A stretch of DNA of 64,000 bases from an uncultured Acidobacteriota bacterium (GTDB lineage Bacteria > Acidobacteriota > Thermoanaerobaculia > Multivoradales > UBA5704). The translations under genes were made by a program, and so were the position numbers. Below the pieces are notes generated by a model. The model had not been told where the DNA came from. It did no database searches and worked only from the letters and a program-made list of their open reading frames with translations. This document shows, one piece after another, positions 1 through 64,000 of the stretch. Location of the stretch: NCBI GenBank assembly GCA_963700145.1, contig OY969474.1:2784001-2848000 (forward strand). Reading direction: 5' to 3'. Position 1 is the first letter of the stretch. Each line of letters starts with the position of its first letter.

Positions 1-1530
1 CAGGAAAAAGCCGTAGCCGCCGCCGGCGCGGCGCGCGGCGCGCAGGCCGCGCGCCACCAGCACGGCGTAGAGCGCGAAGACGGCGAGGAGGCCGAGGAAG
101 CCCAGCTCCTCGCCGATCGCCGCCAGGACGAAGTCGGTGTGCGCCGCCGGCACGCGCCCGGGCTCCCCCAGGCCCGGACCGGTGCCGGCGATGCCGCCGC
201 CGGCGAAGCTCCAGAGCGACTGCGCCAGGTGGTCGCCGCCGCGGAAGGGGTTGTCCCAGGGCGAGGTCCACATACCGATGCGGCCGGTGACGTTGCGCGG
301 GTAGCCGATCCGGTAGCCGACCCAGAAGCCCACGACGAGGACGGCGACGCCGACGACCGCCAGCGTGGCGCGGCCGCGCGCCACGGCGTAGAGGATCAGG
401 AAGAGGAGCGCCAGGATGAGCGCCGGCCCGAGGTCGCGCTGGAGGAAGAAGAAGAAGAGGACGATCGCGATGGCCAGGAGCGGCGGCAGCGCGTACTCGA
501 GCTTCGGCGGCGCCAGCCGGCGCGGCAGCCAGGCGAGCCCAGCGCGCCGCTCGCGCAGCTCGCGCAGGAACTCCCAGCGCTCGACGAAGTAGCCGGCCAG
601 GAAGAGGACGAAGAGGATCTTGATCAGCTCGACCGGCTGCACGCCGAAGAGGTTGACCTTGGCGTCGCTGCCCGCCGGGCCGCTGCCGAAGACGATGAGG
701 ATGAGCGAGACCCCGACCGCGGCGAAGAGCGGCGTGTAGGTGAGGCGCGCCAGGCGGGAGCGCTCGAAGTCCACCAGGCTCGCGGCGAGGAGCAGCGCCA
801 GGCCGGCGAGGATCCCCTGCGCCGAGGTGCGGAGGAGAGCCAGGTCGCGCAGCGGGTCGCGCACCGCGAGCATGACCATCAGGCCGAGGCCGGAGAGCAG
901 GAGCAGGAGCGGCAGGAGGAGGTCGTCGCCTTCGAAGCGGCGGCGGCGCCAGACGATGTGGACGATGGCGAAGCCGGCGAGGGCGGCGGCGACCCAGCGC
1001 CAGGTGATCCCCTTGAACTCCCGCGCCGTGCGCACCACGAGGCGCTCTTCGAGGGCGCGCAGCTCGTCGCTGGTCAGGAGCGGGATGGTCTGGTCCCCGC
1101 GCCGCGCCTCCAGCCGCGCGTTGAGGCCGGTCAAGCGCGAGTCGTCCTCGATCTCCGCCGCCGGCACGCGCAGCCGCCCCAGCTCGCCGACGTTGTCGAC
1201 GCGCCCGCGCGAGATCCGCTCCCAGATCTTCTGCGCGATGAAGGCGCGCTCGGGGCGGTCCCCCATCTCGCCGAGGACGCGGACGAGGTCCTCCGGCCGG
1301 CGGACGGCGTTGAGGTTGACGACCTCGCCGGCGGCGAGGCGGGCGTCGTCGGCGGCGACCGACCGGGCGGCCGCGAGATAGGCGAGCACGAGGCCGAAGA
1401 GGACGACGGCCGCCGAGGCGAGGAGGAGCGCGGCCTCGCGGTTGCGCACGCCACGGCGCGCGCCCGGGGCCAGGCCGGCGTCCGCGTCGCGCGCCCGCCG
1501 CTCGGCGGCGGTCGAGCGGGTCACCGGCAC
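1..1530 (-). CDS. FtsW/RodA (SEDS) family protein with long N-terminal extension; runs off the window edge
   Basis: Not in the ORF track. Manual translation from GTG at 1530 gives SEDS motifs QPVELIK, LQRDLGPAL and PAAHTDFVLAAIGEELG with many TM segments. Confidence 0.9.
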   Translation of the reverse strand, partial: MPVTRSTAAERRARDADAGLAPGARRGVRNREAALLLASAAVVLFGLVLAYLAAARSVAADDARLAAGEVVNLNAVRRPEDLVRVLGEMGDRPERAFIAQKIWERISRGRVDNVGELGRLRVPAAEIEDDSRLTGLNARLEARRGDQTIPLLTSDELRALEERLVVRTAREFKGITWRWVAAALAGFAIVHIVWRRRRFEGDDLLLPLLLLLSGLGLMVMLAVRDPLRDLALLRTSAQGILAGLALLLAASLVDFERSRLARLTYTPLFAAVGVSLILIVFGSGPAGSDAKVNLFGVQPVELIKILFVLFLAGYFVERWEFLRELRERRAGLAWLPRRLAPPKLEYALPPLLAIAIVLFFFFLQRDLGPALILALLFLILYAVARGRATLAVVGVAVLVVGFWVGYRIGYPRNVTGRIGMWTSPWDNPFRGGDHLAQSLWSFAGGGIAGTGPGLGEPGRVPAAHTDFVLAAIGEELGFLGLLAVFALYAVLVARGLRAARRAGGGYGFFL

Positions 1531-1564
1531 CGGCGCCCCCCCCGGCGGTCCGCTCCCGCCCGGC

Positions 1565-3511
1565 TCAGTAGCTGATCTCCAGCAAGCGGTCTTCGATCGC
1601 CTGGAGCTGCCGCTCGGCGCCGGCCAGGTTGCCGCGCACGTTGGCGTAGCCGCGGATCTGGTCGTAGAGGTCCACGGCCTGGAGGAGCTGCTCGCGCGCC
1701 TCCTCCAGCGCGTCCACCTCGCCCGGCTCGCCGCGCAGCGCCCCGGCGCGCGCCAGCAGCTCGGCGGCGCGCATGCGGTGGCCGTCGGCGAGCATCGCCC
1801 GCTCGCGCCGCCCCAGCCGGTAGCCGCGCTCGGCCAGCTCCTCGAGCGCGCCGCGCAGCTCGTCGAGGTCGAAGTCGAGGTAGGCGTAGACGCGGGCGAG
1901 GCCGAGCCAGGGGTCGGGCCAGTCGGGGTCGCGCCGCGCCGCGTCGCGGAAGCCGGAGACCGCCTCGCGCGTCTTGGTCAAGGCGTCGCGGCTCTTCCCC
2001 TGGTCGCGCAGCGCCTGCGCCTCGATGCGGTCGAGGTGGGCGCGCGCGTAGAGCATGCGGGCGCGGCTGCGGTTGTCGCTCCAGTCGAGCTCGACCGCGG
2101 CGCGCAGGTAGTCGTAGGCGCGCCGCCAGTCCCCTTCGCGCGTCGTCGGGTTGTCGCCGTGGTAGCTGGCGAGGATCGGCTCGGCGGCCACGACCAGGGC
2201 GTCGTGCAGCTCCTTGCGCGCGCCGCCGAGCGCCGGGCCGGCGAGGATCGACAGCCCGCCGATCTCGCGCACCCGGGTGGCCAGGGCCTGGAGGTCGGGC
2301 CGCGGGTTGTTCAGGAGCTCGCGGCGGATCTCCCGCGCCTCGCGCCAGACGTAGGCCTGGACGAAGCCGACGCCGGCCAGGGCGAGGAGGAGGATCGTGC
2401 GCAGCGTCCGCCGGCGGCGGCGCGGCGCGACGGGCGCGTCGCCGGCGGCCGGGGGCGGCGCGATGAGCAGCTCAGACTCAGACGTCGCAGCTGCTGCCAT
2501 CGCCGCGCCGGCGGCCGGCTCGGTGCGGCGGGTCGGCTCGGCAACCACCGCCGCCGCCGTCTCCTCCACGCGGTCGGTGCGCCGGGTCGCCCCCTCCACG
2601 ACCGGCTGCACCGTGCGGCGGGTCGCCTGCGGGTCGGGGACGGCGTCGGCGGCGAGCGGCCGTCCCTCGCGCAGCGCGTCGAGGTCGGCCTTCAAGTCGG
2701 ACGCCGTCTGGTAGCGCCCCGCCGGCGTGTACGCCAGCGCCTTGCCGAGGATCTGCTTGAGCCCGGGCGAGACCCCGGCCGGCAGCGGCCGCGGCGGGTC
2801 GCCGGCGCGGATGCGTCCCTCCAGCTCCTCGTCGCCGCCGGCGTAGGGCGGGTAGCCGGAGACCATCAGGTAGAGCACCACCGCCACCGCCCAGAGGTCG
2901 GACTGCGGATCGACCAGCCCCTTCTCCAGCCGCTCGGGCGGCGTGTAGGGAGGCGTGCCGAAGAGGTTGCGGGTGTAGCGGCGCTGCTGCGACAGGTGCT
3001 TGGCGATGCCGAAGTCGAGCACCCGCACCCGGTCGTCGCCCTGCAGGCGGATGTTCTCGGGCTTGATGTCGCCGTGGACGATGCCGTGCACCTCGCGGCC
3101 GTTGACCTCGGCGGTGTAGGCGTGGCACTGCTCGAGCATCTGGCAGAGCTGGTAGGCGATGTGGACGGCGCGCTCCTCCGACAGCGCCCCGTGCGCCAGG
3201 ACGCGCGCCAGGTCGCTCCCCTCGACGTACTCCATCGAGACGTAGAAGGCGCCCTCCAGCTCGCCGTACTCGTAGACCGCCGCCACCTGCGTCGCCACCT
3301 GCGCCAGCCGCGCCTGGATGCGGATGCCGGCCTGCTCGGCCTCCAGCATCTCGGCGTCGCTGGAGGGCCCGATCGGGATCACCTTGAGCGCCACGTTCGA
3401 GCCGCGCCGCGGGTCCCAGGCGAGGTAGACGTCGCCGTGGCCGCCGCGGCCGAGGAACTCCTTGATCTCGAACCGCCCGACCGTGCGCTGGAAGTTGAGG
3501 ACGCCGGCCAT
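1565..3511 (-). CDS. Hanks-type Ser/Thr protein kinase with TM helix and helical (TPR-like) C-terminal domain
   Basis: Motifs GRGGHG, VALK, HGDIKPEN, DFG, TPPYTPPE; TM segment ILLLALAGVGFVQAYVW. Confidence 0.95.
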   Translation of the reverse strand: MAGVLNFQRTVGRFEIKEFLGRGGHGDVYLAWDPRRGSNVALKVIPIGPSSDAEMLEAEQAGIRIQARLAQVATQVAAVYEYGELEGAFYVSMEYVEGSDLARVLAHGALSEERAVHIAYQLCQMLEQCHAYTAEVNGREVHGIVHGDIKPENIRLQGDDRVRVLDFGIAKHLSQQRRYTRNLFGTPPYTPPERLEKGLVDPQSDLWAVAVVLYLMVSGYPPYAGGDEELEGRIRAGDPPRPLPAGVSPGLKQILGKALAYTPAGRYQTASDLKADLDALREGRPLAADAVPDPQATRRTVQPVVEGATRRTDRVEETAAAVVAEPTRRTEPAAGAAMAAAATSESELLIAPPPAAGDAPVAPRRRRRTLRTILLLALAGVGFVQAYVWREAREIRRELLNNPRPDLQALATRVREIGGLSILAGPALGGARKELHDALVVAAEPILASYHGDNPTTREGDWRRAYDYLRAAVELDWSDNRSRARMLYARAHLDRIEAQALRDQGKSRDALTKTREAVSGFRDAARRDPDWPDPWLGLARVYAYLDFDLDELRGALEELAERGYRLGRRERAMLADGHRMRAAELLARAGALRGEPGEVDALEEAREQLLQAVDLYDQIRGYANVRGNLAGAERQLQAIEDRLLEISY

Positions 3512-3512
3512 C

Positions 3513-5195
3513 TCAGGGCTCCGGGGACGACGGCGGGGCCGGCGCGAGCGGCGCCGTCACCGCCGCGGCGCGGCGCGCGCCGCCGAAGGTGTTCCAGAGC
3601 CAGACCTCGTCGGCGTCCTCGGCGACGGCGAGGCGCACCTGCGGGGGACCGTTGCCTTCGATCCGGTTGCCCGAAAGGAGCGGCCGCCCCTCGCCGCGCA
3701 CCTCGACCCCCGGGCGCGGCGGCGGGCCGGCGCCGTTTCTGGCGATCAGGTTGTGGAGGAGCCGCGGCGCGGCGCCGCCGCGCACCAGGACGCCGGCGCC
3801 GGGGTTACCGTGCAGGTAGCTGTAGCGCACGGTCGAGCGGTCGCCGCCTTCGCTCTCGACCGCGGCGACGCCGGCGCCGGTGACCTCGACCTGCTCGACC
3901 GTGACGTCCGAGCCGGCGAGGCGGAGGCCGACCGCCAGCGGCGTCTCCGGCGCGCCGAGGATCTTGAAGCCGGCGAAGCGCGCGCCGCGCACGCCGAAGG
4001 CGGTCACCACCGGCGCCGGCCCCTCGCCCGCCGGCAGCAGCACGGCGCCGCGCGGCGCCAAGCTCACCAGGGCGACGCCGTCGCGCAGGCGGAGCGGCTC
4101 GCGGTAGAGGCCGGGGGCGACCTGCACCGTGTCGCCCGGCCGCGCGTCGGCGAGCGCGGCGCCGATCGTCTGGTAGTCGTCCTCGCCGGAGCCGACGCTC
4201 AGGATGTCCCCCGCGCCGCCACTGCCCCAGCCGAGGCCGCCGAAGCGCTGCGCGATCGCCCACGCCAGCCCCAGCCCCAGGGCGAGGCCGAGGAGCGTCC
4301 AGAGCAGCGCGCGGGCGCCGCGGCCGGAGAGCGCCCGCCGGACGCGGTCGAAGGCGCCGGGAGCGGCCTGCGCGCCGCCGCGCCGCGCGGTGTCCGCGCC
4401 GCGGCCCGCCGCCGCGCCCTTCCCCGCCGCACCGCTCTTGACGGCCTTGGCGAACCCCTCCCCCTCGACCAGCACGACCGACACGTTGTCGCGCCCCCCC
4501 GCCGCGTTCGCCGCCGCGACCAGCGCCTTGGTCGCCGCCGCCGGGTCGCCGGCGTGCTTCTCGACGATCGCCTGGATCTCGGCCCCCGGCACCAGGTCGG
4601 AGAGCCCGTCGCTGCAGAAGAGCAGCGCCGCGTCGCGCTCGAACGGCACCTCGAGGACCTCGATGAAATCGGCGTCGTCCGGCTGGTGCGGCGCCGAGCC
4701 GACGTCGCGGAAGATCTCGTTGCGCCGCGGGTGGCTCATCGCCTCGGCCTCGGAGAGCTCGCCCCGCTCCTCGCGCGCGCCGACCGGCGAGTGGTCGCTG
4801 GTGAGCTTCTCGAGGGCGCCGCGGCGGAGCCGGTAGAGGCGGCTGTCGCCGACGTGGCCGACCGTCGCCTGCCCGTCCTCGACCACCGCGACCGTGAGCA
4901 CGCACGACATGCCGCGCAGCCGCGGCTCGGCCTCGGCGCGCTCGAGGATCTGCCGGTTGGCGAGGGCGATCGCCTCGCGCACCCGGCGCGGCGGGTCGGT
5001 GGTGCGGCGGGACAGGCGGCCGCGCAGCACCTCCAGCGCCGTCTCGGCGGCGATCTCCCCGGCCGACTCGCCGCCGACGCCGTCGATCACCGCGAAGATG
5101 CCGCGCTCGGGGTCGCAGAGGACGCGGTCCTCGTTGTTGCCGCGCTCGCGCCCGGGATCGCTGAGCGCGGCGGCCGTCCAGTGGGTGGAGGCCAC
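3513..5195 (-). CDS. PP2C/Stp1-type phosphatase fused via a TM helix to a right-handed beta-helix domain
   Basis: Motifs NNED, DGVGG, HVGDSR, CSDGL, GGRDN; TM segment; pectin-lyase-like C-terminus (YQTIGAALADARPGDTVQVAPGLY). Confidence 0.93.
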   Translation of the reverse strand: MASTHWTAAALSDPGRERGNNEDRVLCDPERGIFAVIDGVGGESAGEIAAETALEVLRGRLSRRTTDPPRRVREAIALANRQILERAEAEPRLRGMSCVLTVAVVEDGQATVGHVGDSRLYRLRRGALEKLTSDHSPVGAREERGELSEAEAMSHPRRNEIFRDVGSAPHQPDDADFIEVLEVPFERDAALLFCSDGLSDLVPGAEIQAIVEKHAGDPAAATKALVAAANAAGGRDNVSVVLVEGEGFAKAVKSGAAGKGAAAGRGADTARRGGAQAAPGAFDRVRRALSGRGARALLWTLLGLALGLGLAWAIAQRFGGLGWGSGGAGDILSVGSGEDDYQTIGAALADARPGDTVQVAPGLYREPLRLRDGVALVSLAPRGAVLLPAGEGPAPVVTAFGVRGARFAGFKILGAPETPLAVGLRLAGSDVTVEQVEVTGAGVAAVESEGGDRSTVRYSYLHGNPGAGVLVRGGAAPRLLHNLIARNGAGPPPRPGVEVRGEGRPLLSGNRIEGNGPPQVRLAVAEDADEVWLWNTFGGARRAAAVTAPLAPAPPSSPEP

Positions 5196-5200
5196 GCCGG

Positions 5201-5296
5201 CTACTCCCGGTCGGCGGCGGCCAGCCAGACGAAGACGCCGGTCAGCACCAGGAGCGCGGCCAGGAAGACCAGGCGGGCGGTGTAGAGGTCGGTCAC
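5201..5296 (-). CDS. 31-aa single-TM small protein (MTDLYTARLVFLAALLVLTGVFVWLAAADRE)
   Basis: GTG start overlaps the FHA gene stop (GTGA); stop lies 5 nt before the PP2C start; GC3-rich codons; hydrophobic helix. Confidence 0.6.
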   Translation of the reverse strand: MTDLYTARLVFLAALLVLTGVFVWLAAADRE

Positions 5297-6153
5297 CGCG
5301 GCGCGATCCGCTCGAAGTCGAGGAACAGCACCCCGGCGAGGCCGATGCGGGCGCGCTCCGGCAGGTCGACCCACTGGTCGCGGTCGCGCACCTCGCCGTC
5401 CACCATCTCGACGCTCGCCGGCACGGCGACGCCGTTGACCGTGGTGCCGAGCTTCGAGAGGTCCTTGAGCCGGAAGGCGCCGCTCTCGGGGAGGCGGCGG
5501 ATGCGGGCGTGCTCGCGCGAGACGTCGGGGATGGTCTCGAGGCGGAGGTCCACCCAGACGTCCGGCGCGTCGCGGCCGATGACGATCTCGTCCTTGGTCA
5601 CCAGGAAGGTCTGCGGGCCGCCCTCGTCCTTGTAGGTGATGCGCGCGTAGGCGTCCGCGGTCTCGACCACCTGCCGCTCGGTGCTCATCCGCCCGCCGAG
5701 CCGGCGGGTGGTGGAGATGCGGTGCGTCGGGTTGCCGGAGCCGTACCCCGGCGCCGGGCGCTGCGCGAACTCCGAGACGACCTCGATCTCGCCGGGAGCG
5801 AGGCGGCCGTTGGGGTCCTCCTGGAAGCGCACCGTCCAGCGCCCCTCGGCGCTCACCACACGGCTCGCCGGCGCGGGGCCGGTGCGGAGGCCGACCGTCG
5901 AGAGCAGGCGCGCCACCGGCGGCAGGGCCTCGCGGTTGAGGAGAACGAGCTCCTGGTCGAGCAGGCGCTTGGCCTCGGACTCCATCTCGCCGAACAGCGT
6001 GCGCAGGTGGTCGTAGTCGCCGGCGTGGAGGTACACCTGGTAGAGGCTCGGCGCCACGGTCTTGGTGACCAGCGGCTCGAGGCTCTGCCGCATGTTCTCC
6101 CCGATGGCGACGACCACGTCGCGGGCGGTGGCGCGGTCCTGGTCCTGCGTCAT
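5293..6153 (-). CDS. FhaA-like protein (DUF3662-like N-terminus plus C-terminal FHA domain)
   Basis: FHA motifs IGR, VSREHA, DLSKLGTTVNG. Confidence 0.92.
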   Translation of the reverse strand: MTQDQDRATARDVVVAIGENMRQSLEPLVTKTVAPSLYQVYLHAGDYDHLRTLFGEMESEAKRLLDQELVLLNREALPPVARLLSTVGLRTGPAPASRVVSAEGRWTVRFQEDPNGRLAPGEIEVVSEFAQRPAPGYGSGNPTHRISTTRRLGGRMSTERQVVETADAYARITYKDEGGPQTFLVTKDEIVIGRDAPDVWVDLRLETIPDVSREHARIRRLPESGAFRLKDLSKLGTTVNGVAVPASVEMVDGEVRDRDQWVDLPERARIGLAGVLFLDFERIAPR

Positions 6154-6183
6154 CCCTTCCGCAGACCTCCAAAAAAGCCGCGG

Positions 6184-6420
6184 CTATCGTATGCGAACCC
6201 GCATGCGAGGACAGTGCCTGCTCAGGCAGGCGACCTTACGGGTAGCGGAGCCCATCAACGGGCTCCGCAACGGCGCGCCCGCGCCGGGCCAGGGCCGGAA
6301 CTCCAGCATCTGCGCGCCGCTGAACACGTTGTCCGCCGTCCCGTAGATCAGCACGAAGCCGACGAACACTCGCAGCAGCAACGGCGCGAGGTCGCGGTAG
6401 CGGTCGAGGGCAGAGAGCAT
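6184..6420 (-). pseudogene. Truncated DoxX-family gene
   Basis: MLSALDRYRDLAPLLLRVFVGFVLIYGTADNVFS resembles a DoxX N-terminus, then similarity is lost after ~40 codons. Confidence 0.55.
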
Positions 6421-6467
6421 GTGAGGAGGACGGATCAGTGAACCGAAAGTTTCTCCTGGAGCGGCCT

Positions 6468-7034
6468 GGAAAATCTCCCGACAGGCAGCGGAATGATTGG
6501 GAGAAGGCCGGAAAAGCTCTCCGCGCCGTCCCGAATGCGGACAGGGACGGCGGGAAGACTCCCGCTGCCCGGGGAAACAGGGCGGGACCTGCGGGAAATG
6601 CTCTGGAGGCGCGACGGAATTCTTCCTCTCTCCCGCGGAGCGCTCTGAGCTTCGCGGGGAGCGCGCCGGCGCTCTACGGGAGCTCGCCGGCTGTCGCACA
6701 GGGCGTTCTGACCGTGCGCAGGAGTTGGGAGCGGCCTGCGCGGAGTCGTCGGAGGGTCCGCCGGAGGCCGCGCCGGCTCGGCGGGCCGGCTCGTGCGGTC
6801 GGCCGGGGCCCGCGCCATCTCGCCTGGAATTGCGCCGCGGACCGCGAGAACGCTCCCGCGGCCGCCGGGAGCATTTCCTCGCCGCCGGGGAGCTTTCCCG
6901 GCCCGCCTGGGAACGCTCCCGGCCTCGCGGGAAGAATTACCGGGTCGTTCGGAAACGCTCCGGCCGAGCGCGGGAGCATTCCCCCACGCGCCGAGAGCTT
7001 TCCCGGCCGGGCCGGGAGACTTCTGCGAGCATCC
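6468..7034. repeat. Degenerate 21-bp tandem array, about 27 units
   Basis: Units keep a strict 21-nt phase from 6468, e.g. gggagcatttcctcgccgccg / gggagctttcccggcccgcct / gggaacgctcccggcctcgcg; loose consensus NGRARYNCTCC. Confidence 0.8.
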
Positions 7035-7110
7035 CGCCGAATTTCCGGGGCCGTTCTCCAGCGTGGCAGCCGGGTTGCACCTCTTCGCCCGCGAGAAAAG
7101 GAGATACCCC

Positions 7111-7671
7111 ATGCTCGACTGGCGAGAGGACGTAGACGCGGCGCTGGAGGAGGCGAAGCGGACCGACCGGCCCGTCCTGCTCGACTTCACCGCCGCCCCG
7201 CTCTGAAGCGGATGCGCTCGGCTGGAAGCCGAGGTGTATCCCGACCCGCGGGTCGAAGCGCTGATCCGCGACAACCTGGTCCCCATCCGCATCGACGTCC
7301 GCAAGAAGCCGGAGCTGATGGAGCGCTTCAACGCGCAGTGGACGCCGACCATCCTGCTCCTCGGCCCCGACGGCCGGGAGCACCACCGCATCGAAGGGTT
7401 CCTGGAGACCGGCGACTTCCTCGCCCACCTCCTGCTCGGCCTCGGCCACGTGGCGCGGGCGCGGGGGAAGTGGGACGACGCGATCGGGCGCTACGAGGAG
7501 ATCCTGGCGCGCCATCCGGACTCCGACGCGGCCCCCGCGGCCCAGTACTGGCGCGGCGTCGCGCGCTACAAGAAGACCGGCGACCCCGCCGAGCTCGGCG
7601 CCACGACCCAGGCCTTCAAGGAGCGCTACGCCGACACGCCCTGGGCGACGCGGGCGTCGGTCTGGGGGTGA
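7111..7671 (+). CDS. Thioredoxin-fold plus TPR protein, predicted selenoprotein (U32-S-G-C35)
   Basis: RBS AGGAG then ATG 7111; DFTAAPL-TGA-SGC-ARLEAEVYP continues in frame into ORF 7234..7671; cis-Pro motif WTPT; C-terminal TPR-like helices. Confidence 0.9.
7210..7241 (+). promoter_or_regulatory. Bacterial SECIS-like hairpin
   Basis: GGATGCG-CTCGGCT-[GGA]-AGCCGAG-G-TGTATCC; 17 nt lie between the TGA and the apical GG. Confidence 0.85.
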
Positions 7672-7695
7672 AGCTGCGGCTCGAGCCGTGCAGCT

Positions 7696-8742
7696 TCAGT
7701 CCTGGACACACCACACCGGGACAGCTGTCGAGCATTCCAGGAGGCTGCTCACCCAGGGCGTGATTGCAACGGCCGGGACTGTCCAATCGCTGCTTCCGAT
7801 CTGGGCGACTGGGCCATCGTGGTCGTCCGACGACGAGGTCCAGGCACCACAGTTCAGCAACGCGCTGTCGGAGGACCCTGTCCGCACCCAGCCGCCTGCG
7901 CTCGGGGGCCCAAGACCGGAGTCCCCGAGTGTGGACCCCAGCGCGGTGTTGTACCTGAGGTAGGTCACGTCGTGAATCTCCCACAGCGAGGCCATGTGAT
8001 ACCCGGGCGCGCAGGCGGTGAGTGTCTCGTCACCCTGAAACGCACTGCGCGTCAAGTAGAACTGTCGGGCTCCGACGCTCAGGAAGGCGCTCGTGCCGTC
8101 GGTGCACGAGATGGTGACCGAGGTCGAGCCGCCCTGGGCCACCGAGCAGGATGAGCCGGCGGGACCCTCCGGTCCCTCGGCGCCCTGAGGCCCGGGCGGA
8201 CCTGGTGCCCCCGGATCCCCGGGAGGGCCCTGTGCCGCCTCCGGCCCGGCAATGAAATAGCCCAGGGCGTCGATTCGTAGATGGGCTCCGCTCGCGGCCG
8301 TCTTGGCGTGGAAGTCCGACACGCAGGGTTCGGCGTCGCAAAGCTCGATCAGTACCGAGGAGTTGAGACTGGGGCCGCCCGCCCTGTAGTCCACGAGGAC
8401 GCTTCCCGGCTCGGGCTCGTCCGCCGGCCAGACCTTGAGCTGCCCGATGCCGGCCGCGTTGGCGACGCGCAGCGTCACGGCGAGAACCGCCGCCTCCTCC
8501 GAGATCCCGCAGCCGGCGGCGGAGCCGCCCTGCGCCGCCAGGCTCACCGCCCCACGGGCAAGCAAAGCCCGGGTCTCGTTGGCGCCCATCTTTCCCTCGG
8601 GAGATCCGGCAGTGCGCACCAGAACGCACGGGTCGACCGGCACGTAGATGAGGCCGTGAGGCGCAGCGGCCGACGCCGGCGCACGCGAGACCGATGCCGA
8701 GATCGCCAAGAGAACCGCCATGCACAGGGTTCGTCTGCTCAT
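7696..8742 (-). CDS. Secreted hypothetical protein with a short collagen-like Gly-X-Y stretch and Cys-containing C-terminal domain
   Basis: Signal peptide; GPPGDPGAPGPPGPQGAEGPEGPAG. Confidence 0.8.
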   Translation of the reverse strand: MSRRTLCMAVLLAISASVSRAPASAAAPHGLIYVPVDPCVLVRTAGSPEGKMGANETRALLARGAVSLAAQGGSAAGCGISEEAAVLAVTLRVANAAGIGQLKVWPADEPEPGSVLVDYRAGGPSLNSSVLIELCDAEPCVSDFHAKTAASGAHLRIDALGYFIAGPEAAQGPPGDPGAPGPPGPQGAEGPEGPAGSSCSVAQGGSTSVTISCTDGTSAFLSVGARQFYLTRSAFQGDETLTACAPGYHMASLWEIHDVTYLRYNTALGSTLGDSGLGPPSAGGWVRTGSSDSALLNCGAWTSSSDDHDGPVAQIGSSDWTVPAVAITPWVSSLLECSTAVPVWCVQD

Positions 8743-8767
8743 CGCCTGCCCTCCTTGCGCCGCAGCC

Positions 8768-8830
8768 TGCCGGCTCGGCGAGGCGATTCTCTCGCATCTG
8801 CTCGACCCGCAGACCCTGCGCTGGCAGCGC
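8768..8830 (+). pseudogene. Fragment homologous to the TetR gene at 11021-11083
   Basis: CRLGEAILSHLLDPQTLRWQR versus CRLGEAFLSHLLDPQTLRWQR; 56 of 63 nt identical. Confidence 0.85.
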
Positions 8831-8913
8831 AGGCGGCTCGCCGCCGCCGCAGGTGACGACGCGGACGTCAGTGTGGGAGTTGAGCTCCCTGCCTGCCCTC
8901 GGGCTAAGGCCGC

Positions 8914-10632
8914 CTACCTGGCGCCTTTCGCGAGCGCCTTGAAGGCCCGGGTCAGCGCGTCGTTCGAGCCGTAGCCGATGCCGTCCCAGAAGGTGCAGAT
9001 GGCGTCGGTGGCCAGCTCGTTCTGCGCCGTGTGGATCGTCGCTCCGCCCTCGTTGACGAGGACGAGATAGTCGCTGCCGAAGGCCGGCCAGCTCACCGTC
9101 CCGGCAGGAGCCTGGCTCGTGGCGAAGCTCGTCCAGTAGCCTTCCATCGCCTGCGAGAGCTCCTGCTCGTTGGGGTTGAATTTGCAGCCGCATGCCGTGT
9201 CCGCGGTGTCGAAGACGTAGATCAGCTCGTCGCCGTGGCACACCTCCCCCTGACAGGCCCCGACGTGCGAGGGATTGAAGCACGTGACCTCTTCGAAGGC
9301 ATAGAGGTAGACCTTGTGGGCGTTGGGCGCCGTAGCCGCCAGGTGGCGGTTGGCGCAAGTGAACAGGTAGTCGGTGAAGATGCTCGTCAACTGCGCCCTG
9401 CAGTCCTCGCTGCCCAAGCTGCACTTGTACGGCGCCTGCTGCTTCACACTGGACTTCTGGCCGGGTAAGGGGAACATCTTCCCGAGGACGTAGTCGTACT
9501 TGACCCCGCCGAACGTCTTCTCATCGGCCAGGGCCAGGCTGACGAACAGGATGCCTTCGTCGCGGTTGGTCCCCAGGACCAGGGGCACGCCGAGCGTGCC
9601 GCTCATGGGCTCTTTCGTGAGCAGCGTGCCGTCGATCGCCGGGGTCCAGATCAACATGTCGCGCAAGCCCTTCCAGCCGCCGATCGGATCGAGGGTCTTG
9701 TCGATCTCGGCGCAGAGCAGGTCCGGCGCCGTGGCGTGACTCGCGTCCAAGCACTTCGAGCGCGTGTCGGTGCAGCCGGTGAGCCCGGTCACGACGCCGT
9801 AGTAGGTCTCCCCGATGGTCTCGGTCTGGTCCAGGGTCTTGTAGGGGATGCCCAGCGGGTTGCTCTCCATCAGGGCGGCCTTGAAGAGGCCCGCGCTCTT
9901 GCTGCTCGACAGCGCGTGCAGCCCCACCGACATGGCGCCGGCGCTCTCGCCGAAGATGGTGACGTTGGTCTTGTCGCCGCCGAAGGCGCCGATGTTGGTC
10001 TGCACCCAGTTGAGGGCCAGGAGCTGGTCGCGAAAGCCGAAGTTGTTGTTGTCGGTCGCGTCGGTGACCTGATCGAGGGCCAGGAAGCCCAGCGCGCCCA
10101 GACGGTAGTTGAGGGTGACGACCACTACGTTGCCGCTGGCGGCCAGGTGGGAGCCGTCGAAGACCGGCGCGGTCCCCGAGCCGATGACGAAGGCGCCGCC
10201 GTGGATGAAGACCATGACCGGCAGATTCGCCTGCGGATCGGGGGGGCTCCCGGGCACCCAGACGTTGAGGGTGAGGCAGTCTTCGGACTGGGTCGCCGGC
10301 AAGCTCGTCGAGACGCTCCCCGCCGTGCAGGTGAGGCCGGCCCAGGGCTGCGGGCACGTCTTGCCGTAGGCGACGGCGGAGAAGCTCCCCAACGGATCGG
10401 CCGCCACCGGGTTCTGCCAGCGCACCGGCGGCTTGGCGAAGGGGATGCCCAGGTATTCGGAGACCTTTGCCTGGCCCACCGTCTGGACGTTGCCGCAAAG
10501 GTCGCCCGCCGGCGCCGTGACGCCGGTGTTTGGGACGCAGGCGGGGGTTTGCGCCGGTGTGGCGGCGGCGGCGAGCAGTCCGAACGCGAACACGGCTAGC
10601 GCGACACCCGGTTGAATCGAGTGCATCTTCAT
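8914..10632 (-). CDS. Secreted type-B carboxylesterase/lipase
   Basis: Motifs SEDCLTLNVW, HGGAF, FGESAG, CHGDEL; signal peptide. Confidence 0.95.
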   Translation of the reverse strand: MKMHSIQPGVALAVFAFGLLAAAATPAQTPACVPNTGVTAPAGDLCGNVQTVGQAKVSEYLGIPFAKPPVRWQNPVAADPLGSFSAVAYGKTCPQPWAGLTCTAGSVSTSLPATQSEDCLTLNVWVPGSPPDPQANLPVMVFIHGGAFVIGSGTAPVFDGSHLAASGNVVVVTLNYRLGALGFLALDQVTDATDNNNFGFRDQLLALNWVQTNIGAFGGDKTNVTIFGESAGAMSVGLHALSSSKSAGLFKAALMESNPLGIPYKTLDQTETIGETYYGVVTGLTGCTDTRSKCLDASHATAPDLLCAEIDKTLDPIGGWKGLRDMLIWTPAIDGTLLTKEPMSGTLGVPLVLGTNRDEGILFVSLALADEKTFGGVKYDYVLGKMFPLPGQKSSVKQQAPYKCSLGSEDCRAQLTSIFTDYLFTCANRHLAATAPNAHKVYLYAFEEVTCFNPSHVGACQGEVCHGDELIYVFDTADTACGCKFNPNEQELSQAMEGYWTSFATSQAPAGTVSWPAFGSDYLVLVNEGGATIHTAQNELATDAICTFWDGIGYGSNDALTRAFKALAKGAR

Positions 10633-10695
10633 GGTTTCCCTCCGCTGGTTGCAAAGGATCTTAGTCTCTAAGCCGCGCCACTTGGCGGAAGGTGC

Positions 10696-10728
10696 TTGAC
10701 GGGAGGTGTAATGTAGGCTACATTACAC
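10696..10728 (+). promoter_or_regulatory. Sigma70-type promoter overlapped by a palindromic TetR-type operator
   Basis: TTGACG-N17-TACATT; perfect inverted repeat GTGTAATGTAG-G-CTACATTACAC at 10706-10728. Confidence 0.8.
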
Positions 10729-10738
10729 GCATCCGCCG

Positions 10739-11404
10739 ATGACGACCGCCCCCGTAACCCACCCGAGGACCGACCACCGCGGCGAAGCGCGCCGGAAGGC
10801 GATGCTGGAGGCCGCTTGCGAGTTGTTCCTGGAGCGCGGGTTCGGGGGCACCAGCATGGGGGACGTGGTGGCCCGCTCGGGCGGCTCCCTCGCCACGCTC
10901 TACGCCACCTTCGGCTCCAAGGAGAAGCTCTTCGAGGCCATCGTCGAGGAGGTCTCGGCGCAGCTGCTGGCGCCGCTCGACGCGCCGGAGTTCGAGTCGA
11001 AGCCGCTCGACGAGGCGCTCTGCCGGCTGGGCGAGGCCTTCCTCTCGCATCTCCTCGACCCCCAGACCTTGCGCTGGCAGCGCATGTGCGCCGCCGAAGG
11101 GCCCAAGTTCCCCGAGCTGCGCGCCGCCCTCCTCCACTCCGGCCAAGAGCGAGTGCGCGGGCGGCTCGCCGCCTACCTCGCGGCGCAGGCCGAGGCGGGG
11201 CGGCTGGCGCTCGACGACCCCCACGCCGCGGCCGTCCACTTCCTCGCCTTGGTCAAGAGCGAGGTGGGGTTCGCGGCCGTTTGCGGCGAGCCGATCGACC
11301 TGGCGCCCGAGGCGGTGCCGGGTAAGGTGCAGAGCGCCGTGGACGTCTTCCTCTACGGCTACGCCGCGCGCCGCTTCCGTTCCGGACGCACTCCCAGGAG
11401 ATGA
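10739..11404 (+). CDS. TetR/AcrR family transcriptional regulator
   Basis: HTH segment LFLERGFGGTSMGDVVARSGGSLATLYATFGSKEKLF. Confidence 0.95.
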   Translation: MTTAPVTHPRTDHRGEARRKAMLEAACELFLERGFGGTSMGDVVARSGGSLATLYATFGSKEKLFEAIVEEVSAQLLAPLDAPEFESKPLDEALCRLGEAFLSHLLDPQTLRWQRMCAAEGPKFPELRAALLHSGQERVRGRLAAYLAAQAEAGRLALDDPHAAAVHFLALVKSEVGFAAVCGEPIDLAPEAVPGKVQSAVDVFLYGYAARRFRSGRTPRR

Positions 11405-12612
11405 CGATGCCCCGATCCCGTTTCCCTGCGGCCTCCGCCGCCGCTTTCCTGTCGATCGCCGGGGCGCTCCTCGCCGCGGGCTGCGGCGACAAGTCCGCCG
11501 CTGGCGCCCCGCCGGGCGGCGCGCCGCCGCCGCCTGAGGTCACGGTGGTGACCGTGGCGCCGCGCACGGTGGCGGTCCCCTACGAGTTCAACGGCCGCGT
11601 CGAGGGCTCGCGCGAGGTCGAGGTGCACGCGCGCGTCTCCGGCATCCTGCTGCGGCGGAGCTACGAGGAGGGGCGGGCGGTGCGCCAGGGGCAGACGCTC
11701 TTCGTCATCGATCCGGCCCCCTACCGCGCCGAGGTGCAGGCGGTCGCCGCCGACCTCGCCGAGGAGAAGGCCCGCCTCTCTCGCGCCGAGCGCGAGGTGG
11801 CGCGGTTGAAGCCGCTGATCGAGGAGCGCGCGGTCTCCCGCCGCGAGTACGACAACGCGGTGTCCACCGCCGAGGAGGCGCGCGCCGCGGTGCAATCGGC
11901 GCAGGCCCGCCTCGCCCAGGCGCGGCTCGACCTCTCCTACACCACCGTCGCCGCGCCGATCTCCGGCGCCTCCAGCCGCGCCGAGCACTCGGAAGGCTCG
12001 CTCGTCGGCCCGGGGGCGGCGAGCCTCCTGACGCGCATCTCGCGGGTGCAGCCGATCTGGGTGAGCTTCAGCGCCTCCGACCAGGTGCTTTCGGGACTGC
12101 GCCGGGCGGTGGCCGCGAAGGAGGTGGTCAGCCCGGCCACCAATCAGCTCGAAGTCGAGCTCGTCCTCGCCGACGACTCGGTCCACCCCGAGCGCGGCCG
12201 GGTCAACTTCTCCGACTCGCTGATCGACAGCGCCACCGGCTCGGTCGAGCTGCGCGCCGAGCTGCCGAACGCGGCCGGCGACCTGATCCCCGGCCAGTTC
12301 GTGCGCGTGCGCCTGCTCGGCATCGAGCGGCCGAACGCGATCCTGGTGCCGCAGCGCGCGGTGCAGCAGGGGCAGGAAGGGAAGTTCGTCTACGTCGTCG
12401 GCGCCGACGGCAAGGCCGTGGTGCGCCCGGTCACCGTCGGCGACTGGCTGGGCAGGGACTGGATCGTCGAGTCGGGGCTCGCCGCCGGCGACCGGGTGAT
12501 CGTCGACGGCGCCCTCAAGGTGGCGCCCGGCGCGCCGGTCCAGGTGGTGGACGCCGCCGCGATGCCGGCAGGCGTACCCGGGGCCGCGAAGGCCGCCGGC
12601 GCAGGGCACTGA
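11401..12612 (+). CDS. RND efflux periplasmic adaptor (lipoprotein)
   Basis: Lipobox LAAGC; motifs VHARVSG, APISG, LIPGQFV. Confidence 0.95.
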   Translation: MTMPRSRFPAASAAAFLSIAGALLAAGCGDKSAAGAPPGGAPPPPEVTVVTVAPRTVAVPYEFNGRVEGSREVEVHARVSGILLRRSYEEGRAVRQGQTLFVIDPAPYRAEVQAVAADLAEEKARLSRAEREVARLKPLIEERAVSRREYDNAVSTAEEARAAVQSAQARLAQARLDLSYTTVAAPISGASSRAEHSEGSLVGPGAASLLTRISRVQPIWVSFSASDQVLSGLRRAVAAKEVVSPATNQLEVELVLADDSVHPERGRVNFSDSLIDSATGSVELRAELPNAAGDLIPGQFVRVRLLGIERPNAILVPQRAVQQGQEGKFVYVVGADGKAVVRPVTVGDWLGRDWIVESGLAAGDRVIVDGALKVAPGAPVQVVDAAAMPAGVPGAAKAAGAGH

Positions 12613-12627
12613 GCGAGGAGCGCGCGC

Positions 12628-15600
12628 ATGTTCTCCCACTTCTTCATCCGCCGCCCGATCTTCGCCAGCGTCGTCTCGATCGTCATCGTGCTCGCCGGGC
12701 TGGCGGCGATCTTCAACCTCCCCGTGGCGCAGTACCCGGAGATCTCGCCGCCGGTCGTGTCGGTGACCGCCTTCTACCCCGGCGCCACCGCCGAGGCGCT
12801 GCAGAAGACGGTCGCGGCGCCGATCGAGGAGCAGATCAACGGCGTCGAGGGGATGCAGTACATCCAGTCGATCTCGACCTCCAGCGGCCTGGTCTCGACG
12901 GTCGTCACCTTCGCCGTCGGCACCGACATCGACTTGGCCGCCAACAACGTCTCGAACCGCGTGCGGCTCGCCGAGCCGGGCCTCCCCGAGGAGGTGCGGC
13001 GCAACGGCGTGACGGTGCAGAAGCAGAACTCGAACTTCATCCAGATCGTCACCCTGACCTCGCCCGACGGCCGCTGGGACGAGGTCTTCCTCTCCAACTA
13101 CACCTCGCTGAACCTGCTCGAGCCGCTCAAGCGCGTGCCCGGGGTCGGCGACGTCCAGATCTTCGGCGGCCGCGACTACTCGATGCGCCTCTGGCTGCGC
13201 CCCGACATCCTCGCCGAGTACGGCCTGACCACCGCCGACGTCGCCCGCGCCGTGCGCGAGCAGAACGCCCAGTTCGCGGTCGGCAAGGTCGGCCAGCAGC
13301 CGGCGAGCCCCGACCTCGAGCTCACCTACACGGTGACCGCCGAGGACCGCCTGGCCGAGCCCGAGCAGTTCGCGGACATCGTGCTGCGCTCCGACCCCAG
13401 TGGCAAGCAGCTCCGCCTGGGGGACGTGGCGCGCGTCGAGCTCGGCGCCCGCGACTACGACACCGAGACGCGCCTCGACGGCAAGAAGGCGATCTTCCTC
13501 GGCGTCTTCCTCCAGCCCGGCGCCAACGCCCTGGCCACCGCGCACGGTATCCAGCAGGAGATGGCAACGCTCGCCGCGCGCTTCCCGGCGGGGGTCGAGT
13601 ACGCGCTCCCCTTCGACACCACGCGCTTCGTCGAGGTGTCGATCGAGGAGGTGGTCAAGACGCTGCTGATCGCGATGGTCCTGGTCTTCGCCGTCGTCTA
13701 CCTGTTCCTCCAGAGCTTCCGCGCCACGCTGATCCCGATGGTGGCGGTGCCGGTGTCGCTGATCGGCACCTTCGCCGGCATGTTCGCTCTCGGCTTCTCG
13801 ATCAACACCCTGACCCTCTTCGGCCTGGTGCTGGCGATCGGCATCGTCGTCGACGACGCCATCGTCGTGCTCGAGAACACCGAGCGCATCATGGCGACCG
13901 AGGGCAAAAGCGCGCGCGAGGCGGCGTTCGAGTCGATGACCCAGGTCACCGGGCCGGTGGTGGCGATCGTCCTCGTCCTCTGCTCGGTCTTCGTCCCGGT
14001 CGCCTTCCTGGGCGGCCTGGCCGGCCAGCTCTACCGGCAGTTCGCGATCACCGTCGCGATGTCGGTGGCGATCTCGGGGCTCGTGGCGCTGACCCTGACG
14101 CCGGCGCTCTGCGCGCTCATCCTCCGTCACCGCCACGAGCCGCGCGGCCCCTTCGCCCTCTTCAACCGCTGGTTCGAGAAGGGCACCGGCGGCTTCGTCG
14201 GGGCGGTGCGCTTCCTGCTCCGGCGGCCGGTCGTCGGCCTGGGGCTCTTCCTCCTCGTGCTCCTCGCCGCCTTCGGGCTCTTCCGGCTGGTGCCGGGGAG
14301 CCTGGTGCCGCCGGAGGACCAGGGCTACTTCATCGCCGCGGCGCTCTTGCCCGACGGCGCGACGCTGCCGCGCACCCGCGCCGTCACCGACCGGATCGAG
14401 AAGGTCCTGCTCGCCGACCCGGCGGTCGAGGACGTGGGGTCGATCATCGGCATCGACTTCGTCGGCGGCGGCAGCAACAGCGCGGTGTCGACGATGTTCG
14501 TGATCCTGAAGAAGTGGGACGAGCGCACCGGCGAGGGCCTCGACCTCGACACCACCCTCGGCCGCTTCTACATGCAGACCGCGGGCATCCGCGAGGCGAT
14601 GGTCTTCGCCTTCAACCCGCCGGCGATCCAGGGGCTCGGCACGACCGGCGGCTTCGAGGTCTACGTGCAGAGCCGCGGCGAGTCCGATACCGCGCGCCTC
14701 GCGGCGGTGACGCAGGAGCTCCTCGGGAAGCTCAACCAGGACCCGCGCTTCGCCGGCGTGCGCACCCTCTTCCGCGCCAACACGCCGCAGATTAACGTCA
14801 AGCTCGACCGCGAGAAGGCCAAGGCGCTCGGGGTCTCGGTGGACGAGGTCTTCAGCACGCTCCAGGCGGCCTTCGGCAGCCTCTACGTCAACGACTTCAA
14901 CAAGAGCGGCCGCGTCTTCCGCGTGCAGCTCCAGGCGGAGGCCCCGTTCCGTTCGCGGCCCGAGGACCTGACCAAGCTCTACGTGCGCGCCGACAGCGGC
15001 GCCATGGTGCAGCTCGGCTCGCTCATCCGGCTCGAGTACGGCGCCGGCGCCGAGACCCTCGAGCGCTACAACCTCTACCCCTCGATCAAGCTGCTCGGCG
15101 CGCCGGCGCCGGGCAAGAGCTCGGCCGAGGCGATCGCCGCCGTCGAGGAGATCGCGGCGCGCGAGCTGCCGCCCGACTTCGGCATCGCCTGGACCGGCAG
15201 CGCCCTCGAGGAGAAGAAGGTCGGCGGCTCCTCGGCGCAGGTGCTGCTGCTCGGCATGGTCTTCGCCTTCCTGATCCTCGCCGCGCAGTACGAGAAGTGG
15301 TCGCTGCCGCTGGCGGTCCTGCTGTCGGTGCCGTTCGCCTTCCTGGGCGCTCTGCTCGCCGTCTGGGTGCGCGGCATGCCGAACGACGTCTACTTCCAGA
15401 TCGGTCTGGTGACGCTGGTCGGCCTGGCGGCCAAGAACGCGATCCTGATCGTCGAGTTCGCGGCCCAGGAGCGCGAGCGCGGCAAGACCATCCTGGAGGC
15501 GGCGCTCGAGGCGGCGCGCCTGCGCTTCCGGCCGATCGTCATGACCTCGCTCGCCTTCATCCTCGGCGTGCTGCCGCTCGCCTTCTCCTCGGGCGCCGGC

Positions 15601-15786
15601 GCCGCGGCGCGCCGCTCGATGGGCACCGGCGTCTTCGGCGGCATGCTCGCGGCGACCCTCCTCGGCGTCGCCTTCGTGCCGCTCTTCTTCCGCTGGGTCT
15701 CGGGCCGCGACCCGGAGCCCGAAGAGGCGGCGCTGTCCGAGCCCGAGGTCGAAGAGGAGCGGGAAGAAGAGAGGAGCGCCGCGTGA
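12628..15786 (+). CDS. HAE1-type multidrug RND permease (AcrB-like)
   Basis: Motifs FIRRPIFA, GIVVDDAIVVLEN, AKNAILIVEFA, RFRPIVMTS. Confidence 0.97.
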   Translation: MFSHFFIRRPIFASVVSIVIVLAGLAAIFNLPVAQYPEISPPVVSVTAFYPGATAEALQKTVAAPIEEQINGVEGMQYIQSISTSSGLVSTVVTFAVGTDIDLAANNVSNRVRLAEPGLPEEVRRNGVTVQKQNSNFIQIVTLTSPDGRWDEVFLSNYTSLNLLEPLKRVPGVGDVQIFGGRDYSMRLWLRPDILAEYGLTTADVARAVREQNAQFAVGKVGQQPASPDLELTYTVTAEDRLAEPEQFADIVLRSDPSGKQLRLGDVARVELGARDYDTETRLDGKKAIFLGVFLQPGANALATAHGIQQEMATLAARFPAGVEYALPFDTTRFVEVSIEEVVKTLLIAMVLVFAVVYLFLQSFRATLIPMVAVPVSLIGTFAGMFALGFSINTLTLFGLVLAIGIVVDDAIVVLENTERIMATEGKSAREAAFESMTQVTGPVVAIVLVLCSVFVPVAFLGGLAGQLYRQFAITVAMSVAISGLVALTLTPALCALILRHRHEPRGPFALFNRWFEKGTGGFVGAVRFLLRRPVVGLGLFLLVLLAAFGLFRLVPGSLVPPEDQGYFIAAALLPDGATLPRTRAVTDRIEKVLLADPAVEDVGSIIGIDFVGGGSNSAVSTMFVILKKWDERTGEGLDLDTTLGRFYMQTAGIREAMVFAFNPPAIQGLGTTGGFEVYVQSRGESDTARLAAVTQELLGKLNQDPRFAGVRTLFRANTPQINVKLDREKAKALGVSVDEVFSTLQAAFGSLYVNDFNKSGRVFRVQLQAEAPFRSRPEDLTKLYVRADSGAMVQLGSLIRLEYGAGAETLERYNLYPSIKLLGAPAPGKSSAEAIAAVEEIAARELPPDFGIAWTGSALEEKKVGGSSAQVLLLGMVFAFLILAAQYEKWSLPLAVLLSVPFAFLGALLAVWVRGMPNDVYFQIGLVTLVGLAAKNAILIVEFAAQERERGKTILEAALEAARLRFRPIVMTSLAFILGVLPLAFSSGAGAAARRSMGTGVFGGMLAATLLGVAFVPLFFRWVSGRDPEPEEAALSEPEVEEEREEERSAA

Positions 15787-17195
15787 GCCGGCCTCGCCGT
15801 CTCGCGCTCGCCGCGTTCGTTGCGCTCCCTCTAGCCGCCTGTACGGCGCTGGGGCCCGACTACGCGCGGCCCGAGCTGCCGCTGCCGGAGGCCTACTCCG
15901 CGGCGGCGGCCGCGGCGGCGGCGCTGCCCGACCGCTGGTGGAGCCTCTTCGGCGACCCGGCGCTCGACCGCCTGGTGACCGAGGCGCTCGGCGCCAACCA
16001 GGACCTCGCCGAGGCCGCGGCGCGGGTCGAGGAGGCGCGCGCCCTGGCCGGGATCGCCCGCGCCGACCGCTACCCGGAGGTCACCGGCACCGTCGGCAGC
16101 TCGCGCACGCGGCTGTCGAAAGAGACGCTGAACCTGCCGCCCGAGGTGGTCATCCCGCTCGAGATCGACCGCTACCGCGCCGCCGCCAACATCTCCTACG
16201 AGCTGGACTTCTGGGGGCGGCTGCGCCGTCTCGCCGAGGCGGCGCGCGCCGAGCTCCTGGCGAGCGAGGAGGGGCGGCGCAACGTCGAGCTGGCGCTGGT
16301 CTCCGAGGTGACGGCCGCCTACTTCGACCTCCTCGCCTTCGACCACCAGCTCTCGATCGTACGCGAGACCCTCGGCTCGCGCGGCGAGTCGGTGCGTCTC
16401 CAGAGGCTGCGCTTCGAGCACGGCACGATCTCCGAGCTCGACCTGGCGCAGGCCGAGGCCGAGCTGGCCGCCACCGAAGCGACGGTGCCGGCGCTGGAGC
16501 GCGCGGTGCGGCAGACCGAGGACCGGCTGGCGGTGCTGCTGGGGCGGATCGGCGGCACCGTCGAGCGCGGCGGGGCGCTCTCGGGCGTGGCGCCGCCGGC
16601 GGTGCCGGTGGGGCTGCCGTCGGCGCTCCTGGCGCGGCGGCCGGACGTCCTCGCCGCCGAGCAGCGGCTGGCGGCGGCCAACGCGCGGATCGGCGCCGCC
16701 CGCGCCGCCTACTTCCCGTCGATCTCGCTCACCGGCTACGCCGGCACCGAGAGCGCCGAGCTGGCCAGCCTCTTCGCCTCCGGCACCGGCGTCTGGCAGG
16801 CGGCGCTGGGCCTCGTCGAGCCGATCTTCAACGCCGGCCGGACCCGCCGCCAGGTGGAGGCCGCGCGCGCCCGCGAGCGGCAGGCGCTCGCCGCCTACAC
16901 CAAGGCGGTGCAGAGCGCCTTCGCCGAGGTCGAGGACGCCCTGGTCGCCCGCCGCACCGGCGCCGAGGAGCGCGCCGTGCTGGCGCGGCAGGTCGAGGCC
17001 CTCACCCGCGCCCGCCGCCTCGCCGGGCTGCGCTACGAGGCCGGCGAGTCCTCCTATCTCGAAGTGCTCGACGCCGAGCGCAGCCTCTTCCGCGCCGAGC
17101 TCGAGCTCTCCCGCGCCCAGCGCAGCGAGCTGGACGCCGCGGTCGACCTGATGCGCGCCTTGGGCGGCGGCTGGGAGCCGACGCCGTCGCCTTGA
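15783..17195 (+). CDS. RND outer-membrane lipoprotein (NodT/OprM-like)
   Basis: GTG overlaps the permease stop; LAACTALGPDY, SYELDFWGR, RRPDV, ALGGGW. Confidence 0.95.
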   Translation: MSRPRRLALAAFVALPLAACTALGPDYARPELPLPEAYSAAAAAAAALPDRWWSLFGDPALDRLVTEALGANQDLAEAAARVEEARALAGIARADRYPEVTGTVGSSRTRLSKETLNLPPEVVIPLEIDRYRAAANISYELDFWGRLRRLAEAARAELLASEEGRRNVELALVSEVTAAYFDLLAFDHQLSIVRETLGSRGESVRLQRLRFEHGTISELDLAQAEAELAATEATVPALERAVRQTEDRLAVLLGRIGGTVERGGALSGVAPPAVPVGLPSALLARRPDVLAAEQRLAAANARIGAARAAYFPSISLTGYAGTESAELASLFASGTGVWQAALGLVEPIFNAGRTRRQVEAARARERQALAAYTKAVQSAFAEVEDALVARRTGAEERAVLARQVEALTRARRLAGLRYEAGESSYLEVLDAERSLFRAELELSRAQRSELDAAVDLMRALGGGWEPTPSP

Positions 17196-17827
17196 GCCGC
17201 GCGAGCCGCGCGGGGCACGCCGAGCCGGCCCCGGGCTACCTTCAGCCCTACCACGACGCTCATCGACGCCGCGCCCAGGGCGCCGAGGCGCTCCTCTACC
17301 CCGACCGGCGCAGCCAGTTCGTGCGGCTGGAGGCGATCGTGCGGCACTGCCCGCTCGCCGGCTTGCACGTCCTCGACGCCGGCTGCGGCCGCGCCGAGCT
17401 GCTTGGGCTGCTGCTGGCGCGCGATCTCGCGCCCGCCCACTACGCCGGCCTCGAAGCGCTCCCCTGGCTCGCCCGCGCCGCCCGGCGGCAGCGCTACCCG
17501 CGCTGCACGATCGTCGAGGCCGACTTCGTGCGCCAGCCGGAACGGCTGCGCGCCGGCGCCGACGCCATCGTCTTCTCGGGGTCGCTGAACCTGCTGCCGT
17601 CGCGGCAGTTCTACCGCACGCTGCGCGCGGCGTGGGCCGCGACCAACCGCTGGCTCGCCTTCAACTACCTCTGCTCACCGGTCGAGGCCGGCGACCCGTG
17701 GCTCCACTGGCACCGCCGCCGGACGGTCCACGACTTCGTCCGCCGCACGGGCGCAGAGTTCCGGGTCTACGAGGGCTACGCCGACGGCGGCGACTGCACG
17801 GTCGTCATGCGTCGGCGTCGCGGCTAG
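17192..17827 (+). CDS. Class I SAM-dependent methyltransferase
   Basis: VLDAGCGRAE motif I; TTG start overlapping the upstream stop (start uncertain). Confidence 0.8.
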   Translation: MSRASRAGHAEPAPGYLQPYHDAHRRRAQGAEALLYPDRRSQFVRLEAIVRHCPLAGLHVLDAGCGRAELLGLLLARDLAPAHYAGLEALPWLARAARRQRYPRCTIVEADFVRQPERLRAGADAIVFSGSLNLLPSRQFYRTLRAAWAATNRWLAFNYLCSPVEAGDPWLHWHRRRTVHDFVRRTGAEFRVYEGYADGGDCTVVMRRRRG

Positions 17828-17855
17828 GCGCGAAGGCCTTCGCGCCGGGCTCCAA

Positions 17856-18785
17856 TCAATCGTCGGACGGCGCGGGGCGCTCTCCCTCCTCTTCCTCCCA
17901 CTGCCGCAAGAGTGCCGCGGCACGCGCCCGCCGCCGCCGCGCCGCCCAGAGGGCCAGCGCGGCGATGGCGAGCCAGAGCGTCAGCGAGCTGGTGAGGAGC
18001 GGCAGCCAGCGGTTGAGCAGGTCGTGCCGCCGCCAGAAGGCCGCCTCCGCCGAGGCCAGCGGCTCGCCGGTGGCGCGCGCGAAGGCCTCTTCGAAGGGCA
18101 GGCCGCGCGCCGCCTCGGCGAGCACCGCGGCCGGCGCCCCCTGGCCGTGGCGCTGCAGCAGCGATCGCACGAAAGCGGCCGAGAAGGCGTAGGCGCGCGT
18201 GACCTCGGCGGGGCCGCCGGCGAAGCGGCGGTCGAGGCCGGCGAGCCCGCCGCGCTCGCGGTCCAGCCGTACCAGGCGCGAGCGGTCCGCGAGGCCCCAC
18301 GAGCCGCCCGCCACCGTCGCCAGCCCCTCGTGGAACCAGCGCGGCAGCGCCGCCCCTCCGGCGGCGCGGTCGATCAGGACGTGCGCCACCTCGTGGCCCA
18401 AGAGCTCCTCGAGCGAGCCGTCGGGGTAGGAGGGCGTGCGCGCCGGAAAGAGCACCACCGGCCCGCGGGCCCCGAGCGCGTACCCCGCCACCCAGGAGGG
18501 CGCCGAGCGCGCCACCGGCGACCCTTCGGCGGCCAGCAGCACGCGGATCGGCGGCCCCGGCTCGTCGAGCCCGACGAGACGCATGGCGCTCTCGATGCGC
18601 GCCGGCGGCAGGCGGGCGAGCTCGGCGGCCCGGCCCGCCAGTTCGGGAGGCGCCTCGAACTGCAAGCGCGGCGGGACGGCCGCGGCGGCAGCGGCGTAGC
18701 CAAACAGCGCTACGCATGTCATCCCGAGCGCAGCGAGGGATCTGGGCGGGGGAGGCCTGCGCCGGAACAAGGGGCTGCCGGTCAA
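17856..18785 (-). CDS. Membrane-anchored zincin-like (peptidase MA-like) protein
   Basis: HEVAH...LPRWFHEGLA; C-terminal TM. Start is TTG 18785 or ATG 18722. Confidence 0.8.
   Translation of the reverse strand: MTGSPLFRRRPPPPRSLAALGMTCVALFGYAAAAAAVPPRLQFEAPPELAGRAAELARLPPARIESAMRLVGLDEPGPPIRVLLAAEGSPVARSAPSWVAGYALGARGPVVLFPARTPSYPDGSLEELLGHEVAHVLIDRAAGGAALPRWFHEGLATVAGGSWGLADRSRLVRLDRERGGLAGLDRRFAGGPAEVTRAYAFSAAFVRSLLQRHGQGAPAAVLAEAARGLPFEEAFARATGEPLASAEAAFWRRHDLLNRWLPLLTSSLTLWLAIAALALWAARRRRARAAALLRQWEEEEGERPAPSDD
18717..18743. repeat. REP-like palindromic element
   Basis: TGTCATCCCGAGCGCAGCGAGGGATCT with ATCCC...GGGAT arms; resembles the widespread GTCATCC(C/T)GAGCG-type REP class. Confidence 0.6.
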
Positions 18786-18790
18786 CCCGG

Positions 18791-19591
18791 CTAGCCGGCG
18801 GGCGCGAAGAGGTCTAGCGGCACGCCGGTGCCGGAGCCGAAGTACTCGCGCGAGTTGGCGCCGGCGCAGGCGAAGCCGTTGATCAGGATGCGGCGCGGGG
18901 CGCCGCCGCGGTTCTCGGCGCTGCGGTGCACGACGTAGGGGCCGAAGAAGGCGGCGCTCCCGGCCTTGAGCAGCGCCGGCACGCCCTCGCGGTCCTGGTA
19001 GTCGCGGCGCACGTCGCCCGGGTCGAGGTGCCCGCGCCGGCCGCTGCCGGGGTAGAAGACCAGCGGCCCGTTGTCGAGCGTCGAGTCGTCGATCGCCACG
19101 ACCGCCTGCACGTAGCTGCCGCGGCCGTCGACGTCGCGCCACTCGGCCGTGCCGTAGCGGCGGTGCTCGCTGTCCTGGTGGGGCTCGAACTCGAGGCCGT
19201 CGTTCGGGTACTTGGCGTGGAGCTGGTTGAGCAGGTGGACGGCGCGGCCGGCGCCGAAGAGCTGGCCGACGACCGCGGTGAGCCGCGGGTCGCGCCCGCG
19301 GGCCAGGAGCTCGGGCTCGCAGCCCCCGGCCCACACGACCCGCAGCAGGCGCCGCGAGCCGTTTCCTCCGCTGAACACGAACTGGCTGCCGGCGTGCTCG
19401 ACCTTCTGTTCGCCGCCCTCGCCGCTTTCCTCCGCGCTCTCCTCGGCGAGCCCCCGCCCCACCGCCCGCACCCGCTCCGCCGCCTCCGCCATCGCCGCGA
19501 CCTCGTCGCGCGCGAACAGGCCTTCCAGGACGAGGTAGCCGTCGTCGTAAAACCGACCGATGTCGGCCCGGGAGAGCTGCGGGTACGTCAA
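18791..19591 (-). CDS. Phytanoyl-CoA dioxygenase (PhyH) family Fe/2OG dioxygenase
   Basis: Motifs PHQD, DNGPLVFYPGS, VVHRSAEN, RR. Confidence 0.92.
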   Translation of the reverse strand: MTYPQLSRADIGRFYDDGYLVLEGLFARDEVAAMAEAAERVRAVGRGLAEESAEESGEGGEQKVEHAGSQFVFSGGNGSRRLLRVVWAGGCEPELLARGRDPRLTAVVGQLFGAGRAVHLLNQLHAKYPNDGLEFEPHQDSEHRRYGTAEWRDVDGRGSYVQAVVAIDDSTLDNGPLVFYPGSGRRGHLDPGDVRRDYQDREGVPALLKAGSAAFFGPYVVHRSAENRGGAPRRILINGFACAGANSREYFGSGTGVPLDLFAPAG

Positions 19592-19653
19592 GCTGCGGAA
19601 TTCCTGGCGGCGAAGGATAGCAGATTCCGTATGCGGTACTGTAAGGAACGCCG

Positions 19654-20211
19654 ATGGACGACGCCCCGGAGACGCCCGCGCCGGCCCCGTCGGGGGCCCC
19701 TCTCGGCCGCCAGGCGCGGCTGGCCGTCATGGCGCTCGCCGTCTGCGCGCTCGGCGCCCTGTTCTGGCCGCGGGGGAGCGGGGACACGGCGCCGGCCGGG
19801 CTCCTCCTCGACGCCTCCGGGCGGTCGGCGACCCTGGGGGCGCACATGGCGCCGGTGTCGCTCGTCCACTTCTGGGCCACCTGGTGCCCGCCCTGCCTGA
19901 CCGAGATCCCGGCGATCCAGCGGCTCGCGGCTGAGCTCAGCCGCGAGCCGAGCTTCGGGCTGGTGCTGGTGGCGGTGGCCGACGACCGCGGCAAGGTGCG
20001 CAGCCTCATGGGCGAGGCGAGCAACGTCGTCCTCCACGACACCAACTGGGAGGTGGCCCGCCGCTACGGCACCAAGCAGCTCCCGGAGACCTATCTCGTG
20101 GTGGAAGGCAAAGTCGTCGAGAAGTGGGTCGGCGCCACCGACTGGGACGCCCCCGCCCAGCGCGCCAAGGTCCGCGCCCACCTCGCTGGCGCGGCGAAGC
20201 CGGCGGCCTAG
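19654..20211 (+). CDS. TlpA/ResA-like thiol-disulfide oxidoreductase
   Basis: FWATWCPPC and LPETY motifs; N-terminal TM. Confidence 0.92.
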
Positions 20212-20837
20212 GTTCCGCCCTCCCCGCCCCGCTCCGCTTCCTCTTCGTAGTCCGCAATCGACGCCTCGATGACGCGGTAGGCGTGGTCGCGGCCGTAGGT
20301 GCGGTCGACAGCGACCGCCGGCGTCGCGCCGGGGACGAGCTTGTAGGTCGAAAAGTAGTGGACCAGCCGGTCGAGGAACGGGCGCGGCACGTCGGCCAGG
20401 TCGGCCGTGGCCGCCCACACCGGGTCGTTCTCGAGCACCGCGACGATCTTGTCGTCGGCCTCGCCGCGCTCGACCATCTGCAGGCCGCCGATGACCCGCG
20501 CCGCGAGCAGCACCTCGGCGCGGGCGATCGGCCGCTCGGAGAGGACGCAGACGTCGAGCGGGTCGCCGTCGCCGCGCGCGGTGCCGGGGGAGAGCGCGCC
20601 GACCCGCGCGCCGCAGTAGGTGCGTGGCACGAAGCCGTAGAGGGTCGGCGGCAGCGACGAGGTCGCCTGCGGCCGGTCCACCTTGAGGTAGCCGGTCACC
20701 TTGTCCACCTCGTACTTGACGAGGTCGAAGGGCGTGATCTCGACGTAGGCGTAGACGACCCGCGGCGGGTCGGGCCCGGGCTCGAGGCCGTGCCAGGGGT
20801 GCGGCCGCAGGGAATGGAAGGGGCGCGGGAAGCTCAT
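20208..20837 (-). CDS. ppa: Family I inorganic pyrophosphatase
   Basis: Motifs HPWH, KYEVD, YGFVPRT, DGDPLD, DDKI. Confidence 0.95.
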
Positions 20838-20885
20838 GGTCCGACGATCTTACGGCCCGCCGCCCCGCTAGAATGCCGGGCGGCC

Positions 20886-21386
20886 ATGGAAGAGCTGCCG
20901 CAGCTCGCGCTCAAGGTCGGCCTCTCGGCGCTCCTCGCAGGCGCGATCGGCGCCGAACGGGAGTGGGTGGGGAAGTGGGCGGGGCTGCGCACCCACATGC
21001 TGATCGCCGTGGGGTCGACCTTGCTGACCCACGTCTCGGTGCAGATCGGGCTGCTCTACGCCCATGGGAGCAACGCCTGGGACCCCGGGCGGATCGCGGC
21101 GCAGATCGTCTCGGGCATCGGCTTTCTCGGCGCCGGCACGATCATCCAGTCGCGCGGCGCCGTCCACGGCCTGACCACCGCCGCCGGCCTCTGGGTGGTC
21201 TCGGCGCTCGGCATCACCGTCGGCGCCGGCCTCTACGGCGAGGCGGTCCTCACCACCGTCGTCCTGCTGGTCATCCTGGTCGGCATGGTGCCGATCGAGA
21301 AGCACTTCTTGAACCCCGACCAGCGGCGGGTGAAGCGGCGCGCACCGCCACCGGCTGTGACGCCCGAGGAGGAAGAGCCGCTTTAG
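20886..21386 (+). CDS. MgtC/SapB family membrane protein
   Basis: [34 protein letters not shown]; ATG at 20886. Confidence 0.93.
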
Positions 21387-21982
21387 AAGTGAACGGCGAT
21401 GCCGGCGTGGCCCATCGCGAAGACGTTGGCGTCCTCGAAGTCCACGTAGTGCCCCGAGAGCTCGACCAGGATCCCCACCCGCCGGTGGAGCGGGAACTCG
21501 CCGGTGACGCCGAGCACCAAACCGGGCGCCGTGTCGGTCTCCTCGACGAAGCGGAAGAAATCCCCTTCGACCGTGAACCGGGCCTGCTGCCCTTCCAGCC
21601 GGTAGCCCCCGAGCGCGAGATAGATCCCCGAGGTGTAATAGGTCTCGCGCCAGCGGTACTCGCCGCCGATCGTGGCGTAGGTCAGCTCCGCGTCGTCGTC
21701 GAGCGAGCCGAACCCCTCGTCGGTGTCGAGGCCGAGCTTGCCGAGCCGGAGGATCAGGTGCGTGCGCTCCTCCGTGACGAGGCCGAGATTGAGCTGCCCG
21801 CCGAAGTTGTCGAGAGCGTCGCCGCGGTCCACGTCGAGCGAGCCGCCGGCGCCGCCCAGCGCGCCGACGGTGAAGGTGTAGAGCTCCTGCACCTGCGCGT
21901 GGAGCGCGCCGGGGGCGAGGAGCAGGAGGAGGGCGGCGAGCGGCAGCAGCGTGCGGGTTCGGGTGCTCGATTGCAGAGTCAC
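21383..21982 (-). CDS. Outer-membrane beta-barrel protein
   Basis: Signal peptide, alternating beta pattern, C-terminal Phe (GIAVHF). Confidence 0.75.
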
Positions 21983-22096
21983 AAGGCCCTCCTTGGCGGC
22001 GCTGGCGGAGTCTAGCAGCGGGGTGCCCGCGCTCTCCGCCCCGTTTTCCGTCTATCCCTGCGGGCTGCCGGGCACGCCTCCGGCCGGCCCACGGGG

Positions 22097-22861
22097 ATGA
22101 CCGCCTCTTCTTACGAACCCGCAGCGCCGAACGTCGCGCCGCTCCTCCATCTCCTGCTGCCGGCCTGCTGCGCCGGGTGCGGGGCGCCGTTGCCGCGGCG
22201 GGCGCCGCTCGGCCTCTGCGCGCCCTGCCGCGGGCGCCTCGTGCCCCTCCCCGCACCACGCTGCGCCGCCTGCGCCCGGCGGCTCGACGCCGCCGCCCTC
22301 CCCGCCGGCTTCCTCTGCGGCCGCTGCCGCGCCCGCCCGCCGGCCTACGACCGCCTCCTCGCGGCCTGGAGCTACGAGCCGCCGCTCGACGCCGTCGTGC
22401 GCGGCCTCAAGTTCGGGCGCCTCGATTACCTGGGCGACCACCTCGCCGCGGCTCTCGCCGCCGCGCTCGGCCCCGAGCTCGCCGCCGCGCTGCCGGCCGA
22501 CGCGCTCGTCACTCCCGTCCCCCTCCACTGGCGCCGCCGCCTCGCCCGCGGCTACAACCAGGCCGAGCGCATCGCCCGCCCCCTCGCCGCCCGCCTCGGC
22601 CTCCCCTACCGCCCCCTCCTCCGCCGCCGCCGCGCCACCCCGCCGCAGACCGCTCTCCCGCGCGCCGATCGCCTCGCCAACCTCCGCCGCGCCTTCGTCC
22701 CGCGCCGCACGGCGCGGGCGGCGCTGCGCGGCCGCGCGGTTGTGCTGGTCGACGACGTCGCCACCACCGGCGCCACCCTGAACGCCGCCGCCGCGGCCCT
22801 CAAACAGGCCGGGGCAGCAATCGTCCTTGCCGTCGTCGCGGCCCGGACACCGGAGGAGTGA
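22097..22861 (+). CDS. comF: ComF family protein (double zinc ribbon plus PRTase)
   Basis: Four CxxC motifs, PVPLH, RGYNQ, LVDDVATTGAT. Confidence 0.93.
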   Translation: MTASSYEPAAPNVAPLLHLLLPACCAGCGAPLPRRAPLGLCAPCRGRLVPLPAPRCAACARRLDAAALPAGFLCGRCRARPPAYDRLLAAWSYEPPLDAVVRGLKFGRLDYLGDHLAAALAAALGPELAAALPADALVTPVPLHWRRRLARGYNQAERIARPLAARLGLPYRPLLRRRRATPPQTALPRADRLANLRRAFVPRRTARAALRGRAVVLVDDVATTGATLNAAAAALKQAGAAIVLAVVAARTPEE

Positions 22862-22882
22862 TAGGGCTCTCTGTGGCCGGCC

Positions 22883-23773
22883 TCACTTCACGGTCGCGAG
22901 GAACTCGTCCAGGATCCGGTTGACCTCTTCGGGCTTGTCGAGCTGCGGCCAGTGGCTCGTGCCGGTCACGACCTGGCGCGGGATCTCGGGCGCGAGGTTG
23001 TGCAGCGCGCCCGGCGACTCGCCGTGTGAGGTGTCGACCAGCAGCTTGGGCCCCGGGTACGCCTTCAACGCGGGCGTCGGGTCGTAGTCGAAGATCGCCT
23101 GGATGATGGCGAGCGACGCCTCGCGCGGCACGCTCTTCCTCTCCTGCTCGATCCGCGCCGCGACCTCCGGCCGGGCGCCGGTCAGGAGGCTCTGCCAGTA
23201 GGTCCCCATCGTCTTGTCGTAATCGGCCTCGAGCGCGCCCATGACCTGCCCGGACTGCTCCGGCGACGACTTGCCCGGCGTGCCGACCAGCACGAGGCCG
23301 GCGACCCGCTCGGGATGCGCGTCCGCGTAGGCCAGCGCGGCCGCGCCGCCCATGCTGTGTCCGACAAGGACGAACCGCCCGAAACCCAAGGCGTCGACCA
23401 CGGCGGCGATGTCCGCGGCCAGCGAATCCACCGCGTAGTCGCCGGCGGCGGGCGCCTCCGATCGGCCGTGCCCGCGGAAGTCGAGCGCCACCGCGCGCCG
23501 CGTCGGCCGCAGGTGCGCGAGCTGGGCCGCCCAGTGCTCACTGCTGCCGGCGTACGAGTGGACGAACACCACCGGCAGCCCGCCGGTGCCGCCGTCGTCG
23601 ACGTGCAGCCGGCCCGCCGGGCCCTTGACCGGACCGGTCATCGGCGCGCTCTCCTCCTCCGATTCCTGCGGCGCCTGCGGAACGTCGCGCGCGCAGCCGA
23701 TCGCAAGGCAGACCGCACTCGCGAGGATCCATGTGGCCGCCGCCAGGCACGTGGTCCTTCTCGCGGTCGCCAT
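22883..23773 (-). CDS. Alpha/beta hydrolase, probable lipoprotein
   Basis: DFRGHG, GHSMGG, SHWPQLD; LAIGC lipobox; G-rich RBS upstream of ATG 23773. Confidence 0.9.
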   Translation of the reverse strand: MATARRTTCLAAATWILASAVCLAIGCARDVPQAPQESEEESAPMTGPVKGPAGRLHVDDGGTGGLPVVFVHSYAGSSEHWAAQLAHLRPTRRAVALDFRGHGRSEAPAAGDYAVDSLAADIAAVVDALGFGRFVLVGHSMGGAAALAYADAHPERVAGLVLVGTPGKSSPEQSGQVMGALEADYDKTMGTYWQSLLTGARPEVAARIEQERKSVPREASLAIIQAIFDYDPTPALKAYPGPKLLVDTSHGESPGALHNLAPEIPRQVVTGTSHWPQLDKPEEVNRILDEFLATVK

Positions 23774-23792
23774 GGTGATGCACCCTCCCCGG

Positions 23793-24059
23793 CTACGGCT
23801 TCCGGTCCTTTCGCGATCTCGGATCGTGCCCGGAGCTGTCCTTGTCGCGGATCGTGCCGTCCTTGCGGTGAAAGACCGCCTCGACCTTGTCGCGTTGCGC
23901 ATGCCGCCGCGCCGCCTTCTCCGCCTCGACCTGCGTGCGGTGGTGCGACAGGGGCGTCGCCGTGCCCTCCCGCTTCACGTCCCACCCGGCCCCGCCCTTC
24001 GCCGGCACCGAGTGAATGTTCCGCTTCCCGCTACCCCGGCTTCCGCTGCTCTTGGCCAT
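23793..24059 (-). CDS. DUF2188 family small protein
   Basis: HSVP...GWDVKREG...TQ.EA...HRKDGTIRDKDSSGHDP. Confidence 0.85.
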   Translation of the reverse strand: MAKSSGSRGSGKRNIHSVPAKGGAGWDVKREGTATPLSHHRTQVEAEKAARRHAQRDKVEAVFHRKDGTIRDKDSSGHDPRSRKDRKP

Positions 24060-24179
24060 GCTGTCTTCCTCCTTTGTATGCTCGAGGGCCGGCTGACGTT
24101 CATCCGCGCCGGCACTCCTTCATGGGCTTGCCGAAAATGTGCCAGCCTTAACCGCAGTGTTTGCAGGAGTGTAGGAGCG

Positions 24180-24940
24180 AACCGAAGTGCCGCTCGTCGC
24201 TGGTGGCGCGCTCGATCAGGAGCAGGCCATGGACGGACGGCTCGCCGCCGGACGCGCTCTCGCCGCCGACGCGCTTGTAGTGCACGGTGAGACCCTACAG
24301 CAGCGCAAACGCCGCTCGCTTGACGAAGTCGTCGCGCTGGTCGCTCCACTGCGCGACCTTGGCCCAAGCATACGGCGTGCGGTCAAAGAGGTTGAAGCAC
24401 AGGGTGTCGCAGATGCTCCACTTGTCGAAGTCGCGGCACCAGCGGTCTATCTGCGCGGGCGCGACGCGCGCCGGCTCGTCGACGAACGAAGTCAAACATC
24501 CGAGGCTGTTACCAGCCGGTGTCCCACGGGGCGGCGGCGAGCTCGTGGCTGCGCCCGAAGCGCTTCGCCACATCTGAGAGTTGGCCATCGACAAGCTGGG
24601 CGAGACCGGCCAGGAGCGGCCGCCCTCGGGGGCGGCGGCGGGAGCGACAGCGGGGGCCGCGGGGCCGGGCGCGCTGCCCTCGACCGACGGCTCCGGGATC
24701 AGCGGCTTGCCCGCGCGCACACCGAAGACCTTGCTCGCAGTGATGCCGAACCGCGCCAGGTTGTCGCGATCCTTCCGAGTGCTCATCCGCTCGAGCGGAC
24801 AGCGCCGCCTGGACCTGCTCCTGGAGCGGCCGCGCTCTCTTGAGTGGCCCTGGTAGGCATGTTTTTGGCGCGCTCCCTGGTGCGCTCTTCGGCGCGGGTT
24901 CCCACGCGGACTTCGTCTTCCTCGTCGTCTTGGCAAGCAT
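24180..24940 (-). pseudogene. DNA alkylation repair (AlkD-like) pseudogene
   Basis: Fragments LARFGI...FGV, RSHELAAAPWDTGW and IDRWCRDFDKWSICDTLCFNLFDRTPYAW...FVKRAAFAL are split by an insertion, frameshifts and in-frame stops. Confidence 0.85.
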
Positions 24941-25087
24941 GCGGATGCTCCGTGGGCGCTACGCCGACGTCGCCAACACTAGGCCACTACACAGGTAAGG
25001 CGCACGCCCGTTGCCGATGAGCCTGATTGTGACAACATACGCTAAACAATAGAGACCCCTAACTAGGAGGCACTCGTCAGTACCTTC

Positions 25088-28000
25088 TTGCTTTTTCTTT
25101 GGCTCTCAGCGGACGCCGTTCTCGGACCGAAACCCCCTGTCGAGTCTTCTTGGGTGCTTGGGAGCGAGGGTCTCCACGCGAGCGAGATGTCCGGAGCCGA
25201 GCCTCGCTCGGTTCCCGATGAGGTAAGCGACCGCGATGACAAAGTCAGGTCACTCCTGGAGGCTGGGAAGTACCGGGACGCAATTGCTTTCGCCCGCGAA
25301 CTCGTCGCGCGGGAGAAAGCCTCCGCCGGCCCCTCTCTGGCTGGGCACCTTCACTGGCTCGGTTCCGCCCTCAACTCGTGCTCTCAGTACCGTGAAGCCC
25401 GACCGCTTCTCGAGCGAGCGGTGGAGATCAAACAGCAGATGCGGCCACGCGATGGCTTGGGCTTGGCCTCCAGCCTGATCGAGCTCGCGCGCGCCTTGGT
25501 CGGACTTGGAGATTTCCCTGCCGCAGCCATCCGCCTCGGCGCTGCCCTTTCCCTCTTGGAGAAGGAGGGAGGCAGCGAAACCAGGATTCTTGCCGATGCA
25601 CTGTCCGTCCGCGCTTCCCTCTTCCTTTCCCAGGCTCGGTACCGAGAGGCAAAGCCACTTCTTGAGCGTGCGCTCGCGATTCGTCGGCGGATCGGTCTGG
25701 AATCCGACGCGGGGCGTAGCCTCGCCCAACTCGCATCCCTTTTCGGCGAGCAGCGCGACCGAACAGGGGCACTGCCGCTGATCGAAGAATCGCTCGCCAT
25801 CCTCGAGCGGACCCTCGGGCCAGGGCATCCGGCGCTCGTCCCCCCGCTGACACTCCTCGCGTGGAGTCGAATCGAGAAGCGCGAGACCGCCCAGGCCCAG
25901 GCTCTCGTCAGCCGCCAGATCCAGATCGCCGAGGATGCCTGCGGCCCAAGCAACTCTCTTTCAGTTTCGGCGCTCCTCCAACGTGCATGGCTCCATCTGC
26001 TAGTCCACGATACCTCCGCGGCCCGCGCCGACGCCGACGAGGCCATTCGGATCCAGGAAGCCTCGATCGGCGCTGCCAGCCCGCGCCTGGCCGCATGGCT
26101 TCGCCTTCAGGGTGACGTTCTGGTGGAGGCGGGTGACATTAACGGGGCAGAGTTAGCGTTACGACGGTCGCTCGAGCTGGCTAGAGTTCCGGGAGGCGAG
26201 GTCCTCACCGCTGCGACCACAACCTCACTGGGCGCTCTGAGCTTGGCTCAGGGCAAACCGGAGGAGGCGAGAGAGCTGTTCGAGCGTTCGCTGGGCATCT
26301 ACGACGCCCAACTCGGGCCTGGCCACCCACTCTCCCTCGTTGACCTGCAGTTACTTATCGGCATCGCACTTTCTCGCGGAGAGGATGGCGGAAAAATTGC
26401 TCCGCTTCTCGAGCGCGCTATCCCCTTGGCGGAAAAGGTCTATGGCCCTGATCATCTCGGTGCCGCACAGATGACGCTGTTACTAGTACCCATCCTCGGC
26501 AGAAGGGGCGAGGTCTGGCTAGCGGAAATACAGGCAATAAAAGCGTTCCAAGTCCTTGAAAGGAAGTTGGGGCCGGCGAGCGCCGATTTGGCCCAACCGC
26601 TCATTGTGCTTGGCCAGGCCGAAACGGCGAAGGGCGACTTCGGAGCGGCCCGCTCCCACTTCGATCGTGCCGTCGCCCTTTTTCGCTCCCGGTTCGGAGA
26701 CTTGCACCCAGCGACCGCCGCCGCGCGCCTTCAGCTGGCGCAGCTGTTCGAGTCCCAGGGGGATCTCGCTGGCGCGGGAGTTCTCTACAAAGCCGCCGCG
26801 ACTGTGCTCGCAACGCACCTTGGGCCCGACCATCCTGCCGCGGTCCAGGCGACCGCTGGATCGGCTTCGGTCGCGCTACGCTCGGGCAAAGTTGAAGAGG
26901 CGGCACAGCTTTATGATCTCGCCATCGCATCGCTCGAGCGGGCACTCGGTGCCGAAGCCGCCAGCCTTGCGCCGCTCCTCGCCACTCGGGCGGCGATTTA
27001 CCAGCTGCAAGGCCAGCTCACACGGGCCGAGGCGACATTCGTTCGGGCCACCGAGAGCGTCGGTCGAGACTCGTCTGAGGTGCTCTTGCGCGCGCAAATC
27101 GATGCCGGCCGAGCGTCGGTGCTCGGCGAGATGGCAAGGCCATCAGAAGCGCGCAGGCTTTTTGAGCAGGCGGTCGATGTCCTCGACGCGGGCGGAGATA
27201 GCTTGGCCCTAGCCTCGGTTCTGCAACAGCAGGGATCATTCCTGTTGGCTCAAGCGTCTTATGGGGACGCCGCGGGAGCCTTCGAGCGCGCCTACCTCAT
27301 TATCCAGAAGCTTGGGGGCGCCGACCATGCCCTCGGTGGTCACAGCTTGGTGGGACGCGGGGTGGTGGAGGAAGCAAGAGGCGACTTTGCGGCCGCGCGG
27401 ACCTCCTATGACGCGGCGTTGTCCCTCTGGCAGACGCATTGGGGGGCCGAGCACCCGTACGTCGCCCAAGCCCTGATGCATCTGGGCCAGCTGGCGATGC
27501 ACTTAGGTGATTTCGAGGCGGCAGAGGAGACGTTTCGGCGATCTTTGGCAATCCAGAAGACGATCGCGGGCGCGCCGCGTCCTGCCGTCGGACAAGCCCT
27601 ACTTGCCCTCGGCAACGTGCGTTCCAAGCGCGGTGACTATCCTGCCGCCCGGGCCTTCATCGAGGAATCACTCACCATAGCCCAGGAGGCCTTTGGTCCG
27701 ACTGACCCCAGACTCGCCGCGCCCTTTAACAGCCTTGGTGTATTGCTCCGCGAACAGGGCCGGTTCAGAGAATCGGCTGCCGCTCTCGACCACGCCCGCC
27801 AACTGCTTGAGGACGCGAGGCAGACCGATTCGCTCCATTACGCAGCCGTGCTCGAGAATCTGGGCGGGTGTTTCCTCAGTATGGGGCGATTCCGCGAGGC
27901 GCGGCCCTTGCTGGAGCGGGCGTTGGCCAAACGGCGCGAGCGAATGGGCCCCGAGCATCCCGACATAGCACGAAGCCTCGGAGCTCTCGCCTCACTCCTC

Positions 28001-30691
28001 GCTTCGGAAGGTGACTACGACGGCAGCCGCCGTGCCTCCGAGACCGCGCTGGCGATCTTCGACAAAGCCCAAAAGATCTCTCCCGACGACGCGGCGAGGG
28101 TAAAGAGCGCTCTTGCCCCTGTGCTCACTCAGCAGGGCGAGTATGCGCGGGCTCGCCGGCTCGCGCAGGGGTCCTTGGAGACCCTTCGCAACCTGCTGGG
28201 ACCGGGTCATCCAGACGTCGGTGACGCTCTACGCAATCTCGGTGACATGCTTCAACAACAGGGAGAATGTCCGGCAGCCATCGACGCATATCGGTCGGGA
28301 TTAGCCGTGACTGAGCAGGCTCTGGGGGCCGATCATCCACAAGCCGGGCTCATCCTCCGCGGCCTGGGCGTGGCTCTCCGCTGCAAGGGGGATCTGGTCG
28401 CGGCGCGCGAAACCCTGGAGCGAGCGAGGAGAATTCTCGGAGCCTCTTTGGGCGAAGAAGCCCCGGTTGTGGGCGAAATCTTGTTCCACCTGGGGCTGCT
28501 TCGTACCAGTCAGGGAGACCTGGAGCCTGGCGAGGCGCTAATCAGCCGCGCGGCAGGAATCTTCGAATCCAGTTTTGGTCCAGATCATCCCGGCCTGATC
28601 GCCATCCTCTCCAACCTCGCCATTCAGCGATCTCTGCTCCAGCGGCGAGAGGAGTCAGCCGCACTCCTAGACAAGGCTATGAAGATCCAGTCTACTCGGG
28701 AGCGTGAGAGTAGTGCATCTTCCGTGGGTTTGCTGTGCCATATCGCGTCGGCACAGGCTGCCACCTCGCATGCGGATTCGGCCAAGGCCACCTACGAACG
28801 AGCCCTTGAAGGCCTAGGAGAGCTTGGTCGGGCTTCCGGGTTGGAAGCGATGGGACTGCTCATGGGCCACGGTGCAGCAAGCCTGGTGGCGGGAGATCTC
28901 AAAGCAGCCAGGACCTCCTACGTGTCAGCTCAGGGTATGGCCGCGAAGGCCTTGGGCGCCGACGACCCTAGATTGGGGCTGATCGTTGGCAATCTTGGGC
29001 TCGTGGATTGGCGAGAGGGAAAGCGGGCCTCGGCGCGCCGGAGGCTTCTCCGCGCGGCCGATATCCTCCGCCACGGCACGGAAACTCTGCTGCCGTCGTT
29101 GTCTTTTGCCGAGCAACGCGCCTTCCTGGGCACTCTCGTGGGGTATCCGGTTCCCTATCTTCTCTCCTTTCTTAGGGGAGGGACGGACCTGAAAGGCGCG
29201 GCTGCACGAGTACTTCCCTTGAAGGGGTTGCTTGTCGAGTCTCTGCGGAGAGAGGCGGTCCTCACTAAGACGGCAGCGCTCGAGCCGCACTTGGCGCCCC
29301 GCGTGGAGCGGCTGCGCGAACTGCGCATGGAGATCAGCGGGTTGCATACGGCCCAATCGGCGAACCAAGGTGAGTTCAGGCTACGGCTGCGCGAGCTAAG
29401 CAGGGAGAAGGAGCAGATTGAGCGGGACCTCGTAAGGATGGATTTGGGAACGGGTCTCGAAGACCCCATGAAAGGGATCGACGATCGTTTCGTCCAGCGC
29501 CTGCTGGCGCCGGACGAAGCGATCGTCGATGTATACCGGTACCAGGACCTTTCCGGCAACAAGCCAGTTGATCAGTACGGAGCTGTTGTGATCACGCCGC
29601 GGCGTGATCCGGTCCTTGTCAGCCTGGGTCGCGTCACAGAGGTTCACATGACCCTTCAGTACTGGTGGAACCTCGTGCTCTACGCGAGCGCAGGTGTCGA
29701 TACTACCGACGCCGCCTGGCAGGCTCTCGCGGACAGGCTTTGGGCGCCCATCGTATCCAAGCTGGCGCCGGCGACGCGACGGATTTGGATAAGCCCGGAT
29801 GACGAACTCTCCCGAATTCCCTGGCAGCTGTTTCCCCCGACTGGAAGCGGCCACCCTTCGCGCCTGGTAACCCAGATCGACTCGGTACGCGAGCTGGTGC
29901 GCCTGAGAAACCACGGCCAACCCGCCGCTAGTCCCGTCAGGCCGGTCGCTCTGATCGCAGGCGGTATCGATTTCGACGTTGGTGCTGGGGATTCGGACCG
30001 ACGTTTCGCGCCGCTTCCAGCCAGCGCGGCTGAGGCCGAGGCCATCCGTGACCTGGGACTGCGCGAGGGGTTCGATGTGAGGCTCCTCGCGGGAGCGGCG
30101 GCGAGCAAGAAAGAGATCCTCGACCGTCTGCCACAGGCCGACTACGTGCATGTTGCGACCCATGGATTCTTCGCAAGGAGTGCGCCAGCCGCGGACTCCG
30201 CCGATCTCTCCGCAGCATTTGGCGGGCTGCGGGAACCTTGGATGGAGTTGCTGGGCCAGGCACGCAACCCCCTCGCAGAGTCTGGGATCGCAGTGGCCGG
30301 GGCAAATCGGCGGCCGTCGGCAACCGGGGAGTCCACGGGCGTCCTTACAGCAGAGGAACTGGTCGGTCTCGACCTAGGCCGCGTCCGTGTCCTGACGCTC
30401 TCCGGGTGCGAGACGGGACGCGGCGAAGAGGCGACAGGGCAGGGCGTTCTTGGCCTGCGCGCGGCCCTCCTCGCCGCGGGCGCGAGAAGCTTGATCATGT
30501 CAGTCTGGAAGGTACCGGACGAGGCGACCCAGGAACTGATGCGGCGGTTCTATGCCAATCTTTGGGAGCGGAAGCTACCACGGCTCGCAGCTCTCCTCGC
30601 AGCCCAGAAGGACCTGCGGGAGGATCCTTCCGGAAAATTCACTGCTCCGTTGAACTGGGCGGGTTGGATCCTCGTCGGCGAGGGCTGGTAA
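25088..30691 (+). CDS. Giant TPR-repeat protein with C-terminal CHAT (caspase-like) protease domain
   Basis: Many kinesin-light-chain-like TPRs (LGPxHP); catalytic motifs HVATHG and LSGCETG; SVWKVPD, WAGWILVG. Start uncertain. Confidence 0.93.
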   Translation: MLFLWLSADAVLGPKPPVESSWVLGSEGLHASEMSGAEPRSVPDEVSDRDDKVRSLLEAGKYRDAIAFARELVAREKASAGPSLAGHLHWLGSALNSCSQYREARPLLERAVEIKQQMRPRDGLGLASSLIELARALVGLGDFPAAAIRLGAALSLLEKEGGSETRILADALSVRASLFLSQARYREAKPLLERALAIRRRIGLESDAGRSLAQLASLFGEQRDRTGALPLIEESLAILERTLGPGHPALVPPLTLLAWSRIEKRETAQAQALVSRQIQIAEDACGPSNSLSVSALLQRAWLHLLVHDTSAARADADEAIRIQEASIGAASPRLAAWLRLQGDVLVEAGDINGAELALRRSLELARVPGGEVLTAATTTSLGALSLAQGKPEEARELFERSLGIYDAQLGPGHPLSLVDLQLLIGIALSRGEDGGKIAPLLERAIPLAEKVYGPDHLGAAQMTLLLVPILGRRGEVWLAEIQAIKAFQVLERKLGPASADLAQPLIVLGQAETAKGDFGAARSHFDRAVALFRSRFGDLHPATAAARLQLAQLFESQGDLAGAGVLYKAAATVLATHLGPDHPAAVQATAGSASVALRSGKVEEAAQLYDLAIASLERALGAEAASLAPLLATRAAIYQLQGQLTRAEATFVRATESVGRDSSEVLLRAQIDAGRASVLGEMARPSEARRLFEQAVDVLDAGGDSLALASVLQQQGSFLLAQASYGDAAGAFERAYLIIQKLGGADHALGGHSLVGRGVVEEARGDFAAARTSYDAALSLWQTHWGAEHPYVAQALMHLGQLAMHLGDFEAAEETFRRSLAIQKTIAGAPRPAVGQALLALGNVRSKRGDYPAARAFIEESLTIAQEAFGPTDPRLAAPFNSLGVLLREQGRFRESAAALDHARQLLEDARQTDSLHYAAVLENLGGCFLSMGRFREARPLLERALAKRRERMGPEHPDIARSLGALASLLASEGDYDGSRRASETALAIFDKAQKISPDDAARVKSALAPVLTQQGEYARARRLAQGSLETLRNLLGPGHPDVGDALRNLGDMLQQQGECPAAIDAYRSGLAVTEQALGADHPQAGLILRGLGVALRCKGDLVAARETLERARRILGASLGEEAPVVGEILFHLGLLRTSQGDLEPGEALISRAAGIFESSFGPDHPGLIAILSNLAIQRSLLQRREESAALLDKAMKIQSTRERESSASSVGLLCHIASAQAATSHADSAKATYERALEGLGELGRASGLEAMGLLMGHGAASLVAGDLKAARTSYVSAQGMAAKALGADDPRLGLIVGNLGLVDWREGKRASARRRLLRAADILRHGTETLLPSLSFAEQRAFLGTLVGYPVPYLLSFLRGGTDLKGAAARVLPLKGLLVESLRREAVLTKTAALEPHLAPRVERLRELRMEISGLHTAQSANQGEFRLRLRELSREKEQIERDLVRMDLGTGLEDPMKGIDDRFVQRLLAPDEAIVDVYRYQDLSGNKPVDQYGAVVITPRRDPVLVSLGRVTEVHMTLQYWWNLVLYASAGVDTTDAAWQALADRLWAPIVSKLAPATRRIWISPDDELSRIPWQLFPPTGSGHPSRLVTQIDSVRELVRLRNHGQPAASPVRPVALIAGGIDFDVGAGDSDRRFAPLPASAAEAEAIRDLGLREGFDVRLLAGAAASKKEILDRLPQADYVHVATHGFFARSAPAADSADLSAAFGGLREPWMELLGQARNPLAESGIAVAGANRRPSATGESTGVLTAEELVGLDLGRVRVLTLSGCETGRGEEATGQGVLGLRAALLAAGARSLIMSVWKVPDEATQELMRRFYANLWERKLPRLAALLAAQKDLREDPSGKFTAPLNWAGWILVGEGW

Positions 30692-30701
30692 GAGTTCGAC
30701 C

Positions 30702-33700
30702 TCATTTAGCAAGGGCAGACCTAAACTCGATATCTTCGCCGTGACATACCTGCGCCTCCGGCTCCTGATCGACCTGGGAAACGGAGGTTACGCCGGGCGC
30801 CATCCTTTTTTTCTGGGCCCGTTTCGCCCTTACCGGGGACCGCGGAAAAAGCTCGGCATGCAGCGGCGAGGGCCTGTCCAGTTCCCGCTCACTGGTCCCG
30901 TTGCCCAATCCTTCGTCCCGAGCCCGGTCAAGACCGGTCAGCATGAAGGCTGCCCAGAAAAAGGGCAAGCGCCATTCCGGCCGTGCCAGGATCTCGAGCT
31001 GCGCGGCCCGCAGTGCCGTTGCGGCCGGCTCTCCCTGCCGCAGCCGGCGATGCAGTGCCACCATCAACGCCGCCGTGGCTCGGTCATCGATGCGCCAGAG
31101 TGTCGAGATCGCAGCCGGAGCGCCCGCAGCGAGCAATGCGCGGCTCAGGCTGACGATATCGTCCCCCTCGCTACGCTCTCCCAGGGCGGTGTCGCAGGCG
31201 GACAACACCACCACGCGCGTGGTGGAGAGATCAAGATTGAAAATCTCATGGACCTCAAGCCGACCATCCTGCCCACCACCCGGGGCGAGATCAACGCGGC
31301 TGAACAGCGGATGCACAGGATCATAGACACCATGAGCCGCCAGATGGAGGACGCCGGCCCGCCCCGCTTCTCTCCGGACCAGAGCCTCGCTGGCAGCAAT
31401 GCCGCGATAGACCGGTGCACCGTAGAGGGCCGCGACCGCCTCCGCCTCCTCGCCAGCCTCGGGCAAGCTCCCGTCGGGGTTGCCCAGCACCAGGGCTCCC
31501 CCCGCCGCCGGCTTTCCCTGCGCGACGAAGCGCAAGACGCTGGCGCTGGGCGCTAACGAAAGAGTGTGATCCTCGATCAGGAAACGGCCGGACGGCTTGC
31601 GGAGAGCGGCGAAAGGAAGGTAATGCAACGGCCCATGCGGGACGACAACGAGGTTCTCGTGGCGCAGGAACGGCTCGAGGGGACCCAAGAGAGCCGCATA
31701 CAGCTCCAGTACACCCAGGTCGTCTTCCCTGCGACCGGCTAGTTGGTCCCGCAGCGTCTTCACCTTGTTCTGAAGATCCCCGGCGGCGACCGGCAGCTCC
31801 ACGAGATCCATGGTTTCCCGGTCGATCACCCAAGCCAGCGTTCGGCGATCGAGAACGAAGAATTCGATCAGCGTAGTCTTGGCGGGCAGGAGTCGCTGGA
31901 CCTCCTCCCGGCCTGCGACTTGGACGCTGATCAGGGACGCATATTCCGGGCTCGCCCGCTTGAGCCGGTCTAGCACCCCCTCGTACGCCCGGCTCGCCTC
32001 CTCCTCCGCTCGAGCGTCCTCTACGGCTTCGTGTTCGGCGTTTGTGCCGCTCGGGCGCACCCGGCGACGTGCGCGAGCGTCTTCAAGCCTCTGCCGCGCC
32101 GTCTGCCACTCAGCGATCAGGTTTGGCGGAACTCCTTGGAGATCGATCCGGCGATTGCCGATCTGGTTTAGGAAGGCTCGGGCACGCGCCCGTTCTGCGA
32201 ACTCGAATGCCCGGTCGGGCTGGTTGAGATCAACGGCCAGCTCGATGGCACGTGTGTAGAGGGGAGCCTGCCGGCCGGCAAACGAGGAAACGAGCTGATC
32301 CAGCCGTATCTCTCCGAGGATCTCCTCAGTTGCATCGATGGCCTGGCGGTAGGCGTCGAGAGCTTCCTGTTTCTTGCCCTGCCGCTGGTAGATCGCGGCG
32401 ATGCCGCTCAGAGCCAGAGGACGGGACTGATCAACTTCCTTTGCAGACGCGAGCCGGTAGGCTTCGAGCGCTCTTTCGTCTCTTCCCGCGGCAGAGAATA
32501 AATCGCCCCACCAGAGATCCTGCCATCCGTCCCCCTGGATCCCGCAGGACTTGCCGAGTTGCGGAGGCGCTGGCAGCCTCAGCGCACGCGCTGCTCCGAG
32601 CTCGCGCACCAAGTCGTATCTAGGGCCGGAAGCCGAGCTCTCTTCGTCGGTAGGGAACCAGAGCTGTATGAGCCTTAGATCGGTCGCCTCCACGATATCC
32701 CACGCTTGCCGGTACTCTTCTGCTGCCCTTTCCGCGCTGCCGTCGAGCGCATAGATACGGCCCAGAAAGTCGTAGATCTCGACCTCACAAGGCAGGGCCG
32801 CGATCGCGTCGGCGTTCACCTGCCCGATTCTCTTCACGGCCTCTTGGGTTTTCCGGAACTGCCCCCGAAGGAAACCCTCCATCCAAGGCCACTGGATCAA
32901 GGGAGGAGAGCCGGCGAGCGATGCGGCTCTGAGACCGAAGCGTTCGGCCTCCTCCTTTTGCAGATCCTCCCAAACCATTTGCCGAAGGCGGGCGAGGTCA
33001 GGGTCAGTGGGCTCAGGGACCACAGTTACGGCAGGAGGTTGGTCCATTGCGGTGAGGGCCTGCTCACCGACGCGGCCGCTCTTGAAGTCCTCCACCAACG
33101 GGCGTATGGCTTCCAGATAGTGCTCGTAGGCGTGAGGGTCCGCGCGCTGGCGCAACGCGCGGAGGCCTGGAAGCGACGCCTCAAGGTGCTGGGCAGCCTC
33201 CCGGTAGCGCCCGAGGATATAGCTTAGACGGCCAAGGCGCAGGCTCTCTGCCACCTCTTGTAAGAACGGGAGGTTTGGGGGCCGCACCTCCCGCGCTCGT
33301 ATGAGATTAGCGAGAGCCTCTTCATAGAGCCCGAGCGGTTCCTGCGCCTTGGAGAGGAGGTCGAGGGCACCTGCCTGACCCCGAGGATCGCGCAGGCGAT
33401 GAAAGATCTCCGCCGAGCGCGCCAGTGGATCGAGGCCTTTGCGTGGCAGCCGGCGGTTCAGCTTGAGCTCGCCTAGAGCGAAAAGCGCCGCCGCCTCCGT
33501 TCGCTGATCGCCGAGGTCCAGGCTGATCTCCAGGGCTCGGCGGATGTGTGCCTCACCGGTGACAGGATCAATCAATAGTAGCCGCCCCAGGCGGGTACGG
33601 ACAGCGGCCTCGAGGCTACGGTCGCCGGAGCTGCGGGTCCGACGCAAGGCTGCGTTCAGCTCGTCCTGGAGGCCAGGATTCCAGGTCGTTCCATCGAAAG

Positions 33701-33842
33701 TGGCGTCAACTCGCTCGAGCAGCTCCTGGATGACATCCGCGGCCTTCCTCGCTGTGGCAAGCGGGGATTGACCCCGATCTGGAATAGCGGCAGAGAAGAC
33801 CAAGAAAACCATCCAGCACCAAGCCTTTCTCGGGATGCCCAC
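30702..33842 (-). CDS. TPR-CHAT caspase-like protease with signal-like N-terminus
   Basis: AERARAR, LHYLPFAAL, HLAAHG, LSACDT, FFWAAF; RBS AGGAGG before GTG 33842. Confidence 0.93.
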   Translation of the reverse strand: MGIPRKAWCWMVFLVFSAAIPDRGQSPLATARKAADVIQELLERVDATFDGTTWNPGLQDELNAALRRTRSSGDRSLEAAVRTRLGRLLLIDPVTGEAHIRRALEISLDLGDQRTEAAALFALGELKLNRRLPRKGLDPLARSAEIFHRLRDPRGQAGALDLLSKAQEPLGLYEEALANLIRAREVRPPNLPFLQEVAESLRLGRLSYILGRYREAAQHLEASLPGLRALRQRADPHAYEHYLEAIRPLVEDFKSGRVGEQALTAMDQPPAVTVVPEPTDPDLARLRQMVWEDLQKEEAERFGLRAASLAGSPPLIQWPWMEGFLRGQFRKTQEAVKRIGQVNADAIAALPCEVEIYDFLGRIYALDGSAERAAEEYRQAWDIVEATDLRLIQLWFPTDEESSASGPRYDLVRELGAARALRLPAPPQLGKSCGIQGDGWQDLWWGDLFSAAGRDERALEAYRLASAKEVDQSRPLALSGIAAIYQRQGKKQEALDAYRQAIDATEEILGEIRLDQLVSSFAGRQAPLYTRAIELAVDLNQPDRAFEFAERARARAFLNQIGNRRIDLQGVPPNLIAEWQTARQRLEDARARRRVRPSGTNAEHEAVEDARAEEEASRAYEGVLDRLKRASPEYASLISVQVAGREEVQRLLPAKTTLIEFFVLDRRTLAWVIDRETMDLVELPVAAGDLQNKVKTLRDQLAGRREDDLGVLELYAALLGPLEPFLRHENLVVVPHGPLHYLPFAALRKPSGRFLIEDHTLSLAPSASVLRFVAQGKPAAGGALVLGNPDGSLPEAGEEAEAVAALYGAPVYRGIAASEALVRREAGRAGVLHLAAHGVYDPVHPLFSRVDLAPGGGQDGRLEVHEIFNLDLSTTRVVVLSACDTALGERSEGDDIVSLSRALLAAGAPAAISTLWRIDDRATAALMVALHRRLRQGEPAATALRAAQLEILARPEWRLPFFWAAFMLTGLDRARDEGLGNGTSERELDRPSPLHAELFPRSPVRAKRAQKKRMAPGVTSVSQVDQEPEAQVCHGEDIEFRSALAK

Positions 33843-34019
33843 GGATTGACCCCCTCCTCCTGAAGCCTGAAGAGCCAACAGCTCTCACCGTGAAATGCGT
33901 GCCGTGCCTAGGACACAGCGGCTGTGCCGGTGTTTAGAAGTCGAGGCGGGCATTGGTAACTGCCGAAGGATAGATTACCGGCAGCTGGGAGCCGGCACCC
34001 GCGAAGGCTCAATTCGTTT

Positions 34020-35198
34020 TCACTTTAGAACGCGGCCCGCTGCTTTTTCTGCCGCCTGTCGTGCCGCGTCCTCCTCCTCCCCGAGCCTAAGCTGAGAGTA
34101 CAGCTCACGTGCCTCGCGGAAAGATGCTGCGGCATCCCAGTACGTGCCGCGGGCGTAAGCGATCCGGCCCAGTCCGAAGGCTGCCGCCGCGCGAATGGAA
34201 GGCGCGCCATCTGTATGCGCCTCTCGGTAGTACGGCTCCGCAAGGAAGTGCAGGCCCATGGCGAAATCGAGGTCGGCTAGGGTTATGCGCAATTCTGCGG
34301 TGGGAGCGGCAGCTAGAGCTCGCCGATACAGATCGACGGCGTCCGCGTACAGGCCTTTCTCGGCGAGCAGGCCCGCCCGAGCCGCGTCGAGGGCGGCACC
34401 TTCGAGGCCGATGCTCTCGAGATCGCGGAGCTGACGCTCCAGCGCGACGGCTTCCGCAATCTCTTGCGTTCGCACCTGCACCGGATCATTCGAGTGCCAG
34501 GGCTCTGCAACTCCACTCCGTGCCGCGATCCTGAGAAAAAAGATCTCTCCCGGCGGCAGATCCGGACGGTCCTCCGGCCATCGCAGCGAGCAGATGACCA
34601 TCCCCTTCGGCTCCTCAGTGCAGGTGACCTCTCCGGCCTGGAGGCGAACATCATGACCGCTGGCGCCGCGCCCGTTCCATCGCACTTCGTAGTCGGTCGC
34701 TGAAGTCACGCGGCTCCAGGAGGCCGTTGGACGTGGCGATCGCAGGACCGTATTGCGCGGTCTCAGCACGACCGGAGCGAGCGGGTCATCGCCATCGTCG
34801 CTCCGCATCTCCCGCTCGAGCACCAGGAGGCCCTCGACCACTTTGAAGCGCCCTCCTTGCGGTGCGATCAGGGAGTACTCGCCGGGCGTTAGCTCTTTGC
34901 CCGCGGCGCAGGCCGGCTCCGTCAGCGACCAGGAAGCAGGACCGCGGACATGAACGAAGTGGCGGTCGGAGCACACAATGCCGGCGGAGCCATCTTTGGG
35001 GACATAGATACTGACCCCCTCCTGGATCACCTGCCAGGGACTGGCCAGGGGAAGATCGCCGGCCCCAGGGCCAACGGCCTCGACAGCTCCCTGAATTTGG
35101 GTGATAACGCCGTGTAATGCCCTGGGCGGCGGTTGCTCCGCGCCGGCTGCCGCCAACCCGACCAAGAGGAACAACGCCGCCATGGATCTCAACGACAT
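34020..35198 (-). CDS. Secreted protein with beta-rich N-terminus (DUF928-like region) and C-terminal TPRs
   Basis: RBS GAGGAG, ATG 35198, signal peptide; PVVLRPRNTVLRSPRPTASW; TPR tail. The DUF928 resemblance is tentative. Confidence 0.8.
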   Translation of the reverse strand: MSLRSMAALFLLVGLAAAGAEQPPPRALHGVITQIQGAVEAVGPGAGDLPLASPWQVIQEGVSIYVPKDGSAGIVCSDRHFVHVRGPASWSLTEPACAAGKELTPGEYSLIAPQGGRFKVVEGLLVLEREMRSDDGDDPLAPVVLRPRNTVLRSPRPTASWSRVTSATDYEVRWNGRGASGHDVRLQAGEVTCTEEPKGMVICSLRWPEDRPDLPPGEIFFLRIAARSGVAEPWHSNDPVQVRTQEIAEAVALERQLRDLESIGLEGAALDAARAGLLAEKGLYADAVDLYRRALAAAPTAELRITLADLDFAMGLHFLAEPYYREAHTDGAPSIRAAAAFGLGRIAYARGTYWDAAASFREARELYSQLRLGEEEDAARQAAEKAAGRVLK

Positions 35199-35214
35199 CA
35201 GTCTGGGCTCCTCA

Positions 35215-36447
35215 TTAGGAAGAACAATGATGCTTCGCGGCGACCGCCTCCACGTGTGGCGCCCAAGGAGTGACCTTTGCCCCATCCAAGCGGCGGAACT
35301 CGTAAACCTGCCGGCAGGCTGACGGCACATTGCCAAGCTGATCGTAAGCTTGAATCAGCAGCCAGAACGTCTCGATCCGGCCAAGATCTCCAAGAACATA
35401 ACGGTTGCGCGCCTCCTCTAGGTGCGGGATTGCCGCCTGCGGTTGCCCAGCCCGCAGCTCCAATTCTCCATAGAGCCGATGCAACGCAGGCCGATCTGGG
35501 TCCAGGCGCAAGCCAGTAGAAAGGGCTGCCCTCGCCCTACTCAGCATGTTGAGGGCGAGAGCCGCATGCGCCAACTCGCCATAGGCGTCGACCCGCTCGG
35601 GTTCACGCACGCTAGCCTGCAGGAGAAACGGATACGCATCGGCGAACCTTTCCCTGCCGTTGAGGTAATGTCCAAGGTTGAACAGGTGCTCTGCCGAGTC
35701 CGGCCGCTGTTTCACCGCCGCTCGGTAGTGATCCTCGGCAGCCCGGACATCCCCAAGCCTCTCCTCGGTCGCTGCGAGATTAGAAAGAATCTCCGCCTTT
35801 CCGGGCGCGAGCTTCAGGGCGTCGCGAAATTGTTTCCGGGCCTCGGACCATTGTCCATGCTCGAAGAACGCCACGCCTTGTGTGACCAGCCGCTCCTTCC
35901 ACCAGTTGCAGCCCGCTATCCCCATAATTGTAGCCAGCAGGAGGCTCAGCAAGGCTGCGGTCGGCCAACCGGCCCAGTGTTCGCTGCGCTTGATGAACGG
36001 CCCCGGCAGCAACTCGCCACCTTCCCCGGGGCCGGGCACTTTGCCTCGTATGCCAGCAAGGAGCCTTCGGAAGGCCTCTTCATCGTCGATGCCGGCGCGG
36101 AAGTCAACCCAGGCCAGGAGGCGGAGGAAACGGGGAACCTCACCTTTAGTGGTCCAACCGGGCAGCAGCACTGGGATCACCCGGATCGATTGGTCGCGGA
36201 CCCGTTCGGCTAGCGCCGAACGCATCTCTTGATTCTGCCAGGGCCCGAGCTCCTTGCCGAGAAAGACAGCGCAGGTGCGACTCTCGTCGAGTGCTTCCTC
36301 CAGCGCCTCCTCCCAAGGGTCTCCGGGAATAAGGTGCCATTTGTCGAGGAACGGCTCAAGTTTTTCCTCCCGAAGCTTGCGAGCAATGTGCTCAATGGCT
36401 GGCTTATCGGCGTTGGCATGGCTGAGAAAAACGTCGTAGCGGGGCAT
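35215..36447 (-). CDS. TIR domain - transmembrane helix - TPR protein
   Basis: YDVFLSH, FLDKW, GPWQNQEM (putative catalytic Glu), IPVLLPG, WVDFR; TM AALLSLLLATIMGIAGC; about six TPRs. Confidence 0.93.
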   Translation of the reverse strand: MPRYDVFLSHANADKPAIEHIARKLREEKLEPFLDKWHLIPGDPWEEALEEALDESRTCAVFLGKELGPWQNQEMRSALAERVRDQSIRVIPVLLPGWTTKGEVPRFLRLLAWVDFRAGIDDEEAFRRLLAGIRGKVPGPGEGGELLPGPFIKRSEHWAGWPTAALLSLLLATIMGIAGCNWWKERLVTQGVAFFEHGQWSEARKQFRDALKLAPGKAEILSNLAATEERLGDVRAAEDHYRAAVKQRPDSAEHLFNLGHYLNGRERFADAYPFLLQASVREPERVDAYGELAHAALALNMLSRARAALSTGLRLDPDRPALHRLYGELELRAGQPQAAIPHLEEARNRYVLGDLGRIETFWLLIQAYDQLGNVPSACRQVYEFRRLDGAKVTPWAPHVEAVAAKHHCSS

Positions 36448-36712
36448 TCACAGTCCCCTTCCTGGGCTGTTGCAATCTTAGAGAATTACCTTGCCGTTTT
36501 GTACCCGACTCTCTCCTGCCAGTCCAGGGAAAGGCTTGTCGTGCGGCTAGCTCGACATGGTACGCACGCCGCGGTCGTGGTCTTACCTCTTGGCGGCTCC
36601 TCGAACGGCATGAGCTTTGTCGAACATCCGCTCCCGGAAGGAACGAGGGGGCCGCCGATGGGAGGAACGGAAAGAGGGATTGGCGGCAAGGAGTGGGCAG
36701 GTTGCCCACGGA

Positions 36713-36922
36713 TCAGCCGGCAGTGACGAGCTGCGTATCGACGAAGTGGTCCTCCAGCTCGGGATCGCCGTCTTCGAGAAGCATGGCAATGACTTCCTGG
36801 AGGTTCTGCTGGAGCTCGTCGAGGCTTTCGGCTTGGGAGTGCGCGCCGGCGAAGCCGGGCACATACCCGACGTAGAAGCCGGTGTCGGGGCACTTCTCGA
36901 CCACCGCTGTATACGTTCGCAT
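36713..36922 (-). CDS. hicB: Short HicB-family antitoxin
   Basis: MRTYTAVVEKCPDTGFYVGYVPGFAGAHSQAESLDELQQNLQEVIAMLLE. Confidence 0.9.
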   Translation of the reverse strand: MRTYTAVVEKCPDTGFYVGYVPGFAGAHSQAESLDELQQNLQEVIAMLLEDGDPELEDHFVDTQLVTAG

Positions 36923-36960
36923 GGCTCGGAAAGGATACACCCCTCGTCGGCCGAACGCCG

Positions 36961-37467
36961 TTAGACCACCACCCCGTTGAAGTGCACCGTGTTCCCGTTG
37001 AGGGTCACCGCGGCGCCTTGCCCGTTGTCGATGACGACCGTGGTGTCGATCAGGGAAATGCGCGCGCCGGCCGGCGTTTGCAAAGTGATGCCGCCCGCCG
37101 GACCCGGAACGTCGGAGATCACTAAAGCGTGGCCGCCTGGCGTCACGAGCGCGACCTGGCCGCTCCCCGGCGGCCCGGCCTGGACGACGGCGGGGAGCTC
37201 GGATGTCGCGCCCCACCAGCAGCCGCTCCAGATCGGGTAGTCGGGATCGCCCTGCTCGAACTCGATCCAGACGCCGGCGCCGGTTGGGGGAAGCGCGACG
37301 ATGCCGGCGCCGGTGCCGGCGTAGGGGACGGACGGCATCGCCCAGGTGGTGGGCGCGGCCCCCGCCACGTCCGGCACGACGGCCTGCAGCCGCGCCAGCC
37401 GCAGCGGATCGAGGGTGTTGACGACGGTCCCGCGGTACTTGCCAAAGTAGGGCGGCTCTGCGCTCAT
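36961..37467 (-). CDS. Baseplate assembly protein V / Gp5-OB spike protein (eCIS-type)
   Basis: YFGKYRGTVV..DP...R..VPDV, WAMP, GAGVWIEFEQGDPDYPIWSGCWW; ATG 37467. Confidence 0.88.
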   Translation of the reverse strand: MSAEPPYFGKYRGTVVNTLDPLRLARLQAVVPDVAGAAPTTWAMPSVPYAGTGAGIVALPPTGAGVWIEFEQGDPDYPIWSGCWWGATSELPAVVQAGPPGSGQVALVTPGGHALVISDVPGPAGGITLQTPAGARISLIDTTVVIDNGQGAAVTLNGNTVHFNGVVV

Positions 37468-38567
37468 GGCTTCCCCCCGCCCGCCGCGCCGAGGCCGGCG
37501 CGCACGAGCTCGAGCTCCTGGTGATGGCTGCGCGCCGTCAGGGTGTCGCGCACGCGGCTGACGGCGTAAAGGCCGTCGAAGGGATCGGCGGCGCCGCGGA
37601 CCTCGACGATCTGGCCGGGGCGCAGCCGGCGCTGCCCCTGCACGATCTTGAGCGTGCCCAGCCCCGTCGTCGCCTCCGCCGAGCGGGCGGCCTCGGCGAG
37701 CAGCGCGGCGGCCGCCTGCAAGGCCGTGAGCTTCGCCGCCCCGGGCAGGCGTCGCTGCCGGTGGGCCGGCGGCACCACCGCCCCGAGCGGCGGCGCGAGG
37801 GCCGCGATGTCCGGCACGGGGATCGGGATCGCGACCTTCGTCGCGGGGTCGAGGATCACGGCCTGTGGCGCCACGCGTCCCATGGCGTCGAAGCGCAGCT
37901 GGAGCGTCTCGACGTTGCTGCGCCGCCCGAAGCGGACGAGGAGCGCCGGCTGCGCGCGGTCGCCGCGCGGCTCGGGCCCCCAATGCGCGACCGAGGCGCC
38001 GGGCGCCGGCCCCGGATCGAGCGTGAACCGGTAGCCGACGCCCTGGGCGAGCGCCTGCAGGTAGGCGTAGTCCGTGCCGTGCTGGAGGATGGGCGCGGAC
38101 GGCTCGGGCACGTTTACGAGCGGCGGCGGCACGACCGCGGCCGTCACGCCGAAGACCGAGTAGCCGGCGAGGATCACCGCGACGCGCGCCGCGACGGTCA
38201 TGCCGGGGAACGGGCGTCCGCTGCCGTCGCGGAGGTCCATCAAGAGCGTCAGGTCCTCGCCGCCGACGACCAGCTCGCCGTCCTCGGCGCCGGCCGCCAC
38301 CGCGTGGGTGACCGCGACGCCGTCCATCGCCACCACCTGCTCGCCGCACTCTTCGGTCAGCAGGACGACGCGCACTAGGTCGCCGGACTCGGGCAGGAAG
38401 CGGGCCGGCAGCATCGAGCCGCGATCGAGGCGGAAGGTCAGCCGGAAGGAGCCGCGCTCGCCGAGCGCCGCGACGATCTCGACCCTGCCGAGCGCCGCCG
38501 TCACGTCGGCCGGCACCGGCGCCGGCGCGCCGACGCCCGCCAGCAGCGAGAGCTTGCGCACGCTCAT
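37464..38567 (-). CDS. Probable baseplate hub (gp27/late control D-like, eCIS-type)
   Basis: GEDLTLLMD, QHGTDYAYLQALAQGVGY, LRPGQIVEVRG...DGLYAVSRV; overlaps the spike gene start. Confidence 0.7.
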   Translation of the reverse strand: MSVRKLSLLAGVGAPAPVPADVTAALGRVEIVAALGERGSFRLTFRLDRGSMLPARFLPESGDLVRVVLLTEECGEQVVAMDGVAVTHAVAAGAEDGELVVGGEDLTLLMDLRDGSGRPFPGMTVAARVAVILAGYSVFGVTAAVVPPPLVNVPEPSAPILQHGTDYAYLQALAQGVGYRFTLDPGPAPGASVAHWGPEPRGDRAQPALLVRFGRRSNVETLQLRFDAMGRVAPQAVILDPATKVAIPIPVPDIAALAPPLGAVVPPAHRQRRLPGAAKLTALQAAAALLAEAARSAEATTGLGTLKIVQGQRRLRPGQIVEVRGAADPFDGLYAVSRVRDTLTARSHHQELELVRAGLGAAGGGKP

Positions 38568-38586
38568 GCCGCGGGCGCTGCGCCGC

Positions 38587-38964
38587 TCACTTCTCGAAGA
38601 GGCCGAGAATGTTGCCGTCGGGGTCTTTGAACCAGGCGATGCGCTTGCCGTCCGAGCGGCGGGCGACGCCGTTCTCGGTCGTGAGCTCGGGCATGTCGTA
38701 CTCCTCGAAGACGACGCCGCGCTCGCGCAGGCCGGCGAAGACGCGATCGAAGTCGTCGACGACGAAGAAGGCGACGGTGTGCTCGGCGCGCGAGGGCGGG
38801 CGCTGGTAGACGAGGAGCACCGTGCCGCCGCCGGCGCGGAAGGTCAGTGCCCCTTCCTCCTCTTCGGGCTCGGCCTTCAGGCCGAGGGTGTGCTCGTAGA
38901 AGCCGCGGGAGCGGGCGAGGTCGGTGGTCGGCAATGAGGCGTAGACGGGTGCGTTGGCGAGCAT
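38587..38964 (-). CDS. VOC/glyoxalase family protein
   Basis: DLARSRGFYEHTLGL...AWFKDPDGNILGL. Confidence 0.92.
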   Translation of the reverse strand: MLANAPVYASLPTTDLARSRGFYEHTLGLKAEPEEEEGALTFRAGGGTVLLVYQRPPSRAEHTVAFFVVDDFDRVFAGLRERGVVFEEYDMPELTTENGVARRSDGKRIAWFKDPDGNILGLFEK

Positions 38965-38983
38965 GGGTCCCCCTTTCTCGTGG

Positions 38984-39661
38984 TCACCTCTCGTTCGCGC
39001 CGGGCGGCTGGACCAGGATCTTCGCGGCGGCGCGCCAGCCGAGGCTCACGTCCCGGCCGTCGGCGAGGCGGAGATGCACGGTCTCTGCCGTCTCGTCGCG
39101 GGACTCGACGCTCAGGACGCTCCCCGGCACCAGGCCGCTGCGCTCGACCAGGCGCAGGAACTCGGCGCTCTGGTCCCCCACCCGCGCCACCCGGACGGGC
39201 TCCCCGAGCGGGCAGAGCAGCAGGCTCGGCAGGTCGCGCTCGTGGACCAGGCCGGTGGGGCCGGGGATGGGGTCGCCGTGGGGATCCACGGCGGGGTGGC
39301 CGAGCAGCTCGTCGATGCGCTCGATGACCCGCTCGGAGACGGCGTGCTCGAGCTGCTCGGCCTCGCCGTGCACCTCGCTCCAGTCGAGCCCGACGACCTG
39401 CACCAGGAAGAGCTCGATCAGCCGGTGGCGGCGCAGCACGTGGGTGGCGAGCTCGCGGCCGGCGGAGGTGAGCCGCACGCCGCTGTAGGGCTCGTAGCTC
39501 ACCAGGCCGCTGTCGGCCAGGGCCTTGACCATCGCCGTCACCGTGCCGGGGGTGACGCCGAGGCTGGCCGCGATCTGCCCCATCGGCACCAGCGCGCCGG
39601 GCTGCCGGTGCTCCTCGAGCAGGATGCGCTTGAGGTAGTCCTCGACCGTGCTGGTGGGCAC
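38984..39661 (-). CDS. DtxR/MntR family metal-dependent repressor with FeoA domain
   Basis: EDYLK, RRHRLIELFL, EAEQLEH, DPHGDPIP. Confidence 0.96.
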   Translation of the reverse strand: MPTSTVEDYLKRILLEEHRQPGALVPMGQIAASLGVTPGTVTAMVKALADSGLVSYEPYSGVRLTSAGRELATHVLRRHRLIELFLVQVVGLDWSEVHGEAEQLEHAVSERVIERIDELLGHPAVDPHGDPIPGPTGLVHERDLPSLLLCPLGEPVRVARVGDQSAEFLRLVERSGLVPGSVLSVESRDETAETVHLRLADGRDVSLGWRAAAKILVQPPGANER

Positions 39662-39699
39662 GGCGGGAGCCTATCCCGAGGACTGCCGAGGCCCGCGGT

Positions 39700-39744
39700 T
39701 TGACATTTCGGTGTCATCTGCCTATCCTTTTTGACGACTCGAAA
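39700..39744 (+). promoter_or_regulatory. Sigma70 promoter and candidate DtxR-family operator
   Basis: TTGACA-N17-TATCCT at 39700-39728, followed by imperfect palindrome TTTTGA-CGAC-TCGAAA at 39729-39744. Confidence 0.65.
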
Positions 39745-39758
39745 TCAGGTCCTAGACC

Positions 39759-40808
39759 ATGCAAACCCCCCTCTCGCGCCGCGCCCTCCTCTACCTGGCG
39801 GGGGCAAGCGGCGTGGGAGCCGGCCTCGCCGCCGCGGCGTCGCCCCGCCCGCGCCCGGCGGCCGAGCACGGCCACGCGGCGCACGCGATGGCCCACGCGA
39901 TGGGGGTGGTCGGCCGGGTCTCGACGGACGCCTTCGACCCCGCCCTCTTCCTGCGCTCCTGGAACTTCTCGCACCTGCCGGAGGAGGAGCGCTCGCGCTA
40001 CTACCGCGCGACGCCGCGGCCCGACGGGTCGCTGCTGCGCGAGTACGACATCTTCGCCGTCGATCGCGAGGTCGAGATCGCCCCGGGGGTCTTCTTCCCC
40101 GGCTGGACCTTGAACGGCCAGGTGCCGGGCCCGACGATCCGCGCCACCGAGGGGGACCGGATCCGCATCCGGTTCCTCAACCAGGGCTCGCACCCCCACA
40201 CCCTGCACTTCCACGGCTGGCACCCGCCGGGGATGGACGGGTCGCTCCCCGACCAGCAGGTGGCGCCCGGCGACAGCTTCCTCTACGAGTTCGACGCCGA
40301 GCCCTTCGGCGTCCACCTCTACCACTGCCACGCGGTGCCGCTGAAGCGGCACATCCAGAAGGGCCTCTACGGCGCTTTCATCGTCGATCCCAAGACGCCG
40401 CGCCCGCCGGCCGACGAGCTGATCATGGTGATGAACGCCTTCGACACCAACTTCGACGGCGAGAACGAGGTCTACGCTGTCAACACGGTGGCGCACTTCC
40501 ACATGCACGCGCCGATCGCGGTCGAGGTCGGCCGGCTGGTGCGGATCTACGTCGTCAACGTCACCGAGCTCGACCCGATCAACAGCTTCCACCTGCACGG
40601 CATGTTCTTCAAGGTCTACCGCACCGGCACCTCGCTCGAGACGCAGGAGGTGACCGACACGCTGATGCTCTGCCAGGGCGAGCGGGCGATCCTCGAGACC
40701 ACCTTCCGCTACCCCGGCCAGTTCATGTTCCACGCCCACCAGAGCGAGTTCGCCGAGCTCGGCTGGATGGGGTTCTTCGACGCTAAAGGGGGGACCGGTG
40801 AAGCCTGA
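39759..40808 (+). CDS. Two-domain multicopper oxidase, Tat-exported
   Basis: SRRALL; HTLHFHG, YHCHAVPLKRHIQKGL, FHLHG, MFHAH. Confidence 0.9.
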   Translation: MQTPLSRRALLYLAGASGVGAGLAAAASPRPRPAAEHGHAAHAMAHAMGVVGRVSTDAFDPALFLRSWNFSHLPEEERSRYYRATPRPDGSLLREYDIFAVDREVEIAPGVFFPGWTLNGQVPGPTIRATEGDRIRIRFLNQGSHPHTLHFHGWHPPGMDGSLPDQQVAPGDSFLYEFDAEPFGVHLYHCHAVPLKRHIQKGLYGAFIVDPKTPRPPADELIMVMNAFDTNFDGENEVYAVNTVAHFHMHAPIAVEVGRLVRIYVVNVTELDPINSFHLHGMFFKVYRTGTSLETQEVTDTLMLCQGERAILETTFRYPGQFMFHAHQSEFAELGWMGFFDAKGGTGEA

Positions 40809-41973
40809 GACCGGGCGCTCGCTCCTCCTCGCGCTGCTGCCGCTCGTCGTCCTCGCCGCGCTCCTGGTCTGGATCGTCCGCTCCCGCCCGAGCGAGACCC
40901 TGCGCGGCGACGCGCCGCCGGTCGAGGTCCTCCAGATCCAGCGCGTCGAGCTCCGGCCCAACGAGATGCTGGTCTCGGTCCTCAACGACGGCCCCGACCC
41001 CTCGACGATCGCGCAGGTGCAGGTGGACGACGCCTACTGGGCGTTCGAGCAGGACCCGGCCGGACCGCTCGGCCACCTCGACCGCGCGCGGCTGCGCATC
41101 CCCTACCCCTGGGTGCACGGCGAGACGCACGTCGTCCGCCTGGTCACCGCGACCGGGATCACCTTCGACCACGAGGTGGCGGTGGCGCTCGAGACGCCGC
41201 GGCCCGGCTGGCGCACCTTCGGGCTCTTCGCCCTGATCGGCCTCTACGTCGGGATCATCCCGGTGGCGCTGGGCCTGCTCTGGTACCCGCTCGCCCACCG
41301 CCTCTCGCCGCGGGCCATCGACTTTCTGCTGGCGCTGACGCTGGGCCTCCTGCTCTTCCTTCTCGTCGACACCCTGCACGAGGGGCTCGAGGCGGCGGGC
41401 GAGCTGCCGGGGAGCTTCCAGGGGGTGGCGCTCCTGGTCTTCGGCGCCGCGGCGGCCTACCTCGCGCTCGAAGCCCTGGGGGGATGGCTGTCGCGCCGGC
41501 GGAAGGGGTTGGCCGAGGCGGGGTGGGTGACGGCGCTCCTCCTCGCGATCGGCATCGGCCTGCACAACTTCGGCGAGGGGCTGGCGATCGGCGCCGCCCT
41601 GGCGCTCGGCGAGGTGGCGCTCGGCACGCTCCTCATCCTCGGCTTCACGCTGCACAACCTGACCGAAGGGCTGGCGATCGTCGCCCCGATCGCCCGGCTG
41701 CGCGTCGCCCTCGGCCGGCTCATCCTGCTCGGGTTGATTGCCGGCGCCCCGACGATCGCGGGCGCTTGGCTGGGCGGCTTCGTCTACTCGCCGGTCCTGG
41801 CGGTGCTCTTCCTGGCGCTCGGCGCGGGCGCCATCGCGCAGGTCGTGGTGCAGATCACCCGCGGCGTCGCCGGCCAGCGGCCGCTCGCCGCCTATCTCTC
41901 CAGCGCGCCGGTCGTGGCGGGCCTCTTCGCCGGCTTCGCCGTGATGTACGGCACGGGAATGCTCGTCCAGTGA
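40798..41973 (+). CDS. ZIP family metal transporter with N-terminal soluble domain
   Basis: GLHNFGEGLAIG and LHNLTEG. Confidence 0.9.
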   Translation: MKPETGRSLLLALLPLVVLAALLVWIVRSRPSETLRGDAPPVEVLQIQRVELRPNEMLVSVLNDGPDPSTIAQVQVDDAYWAFEQDPAGPLGHLDRARLRIPYPWVHGETHVVRLVTATGITFDHEVAVALETPRPGWRTFGLFALIGLYVGIIPVALGLLWYPLAHRLSPRAIDFLLALTLGLLLFLLVDTLHEGLEAAGELPGSFQGVALLVFGAAAAYLALEALGGWLSRRRKGLAEAGWVTALLLAIGIGLHNFGEGLAIGAALALGEVALGTLLILGFTLHNLTEGLAIVAPIARLRVALGRLILLGLIAGAPTIAGAWLGGFVYSPVLAVLFLALGAGAIAQVVVQITRGVAGQRPLAAYLSSAPVVAGLFAGFAVMYGTGMLVQ

Positions 41974-41983
41974 GGAACCGACG

Positions 41984-42379
41984 ATGACGAAACGCGCTCT
42001 GGTCCTGCCGCTCCTGGCCCTGCTCGCGACCGGCGGCGGTATCGCTCTCGCCCTGCAGGCCCCCGACCCGGCGCCGCGCACGCTGACGCTCGCCGCGCGC
42101 GGCATGTCGTTCTACCTCCCCGGCGACCCCACCCCCAACCCGCGCCTCGTCGTCGGCCGCGCCGAGGCGGTGCGGCTGGTGCTGCGCAACGAGGACAGCG
42201 GCATCCCGCACGACGTCGCGGTCCCGGACAAGAACGGCGAGCGCAAGGCCACCCGCCTCCTGCGCCGCGAGGGCGAGTCGGCAGCTCTCACCTTCCGCGC
42301 CCCCGCGACGGCGGGCGAGTACGAGTACGTCTGCACGTCCCACTCGCGGATGATGCGCGGCGTGCTGGAAGTGCGGTAG
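41984..42379 (+). CDS. Secreted cupredoxin-domain protein
   Basis: PHD...YEYVCTSHSRMMRG type-1 Cu ligands. Confidence 0.88.
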   Translation: MTKRALVLPLLALLATGGGIALALQAPDPAPRTLTLAARGMSFYLPGDPTPNPRLVVGRAEAVRLVLRNEDSGIPHDVAVPDKNGERKATRLLRREGESAALTFRAPATAGEYEYVCTSHSRMMRGVLEVR

Positions 42380-42393
42380 TGCGGTAAGGCGCC

Positions 42394-43947
42394 CTACGGG
42401 TGGCGCCGCCGCCACCACCACCAGAAGACCGAGCCGAGAAGCGGCACCACGACGACCGCCACCGCGGCGATCAGGCGCCCGGGGACCGCGGGCGGCCGCG
42501 GGCCGCCGTCCGGCGCGCCCGGCGCGCCCGGCGTCGCCGCGGCGGCGACGCCGGCGCAGGGGACGGGGTCGAGCGCCGCCAGCTCCTGCGGCGGCCGGAA
42601 CTGCCAGGCCGTGCCGGCCACGGCGAGGAGCGGCCGCCCCTGCGCCGGCGTCCCCTTGAGCAGGCAGTAGATGTCGCCGAGCATCGAGCCGTGGTTGGCG
42701 TAGTAACCGTGGCCGAGGAAGTCGCTCTCGAGCGTCGAGGCGTTGATCGCGTCGAAGCGCTCGACGCCGCGGCTCGCCTCGAGCAGCCCGCCCGCGACCT
42801 GGCCGGCGCGCGGCTCGTCGCTGCGGATGCGGCTCGAGGCGAGCAGCGCCCGGTCGTGGTCCGAGACGTAGAGCGTGACCCGCGACGCCAGCTTCGGCAG
42901 CCTGCGCAGGAAGCGGTTCTTGAAGCGGCTCGCCCAGACGTCGGGGGCCGCCAGGACGAGCTGGTCGACGAGGGGCTCGGGCCGGTCGCCGCGGGCGTAG
43001 AGCGCCTCGGTGACGACGCGGTTGCCCATGCTGTGGGCGATGACGTGGACGCGGCGGATGCCGGCCTCTCTCTTCACCAGGTCGAGGAAGCGGTTGAAGG
43101 CGTCGATCGACTCGAACGAGACGTCGTAGTCGACCCCGTAGGCGTCGAGCGCGCCGCGCGACGGCCAACTGAACAGCATCGGCACGCCGCGGAAGTCCGC
43201 CTCGAGGTCGAAGTCGAGGTCGTAGGCGAGCTGCGCCGCGCGCCGCGCGGCTTGGTCGAAGCTGGTCTGGAAGCCGTGGACGTAGATGAACGCCTGGTCG
43301 CGCCCGGTCGCCTTGAGGTCGCGGGCCCAGGCCGCGGCGTCGGCGTACGACCGCAGCTCGGAGATCACCACGTCGCGGTCCGGGTCCTCGTCGCGCAGGC
43401 TGATGCTGAAGACCTGGAACGGCCGCTCGATCTTCCCGGCCTGGTGGCCGGGCGGGAAGGTGACCTTCAGCGTCCCGACCTCCAGCCCCTCGCTGCCGTC
43501 GGCCGGGAAGCCGCCGTAGTAGGCGCCCGGCTGGCACTCGCCGGGCTCGTCCCACCGCGCCGCCGCCTGCCGCACGCAGGGTCCCGTGCGCGCTCGGTTG
43601 GTGCCGTAGAAGAGCCGGACGAAGCGCAGGGTCTTGTCGACCAGCGGCGGCGGCGCCCCCCGGGCCCGGTCCAAGTCCGGGGGCGCCGTCACCCAGACCG
43701 GAGGCCGCTCCTCCATCGTCGCCTCGACGTCGTCGTCGTCGCCGGGGAGCGCCATGGCCATGTCGTCGTCCTCCCTCTCCGGCGGGGGCGGCGGGGGCGG
43801 CGGCGGGGGTGGAGGGGGAGGAGGAGGAGGCTCCGCCTCCACAGCGCCGGGCGGCGGCGCGGCGCTATCCGGCGCTTGGCTGGAGCACGCCAGCGCCAGG
43901 CAGACCAGCGCCAGGATCGTCAGCGGGCGCACCGCGGAGCTGGACAT
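42394..43947 (-). CDS. DUF900-type alpha/beta hydrolase lipoprotein with poly-Pro linker and C-terminal TM
   Basis: LACS lipobox; FYGTNR, YVHGF, FSWPS, AHSMG, LAAPD, GHGYY. Confidence 0.9.
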   Translation of the reverse strand: MSSSAVRPLTILALVCLALACSSQAPDSAAPPPGAVEAEPPPPPPPPPPPPPPPPPEREDDDMAMALPGDDDDVEATMEERPPVWVTAPPDLDRARGAPPPLVDKTLRFVRLFYGTNRARTGPCVRQAAARWDEPGECQPGAYYGGFPADGSEGLEVGTLKVTFPPGHQAGKIERPFQVFSISLRDEDPDRDVVISELRSYADAAAWARDLKATGRDQAFIYVHGFQTSFDQAARRAAQLAYDLDFDLEADFRGVPMLFSWPSRGALDAYGVDYDVSFESIDAFNRFLDLVKREAGIRRVHVIAHSMGNRVVTEALYARGDRPEPLVDQLVLAAPDVWASRFKNRFLRRLPKLASRVTLYVSDHDRALLASSRIRSDEPRAGQVAGGLLEASRGVERFDAINASTLESDFLGHGYYANHGSMLGDIYCLLKGTPAQGRPLLAVAGTAWQFRPPQELAALDPVPCAGVAAAATPGAPGAPDGGPRPPAVPGRLIAAVAVVVVPLLGSVFWWWWRRRHP

Positions 43948-44022
43948 TTCTTCCCTCGATCTTAAGCCAGGACGCGACGAGCCGCCCCGGGAGCGAACCT
44001 CGCCCCCGGGGCGGTCCGGCGG

Positions 44023-44727
44023 CTACTTGAAGGTGACGAGCACCCGCCGCGCGCCGCAGCCCCGGCGGTCGGCCCGGCCGGTGATCACCTGGTTGAGGCC
44101 CAGGTAGATCGTGCGGCCGTCGCCGGTGCCCGGGATCGCGAACAGGTCCTTCGTCGCCAGGGCTTGCACGCTGTTGTAGGGCTGGCCCCAGCTCACGTAC
44201 TCGTTTCTCACCACGAACTTGAGCGCCCCGTCGGTCAAGGCGAGGTGGTCTTTCACGAGGGGATTGTTGATCGCGGCGGCGTTGCTGCTCCCGTTTACCA
44301 CCGACAGGTCCTCGGCGAGCACCCACAGCTCGGCGTTGTCCGGGGCGTGGGTGCCGGCGTCGCCCGCGAAGCCGTCGTTGGTCGCCGAGTCGCCGACGTT
44401 GACGCTCCAGCCGGCGGGGAGGCCTTCGTACTCGACGACCATGTTGGCCTGCGTGCAGCCGGCGGGGATCGCGATCCGCAGCGTCGCCCGCTTCCAGTTG
44501 GCGGCGGGCGGACAGGCCGCGATCGCCGGTACGGGCGCGATCGCGGTGCAGGCGACCAGGAAGCTGACGTGCGGCGCGAAGGTCGCAGTCGTGCAGTTCT
44601 TGAGGTCGAGGTAGAACTGCCCCGTGGGGCACTGGGCCTCGCCGGCAGCCGGCAGGCCCAGGCCGGCGACGAGGGCGGTGAACAGACACACGACGGTCGT
44701 GCGAATCGATGGCATGGCTCTCTCCAT
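44023..44727 (-). CDS. Secreted hypothetical protein, Cys-containing and beta-rich
   Basis: Signal peptide ending GEA-Q; RBS GGAGG; GC3-rich codons. Confidence 0.75.
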   Translation of the reverse strand: MERAMPSIRTTVVCLFTALVAGLGLPAAGEAQCPTGQFYLDLKNCTTATFAPHVSFLVACTAIAPVPAIAACPPAANWKRATLRIAIPAGCTQANMVVEYEGLPAGWSVNVGDSATNDGFAGDAGTHAPDNAELWVLAEDLSVVNGSSNAAAINNPLVKDHLALTDGALKFVVRNEYVSWGQPYNSVQALATKDLFAIPGTGDGRTIYLGLNQVITGRADRRGCGARRVLVTFK

Positions 44728-44784
44728 TCGTTAGGGGTTACCTCCCTTGAACGAACGCGAGAGCGGAATCCCCTCACACCGCGT

Positions 44785-47139
44785 CTAGAGTTCCAGCCGC
44801 CGCAGCCGCAGGGCGTTGCCGAGGACGGAGAGCGAGCTGAAGCTCATCGCCGCCGCGGCGATCATCGGCGAGAGCAGGAGGCCGGTGAACGGGTAGAGGA
44901 CGCCGGCGGCGATCGGCACGCCGAGGGCGTTGTAGACGAAGGCGAAGAAGAGGTTCTGGCGGATGTTGCGCATCGTCGCCTCGGAGAGGCGGCGGGCGCG
45001 CAGGATGCCGCGCAGGTCGCCCTTGACGAGTGTCACGCCGGCGCTCTCCATCGCCACGTCGGTGCCGGTGCCCATCGCGATCCCCACCTCCGCCTGCGCC
45101 AGGGCCGGCGCGTCGTTGACGCCGTCGCCCGCCATCGCCACCTTCCGCCCCTCGCCCTGCAGGCGCTTGACGACCTCCACCTTCTGCTCCGGCAGCACCT
45201 CGGCGATCACCTCCTCGATCCCCAGCCGCCGCGCCACCGCCTCGGCCGTCGTCTTGCTGTCGCCGGTCACCATCATTACCCGCAGGCCCTGCTCGCGCAG
45301 GGCGCGGAGCGCCTCCTCCGTTCCCTCCTTGATCGGGTCGGCGACGCCGAGGAGCCCGGCCGGACGGCCGTCCACGGCGACGAACATCACCGTCTGCCCG
45401 TCGCGCCGCAGTTCTTCGGCGCGGTCGCCGGGCGCGCCGAGCGCGACGCCCAGCTCGTCCATGAGCGCGCGGTTGCCGAGCGCCACCTGCCGTCCCTCGA
45501 CGGTGCCGCGCACCCCCTTGCCGGTCGCCGATTGGAACTCCTCGGCGCGCCCCGGCTCGACGCCGCGCTCCTCGGCGCCGGCGACGATCGCCGCCGCCAG
45601 CGGGTGCTCGCTGCCGCGCTCCAACCCGGCGGCCAGACGCAGCAGCTCGCGCTCGTCGAAGCCCGCGGCGGGCTCGACCGTCACGAGCCGCGGCTTGCCG
45701 AGGGTGAGCGTGCCGGTCTTGTCCACGACGAGGGTATCCACCTGCCGCAGCACCTCGATCGCCTCGGCGTCGCGGAAGAGGACGCCGGCGGTGGCGCCCT
45801 TGCCGGTCGCCACCATGATCGAGACCGGCGTCGCCAGCCCCAGCGCGCAGGGGCAGGCGATGATGAGGACCGCCACCGCGTTGACGACGGCGTAGGCCAG
45901 CCGCGGCTCGGGCCCGACCAGCGCCCAGACCGCGAAGGTGACGACGGCCGCCAGCACGACGGCCGGCACGAACCAGCCCGACACCTGGTCGGCCAGCCGC
46001 TGGATCGGCGCCCGGCTGCGCTGCGCCTCGCCGACCATGCGGACGATCTGCGCCAGGAGCGTCTCGGCGCCGACGCGCTCGGCGCGGACGACGAGCGCGC
46101 CGGTGCCGTTGACGGTGGCGCCGACGACGCGGTCGCCGGGGTTCTTTTCGACCGGCATCGGCTCGCCGGTCACCATCGACTCGTCCACCGCGCTCGCCCC
46201 CTCCTCGACGACGCCGTCGACCGGCACCTTCTCGCCGGGGCGGACGCGGAGGCGGTCGCCGACCTGCACCTGATCGAGCGGCACGTCCTCCTCGCCGCCG
46301 TCGGGACGGAGGCGGCGCGCGGTCTTGGGCGCCAGGCCGAGGAGGGCCTTGATCGCGGCGCCGGTGCGGCTCCGCGCCCGCAGCTCGAGGACCTGGCCCA
46401 GGAGGACGAGGGTGACGATCACCGCCGCCGCCTCGAAGTAGGCACCGACCTGGCCGTGCGCGTCGCGGAAGGCGGCCGGGAAGAGGCCGGGCGCGAGCCG
46501 CGCGGCGAGGCTGTAGAGGTAGGCCACGCCGACCCCGAGGGCGATCAGCGTGAACATGTTGAGGGCGCGGTGGACGAGCGAGTACCAGCCGCGGATGAAG
46601 AAGGGCCAGCCCCCCCAGAGCACGACCGGCGTGGCGAGGAGGAGCTCGAGCCAGCCGAGGGCCCGGTGCGGCAGGAGCCGCGCGAAGGGGTCGCCCGGCA
46701 GCATCATCCCCATCGCCAGGACGACCAGCGGCAGGGTGAGCACGGCGCTCACCCAGAAGCGCCGCGTCATGTCCCGCAGCTCGGCGTTCTCCTCCTCCCC
46801 GGCCGCCCCCGTCGCCACCCGCGGCTCGAGGCCCATGCCGCAGATCGGGCAGAACCCCGGCCGATCGCGCACGACCTCGGGGTGCATGGGGCACGTCCAC
46901 TCCGTCCCTGCCGCGGGGGCCGCTGCCGCGGGCGGCGGCGGAGACGGCCGGTGGGCGACCGGATGCACGGCGTGCTCCGCTGCGGCCGCACCGCCGCCGA
47001 CATACCGCTCCGGCTGCGCGCGGAACTTCTCCAAACAGCCGGCGCTGCAGAAGAAGTACGTCTTCCCCCCATGTTGGGCGCGGAACCGCGCCTTCTCCGG
47101 ATCCACCGTCATGCCGCAGACCGGATCGAGCGCTGTCAT
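44785..47139 (-). CDS. copA: Cu(I)-translocating P1B-type ATPase with YHS and CPMH metal-binding domains
   Basis: DPVCGM, WTCPMHP, TGE, CPCAL, DKTGT, GDGVND, YN, MSFSS; ATG 47139. Confidence 0.95.
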
Positions 47140-47630
47140 TCGATCTCCTCGAGCTTGGCCTTCATCCAGTCGATTTCGGTCTGCTGCGAGGCCACGATGC
47201 CGGCGCACAGCTCCTTGATCTCGGGGTCGCGGATCGGCGCTTGCTCGCACATGAGGAGCGCGCCCGCGTGGTGCGGGATCATCGACTTCAGGAACTGGCG
47301 GTCCGAGATGGCCGACTGCTGCCGGATCAGGAACCAGAAGGCCAGCAGCGCCACCGCGCCGGCGGCGAGGATCAGGCCGTTGAGCTTCGCATTGGGATAC
47401 ATGCCCCACATGAGCGCCAGCTCGAGGACCGCCATGGCGGCGGTCATGAGCCCCGCCATGTAGAACTGGTTGGTGTTGGGCAGCGCGTTGGCGAACCTGT
47501 CGACCATCGCGTACATCAGGACGTACATGCTCGCGAACGACAGCGCGAGCATCGCCAGCAGGCGGACGTAGTGCCCTCCTCGCTGCGCCTTGTCATGCTT
47601 GTCATGTTTGTCCTGCTTCGCGTGCTCCAT
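47136..47630 (-). CDS. DUF305 family protein
   Basis: [16 protein letters not shown]...QQTEIDWM. Confidence 0.9.
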
Positions 47631-47658
47631 GTCGCACCTCCGGCGCCCATCCGGCGCC

Positions 47659-48198
47659 TCAGTGGGCGTGCGCTTCGCCGGTCTCGAGCGCTTCCATCGC
47701 CGCGATCTCTTCGGGCGTCAGCCGCGGCAGGTGCCGGATCAGGTGGACCAGCGACCAACTGCCGTAGCCGGACTCCGCCGTGCCGTTGCCCCATCCCGGC
47801 ATGCCGGTCAAGCGGATGCCGTTCTCGATGATCGCGAACAGCTCACCGTCGGAGAGCTCCTGTGTCGCGGGCAAGGTCATGTCCGGCGCCCGCGGGTACA
47901 GGTGCTCGCCGATGGTCGTCCGTCCTTTGCCGTCGTTACCGTGGCAGGTCGCGCAATGGTCTGCCCAATGCGCGCGGGCGTCGGTGAGGACGGCAGGGGT
48001 GAGGCCCAGAGGGTTCTTCTCGCCGCGCAGATCGGCGGGCACCGCCCAGCTCCGGACCGTGCGCGCGACGAAGGCCTCGATCGCCGTCGGCTCGTCGTGG
48101 GCGCTGAAGCCGCGGCGCAGCAGCCGCGCGAAGCCGCCGACCGCGAGCACGACGAGCGCCGCGCCCACGGCGATGCCGATCTTCAGGGGACGGAGCAC
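47659..48198 (-). CDS. Mono-heme c-type cytochrome
   Basis: CATCH, GIRLTGMPGW; GTG 48198. Confidence 0.9.
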   Translation of the reverse strand: MLRPLKIGIAVGAALVVLAVGGFARLLRRGFSAHDEPTAIEAFVARTVRSWAVPADLRGEKNPLGLTPAVLTDARAHWADHCATCHGNDGKGRTTIGEHLYPRAPDMTLPATQELSDGELFAIIENGIRLTGMPGWGNGTAESGYGSWSLVHLIRHLPRLTPEEIAAMEALETGEAHAH

Positions 48199-48199
48199 G

Positions 48200-49588
48200 T
48201 CACCTTCCCCGGGCGCCGGCAAGAGCGCCGCAGCTCCCCGCCTTGACCGCCTGGAAGGTCGCGGCAGGCCGCTCCGCCGGACGCCGTGCGCCGGCCTCCG
48301 GGCGGGGAGCGGCCGCGGCATGATGCTCGCCGACCGGCGAGGCCACCGTCCCCGCCGGGTGCTCGTACCACCCCGGGTCCTCGTCGTAGCTCGCCAGCCC
48401 CTCGCGCACCTTGAGGACGGTGAACATGCCGCCCATGAAGATCTCGCCGAAGGGCCCGTCGCCGCCGCCCATGAAGAGCGAGTTGCGCGGCGTCCCCATG
48501 TGCATCATGTCGCCCATGCCGGTGTCGCCCATCGGCATGTAGCCGGGCACGAGCTGCTCCAGCTTCTCGGCCACGCCGGTCTGATCGACGCCGGTCATGA
48601 TCGGCAGGCCGTGCCCCATCTGGTTCATCGTGTGGTGCACCTTGTGGCAGTGCAGCGCCCAGTCCCCCGGGTTGTCGGCCACGAACTCGACGTCGCGCGT
48701 CGTCCCCGGCGGTACGTTGATGCTGGTCTCGGGAATCCAGGCGGTCTCCGGCAGCGGCCCGCCGTCGCTCGCCGTCCAGCGGAAGTTGTGGCCGTGGACG
48801 TGGATCGGGTGCGAGTCCATCGAAATGTTGGCGATGCGGAGGCGCACCCGGTCGCCGAGCCGAGCGAGGAGCGGCGCGGTGCCCGGGAAGACGCGGCTGT
48901 TGAAGGTGAAGACGTTGAAGTCGAGCATCACCGTCGGGTCCGGGGTCGAGGTCCCCGGCTTGATGAACCACTCGTTGAGGAAGATGGCGAAGTCGCGGTC
49001 GACGCGGCGCCGCGGCTGGCGCGGATGGAAGACGAGGAAGCCCATCATCCCCATCGACTGCTGCACCATCTCGTCGAAGTGCGGGTGGTACATCTGCGTG
49101 CCGTGCTGGCGGACCCGGAACTCGTACTTGAAGGTCTCGCCCGGCTCGATGCGCCGCTGGTTCAAGCCGGCGACGCCGTCCATGCCGTTGGGGAGCAGGA
49201 CGCCGTGCCAGTGGACCGACGTCGGCTCCGGCAGCCGGTTCTCGACGTAGATCCGCACCCGCTCCCCTTCCACGGCCTCGATGGTCGGCCCGGGCGTCTG
49301 GCCGTTGTAGCCCCAGCAGTTGACGCGCAGCCCCGGCGCGAACTCCCGCACCAGCGGCTCGGCGACGAGATGGAAGGTCTTGTGCCCGTCCTCCCACCGC
49401 CACGGGAGGGACGACCCGTTGGGGGTGACGACGGGGAGATAGCCGCCGGCGCCGCGGCGAGCGGGCTGGGCGCCGTGCGCGGCGCCGTGCGGCTCGGCGG
49501 CGAGCAGCGGGACGCGCCGCAGCAGGCCGGCCGCGCCGGCGGCCGCCGCCGCCAGGCCGGAGGTGAGCACTTTGCGTCGCGAGATCAT
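48200..49588 (-). CDS. Tat-exported copper oxidase (two-domain MCO with Met-rich tail)
   Basis: SRRKVL; HWHG, YHPH, HPIHVHGH, HCHKVHHTMNQM. Confidence 0.93.
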   Translation of the reverse strand: MISRRKVLTSGLAAAAAGAAGLLRRVPLLAAEPHGAAHGAQPARRGAGGYLPVVTPNGSSLPWRWEDGHKTFHLVAEPLVREFAPGLRVNCWGYNGQTPGPTIEAVEGERVRIYVENRLPEPTSVHWHGVLLPNGMDGVAGLNQRRIEPGETFKYEFRVRQHGTQMYHPHFDEMVQQSMGMMGFLVFHPRQPRRRVDRDFAIFLNEWFIKPGTSTPDPTVMLDFNVFTFNSRVFPGTAPLLARLGDRVRLRIANISMDSHPIHVHGHNFRWTASDGGPLPETAWIPETSINVPPGTTRDVEFVADNPGDWALHCHKVHHTMNQMGHGLPIMTGVDQTGVAEKLEQLVPGYMPMGDTGMGDMMHMGTPRNSLFMGGGDGPFGEIFMGGMFTVLKVREGLASYDEDPGWYEHPAGTVASPVGEHHAAAAPRPEAGARRPAERPAATFQAVKAGSCGALAGARGR

Positions 49589-51018
49589 CGTTCGTCCTCC
49601 ATGGTCTCCTGTTGCCGGGCGGGCTCGAACAGCTCCAGGCGGGGCAGGCGCGGCCGCTCGGGCCGCGCCGAGAAGCCGGTCACGCCGCTCAGCGCCGCAT
49701 CGAGCTCCGTACGCGCCAGCCAGTAGTCGCGGATGGCGAGGAGCCGCTCGCGCTCCGCGTCGGCCAGGTTCTGGCGGGCGCGCAGCAGGTCGAACGGCCC
49801 GCGCAGCATCGCGTTGTACTCGAGCTGGGTCAGGGCGAGGATCCGCTGCCGGCGCGGCACCACGACGGTGCCCAGGTACTCGGCGCGCGCCCGCGCCTCG
49901 AGCAGCCGCTCGCGCGCGGTGCGCGCCTCGGAGCGGGCGGTCACCGTCAGCGCGTGCAGCCGCTGCTCGGCGCGGCGCAGCGTCGCCACCGCGCGCGTCC
50001 GCCCCGCCAGGCCGCGGTCGAAGAGGGGGATGGGGACGGTCGCGGCGGGGCCGGTCGTCCGCTTGCCGTCCGGCTCCCGCTCCCGGTGCACGCCGGCCGC
50101 GAGCTCGTCCCAGACCTCGGAGCGCGCCAGCGGCAGCGCCCGCCGGGCCGCCTCCACCTCCGCCTGGGCGAGCGACAGGTCGATGCGGCGCGGCAGCGAA
50201 GCCTCCACCTCGTCGAGCGACCGCTCCGCGCCTTCGCCCGGCGGCGTCTGCGGCGGCAAGACCAGGGGCATCGCGTCGGGCGCGCCGAGATCGGCCAGCA
50301 GACGCTCGCGCGCCTGCAGCTCGTCGAGCTGCGCCCGGGCGAGGTCGAGCTTCGCGCCCTCGTAGCGCGCCTGCTCGGTCTCGAGGTCGAGGTCCGAGAC
50401 GTTGCCGGCCTCGTGCTGCCGCCGCGCCAGCTCGGCCGACGCCTCGGCGGCGGCGGCGATCGCCTGCTGCTGCGCGAGGGCCTGCTGCGCCGCCTGCAGG
50501 GTGTAGTAGTCGGCCCGCACCTCGGCGGCGAAGCCGAGCACGGCGCCGGCCACCCGCAGCCGCGCCGCCGCGAACTCGGCTTGGCCGAGAGCGCGCCGCC
50601 GGCCGAGCTGGAAGAGGTCGATGAGGGTCTGGGTGAGGACCACCTCGAACGGCCGCGCCGGGCTCCCGGGGAACCGCACTTCCCCCTCGAACAGGGGGTT
50701 GCGGACTGTGCTCGCCGCGATCAGCTCCGCGCGCGCGATCCCTAGCTCTTCAAGCGCGGCGAGGAGGTCGCGGTTTTGGGCGAGCGCCGTCTCGACCGCG
50801 CGCTCGACGGTGAGCTCGCCGACGAGGAGCGGCCGCAGCGGCTCGCCCGTGGGCGGCGCGATCGGCTGCGCCGGGTCCCAGGCGAGACGCTGGCCGCCGC
50901 GCTCCTCGACCAGCGTCCGCACCTCGCCGACGCCGGCGTCGCGCGGCACCGAGGCGCAGCCCGCCGCGGCGAGGGCGGCGATGACGGCGGCGAGAGACAG
51001 GAAGCGGCGCGCTCTCAT
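49585..51018 (-). CDS. TolC family outer-membrane lipoprotein (copper-operon type)
   Basis: AAGC lipobox; PIPLFDRG, QLEYNAML, DYWLAR. Confidence 0.9.
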   Translation of the reverse strand: MRARRFLSLAAVIAALAAAGCASVPRDAGVGEVRTLVEERGGQRLAWDPAQPIAPPTGEPLRPLLVGELTVERAVETALAQNRDLLAALEELGIARAELIAASTVRNPLFEGEVRFPGSPARPFEVVLTQTLIDLFQLGRRRALGQAEFAAARLRVAGAVLGFAAEVRADYYTLQAAQQALAQQQAIAAAAEASAELARRQHEAGNVSDLDLETEQARYEGAKLDLARAQLDELQARERLLADLGAPDAMPLVLPPQTPPGEGAERSLDEVEASLPRRIDLSLAQAEVEAARRALPLARSEVWDELAAGVHREREPDGKRTTGPAATVPIPLFDRGLAGRTRAVATLRRAEQRLHALTVTARSEARTARERLLEARARAEYLGTVVVPRRQRILALTQLEYNAMLRGPFDLLRARQNLADAERERLLAIRDYWLARTELDAALSGVTGFSARPERPRLPRLELFEPARQQETMEDER

Positions 51019-51788
51019 CCGTCGTCCCTCCCGTCGTCGGGGTGGTCGTGCTCCTCGGCAGGCTTCGGCTCCGGCCCCTGCGGCGCCCGGCCGGCGTCGC
51101 GTTGCCGGTAGGTGGCGGTGCCGTGACCGTGGCCGCCGGCCATCTCGCCGGCGAGCGCGGCCGCGCGCGCGGCTTCCGCGACCGCGGTCGCCGCCGGCGC
51201 GTCTACCGGGCCGGGCGCGAGCGTCGCCGCCGGCTGCCCCGGCTCGGCCGCGACGGCGGCCTCGACGAACGGCACCGCGCCCGCGTGCTCGCCGGCCGCG
51301 GCCGGCGCCGCCGGCTTCGCGTGCGTCGCGTGGCCGCCTGCTTGGGGCGCCGCCGCCGCCTCATGACCGGCATGGGAATCCGCCGGCGCCCCTGGGGGCG
51401 GGCTCGCGCCGTGCCCCGGGTGGCCGCCGCCGCGAGGCGCGGATGCCATCTGATGACCGGCGTGGGGGCCGGCCGCCGGCCCTGGTGCCCGGCGGCCGTG
51501 TCCTGCGTGTCCCTCTGGCTGAGCCGCCGCCGGCGCGGCGTGGCCCTCGTGCTCCTCGGCAACCCCGTGCGCATGAGCGCCGCCCGGCTCCTCGCCGGGC
51601 CCTCCGGGGGCGACCGCTCCGTGGCCGTGCGCGTGGCTGTCGCCGCCGAGCGGCTCGCCGCGCTCCTGCGCTTCGCGAAAGGCCGCGGCGCTGCGGCTGG
51701 CGGCGGTGTCGTCGCCGCCGCAACCGGAAAGGGCGAGCGCGAGCGCGGCCGCCGCCACCGCGCAGGCGAGAAGTGTCCTGGTTCTCAT
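51015..51788 (-). CDS. His/Ala/Gly-rich lipoprotein, putative metal buffer
   Basis: LSGC lipobox; repeated HAGH/HAHG motifs. Confidence 0.75.
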   Translation of the reverse strand: MRTRTLLACAVAAAALALALSGCGGDDTAASRSAAAFREAQERGEPLGGDSHAHGHGAVAPGGPGEEPGGAHAHGVAEEHEGHAAPAAAQPEGHAGHGRRAPGPAAGPHAGHQMASAPRGGGHPGHGASPPPGAPADSHAGHEAAAAPQAGGHATHAKPAAPAAAGEHAGAVPFVEAAVAAEPGQPAATLAPGPVDAPAATAVAEAARAAALAGEMAGGHGHGTATYRQRDAGRAPQGPEPKPAEEHDHPDDGRDDG

Positions 51789-51888
51789 CTGCCGTACCTC
51801 CGTGCCGCAACTCTCGGCAGCGCCGACGCGCCGCCGCCGCGGCGATCCGCCGCGGAGATGGAGACCTCAGTCGTGGAGCTGCGGGAAG

Positions 51889-52239
51889 CTAGGCGAGAGG
51901 GACGTGGTCGAGACCGTGAGGCAGGGGCGCAAGGAGGTGCTCGCTGTCGGGCATGCGCGCTTCGGCGGCGAGCTCGACCGCCGCGAGATGCGCCGCGAAC
52001 GCGAGCACCGCCGCGCCCTGGCAGGCGTGCTCGCAGAGGGCGTCGCTGCCGTCTGCGCAGCAGTCGTCCTGCGGCGCGGCGTCGCGGCTGGCGAGCGCCG
52101 GGCCGCCGGCTGCATGCTCCTCGTGGCACGGCGCCTCCGTTTCGGGAGGAGCCGCCTGCGCCCGGCACGGATAAGGACCCGCGAGCAGGATCAGCCCGGA
52201 GAGGGCGAGGAGGGCGAGGGCGGTGAGACGGTGCGTCAT
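51889..52239 (-). CDS. Small Cys/His-rich protein heading the copper operon (CopL/DUF2946-like)
   Basis: N-terminal hydrophobic helix; PCHEEH, DDCCAD..CEHACQ; C-terminal LDHVP. Confidence 0.65.
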   Translation of the reverse strand: MTHRLTALALLALSGLILLAGPYPCRAQAAPPETEAPCHEEHAAGGPALASRDAAPQDDCCADGSDALCEHACQGAAVLAFAAHLAAVELAAEARMPDSEHLLAPLPHGLDHVPLA

Positions 52240-52350
52240 CGCGACGAAGGCGGCCGCGGCCACCGGGTGAAGCTTAGCACCTCGCGGGAAACGGCCCGGC
52301 CCTCGAGCGAGGCGCTTCGGGGAGGCGCCGGGGCCGCTCCGCTCTTCAGC

Positions 52351-52668
52351 CTAGGTCTGGGAGCAGACGCACCGCCGGCAGCAGGAGTTGACCTGGACGC
52401 ACTGGCCCGGGCCGCCGCAGATCGCGGTGCACTGGGCGTCGCTCGAGCAGCGGTTGCCGCAGCAGGCCATCTCCAGCCAATCCGGGGTGGTGTCGCGCAC
52501 CGCCGGCGTGGCGGTCTCGCCGCAGGTCGGCCCCGCGGCAGGGGTGGACAGCACTTCGGCGACGACAAGGTCCGCGGCCGGCGCGGGAAGCGGTGCCTCC
52601 CCGGCGGCGGCCGCCCCGGTACAGAGGGCGAAGGCGAGGACGAGGCAGGTCAGAGTGGGCTTGATCAT
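52351..52668 (-). CDS. Secreted prepropeptide with a 10-Cys defensin-like C-terminus
   Basis: RBS AGGAGG, ATG 52668, signal peptide; CCGNRCSSDAQCTAICGGPGQCVQVNSCCRRCVC. Confidence 0.8.
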   Translation of the reverse strand: MIKPTLTCLVLAFALCTGAAAAGEAPLPAPAADLVVAEVLSTPAAGPTCGETATPAVRDTTPDWLEMACCGNRCSSDAQCTAICGGPGQCVQVNSCCRRCVCSQT

Positions 52669-52801
52669 CGCGTGCCTCCTTTCACCCTTTGGGGTGTTCC
52701 AGCGGTCCCCGTCTGGGACAGGCGCAGGCTTCACCCACTGCACGGCCGCGTTCTCTGTGCTCGGTTTGACCGGTCATTCAGGCGTGGGACACAATCCGGC
52801 T

Positions 52802-53167
52802 GTGCTCGTCTGCCGTCGCCTCGCCGCCGCTCTTCTCCTCGTCGCCGTCACCTCTGCGCCCGGGCTGCTCCAGCTCGGAGCGGCCGTGTGGGATGGTCAC
52901 AGCCATCCCGAGACGCTCGCCGAGGCGCTGGTGCACGGGCACGACCATCCCGAAGGCACGCCGCCGCACGCCCACGACCTCACTCCCGCGCCCTCCGCTC
53001 GGCAGGATCCGCCGCGCAGCGTCCAGTCCCCCGCCTTCTCGCCGCTCCGGCCCGGCCCCCCGGCGCAGCTCGCGCTCGCGACGGCGCCCCTCCGCGGGCG
53101 CCCGCCTGCCGGCCCGTCCGGCTGCGGCCCGCCGCGGCTCGCGCTGCTCTGCAGTCTGCTGATCTGA
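52802..53167 (+). CDS. Small His-rich protein heading the heavy-metal RND operon
   Basis: Hydrophobic N-terminus; HSH..HGHDH..HAHD; Pro-rich tail ending LLCSLLI. Confidence 0.65.
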   Translation: MLVCRRLAAALLLVAVTSAPGLLQLGAAVWDGHSHPETLAEALVHGHDHPEGTPPHAHDLTPAPSARQDPPRSVQSPAFSPLRPGPPAQLALATAPLRGRPPAGPSGCGPPRLALLCSLLI

Positions 53168-53260
53168 ACCCCGCCTCCTAGCGCCGGCGCTCGCCCGGCC
53201 CCTTGCGGTGCCCTCTCGCGGCGCCGCGCACCCTGTTTGTTCCGCGCGAACGGAGTCGCC

Positions 53261-54490
53261 ATGTCCAGAACCTGGTTTGCCTTGCTGCTTCTGCTCGCTG
53301 TCGCGCCGGCCGGCGCGCAGGAGGAGGCGGTCCTCACCGAGGCGGAGCTCCTCGCCGCGGTGGGCGAGGACCACCCGGCCGCCGCCGCGCTCCTGGCGGA
53401 GCGCGAGGTGGCCGCCGCCGAGGTGGTGCGCGCCGCGCTGCTGCCCAACCCGGCCGTCGAGGTCACCCGCGAGGAGCCGGACCCGAGCGCGCGCGAGACG
53501 GCCGCCGTCGCCACCTGGACGCCGCCGTTCGGCGGGCGCCGCGCCCTGCGCCGCGAGGCGGCGGAGCGCGGGCTCGCGGCCGCCGAGGGGCGCCTCGCTG
53601 CGGGCCGGCTGCGGCTGCGGCTGGCGCTGCGCGCCGCCTACGCCGGCTGGGCGCTCGCCGCCGAGCGCCGGGACCTCGCGGCGGCGCACCTCGCCCGCGT
53701 CGGCGAGCTGGCGCGGCGGGCCCGCGCCCGCGCCGAGGCGGGGGAGATCCCCGGCCTGGCCGCCCGGCGCCTGACGCTCGAAGAGGGGCAGGCGCGCGCC
53801 GACCTCGCCCTCGCCGAGGCGGAGCTGGCCGGCCGGCGGGCGGAGGTGGCGGCTTGGCTGCCCGCGCTGTCCGCCGGCGCCCGCCCCGCCTCGCCAACCC
53901 TGCCGGCCGCCGCCGAGATCGCCCCGGCGGCCGCCCTCGCGGCGCGGGCGGACCTCCTCGCCCGCGAGCGGGAGGTCGAGCGCGCCGAGGCCTTGCGGCG
54001 GCTCGCCGGCCGCGTCGTCGATCCCCCGGCGCTCGGCCTCGGCTGGAAGCGGGTGGAGCAGGAGGGGGACGCCCACGCCGGGCCGGTCGCCTCGGTCGGC
54101 TGGACGGTGCCGCTCTTCGACCGCCGCCAGGCCGACCGCCGCGAGGCCGAGGCCCGCCTCGCCGGCGCCCGCGCCGAGCTGTCTCTGGCCCGCGCCCGCG
54201 CCGAGGCCGAGCTGGCCGGCGCGCTCGCCGCCTACGAGCGCCTGAGCCGCGAAGCCGGGGCGGCCGAAGCGGCCGCCGCCGAGACCGACGCGGTGCTGGC
54301 CGGCGCATCCGCCGCGTTCGAGCTCGGCGAGGCCGACCTGACCGACTTCCTCGACAGCCTGCGCGCGGCCCTCGCGTCGCGCACGACTTCACTCGCGTTG
54401 CGCGAGGCGGCGCTCGCCGCCGAGCGCGCCCTCGAGGCCGCCGCCGGCCGCCCCGTCGGATCGACTCCCGCACCTGGAGAGCTGCCATGA
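53261..54490 (+). CDS. TolC/CzcC-like outer-membrane efflux protein
   Basis: Signal peptide; LLPNP, TVPLFDRRQ, FELGE. Confidence 0.88.
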   Translation: MSRTWFALLLLLAVAPAGAQEEAVLTEAELLAAVGEDHPAAAALLAEREVAAAEVVRAALLPNPAVEVTREEPDPSARETAAVATWTPPFGGRRALRREAAERGLAAAEGRLAAGRLRLRLALRAAYAGWALAAERRDLAAAHLARVGELARRARARAEAGEIPGLAARRLTLEEGQARADLALAEAELAGRRAEVAAWLPALSAGARPASPTLPAAAEIAPAAALAARADLLAREREVERAEALRRLAGRVVDPPALGLGWKRVEQEGDAHAGPVASVGWTVPLFDRRQADRREAEARLAGARAELSLARARAEAELAGALAAYERLSREAGAAEAAAAETDAVLAGASAAFELGEADLTDFLDSLRAALASRTTSLALREAALAAERALEAAAGRPVGSTPAPGELP

Positions 54491-56055
54491 CCCGTGCCGC
54501 GACGCCGCTCCTTCCCCTTGCCGTCCTGGCGCTCGCCCTTCTGCCGGCTTGCCGCGACGCCGGCCCTGAGGGCGACGAGCACGCCGGCGAGGCCGAGCCC
54601 TGGTCCGTCACCGCCTGGAGCGAGCACTACGAGCTGTTCGCCGAGACCGACCCCCTGATCGCCGGCCGCGAGGCCCCGTCGCACGCCCACTTCACCGTGC
54701 TGGAGGACTTCTCGGCGCTCGACCGCGGCGCCGTCACCGGCATCCTGCGCGGCGCCGGCCGGGAGGAGACGTTCCACGCGCCCTCGCCGCTCCGCCCCGG
54801 CATCTTCCGCGTCGTCTTCCGCCCGGCGCGCGAGGGCACCTTCGACCTTGTCTTCCGCGTCGAGGAGCCGGGCCGCCGCGAAGAGATCGCCGCCGGCCGC
54901 GTGCGGGTCGGGACGGCGGAGTCGCCGGGCGGGCTGGTCGCACCGCCGCCCGGGACGCCGGCCGCCGCGGCCGCTGCCGGCGAGCCGATCGGGTTCTTGA
55001 AGGAGCAGCAGTGGCGCACGGAGTTCGCCACTGCCTGGGCCGGGACCGGCACTCTGCGGCGGACGCTGCGGGCGCCCGCCACCGTGCGGCCGGCGGCCGG
55101 CGGCGAGGTGACGCTCACCGCGCCGACCGACGGTGTCGTCAGCTCGGCGCGGTGGCCGCACGTCGGCCTCGACGCGGCGCGCGGAACGCCGCTCTTCTCG
55201 ATCGCGCCGCGCGTTCAGAGCGACCGCAGCCTCTCGGAGCTCGGCGCCGACGTGACGGCGCTCGAGGCGGAGCTGGGCGCGGCACGGGCGCGCCTCGCGC
55301 GCCTGCGGGAGCTGATCGCGGTCGAGGCGGCGAGCCGCCGCGAGGTCGAGGAGGCGGAGGCGGCGGTGCGCTCGCTCGCGGCGCACCTCGAGGGGGCCCG
55401 CCGCGGCCGCGCGGCGGTGGGCGCGGTGCGGCGGGGCGGCGCCAGCCCGGAGAGCTTCCGCATCGCCGCGCCCATTGCCGGCCGGGTGGCGGAGGTGGCG
55501 GTGAGCCCAGGACAGTTCGTAGAGGCCGGGGCGCCGCTCGCGCGTCTGGTCCAGACCTCGCCGGTCTGGCTGGAGCTAGCCCTCCAGCCGGCCCAGGCGG
55601 CGCTCCTCACCGCCGCGCCGGCGGGCCTCTACGTCCGCCGCTGGGCGGAGGAGGAGCCGTTCCCGGTCCCCGGCAGCGAGCTGCGGCTCGTGGCGCGCGC
55701 CCCGGAGGTGGACGCCGGGACCGGCATGGTGCCGCTGGTCCTCGAGGTCCGCCGCGGCGTCGACGTGCTGCGCCTCGGCAGCCGGGTCGAGGCCGAGCTG
55801 CTGCTGCCGGAGGAGCTCCGCGGCGTCGTCGTGCCGGCTTCGGCGCTGGTGGACGACGACGGGGTCGAGGTCGTCTACGTCCAGCTCGAGGGCGAGAGCT
55901 TCGACCGGCGCGAGGTGCGGATCGAGGCCCGCCAGGGCCCGCACGTCCTGGTGCGGGGGGTCGCCCCCGGCGAGCGCATCGTGACCCGCGGCGGCAATGC
56001 CATCCGCCGCAGCTCCCTCCTCGGCGCCGGTGCCGTCGAAGGCCACGTCCACTGA
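54487..56055 (+). CDS. Heavy-metal RND membrane fusion lipoprotein (CzcB/CusB-like)
   Basis: LPAC lipobox; FLKEQQW, APIAG; C-terminal GHVH. Confidence 0.9.
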   Translation: MTRAATPLLPLAVLALALLPACRDAGPEGDEHAGEAEPWSVTAWSEHYELFAETDPLIAGREAPSHAHFTVLEDFSALDRGAVTGILRGAGREETFHAPSPLRPGIFRVVFRPAREGTFDLVFRVEEPGRREEIAAGRVRVGTAESPGGLVAPPPGTPAAAAAAGEPIGFLKEQQWRTEFATAWAGTGTLRRTLRAPATVRPAAGGEVTLTAPTDGVVSSARWPHVGLDAARGTPLFSIAPRVQSDRSLSELGADVTALEAELGAARARLARLRELIAVEAASRREVEEAEAAVRSLAAHLEGARRGRAAVGAVRRGGASPESFRIAAPIAGRVAEVAVSPGQFVEAGAPLARLVQTSPVWLELALQPAQAALLTAAPAGLYVRRWAEEEPFPVPGSELRLVARAPEVDAGTGMVPLVLEVRRGVDVLRLGSRVEAELLLPEELRGVVVPASALVDDDGVEVVYVQLEGESFDRREVRIEARQGPHVLVRGVAPGERIVTRGGNAIRRSSLLGAGAVEGHVH

Positions 56056-56076
56056 TCGCCGCCGAGGAGACCCGCC

Positions 56077-59000
56077 ATGCTCGACGCCGTCATCCGCTTT
56101 TCGCTCCGCTACCGCGGCCTGATCCTGCTCGCGACCGGGCTCCTTCTGATCATCGGCTCGCTCTACGTCGTCCGCCTGCCGCTCGACATCTTCCCCGACG
56201 TCAGCGCCCCCACCGTCACCGTCGTCGCCGAGGCCCGCGGCATGGCGCCGGAGGAGGTGGAGCTGCTGGTGACCTTCCCGATCGAGTCGGTGCTCAACGG
56301 CGCCCCCGGCGTGCGCCGGGTGCGGTCGGTGTCGGCCGCCGGCATCGCGGTCGTCTGGGTGGAGTTCGGCTGGGGCGAGGACGTCTACCGCGCCCGCCAG
56401 GTGGTCTCCGAGCGCCTGCAGGGGGCGCAGCTGCCGGCGAGCGTCGATCCGCCGCAGCTCGGCCCGATCAGCTCGGTCATGGGCGAGATCACCTTCATCG
56501 CCATCACCGCGAAGACGATCTCGCCGATGGAGCTGCGCCTGCTCGCCGAGAGGGTGGTGCGGCGGACGCTGCTGTCGGTTCCGGGGATCTCGCAGGTCGT
56601 GCCGATCGGCGGCGACGTGCGCGAGTACCAGGTCGAGGCCGACCCCGTCGCCCTCGCCCAGCGCGGGATCACCGTCGACGACCTCACCGACGCCCTGGAG
56701 CGGTCGAGCCGCAGCGCCGCGGCCGGCTTCCACGTCGACCGCGGGCAGGAGTATCTCGTGCGCGGCCTCGGGCGCGCCCGCGGCGCCGCGGACCTGGCGG
56801 CGACCGTGCTGCGGGTCGACGGCGGCGTGCCGGTCAGGGTGGGGGACGTGGCCGCCGTGCGCGAGGGGGCCGAGGCCAAGCGCGGGACCGCTTCCTACAA
56901 GACCCGGCCGGCGGTCATCCTCTCCGTCCAGAAGCAGCCGGACGCCAACACCCTCTCGCTCACCCGCGAGATCGACCGCCTCCTCGCCGGCCTCGCCCGC
57001 TCGCTCCCGCCGGGAGTGACCATCGAGACCGAGAACTTCCGCCAGGCCGACTTCATCGAGGTGGCGATCGCCAACGTCGTGGCGGCGCTACGCGACGGCG
57101 CCCTCCTGGTCGTCGTAGTGCTCTTCCTCTTCCTCGGCAACCTGCGGACGACGCTGATCACGGCGCTTGCCATCCCGCTCTCGCTGGTCGCCGGCGTGCT
57201 CGTCATCTCGCTCTTCGGCCAGGGCCTCAACACGATGACGCTGGGCGGCTTGACGATCGCCATCGGCGCCCTGGTCGACGACGCGATCATCAACGTCGAG
57301 AACGTCTTCCGCCGCCTCAAGCAGGAGCGGACGCGCCCCGAGGCCGACCGGCGCCCGCCCTTCGAGACGGTCTTCCGTGCCTCCTCCGAGGTGCGGGGAC
57401 CGATCCTCTTCGCGACGCTGATCATCGTCCTGGTCTTCCTGCCGCTCTTCGTGCTCCCCGGCATGGAGGGGCGGCTGCTGCGCCCGCTCGGCTTCGCCTA
57501 CGTCGCGGCGCTCGCCGCCTCGCTCGTCGTCTCGCTCACCGTGACGCCGGTCCTCTGCTATCTCCTGCTGCCGCGCTCGAAGGTCCTCGACCGGCCCGAG
57601 CCCTGGCTGCTGCGGGCCTTCCACCGCGCCTACCGGCCCGCCCTCGCGTGGTCGCTGGCGAACCGCGGCAAGGTCGTCGCGACGACCGTCCTGGCCACGG
57701 CCGCGGCCGGCGCCGTCCTCTTCTTCGTCGGCCGCAGCTTCCTGCCGCCGTTCAACGAAGGGGCCCTCACCATCTCCGTCGTCAGCCCGCCCGGCATCAC
57801 CCTGGAGGAGAGCGACGCGCTCGGGCGGCAGGTCGAGGCGAGCCTCCTCGCCTTTCCCGAGGTCGTCTCGACCAGCCGGCGCACCGGCAGGGCCGAGAAG
57901 GACGAGCACGTTCAGGGGGTCAACGCCTCCGAGATGGAGGTGGTGCTGCGCGAGGGGCGCGAGAAGGACGAGCTGCTCGCCGAGATGCGCCAGGCGGTGT
58001 CCACGATCCCCGGCGCCCAGGTGACGTTCGGACAGCCGATCAGCCACCGCATCGACCACATGATCTCCGGCAGCAAGACCAACCTGGCGGTCAAGATCTT
58101 CGGCCCCGACCTGGCGGTCCTGCGCGGCCTGGCGGCACGGGCGCAGTCGCTCCTCTCCGGGGTCCCGGGGTTGGTGGACGTCTCCAACACCGAGCAGGCC
58201 AGCGTGCCGCAGCTCGTCGTCGACTTCGACCGCCGCGCCCTGCCGCTCCACGGCCTCACGCCGGCCGGCCTCTCGCGCTCGGTCGAGGCGCTCTTCCAGG
58301 GCACCGAGGCCGGCGAGATCGTCGAGGGGGGCGTCGTCTCGCGCGTCGTCGTCCGCCTGCCCGAGCGCCTGCGCGCCGCGCGCGAGGAGCTCGCCGCGCT
58401 GCCGGTGCCGACCCCGTCCGGCCACACCGTGCCGCTGGGCGAGGTGGCGCGCGTGCGCTTCGACTTGGGGCCCGGCCTGGTGCGGCGGGAGAACGTCGAG
58501 CGCGTGGCGATGGTCACGGCCAACATCGCCGGCGCCGACCTCACCGGGACGGTCGAGCGGGTCCGCCGCCGGCTGGACGCCGGGCTCGAGCTGCCGGCCG
58601 GCTACCGCATCGCCTACGGCGGGCAGTTCGAGGAGGCGGCGCGCAGCCTGCGTAACCTGACGACGCTGTCGGGGCTGGTGCTGCTCGGCATGTACGCCAT
58701 CCTCTTCTTCGCCTTCCGCAACCACCGCCACGCGCTGATCGTGCTCGTCAACCTGCCGCTGGCGCTGGTCGGCGGCGTCTTCGCGGTCGCCTTGGGCGGC
58801 GGCGTCCTGTCGGTCGCCTCGCTGGTCGGCTTCATCACCCTCTTCGGCATCGCCACGCGCAACGGCGTGCTGCTCGTCTCGCACTACCAGCACCTGATGG
58901 CCGAGGAGGGGCTGGGGCTCCAGGAGGCGGTGGTCCAGGGCTCGCGCGAGCGGCTCGCGCCGGTGCTGATGACGGCGCTGACCGCCGGGCTCGCCCTGAT

Positions 59001-59166
59001 CCCCCTGGTCCTCGCCGGCGGCAAGCCCGGCAACGAGATCCAGAGCCCGATGGCGCAGGTGATCCTGGGGGGCCTGCTGACCTCGACCTTCCTCAACCTC
59101 GTCCTCGTGCCGGTGCTCTTCGCGCGCTGGGGAGGGGTTCGGGCGCCGGTGGGCGAGCGGGCGTGA
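56077..59166 (+). CDS. CusA/CzcA family heavy-metal RND permease
   Basis: LPLDIFPD, LVDDAIINVEN, GRAEKDEH, ERLAPVLMTA. Confidence 0.96.
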   Translation: MLDAVIRFSLRYRGLILLATGLLLIIGSLYVVRLPLDIFPDVSAPTVTVVAEARGMAPEEVELLVTFPIESVLNGAPGVRRVRSVSAAGIAVVWVEFGWGEDVYRARQVVSERLQGAQLPASVDPPQLGPISSVMGEITFIAITAKTISPMELRLLAERVVRRTLLSVPGISQVVPIGGDVREYQVEADPVALAQRGITVDDLTDALERSSRSAAAGFHVDRGQEYLVRGLGRARGAADLAATVLRVDGGVPVRVGDVAAVREGAEAKRGTASYKTRPAVILSVQKQPDANTLSLTREIDRLLAGLARSLPPGVTIETENFRQADFIEVAIANVVAALRDGALLVVVVLFLFLGNLRTTLITALAIPLSLVAGVLVISLFGQGLNTMTLGGLTIAIGALVDDAIINVENVFRRLKQERTRPEADRRPPFETVFRASSEVRGPILFATLIIVLVFLPLFVLPGMEGRLLRPLGFAYVAALAASLVVSLTVTPVLCYLLLPRSKVLDRPEPWLLRAFHRAYRPALAWSLANRGKVVATTVLATAAAGAVLFFVGRSFLPPFNEGALTISVVSPPGITLEESDALGRQVEASLLAFPEVVSTSRRTGRAEKDEHVQGVNASEMEVVLREGREKDELLAEMRQAVSTIPGAQVTFGQPISHRIDHMISGSKTNLAVKIFGPDLAVLRGLAARAQSLLSGVPGLVDVSNTEQASVPQLVVDFDRRALPLHGLTPAGLSRSVEALFQGTEAGEIVEGGVVSRVVVRLPERLRAAREELAALPVPTPSGHTVPLGEVARVRFDLGPGLVRRENVERVAMVTANIAGADLTGTVERVRRRLDAGLELPAGYRIAYGGQFEEAARSLRNLTTLSGLVLLGMYAILFFAFRNHRHALIVLVNLPLALVGGVFAVALGGGVLSVASLVGFITLFGIATRNGVLLVSHYQHLMAEEGLGLQEAVVQGSRERLAPVLMTALTAGLALIPLVLAGGKPGNEIQSPMAQVILGGLLTSTFLNLVLVPVLFARWGGVRAPVGERA

Positions 59167-59396
59167 GGCGGCGGTTCGCTCCGGCGCTGCGCTTCCCGGC
59201 GCTCACCCGGTTCTACGACACGCTCGCGGAGCGCTTCTTCCGCGACGCGGAGCGGAAGCGGCGTCTGGTCGCCCTCGGCCCGCCGCGCGCGGGCGAGGTC
59301 GTGCTGGACGTCGGCGGCGGCGCCGAGCTGCGTGTCGAACGCACGCCGTTCGGCATTCTCGTCTACCACTGCGCGCGCCGCGGCCGAGCGGCGTAG
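59163..59396 (+). pseudogene. Internally deleted class I methyltransferase remnant
   Basis: PALRF..LTRFYD...GEVVLDVGGG is joined directly to a C-terminal-like TPFGILVY segment. Confidence 0.6.
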
Positions 59397-59435
59397 ACTT
59401 CAGAGAAGAACCATCTGACACGAGGGGGATATCCG

Positions 59436-59780
59436 ATGTTCTACCGCTCTCGCCGAATCGTGCTGACCCTCGCCCTGGCTCTGTTCGCCGTCCTTCCGGT
59501 CCTGGCGGGCGGTGAAAACGGCCAGCCCACCACCACCGCGGCCGCCGCGGCCGTCGAGCACGTGACGGTCGTGTCGGGCACTTTCAACGTCGGCATGGGG
59601 GACACGTTCGACGCGGCGAAGGGGATGACGCTGCCGACAGGCACCTTCGCCTTCCTGGCGCCCGGCATGCACCACTACGCCTGGGCGAGCGGCGACACCG
59701 TCATCCAGCTCCACGGCGTCGGACCCTGGCAGATCAACTACGTGAACCCGGCCGACGACCCACGGAAGAAGACCCAGTAG
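59436..59780 (+). pseudogene. Secreted cupin with apparent internal deletion (or short variant)
   Basis: EHVTVVSGTF..GMG...HYAW...QLHGVGP...YVNPADDPR present, but the upstream HxH metal motif is missing. Confidence 0.55.
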
Positions 59781-59785
59781 CACTG

Positions 59786-60892
59786 ATGCTCCGGGCTCCC
59801 CTCCTCGCCGCGCTCCTCGGCCTGGCCGCCGCCGCGCCGGGGTGGGCGTTCGCCGACGACGCTGGCGCCGTCCTCTGGCACTTCGACACCGGCGGCTGAC
59901 TCTTCACCGCCCCCGCGGTCGCGGAGGACCTCCTCTACACCGGCGCCTGCCCCGGCAACTTCTACGCTCTCGAGCGCGCCACTGGGCGGGTGCGCTGGCA
60001 GTTCGACACCGCGCGCGGCGGCGGCCCCAAGGCGCTCTTCCACGGGCACCCGGTGGTCGCGGGCAACCTGGTCATCACTCCGTCCGACGGCCGGCCGATC
60101 TCGTCCGTCTACGCCTTCGACCGCGCCACCGGAGCGCTGCGCTGGGAGTGGCCGGCCGAGGGCGGGGTGGAGGCCGACCTCGTGCTAGCCGGCGGCCGCG
60201 TGCTCGCCCTCACCGGCACCGCCGAGCTTGCGGCGCTCGACGCGCGGACCGGCAAGGAGCTGTGGCGACTGGCCCCGGACGGCCCGCAGCCGCGGCAGGA
60301 GCTCCACAAGAGCGCGCCGGCGGCCGGGGAGGGCCGGGTGTTCTTCGAGAGCGCCGTCGGCCGCCTCTACGCCGCCGACCTCGGCACCGGCAGGGTGCTC
60401 TGGCAGCGCGACTTCGGACTCGACGTCACGACCTCGCTCCTGCTCACCAAGCGAGGCTTGTTGATCGGCCTCGCCGACGGGCGAATCGTCCGGCTCGACC
60501 CGAAGACCGGTGACGTCGAGACCGCCCTGGCGGTGGACGGCGTGCCGCGCGGCCCGCTGGTGCTCGCCGAGGGCGTTCTCCTCGTCCTGCTCGACAGGGA
60601 AGGGACGCTGCTGGCGGTGGAGGAATCGCTCGCCAAGACCCTCTGGCGGCGCGAGCAGGTGGGCAAGTGGAGCGCACCGCGGCCGACCGTGCGGGGCGAC
60701 AGCGTGCTGATGGGCACCGCGCAGGGGGAGCTCCAAGCCTACGCGCTACGCGACGGCGCGCCGCGCTGGCGTTCTGCCTTCGAGGGCGTGCTGCGCGGGA
60801 TCGGCGTCGCCGGCGACGCGCTCTACGTCGGCACCGAGGGCGGCCGCCTGTACGCCTACCGGCCCGATGCTGGCTCGCCTCGCTCTCGCTAG
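59786..60892 (+). CDS. Secreted PQQ-like/BamB-type beta-propeller with in-frame TGA at codon 38 (candidate selenoprotein)
   Basis: ATG 59786, signal peptide, LWHFDTGG-TGA-LFTAPAVAEDLLYTGACPGNFYALE continuing in frame into ORF 59990..60892 with AxDxxTG..xW repeats. Confidence 0.8.
59910..59927 (+). promoter_or_regulatory. Candidate SECIS hairpin
   Basis: CC-C-CCGC-[GGTC]-GCGG-A-GG; 17 nt lie between the TGA and the apical GG, as at 7204. Confidence 0.6.
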
Positions 60893-61177
60893 CGGCGCGG
60901 TCGCGCTTCTGCTGTTCCGCCGAGCAGCGGTGGCCGCTGCGGCACCCGACCGCGGCCTTGCTGGCGCGCCTGGCGGTCAATCTGATCCTCGCCGCGGGAG
61001 CGTTGGGGGTGCCGGCCTACGCCGCGCCCGCCGACAACTGGCGGCGGCCCGACGGCGCACCGGCCCGGCGCAGCGAAGCGCTCCCAGGGCGGCCGGAGGA
61101 CTTGGCGGAGTGACGCAGAACGCCCCGGCGTCAGACGGTCTTTAGAATTAGGAGCGCGACCCACAGGAGATAAGGAC

Positions 61178-62923
61178 ATGACTCGATCTTCGGATCCATT
61201 CCCGACAGACGCCGCCGGTCTGCCCGAGGCGCGCCCCTCCGAGCCGGTCGACCTCGGCGACGGGGACCAGTTCGACCTTCGCATCGCGCCGGTGGCGAAG
61301 CAACTCGGCGGCGCGACCGTGCGGATGCTGGCCTACAACGGCTCGATTCCCGGCCCGACGCTGCGAGTGCGGCAGGGGTCGAGGCTCGTGGTCGACGTCG
61401 CCAACGAGGGCGACCTCGAAGCGACGGTGCACTGGCACGGGCTGCGCCTGGAGAACCGCTACGACGGGACGGCCGAGACGCAACCGCCGATCCCCATCGG
61501 CGGCAGCTTCACCTACGAGATCGAGTTCCCGGACCCGGGCGTCTACTGGTACCACCCGCACATCCGCGAGGACTACGGCCAGGAGATGGGCCTGTACGGC
61601 AACATCGTGGTCGTGCCGGCTGAGCCGGACTACTGGCCGCCGGTCCACCGCGAGCTCACCCTCACTCTCGACGACATCCTGCTGGAGGACGGCACGGTCG
61701 CCCCGTTCGACCGGTCGCACCCCACGTACACGGCGATGGGCCGGTTCGGCAACGTGCTGCTGGTCAACGGCGAGCCCGAGCTGGCGCTCGCGGCGCGGCA
61801 GGGCGAGGTCCTGCGGCTCTACCTGACCGACACCGCGAACACGCGGGTCTTCAACGTCGCCGTGCGCGGCGCGCGCATGAAGCGCGTCGGCGGCGACAGC
61901 GGGCACTACGAGCGGGAGGAGCTGGTCGAGAGCGTGGTGCTCGCGCCCTCGGAGCGGACCGTGGTCGACGTCCTGTTCGACCGGCCCGGCCAGGCGACCC
62001 TCGAGCACCGCACGCCCGGCCGGACGTACACGCTGGCCACGATCGCCGTGAGCGACGAGCAGGCGGAGCCGTCGCTGGCGCCGCGCTTCGCGGACCTCCG
62101 CACCAACCCCGACCTGGCGGCCGAGCGCCAGCGGATCGCGCCCTATCTCGAGGCCGCGCCGGACAAGACGCTCGCCCTGGTCGCCGAAATGGACATGGGC
62201 GCGCCGGAGCTGCCGGCGGGCGCGGCGGTCGAGTACTACTGCCCCATGCACGCGGAGGTGGTCAGCGCCGAGCCGGGCCGGTGTCCGAAGTGCCACATGA
62301 AGCTGCTCCCCCGCGAGGCCGCGGCACCGGCATACGCGTGCCCGATGCATCCCGAGGTGCGGAGCGCCGAGCCCGATCGCTGCCCCAAGTGCGGCATGAA
62401 GCTGGTGCCGGCGCAGCTCGTGCCCGAGCCCGGGCACGGCGAGCACCAGCACGGGCCTTCCCACGGCGATGACGGCGGGCACCCGCACGAGCACGACGGG
62501 GACCAGGCGCCCGAGCACCTCGGCATCGAGTGGGAGGACGACATGGTCGAGGTAAACCGCATGACCACCCCGGCCAACATGCGCTGGAAGCTGATCGACC
62601 GGGCGACGGGCGCCGAGGGCGCGGCGATCGACTGGCGGTTCCGCGTCGGCGAGCGGGTGAAGATCCGGCTGGTCAACGAGATGGACTCGGATCACCCGAT
62701 GCACCATCCCTTCCACCTCCACGGGGCGGGGCGTTTCCTGGTCCTCGCCCGCGACGGAGCCCTCGAGCCCAACCTCGTCTGGAAGGACACGGTCCTGGTG
62801 CGCACCGGCCAGACGGTGGACATCCTCCTCGAGGTCACCAACCCCGGCGTGTGGATGGCGCACTGCCACATCGCCGAGCACCACGAGAGCGGGATGATGT
62901 TCTGCTTCCTCGTCGAGCCGTAG
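61178..62923 (+). CDS. Three-domain multicopper oxidase with two inserted YxCPMH heavy-metal-binding domains
   Basis: HWHG, WYHPH, HPFHLHG, HCHIAEHHESGMM; two YxCPMH...CPKC repeats; no signal peptide. Confidence 0.93.
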   Translation: MTRSSDPFPTDAAGLPEARPSEPVDLGDGDQFDLRIAPVAKQLGGATVRMLAYNGSIPGPTLRVRQGSRLVVDVANEGDLEATVHWHGLRLENRYDGTAETQPPIPIGGSFTYEIEFPDPGVYWYHPHIREDYGQEMGLYGNIVVVPAEPDYWPPVHRELTLTLDDILLEDGTVAPFDRSHPTYTAMGRFGNVLLVNGEPELALAARQGEVLRLYLTDTANTRVFNVAVRGARMKRVGGDSGHYEREELVESVVLAPSERTVVDVLFDRPGQATLEHRTPGRTYTLATIAVSDEQAEPSLAPRFADLRTNPDLAAERQRIAPYLEAAPDKTLALVAEMDMGAPELPAGAAVEYYCPMHAEVVSAEPGRCPKCHMKLLPREAAAPAYACPMHPEVRSAEPDRCPKCGMKLVPAQLVPEPGHGEHQHGPSHGDDGGHPHEHDGDQAPEHLGIEWEDDMVEVNRMTTPANMRWKLIDRATGAEGAAIDWRFRVGERVKIRLVNEMDSDHPMHHPFHLHGAGRFLVLARDGALEPNLVWKDTVLVRTGQTVDILLEVTNPGVWMAHCHIAEHHESGMMFCFLVEP

Positions 62924-62928
62924 GCTCC

Positions 62929-63951
62929 CTACGGGCAGAGCCCGCAGGTCGAGCTGGTCTTCGTCACCGTCCCCTGGCAGGCGACGTCCGCTCCCGTGGC
63001 GCAGGCGACGGTGCCGACCGTCGAGTCCGCGATCACCCCGTTGGCGAAGGTCTGCAGGTCGAGCGGGCGGGCGAGGCTCGAGCCGGCGACCGTCAGGGTC
63101 GAGTTGGTGAGCACGAAGTTCGTCCCCGCCCCCGCCGGCTGCGTCACGTCCGCGAGGTTGATCTGGCTCTTCGTGTCGGCGATGACGCGGCCGTCGAGCG
63201 TCCCGGTCTCCCAGTTGACGACCGACTCCAGGTCGGCGCGCAGCGCCGGCCCGGTCGTCGCCGCGACGTCGGTGTCGAAGCCGTCGATCCGGCCGCCGCC
63301 GAACGCCCGGAAACCGATCGGCCCGGAGACGTTCGAGGTCTCGAGGAACAGCTCCCCGGCGGCGTCGACGATCCCGGCCGCGCCGGCGTTGCCGTGGATC
63401 TCGCAGTCGGTGCAGCCGATGCGCGCGACGCGCGCCACCGAGAGCGCCGCCTGGCCGTTGTTCTCCAGGCGGCAGTCGCGCAGCAGCGCGAAGGTGCCGC
63501 CGGAGAAGCGGGCGCCGATGCCGGCGTTGCCGCTGATCCAGACGTTGGTCAGGCTGACGTTCGCCTCGTAGGCCACGAGGCCGCCGGCGGCGCCGTTCTC
63601 GAGCGACAGGTTCTCGAAGTTGACCGAGAGCTGCCCCTGGACCGCGACCGGGCCGCTGAAGGCCGAGTCCGAGACCACCACCAGCGCGTCGGCGCTCGTC
63701 GGCCCGACGATGCCGTCGAGGGCGGGGTCGGTGCCGCGGATCGTGACGCCGGAGCGCCGGATCCACAGGCCCTCCTGGCACTTCCCCTGGACCTCGACGA
63801 CCAGGGGATCGGCCTTGTCTTCCAGGGCGGCCTGGATGCTGTCGCCCTTGGCGCACTTGACGACCACGGTCTTGGCGACCGCCGGCGATGAAACGGAGGC
63901 GGCGAGCGCCGCCCAGAGCACGGCCACGAGGAAACCCCTCGTCCAACGCAT
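62929..63951 (-). CDS. Secreted right-handed parallel beta-helix protein
   Basis: Signal peptide; SIQAAL, repeated I.GNAG strands; RBS AGGAGG. Confidence 0.8.
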   Translation of the reverse strand: MRWTRGFLVAVLWAALAASVSSPAVAKTVVVKCAKGDSIQAALEDKADPLVVEVQGKCQEGLWIRRSGVTIRGTDPALDGIVGPTSADALVVVSDSAFSGPVAVQGQLSVNFENLSLENGAAGGLVAYEANVSLTNVWISGNAGIGARFSGGTFALLRDCRLENNGQAALSVARVARIGCTDCEIHGNAGAAGIVDAAGELFLETSNVSGPIGFRAFGGGRIDGFDTDVAATTGPALRADLESVVNWETGTLDGRVIADTKSQINLADVTQPAGAGTNFVLTNSTLTVAGSSLARPLDLQTFANGVIADSTVGTVACATGADVACQGTVTKTSSTCGLCP

Positions 63952-64000
63952 GACGACCTCCTTTCGCTGTGGGTAAGCAGGACGATTGTACGCCCCCGCC

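Follow-up and report, generated by a model that had tools for sequence, protein, structure and literature searches.

In the animal Toll/Spaetzle pathway, the receptor crosses the membrane once, with a solenoid of repeats outside and a TIR domain in the cytoplasm; the pathway also includes a secreted protein partner and extracytoplasmic proteases. The bacterial RseA/RseB/DegS envelope-stress relay combines a protein that spans the membrane once and carries its output domain in the cytoplasm with a periplasmic protease and a periplasmic partner, the gene of which lies just downstream. To our knowledge, nearly all characterised bacterial suicide effectors of the TIR, CHAT, and PNP types are triggered inside the cytoplasm, and DdvA is the main studied case of a bacterium sensing attack at the envelope. 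In DdvA/DdvS of Myxococcus xanthus, the anti-sigma factor is a transmembrane protein whose periplasmic part is a TPR-CHAT, and the system regulates a CBASS-CRISPR defence island; a periplasmic protein is proposed as the trigger (PMC11506125). In the EACC1/EACC2 systems, caspase-superfamily proteins are fused to transmembrane (TM) helices and extracellular sensors such as PBP and CHASE2; the systems act in biological conflicts and swap domains in a modular way (Kaur et al. 2020, PMC7159879; Kaur et al. 2021, PMC8195603). MtxA of Magnetospirillum has no known function or partner (PMC4439547).

Here, we analysed a four-gene locus (genes A to D) within a 64,000-nucleotide stretch of DNA from an uncultured Acidobacteriota bacterium (hereafter the window). 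The real unit of this locus is the D-C gene pair. On balance, we consider it probable that D and C act as a conserved trans-envelope sensor-effector pair, acquired horizontally, whose cytoplasmic head is activated by induced proximity. The gene island has the look of a suicide or defence module for envelope surveillance of a kind not yet described; no description of a TIR/CHAT-TM-TPR sensor was found in PADLOC, NCBIfam, Pfam, or the literature, subscription-only papers aside.

Results

Gene layout and the low-GC island

The four ORFs were present at the coordinates given by a previous sequence-only reading of the window, and its domain calls held (Pfam E 1e-27 to 1e-67) (Table 1). D, C, and B share one orientation and converge on A, as that reading had described, with 10 nt separating the two stop codons. 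The island has a GC content of 63–66% compared with 69–78% for the remaining 2-kb windows, and its GC3 is 0.69–0.72 compared with >0.90 in the flanking genes; the GC content of related Acidobacteriota loci is 63–70%. The left edge holds a fragment of a DNA_alkylation gene, and the right edge holds orphan HicB-like and baseplate-V genes. Neither a tRNA nor convincing flanking direct repeats were found at the island ends, no integrase was found among the flanking ORFs scanned, and no sigma gene was found in the island or its flanks. Horizontal acquisition of the island with the D-C pair is part of the explanation that we favour.

Table 1 Features of the locus in window coordinates
Feature	Position	Strand	Description	Basis
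Low-GC island, approximate limits	24001-36700	.	four genes A-D inside	GC, GC3
Gene A	25088-30691	+	giant TPR-CHAT, 1867 aa	Pfam
Gene B	30702-33842 (ORF open to 33878)	-	exported TPR-CHAT protease, 1046 aa from GTG at 33842	Pfam CHAT, RBS, signal peptide
Gene C	34020-35198	-	secreted partner, 392 aa	relatives, alignment, model
Gene D	35215-36447	-	TIR-TM-TPR receptor/effector, 410 aa	Pfam TIR_2 + TPR
D, predicted periplasmic TPR sensor domain, residues 184-410	35218-35898	-	Cys pair C378/C408	Pfam TPR
D, single transmembrane helix, residues 162-180	35908-35964	-		hydrophobicity
D, swap junction and Pro/Gly-rich cytoplasmic tether, residues 137-155	35983-36039	-		homology limits
D, Glu74, catalytic-type	36226-36228	-		alignment with PdTIR, AbTir, BtpA/TcpB
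D, TIR head, residues 1-136	36040-36447	-	predicted cytoplasmic	alignment with known TIRs

D joins a TIR head to the TM-TPR module of another family

The TIR_2 match of D (Pfam, residues 6–130, E 9e-27) scored 94.4 bits against a curated cut-off of 28. In enzyme-type TIR domains, the catalytic Glu occupies the last position of a W-x3-E motif. The catalytic-type Glu noticed earlier was confirmed as E74; its W70-x3-E74 motif has counterparts at the aligned positions of PdTIR, AbTir, and BtpA/TcpB. In the alignment of the TIR clade, D included, W70 was conserved in 88/88 sequences and E74 in 87/88. By its TIR_2 match and this motif, the domain belongs to the bacterial enzyme-type clade, and NAD+ cleavage is predicted. 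An alternative TIR chemistry would be signalling nucleotides rather than NAD+ depletion.

Residues 1–136/139 of D are 78–79% identical to the TIR of TIR-NB-ARC proteins, and residues 156–410 are 75–80% identical to CHAT-TM-TPR proteins. The TIR-type homology stops at 136–139 (for P0135 and P0213, it runs as far as ~154–156), and the TM-TPR-type homology begins at 156–158. A further candidate, P0132, which appeared as a relative of D over 77% of its length, was rejected; it is a TIR-NB-ARC protein, and its alignment past approximately residue 150 is spurious. Judged by these homology limits, D is a clean chimera in which a TIR head is joined, at residues 137–155, to the TM-TPR module of the CHAT-TM-TPR family. 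The junction falls exactly within a flexible cytoplasmic tether of about 25 aa and leaves the TM helix preserved.

Signal peptides and topology were called by heuristics rather than by SignalP or DeepTMHMM. D contains one Kyte-Doolittle window of at least 1.6, at residues 162–180, and this hydrophobic segment is kept in 8/8 rows of the alignment of D-like proteins (A3), in which the Cys pair of the TPR is likewise invariant. An N-terminus resembling a signal peptide occurred in 1/28 D-like proteins compared with 70/94 C-family proteins. The Pfam TPR match spans residues 187–400, and the best scores of this region were to the envelope TPR proteins PilW, PrsT, GltE, Tgl, and BcsC, all below the cut-offs. 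The earlier placement of the TIR inside and the TPR outside agreed with the single TM helix, the lack of an N-terminal signal peptide, the invariant Cys pair, and a natural fusion of D to C described below. D is thus a predicted single-pass inner-membrane protein, with its head probably cytoplasmic and its TPR in the same compartment as C. Regulated intramembrane proteolysis following site-1 cleavage of the D ectodomain was also considered and ranked lower because the TPR begins ~4 residues past the TM helix, leaving almost no periplasmic linker, and because the flexible tether faces the cytoplasm; activation of the RseA type is thus less obvious.

C is a secreted protein resembling MtxA

C starts after a 16-nt gap downstream of D, with a GAGGAG RBS. 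Its secretion, as read before, was borne out by its signal peptide (MSLRSMAALFLLVGLAAAGA, followed by EQ) and by the similar N-termini of its family members. Pfam detected in C a TPR match at the C-terminus only; the full layout is a signal peptide, a beta domain, an Ig-like domain, and an 8-helix TPR, as in MtxA. All four Cys residues are invariant in the C-family alignment (A1), and 94 relatives of C were found. In a Foldseek comparison, the predicted structure of C (pLDDT 87.4) matched MtxA (4z29_A) with an E value of 3.5e-6 and a TMt of 0.73, which suggests a similar fold; sequence-level matches to MtxA_C or MtxA_IG-like were found in 0/35 C-family members. By contrast with the sequence-only reading, which had likened the locus to cyanobacterial CHAT/DUF928 loci, PF06051 matched 0/35 C-family members at E <= 1, and the resemblance of C to DUF928 is that of an embedding look-alike only (0.94, Atlas). 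None of the papers searched mentions DUF928 together with CHAT, and no PADLOC model matched C. A complex prediction for the D TPR (184–410) with mature C (22–392) gave a score of 0.00, which counts neither for nor against binding.

B and A are TPR-CHAT proteins with intact dyads

The CHAT domain of B (residues 725–982) matched Pfam with E 2e-67 and 228 bits against a cut-off of 24, and its TPR match was weak. The likelier start of B is the GTG at 33842, preceded by an AGGAGGAGGGGG RBS, and the signal peptide then reads MGIPRK-AWCWMVFLVFSAAI. A has TPR_12 matches in 19 stretches (E 1e-126) and a CHAT domain at residues 1544–1865 (E 2e-58, 198.5 bits against a cut-off of 24). The His/Cys dyads were verified in both proteins, as H1692/C1774 in A and H849/C895 in B (1058-aa numbering). 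Export of both proteases, as previously proposed, was upheld for B, which passes a crude signal-peptide test, but not for A, which fails it. Four full-length A orthologs (1844–1867 aa, collinear, 48–64% identity) carry a signal peptide at a position where the window has an in-frame TAG (25064–25066), and this stop removes the start of the signal peptide of A.

The D-C pair recurs with caspase-fold proteases

All locus counts rest on seven related Acidobacteriota loci. In each of them, a D-like gene immediately precedes a co-oriented C gene, and caspase-fold proteases with N-termini resembling signal peptides, either B-like TPR-CHAT or SP-Peptidase_C14 proteins, flank the pair. B-like genes adjoin D-C in 4/7 loci, and the protease slot beside the pair holds different caspase-fold proteins in different loci. 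One C14 neighbour (L001) matched the caspase_w_EACC1 model below the cut-off (101 versus 140 bits). The related loci are not obvious defence islands; their neighbours include unannotated genes and, adjoining the pair in L006, a Ser/Thr kinase.

In a natural fusion, P0472, a 15-aa linker connects a CHAT-TM-TPR protein to a mature C that has no signal peptide; identity is 44% over the D part (E 6e-60) and 41% over the C part (E 3e-79). Because D is fused here to mature C lacking its signal peptide, the TPR of D and C would share the exported compartment.

Recurrence of the gene set, which the sequence-only reading had named as a check, holds for D-C with adjoining proteases and fails for A, since no A-like gene lies within 10 kb of the pair in any of the seven loci. 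The membership of A in the module is uncertain. That D, C, and B alone belong together, with A an independent exported-type TPR-CHAT that shares the island, is a serious possibility to which we give a little less than even weight; the opposite strand of A fits it as well. Against it, the GC3 of A (0.70) equals that of D, C, and B, the occupant of the protease slot beside D-C varies, and 2/4 full-length A orthologs have contig sizes equal to those of D-like/C-like matches (145102, P0221/P0126; 375085, P0222/P0071).

The head is the variable position of the family

Among the database matches of the TM-TPR type, 29/31 carried a CHAT head, and the other two were short fragments. At the seven loci, the head was CHAT in six and a PNP-type nucleosidase (PNP_UDP_1) in one (L007). 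Across the database relatives, the seven loci, and the window, a TIR head was found in the window only. D itself has no N-terminal CHAT and has both the TM-TPR homology and a downstream C on the same strand. A profile search with the TM-TPR region was dominated by giant multi-TPR proteins and left eight usable single-stretch matches; no second TIR-TM-TPR protein of the family was present among these eight or among the matches listed. Since the window has a TIR and L007 a PNP, the head is a variable position and not the defining feature; as far as homology can tell, the N-terminal head is interchangeable, and TM-TPR and C are constant across the family.

A TIR head occurs just once, so any selection for it is unproven, and the copy could be decaying, given the truncated signal peptide of A, a 73-aa C-terminal tail of B that is not in the four relatives compared, and the gene fragments at the island edges. 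A decaying or accidental chimera that arose by recombination in a transferred island, with no working system in this host, nevertheless seems quite unlikely and is the least probable of the readings that we weighed. The four reading frames are all intact, the longest with 1867 codons, the RBSs are present, and the D-C coupling is kept; the catalytic residues of the TIR and of both CHAT domains are in place, and the swap spared the TM helix by falling exactly in the tether.

All three head types matched defence-effector models. The PNP head matched PDC-M60C (3e-25) and the CBASS PN-effector (2e-18). The D-like CHAT heads, which retain the His/Cys dyad, matched SAVED_CHAT (3e-17), and the TIR of D matched PDC-S66 (2e-9) and SAVED_TIR (9e-7); the PADLOC match to ThsB reached an E value of 0.0086 only. 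Across the PADLOC systems (Thoeris, CBASS, and others), matches were at the domain level only, with no system-level match. A match of the D-like CHAT to HetF was sub-threshold.

In a non-lethal alternative, D-C would report an envelope or cell-cell cue in envelope signalling or development, with the head as a regulatory enzyme (CHAT for HetF-like processing, TIR for signalling nucleotides) and the exported TPR-CHAT/C14 proteins remodelling surface proteins. The HetF match, the sub-cut-off scores of the D TPR to PilW and the other envelope TPR proteins, and the kinase beside the pair in L006 lend themselves to such a role, and the study of MtxA reports a deletion without phenotype and suggests a periplasmic sensor or mediator role (PMC4439547). 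We regard this alternative as improbable. Three heads with unrelated substrates (protein, NAD+, and nucleosides or nucleotides) on one constant sensor fit generic damage better than a specific signal. All three match defence-effector models, the family is rare (94 C-family clusters), and the island here is compositionally foreign.

Discussion

In the reading that we favour, a trans-envelope sensor-effector pair, the periplasmic TPR/C assembly would report an envelope event. The trigger may be a foreign protein, or the B, A, or C14 proteases may cleave C or the D ectodomain. Such an event may shift the oligomeric state of D, and the head would then be switched on by induced proximity. Induced proximity is an activation principle common to TIR NADases, caspase-like proteases, and PNP-family enzymes. 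For the window, the output would be NAD+ breakdown with growth arrest or death; triggered from beyond the cytoplasm, this could serve as abortive defence or programmed death. With a constant periplasmic sensor pair wired to three alternative putative death enzymes, and a fusion that fixes the topology, the family offers a tractable candidate case of outside-in signalling for immunity or death. D also illustrates the swapping of effector heads at a defined junction.

The sequence-only reading had proposed a Toll-like module with a putative relay from extracellular protease to ligand to membrane TIR receptor. In common with Toll/Spaetzle, the locus encodes a single-pass receptor with a repeat ectodomain and a cytoplasmic TIR, a secreted partner, and proteases alongside, and the inferred orientation, with TIR inside and repeats outside, stands. 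Unlike in Toll/Spaetzle, the ectodomain is TPR and not LRR, the partner is MtxA-like with no cystine-knot ligand, and the proteases are of the caspase fold with no serine-protease cascade. The TIR of D falls within the bacterial enzyme-type clade and took the place of a CHAT head at a late stage. Since the TIR is a one-off replacement in a family whose usual head is CHAT, with one PNP, the Toll-like look is secondary and convergent. The likeness to Toll is an analogy and not a homology, and the module would be an independent bacterial re-invention of the architecture. The more specific proposal of a diderm Toll-like extracytoplasmic immune pathway, in which the B, A, or C14 proteases process or guard C, the receptor TPR reads C, and the TIR, CHAT, or PNP head kills or arrests the cell, appears unlikely to us; if true, it would mean that infection or attack is detected at the envelope, ahead of any entry into the cytoplasm.

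Compared with the EACC systems, the favoured sensor-effector pair differs in which parts are constant. In EACC systems, the caspase N-terminus is constant, the C-terminus is variable, and a small EACC TM protein is present (PMC7159879, PMC8195603). The module here is reversed, with a constant C-terminal TM-TPR and C and a variable N-terminal head, and no caspase_w_EACC1 match was found in A–D. MtxA (PMC4439547) shares with C the signal peptide, beta region, Ig-like domain, and TPR; the TPR of C is longer (eight helices), and the two do not match at the sequence level.

DdvA likewise joins a periplasmic TPR/CHAT-type module to a cytoplasmic output through a single-pass protein, and it provides a precedent for the control of phage defence by a periplasmic TPR-CHAT sensing module (PMC11506125). 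It differs in that the receptor itself includes the TPR-CHAT and a cytoplasmic zinc anti-sigma domain, with transcription as the output (PMC11506125). D has neither a zinc anti-sigma domain nor a same-chain TPR-CHAT, and no ECF sigma gene lies in the island or its flanks. In D, the TPR alone is predicted to be outside, the TPR-CHAT protein B is separate and exported, the partner C is conserved, and an enzyme (TIR, CHAT, or PNP across the family) forms the cytoplasmic part. The Pfam matches showed no sequence relation to RseA/RseB/DegS, and the output of the module would be an enzyme and not a sigma factor. In function, the module would resemble RseA/RseB/DegS or DdvA, in that a receptor crossing the membrane once is paired with a partner and a protease in the periplasm, with a putative death enzyme replacing the anti-sigma domain.

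Gene content and composition of the island

All four ORFs described in the sequence-only reading, encoding a giant TPR-CHAT protein (A), a second TPR-CHAT protein (B), a secreted MtxA-like TPR protein (C) and a TIR-TM-TPR receptor (D), were present at the coordinates given there. They occupy an island at approximately 24.0–36.7 kb in which GC drops to 63–66% (2-kb windows), whereas the surrounding high-GC DNA has 69–78%; the GC3 of A–D was 0.69–0.72, compared with >0.90 in flanking genes. A Pfam scan of the flanking ORFs revealed ordinary gene content: PhyH, redoxin, pyrophosphatase, phosphoribosyltransferase, and alpha/beta hydrolase on the left, where a fragment of a DNA_alkylation gene borders the island. 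On the right are an orphan HicB-like gene and genes for a baseplate-V/gp5-type protein, glyoxalase, a DtxR-type regulator and copper and metal functions. Within the window, we found no tRNA, no convincing repeat flanking the island and no further copy of A, B, C or D. The left boundary (24.0–25.0 kb) has the appearance of broken ORFs, and no HicA partner of the HicB-like gene was noticed. The base-V gene and the 367-aa ORF could be what is left of a phage tail or a contractile injection system.

Features of the island and its edges
Feature	Coordinates	Strand	Profile matches and remarks
DNA_alkylation repair gene fragment	24295–24936	−	profile positions 88–142 of 213, E 8e-6
A, 1867 aa	25088–30691	+	Pfam TPR_12 E 1e-126 (19 stretches); CHAT E 2e-58
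B	30702–33878	−	Pfam CHAT E 2e-67, weak TPR
C	34020–35198	−	Pfam: C-terminal TPR only
D	35215–36447	−	Pfam TIR_2 E 9e-27 (residues 6–130) and TPR
HicB-like/UPF0150 antitoxin-type gene, 69 aa, right island edge	36716–36922	−	Pfam E 2e-6 and 3e-5
Phage_base_V/gp5-type OB-domain gene	36964–37467	−	E 9e-20
367-aa ORF, upstream of base-V gene	37464–38567	−	no Pfam match; GC3 0.96, host-like

Chimeric structure of receptor D

D has one hydrophobic segment (residues 162–180), and an alignment with PdTIR, AbTir and BtpA/TcpB placed W70-x3-E74 at the expected catalytic position, as had been claimed; E74, in the position of the catalytic Glu of TIRs, is retained in 87 of 88 TIRs of the D clade. The matches of D fell into two sets, covering either the TM-TPR half only or the TIR only. 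The former comprised 31 proteins (54–65% of the query, 45–80% identity), 29 of them with a CHAT head and two that are fragments (246 and 260 aa); several of the 31 are on contigs equal in size to those of C relatives (e.g., 14224, 3227 and 12332). The other matches listed covered the TIR only (approximately 33–40% of the query, up to 79% identity) in unlike architectures, including NB-ARC, WD40, FGE-sulfatase and CarboxypepD_reg. Because TIR-type homology spans residues 1–136/139 and TM-TPR-type homology residues 156–410, D is, as judged from BLAST limits, a chimera, with the junction in the Pro/Gly-rich tether right before the TM. P0132, the one apparent full-length match of D, is in fact a TIR-NB-ARC protein, and its extension was spurious. 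A Cys pair in the TPR of D, C378/C408, is invariant.

Residues 1–140 of D (36028–36447) share 60–79% identity across more than 10 architectures, which also include ankyrin, pentapeptide, SIR2-like, CHAT and others, and the named matches are mostly from Acidobacteriota. This TIR seems to be an unusually conserved, cassette-like head that is often shuffled.

Recurrence of the D–C pair

The C alignment was used to scan the species genomes of GTDB and yielded seven loci, all in MAGs of Acidobacteriota/Thermoanaerobaculia. In 7/7, a D-like gene immediately precedes a C gene on the same strand, and the pair is flanked in 7/7 by caspase-fold protease genes with signal-peptide-like N-termini; no A-like gene was found within 10 kb of the pair in any of the seven. 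The recurrence that was to be checked is real for the D–C pair with caspase-fold proteases beside it. By Pfam, the D-like proteins are CHAT-TM-TPR with an intact His/Cys dyad in L001–L006 and PNP_UDP_1-TM-TPR in L007. The TIR of D is, on these comparisons, a unique replacement of the CHAT head on a conserved chassis (the TM-TPR half and C). B-like TPR-CHAT genes occur in L002, L005, L006 and L007 (43–49% identity to the CHAT region of B), with the order D-C-B also in L006 and L007, and SP-CARDB/DUF11-Peptidase_C14 proteases in L001–L004. The loci have a GC of 63–70% and a D/C GC3 of 0.70–0.86, near the island values and far from the window flanks, which fits acquisition of the island from such a lineage.

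L003 and L006 each carry one extra C copy without its own D (9917–11179, split in two ORFs, and 7234–8475, respectively), a few kb from the pair. A Ser/Thr protein kinase gene (Pkinase E 3e-50; 14676–16700, +) is the divergent neighbor of the D-like gene in L006, and three CHAT-domain genes (1173, 752 and 799 aa) cluster downstream of the pair in L007 (10669–20287).

Fold of C and topology of the pair

Almost all of the 94 relatives of C are approximately 390 aa, and the named ones come from Thermoanaerobaculia. The predicted secretion of C was borne out by a hydrophobic N-terminal leader in all 35 aligned members, which also retain all four Cys of C without exception, and by a crude signal-peptide test (70/94 positive vs 1/28 for D-like proteins). 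In an AlphaFold2 model (pLDDT 87.4, pTM 0.84), the signal peptide is followed by a beta domain, an Ig-like domain and a TPR region of eight helices. Its best PDB match was the C-terminal domain of MtxA (E 3.5e-6, TMt 0.73), a periplasmic protein that shares this layout and, in the available part of its description, has no known function (PMC4439547). In the Atlas, C resembles DUF928/TPR and MtxA clusters, among others, and 0/35 C members matched the Pfam families of these even at E ≤ 1; the suggested DUF928 link is an Atlas resemblance only.

Among the few clean matches of a TM-TPR-module profile search was P0472 (954 aa), which consists of CHAT (40–297), TM, TPR, a 15-aa polar linker and a C-like module that lacks the signal peptide and starts at the mature N-terminus (D part, 44% identity, E 6e-60; C part, 41% identity, E 3e-79). 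Since P0472 joins a D-like protein and mature C on one chain, the TPR of D and C share a compartment, and since free C is secreted, this is the periplasm, with the heads on the cytoplasmic side. This fusion, the decisive evidence, places the TPR of D and C in the predicted periplasm, in agreement with the TIR-inside, TPR-outside topology proposed earlier.

Proteases A and B

Both CHAT dyads are present as reported (A, H1692/C1774; B, H849/C895), and neither protein has a hydrophobic segment above threshold. The best start of B is a GTG at 33842, with the AGGAGGAGGGGG RBS in front, giving the N-terminus MGIPRK-AWCWMVFLVFSAAI. The proposed export of both proteases stood for B, which was positive in the signal-peptide test, but not for A, which was negative. 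The test was positive for 79/119 matches of the A search, and the four full-length orthologs of A (1844–1867 aa, collinear, 48–64% identity) have leader-like N-termini; in the window, an in-frame TAG at 25064–25066 cuts off the start of this leader. Export of A here is doubtful, as read from its N-terminus, and its membership in the module is uncertain.

The database entry for A (P0218, 1162 aa) is an N-terminally shortened call relative to the ORF and orthologs. A contains a 25-nt inverted repeat (29477–29530; 92% complementary, 4-nt spacer). B has a 73-aa tail after CHAT (30702–30920, −), ending ≤10 nt from the stop codon of A and missing in four B-like relatives; it may be read-through following loss of the original stop.

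Heads and proposed activation

In PADLOC, the PNP head matched PDC-M60C (3e-25) and a CBASS PN-superfamily effector (2e-18), the CHAT head SAVED_CHAT (3e-17) and the TIR of D PDC-S66 (2e-9) and SAVED_TIR (9e-7). Three enzymatically unrelated heads of suicide-effector kind on one constant sensor argue for generic damage as the predicted output. To our knowledge, all three enzyme classes need oligomerization for activity, so induced proximity would be the simplest shared activation mechanism. The TPR of D begins approximately 4 residues past the TM and the flexible tether is cytoplasmic, which would favor lateral clustering of D over site-1 and intramembrane proteolysis.

Comparison with known systems

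The earlier interpretation was right in outline, and its protease-to-ligand-to-receptor relay is retained as putative; it missed the unique TIR swap, the doubtful export and uncertain membership of A, and the convergent nature of the Toll likeness. The likeness to Toll/Spaetzle is convergent, the TIR being a replacement of a CHAT head, and like that to RseA/RseB/DegS is an analogy only. PADLOC, NCBIfam and Pfam hold no model for C or the D–C pair, and searches of the accessible literature found no description of such a module. The nearest studied case, as far as the accessible part of its description goes, is DdvA, an anti-sigma factor that crosses the membrane once, carries a periplasmic TPR-CHAT and regulates a CBASS-CRISPR island (PMC11506125); unlike DdvA so described, the D–C module has no anti-sigma domain or sigma gene, its TPR-CHAT is a separate protein and its output is direct. 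EACC1/EACC2, in the excerpts available, combine a constant caspase with a variable C-terminus and in some cases have a TM and extracellular sensor (PMC7159879; PMC8195603), and the logic of the D–C module is the reverse of that arrangement. The D–C module can be grouped with known conflict systems in which effectors are swappable and with periplasmic sensing by TPR-CHAT, and it offers a concrete candidate, amenable to testing, for outside-in signaling in death or immunity.

Follow-up and report, generated by a model that had tools for sequence, protein, structure and literature searches.

A putative exported beta-propeller selenoprotein with a conserved in-frame TGA, a partner cysteine and a SECIS-like hairpin

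We analysed a stretch of DNA of 64,000 nucleotides from an uncultured Acidobacteriota bacterium (hereafter the window) around a gene at 59786..60892 that carries one TGA in frame. The gene, its features and the genes that flank it are listed here by position in the window, residue locations within the fold being those of an AlphaFold model.

53333..59166, + strand: heavy-metal efflux operon (tblastn; Pfam ACR_tran; NCBIfam TIGR00914)
about 53333-54367, + strand: outer-membrane factor of the efflux operon
about 54556-56052, + strand: CusB-like adaptor of the efflux operon
56077-59166, + strand: CusA/CzcA-family RND pump (TIGR00914, 771 bits; cut-off 701)
59436..59780, + strand: shortened copy of a secreted Cupin_7/DUF4437 protein (114 aa, against 150-165 aa at full length)
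59786..60892, + strand: complete gene of 368 codons including the putative Sec38, from an ATG start to a TAG end, encoding a PQQ_2/BamB-like eight-bladed beta-propeller
59786..59854, + strand: predicted signal peptide (residues 1-23; a hydrophobic core, then A-F-A; cleavage site placed by eye)
59867..59887, + strand: beta-strand ahead of the TGA (residues 28-34, VLWHFDT), which closes blade 8 in the model as its 'velcro' strand
59897..59899, + strand: in-frame TGA at codon 38, the sole internal stop, read as putative Sec38
59910..59927, + strand: SECIS-like hairpin with a GGTC loop and a stem of 7 pairs, one of them a C.A mismatch in the window copy
59948..59950, + strand: TGC codon of Cys55, in the B-C loop of blade 1, the putative partner of Sec38
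60041..60043, + strand: His86 (FHG motif), modelled in loop 75-89 between strand D of blade 1 and strand A of blade 2
60086..60088, + strand: Asp101, modelled between strands 95-99 and 105-112 of blade 2 (B-C loop)
60794..60796, + strand: Arg337 (RGxG), modelled at the start of blade 8, adjoining blade 1 (strand 336-342)
61178..62923, + strand: multicopper oxidase with two HMBD stretches (Pfam Cu-oxidase_3, Cu-oxidase_2, HMBD)

An earlier description made from the letters of the window (the sequence-only reading) had joined both sides of the TGA into a single frame (WHFDTGG-TGA-LFTAP...YTGAC-PG) and had named Cys55 as the only Cys of the protein. Re-reading the sequence gave the same result on both counts, with one uninterrupted frame from the ATG at 59786 to the terminal TAG at 60890-60892 apart from the one TGA. 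GC at third codon positions is 0.95 upstream of the TGA and 0.93 for the gene as a whole, as expected if the sequence is coding in that frame on either side. The product is predicted to be exported as a mature protein of ~330 residues: a hydrophobic N-terminus precedes the TGA in 23/23 aligned orthologs, and AlphaFold places a low-confidence helix at residues 5-15, within the predicted signal peptide. As read from the sequence, the signal peptide of the window copy lacks a lipobox Cys. Some orthologs have a Cys immediately past the signal peptide, in lipoprotein-like fashion.

The position between a metal RND pump and a copper oxidase, also put forward by the sequence-only reading, was upheld by the TIGR00914 score of the pump and by the Pfam Cu-oxidase and HMBD matches of the oxidase, for which the NCBIfam CueO/CopA-like matches lie below their cut-offs. 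Of the two upstream genes that it had called decayed, the cupin copy at 59436-59780 fits that description, with ~50 residues gone, including the His-rich first cupin motif; a full-length cupin adjoins the propeller gene in G002, G332, G406 and G494. The description did not hold for the other, an ORF of 77 aa at 59163-59396 with no Pfam family match. A comparison of the small neighbour with solved structures returned nothing significant (best E 0.27).

Searching at the level of the order retrieved an ortholog in 24 of 300 genomes, each with TGA at the same column, and a sample of the phylum (401 genomes) added 7 further public genomes with an ortholog and a same-column TGA. The aligned set held 32 orthologous sequences, contributed by 31 public genomes that span a phylum, at 28-86% identity. 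All 32 have TGA at alignment columns 10-12 and a Cys codon (TGY) at columns 61-63, 17 residues further on; with TGA, Cys and hairpin all column-matched in 32/32 sequences, the pattern is more than chance. Residues on both sides of the TGA are invariant in the 23 aligned orthologs (W31 and G37 before it; P43, V45, C55 and G57 after it). Weaker TGA-less matches in G211, G224 and G133 (E 1e-31 to 1e-37, 23-25% identity) carry Tyr or Ala at the Sec column and were rejected as orthologs, as were two distant kinase-fused propellers (L051 and L052), which came from a contig search using a pattern with Cys at the Sec position and hold the motif in a later blade. A few orthologs show apparent damage: a frameshift in G002, an internal stop in G273, a further TGA in place of Trp in G494 and, in G034, an additional copy that lacks the N-terminus.

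From a protein-database sample consisting of the best 150 profile hits, among which there are at least 61 clusters at 50% identity, we examined 64 short relatives (cluster representatives). Database gene calls start at or past the TGA codon in 61 of the 64, and gene callers truncate nearly every database copy at this codon. Two full-length relatives, P0207 and P0218 (35-36% identity to the window protein), carry Cys at column 38 as well as at column 55, while a further full-length relative, P0249, has lost both residues (Ala at 38, Val at 55). Full-length relatives with Sec or Cys at position 38 thus retain the +17 Cys, which is lost where Ala stands at 38, and over all database relatives that cover column 55 it is present in 57/58. 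The sequence-only reading had named such an alternation of TGA with Cys, co-varying with the Cys of the GxC motif, as evidence that would support its proposal, and it was found, resting on 2 cluster representatives among the 64 short relatives examined.

Downstream of the TGA, the stem halves CCCCCGC (59910-59916) and GCGGAGG (59921-59927) enclose the loop GGTC (59917-59920), and the spacing from TGA to GG is exactly 17 nt. The thioredoxin-like gene of the same window (TGA 7204-7206) likewise has an in-frame UGA that is followed directly by a SECIS hairpin, at the identical 17-nt spacing, so that the GGUC-loop hairpin and the match between the two genes are as first described. The loop of the E. 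coli fdhF SECIS also reads GGUC. The published bSECIS model has a loop of 3-9 nt, a stem of 4-16 bp and a minimum free energy of <= -7.5 kcal/mol (PMC13188914, Fig. 2 legend), with G in the first two loop positions and a distance of 16-37 nt from the UGA (PMC13188914). The window element lies within this model (4-nt loop GGUC, 4+2 pairs, 17 nt, -9.3 kcal/mol), and the local folding energy, with a median of -12.5 kcal/mol, is <= -7.5 kcal/mol in 30/32 orthologs. Across the 32 aligned sequences the stem positions pair in 87.9% of cells, against 66% or less in slid controls, and 4 of the 7 stem pairs show change on both sides; at columns 24-39, both partners are synonymous third positions, and six pair types occur there. 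The covariation score was 0.283 against 0.123 for shuffled alignments and was reached by 0/500 shuffles, a control that related unstructured sequences can beat and that was applied to a structure derived from these same sequences. RNAalifold alone predicts 3 of the 7 pairs, and the minimum-energy fold of the 60 nt past the TGA favours a competing hairpin in the window copy. Agreement with the published model and covariation together sustain the proposal that the hairpin is a candidate SECIS. It shares with bacterial SECIS elements of the E. coli fdhF type a short upper stem, a loop opening with G then G/U and a spacing within 16-37 nt (consensus, PMC13188914), but the window family shows no evident bulged U or long lower stem. 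Its hairpin is also far shorter than the elements of the thioredoxin-like gene and of selD in the same genome (~-9 against -21 to -28 kcal/mol).

We searched the genome for the selenocysteine machinery, a check proposed by the sequence-only reading, and found all four components above their curated cut-offs: selA (443 bits), selB (362 bits), selD (339 bits), which itself contains a TGA, and tRNA-Sec (selC, 70 bits). Within the window itself, Rfam gave 0 matches at the gathering threshold and ARAGORN detected no tRNA. Co-occurrence with selA was set aside as evidence, being non-discriminating in an order where 275/300 genomes have a selA match; it is missing in 3 of the 24 ortholog-bearing genomes, and those three are 82-91% complete.

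The protein matches Pfam PQQ_2 (PF13360) with an E-value of 9e-42 (143.7 bits against a gathering threshold of 27.6), and AlphaFold modelled it as eight four-stranded blades (pLDDT 90.4, pTM 0.87) in which the strand before the TGA completes blade 8. By the secondary structure of the model, residues 38 and 55 lie in two loops of blade 1, the D-to-A loop and the B-C loop respectively, on a common face as the sequence-only reading had placed them, and the two may be in physical contact. His86 is invariant in 23/23 aligned orthologs and 64/64 short database relatives, Asp101 is found in 23/23 and 63/64, and Arg337 in at least 90% of aligned orthologs (alignment A3) and 60/64. In the model, Sec38, Cys55, His86 and Asp101 all lie in loops of one face, and Arg337 is probably on that same face.

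The closest structural matches are chains of BamB (YfgL), at TM 0.78-0.85 and ~20% identity. BamB is likewise an exported eight-bladed propeller of PQQ_2 type and similar size, but it has no Sec. The window protein has Sec, Cys, His and Asp as invariant residues in the loops of a single face, and it scores well under the BamB models (TIGR03300, 157.1 against a cut-off of 285.2 bits; NF008351, 94.7 against 423 bits). With the PQQ-dependent alcohol and glucose dehydrogenases it shares the propeller superfamily (Pfam PQQ, E 4e-15), but these quinoproteins have ~600 residues, and the scores against their models are low (TIGR03075, 70 against 480 bits; TIGR03074, 30.5 against 833 bits). The tetrathionate hydrolase of Acidithiobacillus ferrooxidans is an enzyme that reportedly needs no cofactor to act on a sulfur compound. 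It too is an eight-bladed propeller (PDB 6l8a and 7cqy; TM 0.76-0.77), has 16-18% identity to the window protein and lacks Sec; the PDB title of its D325N mutant hints at Asp-based catalysis, and the match shows only that such propellers can be enzymes. Thiol selenoproteins with UxxC or CxxU motifs, such as the thioredoxin-like gene of the window, also have a Cys partner and Cys homologs, but the partner in the window protein is 17 residues away, in another loop of a propeller, with no thioredoxin-fold turn of CxxC type. None of the 119 prokaryotic selenoprotein families in Table 1 of PMC13188914 (2026) is a propeller, PQQ or BamB entry, and no selenoprotein-specific NCBIfam model matched the window protein, the only NCBIfam matches being generic propeller models, all below their cut-offs. 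Relative to that inventory and to NCBIfam, this would be the first selenoprotein of beta-propeller fold.

We put the probability that the window gene is a genuine selenoprotein at about 95%, and we consider a functional Sec38-Cys55 pair highly probable. Were the TGA instead a plain stop, the locus would hold either a pseudogene in decaying surroundings or a gene whose true start lies downstream of the TGA. The shortened cupin next door, the damaged-looking orthologs G002, G273, G494 and G034, and the calling of 61/64 short relatives from the TGA codon or later would all suit such an explanation, as would the use of TGA as an ordinary stop, since it ends 8/15 long ORFs in the window. The last observation, together with the several orthologs that terminate in TGA, also led us to reject global reassignment of the codon. 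Against a plain stop, the TGA occupies the same column in every aligned sequence at 28-86% identity, and the nonsense mutation for which the sequence-only reading had left room is refuted by this conservation. A stop there also fits poorly with the conserved protein and predicted signal peptide ahead of the TGA in 23/23 aligned orthologs, with the modelled blade 8 that the pre-TGA strand completes, and with codon 39, which is CTC or ATC and hence no start codon in the window gene and 12 others of the 32 sequences; in P0207 and P0218 the TGA is replaced by Cys within a full-length protein. A plain stop of either kind is thus very hard to credit.

For the function of the protein we prefer the following mechanism. 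UGA38 would be read as selenocysteine through the hairpin 17 nt downstream together with SelA, SelB, SelD and tRNA-Sec, the predicted N-terminal signal peptide would export the product, and this would fold into a cofactor-less eight-bladed PQQ_2/BamB-like propeller with its ring closed by the pre-UGA strand. Sec38 would serve as the attacking residue of an envelope oxidoreductase: Sec38 would be oxidised by its substrate, which could be a peroxide, a sulfoxide or some oxidised compound of sulfur or selenium, Cys55 would then resolve it to give a selenenyl-sulfide, and His, Asp and Arg would tune the site. The role may be envelope stress defence, often next to heavy-metal efflux. According to PMC13188914, a thioredoxin-like fold is found in most of the prokaryotic selenoproteins characterised so far, UxxC and CxxU are the commonest Sec-related motifs (Table 1) and most uncharacterised selenoproteins are taken as redox proteins. 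The latter two points favour redox over metal-binding chemistry, and we give the redox reading roughly even odds.

Alternatively, Sec38 and Cys55 could form, with His86 and Asp101, a soft-metal site for an ion such as Cu(I), Ag(I), Hg(II) or Cd(II). The propeller would then trap, chaperone or sense metal in the periplasm alongside CusA/CzcA-type efflux pumps. Sec, Cys, His and Asp make a plausible set of metal ligands, and Table 1 of PMC13188914 includes several metal-handling selenoprotein families. The genomic context also points this way. Six of 28 loci (the window, G001, G053, G177, G273 and G627) encode a CusA/CzcA-family pump no more than 7 kb away; these pumps are of two types, mutually 32% identical, and all four that were scored pass the TIGR00914 cut-off. 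Because the genome has just 4 such pumps in 5.46 Mb, we roughly estimate a chance expectation of ~1% per locus, an estimate that overstates the signal because the six pump genomes are partly related. In 5/28 loci the propeller gene adjoins one for a secreted cupin, a fold that binds metals, and the window locus adds the multicopper oxidase with its HMBD stretches. The neighbours scanned included no thioredoxin-like reductant, and where a context signal exists it points to metals rather than redox partners; on the other side, 17/28 loci are without any recurrent neighbour. The conserved Arg337 is a poor fit as well, Arg being an unusual ligand for soft metals, and it speaks for the redox reading. 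Met and His are the usual ligands in exported Cu(I)-binding proteins, and outside the cytoplasm a Sec-Cys pair would be prone to oxidation, both of which count against a soft-metal site, and we regard it as credible yet doubtful. The protein might also be a non-catalytic selenoprotein, a BamB-like envelope scaffold in which Sec38 bonds covalently but reversibly with a partner protein or with Cys55, as a redox switch. This would agree with the BamB chains as best structural matches (TM ~0.8), with the lipoprotein-like Cys of some orthologs and with a genome in which canonical BamB (TIGR03300) was not found at E <= 1e-20. It is nevertheless improbable: unlike BamB, the gene is present in just 24/300 genomes of the order and so is no core envelope factor, its 157 bits fall far from the BamB cut-off of 285, and invariant polar residues clustered in the loops of one face resemble an active site.

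The recurrent neighbours of the propeller gene are CusA/CzcA pumps, the secreted cupin and a membrane hydroxylase. They would connect the use of selenium with metal stress or envelope stress among soil-type bacteria, a link that is testable. The family is large, with the at least 61 clusters counted among the best 150 profile hits, and its gene models need fixing, as almost all database copies are without the signal peptide, the first strand and the Sec; a profile spanning the TGA would correct them. The protein would provide a new structural setting for selenium chemistry, a propeller with Sec and its partner Cys in separate loops, located outside the cytoplasm. More tentatively, and in our estimate somewhat unlikely, the family may represent a widespread, unrecognised class of exported selenoenzymes in which a Sec/Cys/His/Asp/Arg pocket on the top face carries out a new envelope reaction tied to copper or heavy-metal stress. 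The pocket would then sit where quinoproteins hold PQQ and could serve, for example, to capture a soft metal or a chalcogen compound or to convert it by redox chemistry, with Sec as both ligand and redox centre, outside its known thioredoxin-fold and molybdopterin settings.

Read through its internal TGA, the gene of the predicted exported PQQ_2/BamB-like beta-propeller is a single frame:

59786-60892 (+), propeller gene, from ATG at 59786 to TAG at 60890-60892 in a single frame
59897-59899 (+), internal stop TGA at codon 38, the sole in-frame stop before the TAG

The plain ORF list for the window shows the propeller only as a 300-aa piece starting at 59990, in agreement with the sequence-only reading that an ORF caller splits one frame holding a single TGA. 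The read-through protein matches Pfam PQQ_2 (E = 9e-42) and its translation contains no second Cys, which bears out the claim that Cys55 is the only one. Over the 37 codons 5' of the TGA, GC3 is 0.95, against 0.93 for the whole gene, so this region looks coding in the same frame. Global reassignment of TGA was ruled out, 8 of the 15 long high-GC3 ORFs of the window ending in TGA.

An initial search, in 41 related genomes, found one TGA in every strong match to the propeller. In translation the matches share its position, behind W-x-x-D-T-x-G, and a Cys follows 17 residues further on. Using a profile of six orthologs (A1) with a threshold of E <= 1e-30, we searched 300 genomes of the order and obtained matches in 28, of which 24, spread over 7 of 12 families, carry an ortholog with TGA at the Sec column. 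G211, G224, G063 and G133 gave weak matches only, without the TGA, and were treated as paralogs; in the three that were checked, the Sec column holds Tyr or Ala. Across the phylum, a sample of 401 genomes yielded 7 further public genomes with the TGA (G618, G332, G494, G406, G382, G627 and G368), G406 having two copies of the TGA-bearing gene. The unpublished genome G322, where TGA and Cys are both present, was excluded from every count and alignment. In an ungapped DNA alignment round the TGA (A2; 32 sequences from 31 public genomes), TGA occupies columns 10-12 and TGC or TGT columns 61-63 in 32/32 sequences. The codon after 'GG' in homologs, singled out by the sequence-only reading as the place to look, is TGA throughout A2; identity to the window protein among the 23 intact orthologs aligned as proteins (A3) spans 28-86%. 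Invariant positions in A3 (W31, G37, U38, P43, V45, C55, G57, G67, W71, H86, D101, Y109, plus other Gly and Trp residues) stand on both sides of U38, and conservation therefore runs through the TGA.

Some copies look damaged: G002 is frameshifted, G273 has an internal stop, G494 carries another TGA where the alignment column is Trp, and the second propeller copy of G034 (L046/L081, C5:223623-224282) is truncated at its N-terminus. The G034 copy retains the stop at the Sec column and is probably a pseudogene, since nothing upstream can be recognised as a signal peptide or first strand. At the loci L061 (G144) and L099 (G618) the frame is open far beyond the usual propeller end (500 and 637 codons), perhaps because the C-terminus is extended or the stop has been lost.

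In a collection of 5.8 billion proteins, the 16 nearest are all N-terminally shortened (258-331 aa). We searched the A3 profile over 1.84 billion cluster representatives, took the best 150 matches and aligned the 64 shorter than 700 aa to the window protein, the remainder being giant proteins of many propellers whose scores add up. Among these 64 short relatives from the best 150 matches, 61 begin no earlier than the Sec column (20 exactly at codon 39), and F85 is kept in 64, H86 in 64, D101 in 63 and R337 in 60. In the full-length P0207 and P0218 (36% and 35% whole-length identity to the window protein), Cys occupies both the Sec column and +17. Full-length P0249 instead carries Ala in place of Sec and Val in place of the Cys, and in the ortholog from G448, an unpublished genome, both columns are Ala. 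Cys55 is kept in 57 of the 58 relatives from the best 150 that cover its column, and the sole exception is also without Sec or Cys at 38. Both patterns that had been named as support for a selenoprotein were found: TGA alternates with Cys in P0207 and P0218, and the Sec site co-varies with the GxC Cys, the two being lost together in P0249.

An AlphaFold2 model built on A3 (mean pLDDT 90.4, pTM 0.87) has a predicted strand list of eight four-stranded blades. The last strand of blade 8 is formed by residues 28-34, which are encoded 5' of the TGA; on structural grounds, the halves before and after the TGA must therefore belong to one protein. The model places the key residues as follows:

Residue 38: loop 35-43, into strand A of blade 1
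Residue 55: B-C turn of blade 1 (54-57)
His86: loop 75-89, into blade 2
Asp101: B-C turn of blade 2
Arg337: start of blade 8

The D-to-A and B-C loops of a beta-propeller lie on one face. As had been proposed, U38 and C55 sit on loops of one face in the model, from which we infer that they may be in physical contact, and we consider it very probable that they form a functional pair. BamB structures are the first Foldseek matches to the model (TM 0.78-0.85, about 20% identity), followed by designed eight-bladed propellers; tetrathionate hydrolase also matches (TM 0.76-0.77).

The window genome (5.46 Mb, one contig) encodes selA (443 bits), selB (362 bits), selD (339 bits) and tRNA-Sec (70 bits), each scoring above its curated cut-off, so the machinery whose presence was in question is there. 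The selD gene (L001, genome C1:3788741-3789661) is itself a selenoprotein gene, with its own in-frame TGA and a long hairpin immediately 3'. The window holds another read-through gene:

7112-7690 (+), thioredoxin-fold protein with a U-S-G-C motif, read through one TGA at 7204-7206

This TGA is followed by a long hairpin (-21 kcal/mol for 45 nt) with GG at a spacing of 17 nt from the TGA, and the product appears to be a conventional thiol-type selenoprotein with a UxxC motif.

The hairpin with a GGUC apical loop described from the sequence 3' of the propeller TGA is present at the spacing claimed:

59910-59916 and 59921-59927 (+), hairpin stem CCCCCGC / GCGGAGG
59917-59920 (+), hairpin loop GGTC, 17 nt after the TGA

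Across A2, standard pairs fill 87.9% of the cells of the 7-pair helix, versus 42-66% when the partner is slid by 1-3 columns, with changes on both sides at 4 of 7 pairs (22 cells). Its covariation score is 0.283 against 0.123 for shuffled alignments, and 0 of 500 shuffles, a control that ignores relatedness, reach 0.283. Columns 24-39 pair the third positions of codon 42 and the mostly-Gly codon 47, where changes are silent in nearly all sequences, as CG (13), GC (4), UA (4), GU (2), UG (2) and AU (1). At columns 28-35, G-C becomes A-U in 9 sequences, altering the protein from Ala-Val-Ala to Thr-Val-Val. The 4-nt-loop register is impossible in L058, L103, L104 and L108, which were scored as unpaired in the fixed register; when each is folded singly, its stem closes on a loop of 3 or 5 nt. 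Folded alone, the element has -9.3 kcal/mol in the window (median -12.5; <= -7.5 in 30/32). These values agree with the consensus model of the bacterial SECIS (bSECIS), which the Fig. 2 legend of PMC13188914 quotes as a loop of 3-9 nt, a stem of 4-16 bp, G within loop positions 1 and 2, spacing of 16-37 nt and MFE <= -7.5. Counting against the hairpin, RNAalifold unaided predicts only 3 pairs, the MFE fold of the 60 nt after the TGA in the window favours a competing hairpin, and stems are much longer in the elements of selD and of the thioredoxin-like gene from this genome. We put the probability that the gene encodes a genuine selenoprotein at about 0.95 and regard a plain stop at the TGA as very unlikely.

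NCBIfam (June 2026) returned only generic propeller models for the protein, all below cut-offs (BamB, 157 versus 285 bits; PQQ dehydrogenase, 70 versus 480 bits), and a six-frame search of the whole genome found no canonical BamB (TIGR03300) at E <= 1e-20. None of the 119 prokaryotic selenoprotein families and subfamilies in Table 1 of a 2026 review (PMC13188914) is a propeller, PQQ or BamB-like entry. The main text and the supplements examined of deep-Sep (PMC12013277) contain nothing relevant on BamB, PQQ or propellers, and the same goes for those of BSepDB (PMC13326102), one supplement of which may hold more. Full-text searches of the openly accessible literature found no paper describing a selenoprotein propeller, BamB or PQQ-like protein.

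The genes flanking the propeller in the window include:

59163-59396 (+), 77-aa ORF, with the RND pump on one side and the cupin remnant on the other
59436-59780 (+), 114-aa ORF, shortened copy of a secreted Cupin_7/DUF4437 protein, just upstream of the propeller gene
61178-62923 (+), multicopper oxidase with two heavy-metal-binding (HMBD) stretches between cupredoxin domains

For the 77-aa ORF, possibly a fragment of a gene, a Pfam scan gave no match at E <= 0.001. The cupin ORF has lost about 50 residues of the full form (150-165 aa), the His-rich first motif among them; full-length cupins share 65-85% identity across distant genomes and are much more conserved than the adjoining propeller. 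We compared 28 loci (the window and 27 stretches, up to 7 kb each side) and found that gene context is not conserved. Recurrent neighbours are a CusA/CzcA-type RND pump (6/28), the secreted Cupin_7/DUF4437 protein (5/28) and a fatty-acid-hydroxylase-family membrane protein (4/28; L084, L091, L098 and L119), at least one of which occurs at 11/28 loci. All four pumps scored passed the TIGR00914 cut-off. Only four such pumps exist in the window genome, so chance adjacency should be about 1% per locus; this is a rough figure, and the genomes are not independent. The best NCBIfam match of the hydroxylase-family neighbour is a weak one to the ornithine-lipid hydroxylase OlsE; in G001 and G009 this gene lies directly downstream of the propeller gene on the same strand.

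As to what the protein does, a scaffold role is unlikely. A soft-metal site formed by Sec38 and Cys55 is a tentative alternative, better supported by context (pumps, cupin, multicopper oxidase) and with precedents among the metal-handling selenoproteins in Table 1 of PMC13188914; the conserved Arg is less suited to metal ligation than to substrate activation. For that reason, and because paired Sec-Cys motifs are the rule among known families (Table 1, PMC13188914), we favour a redox centre, at roughly even odds, in which the attack would come from Sec38, with resolution by Cys55 to a selenenyl-sulfide.
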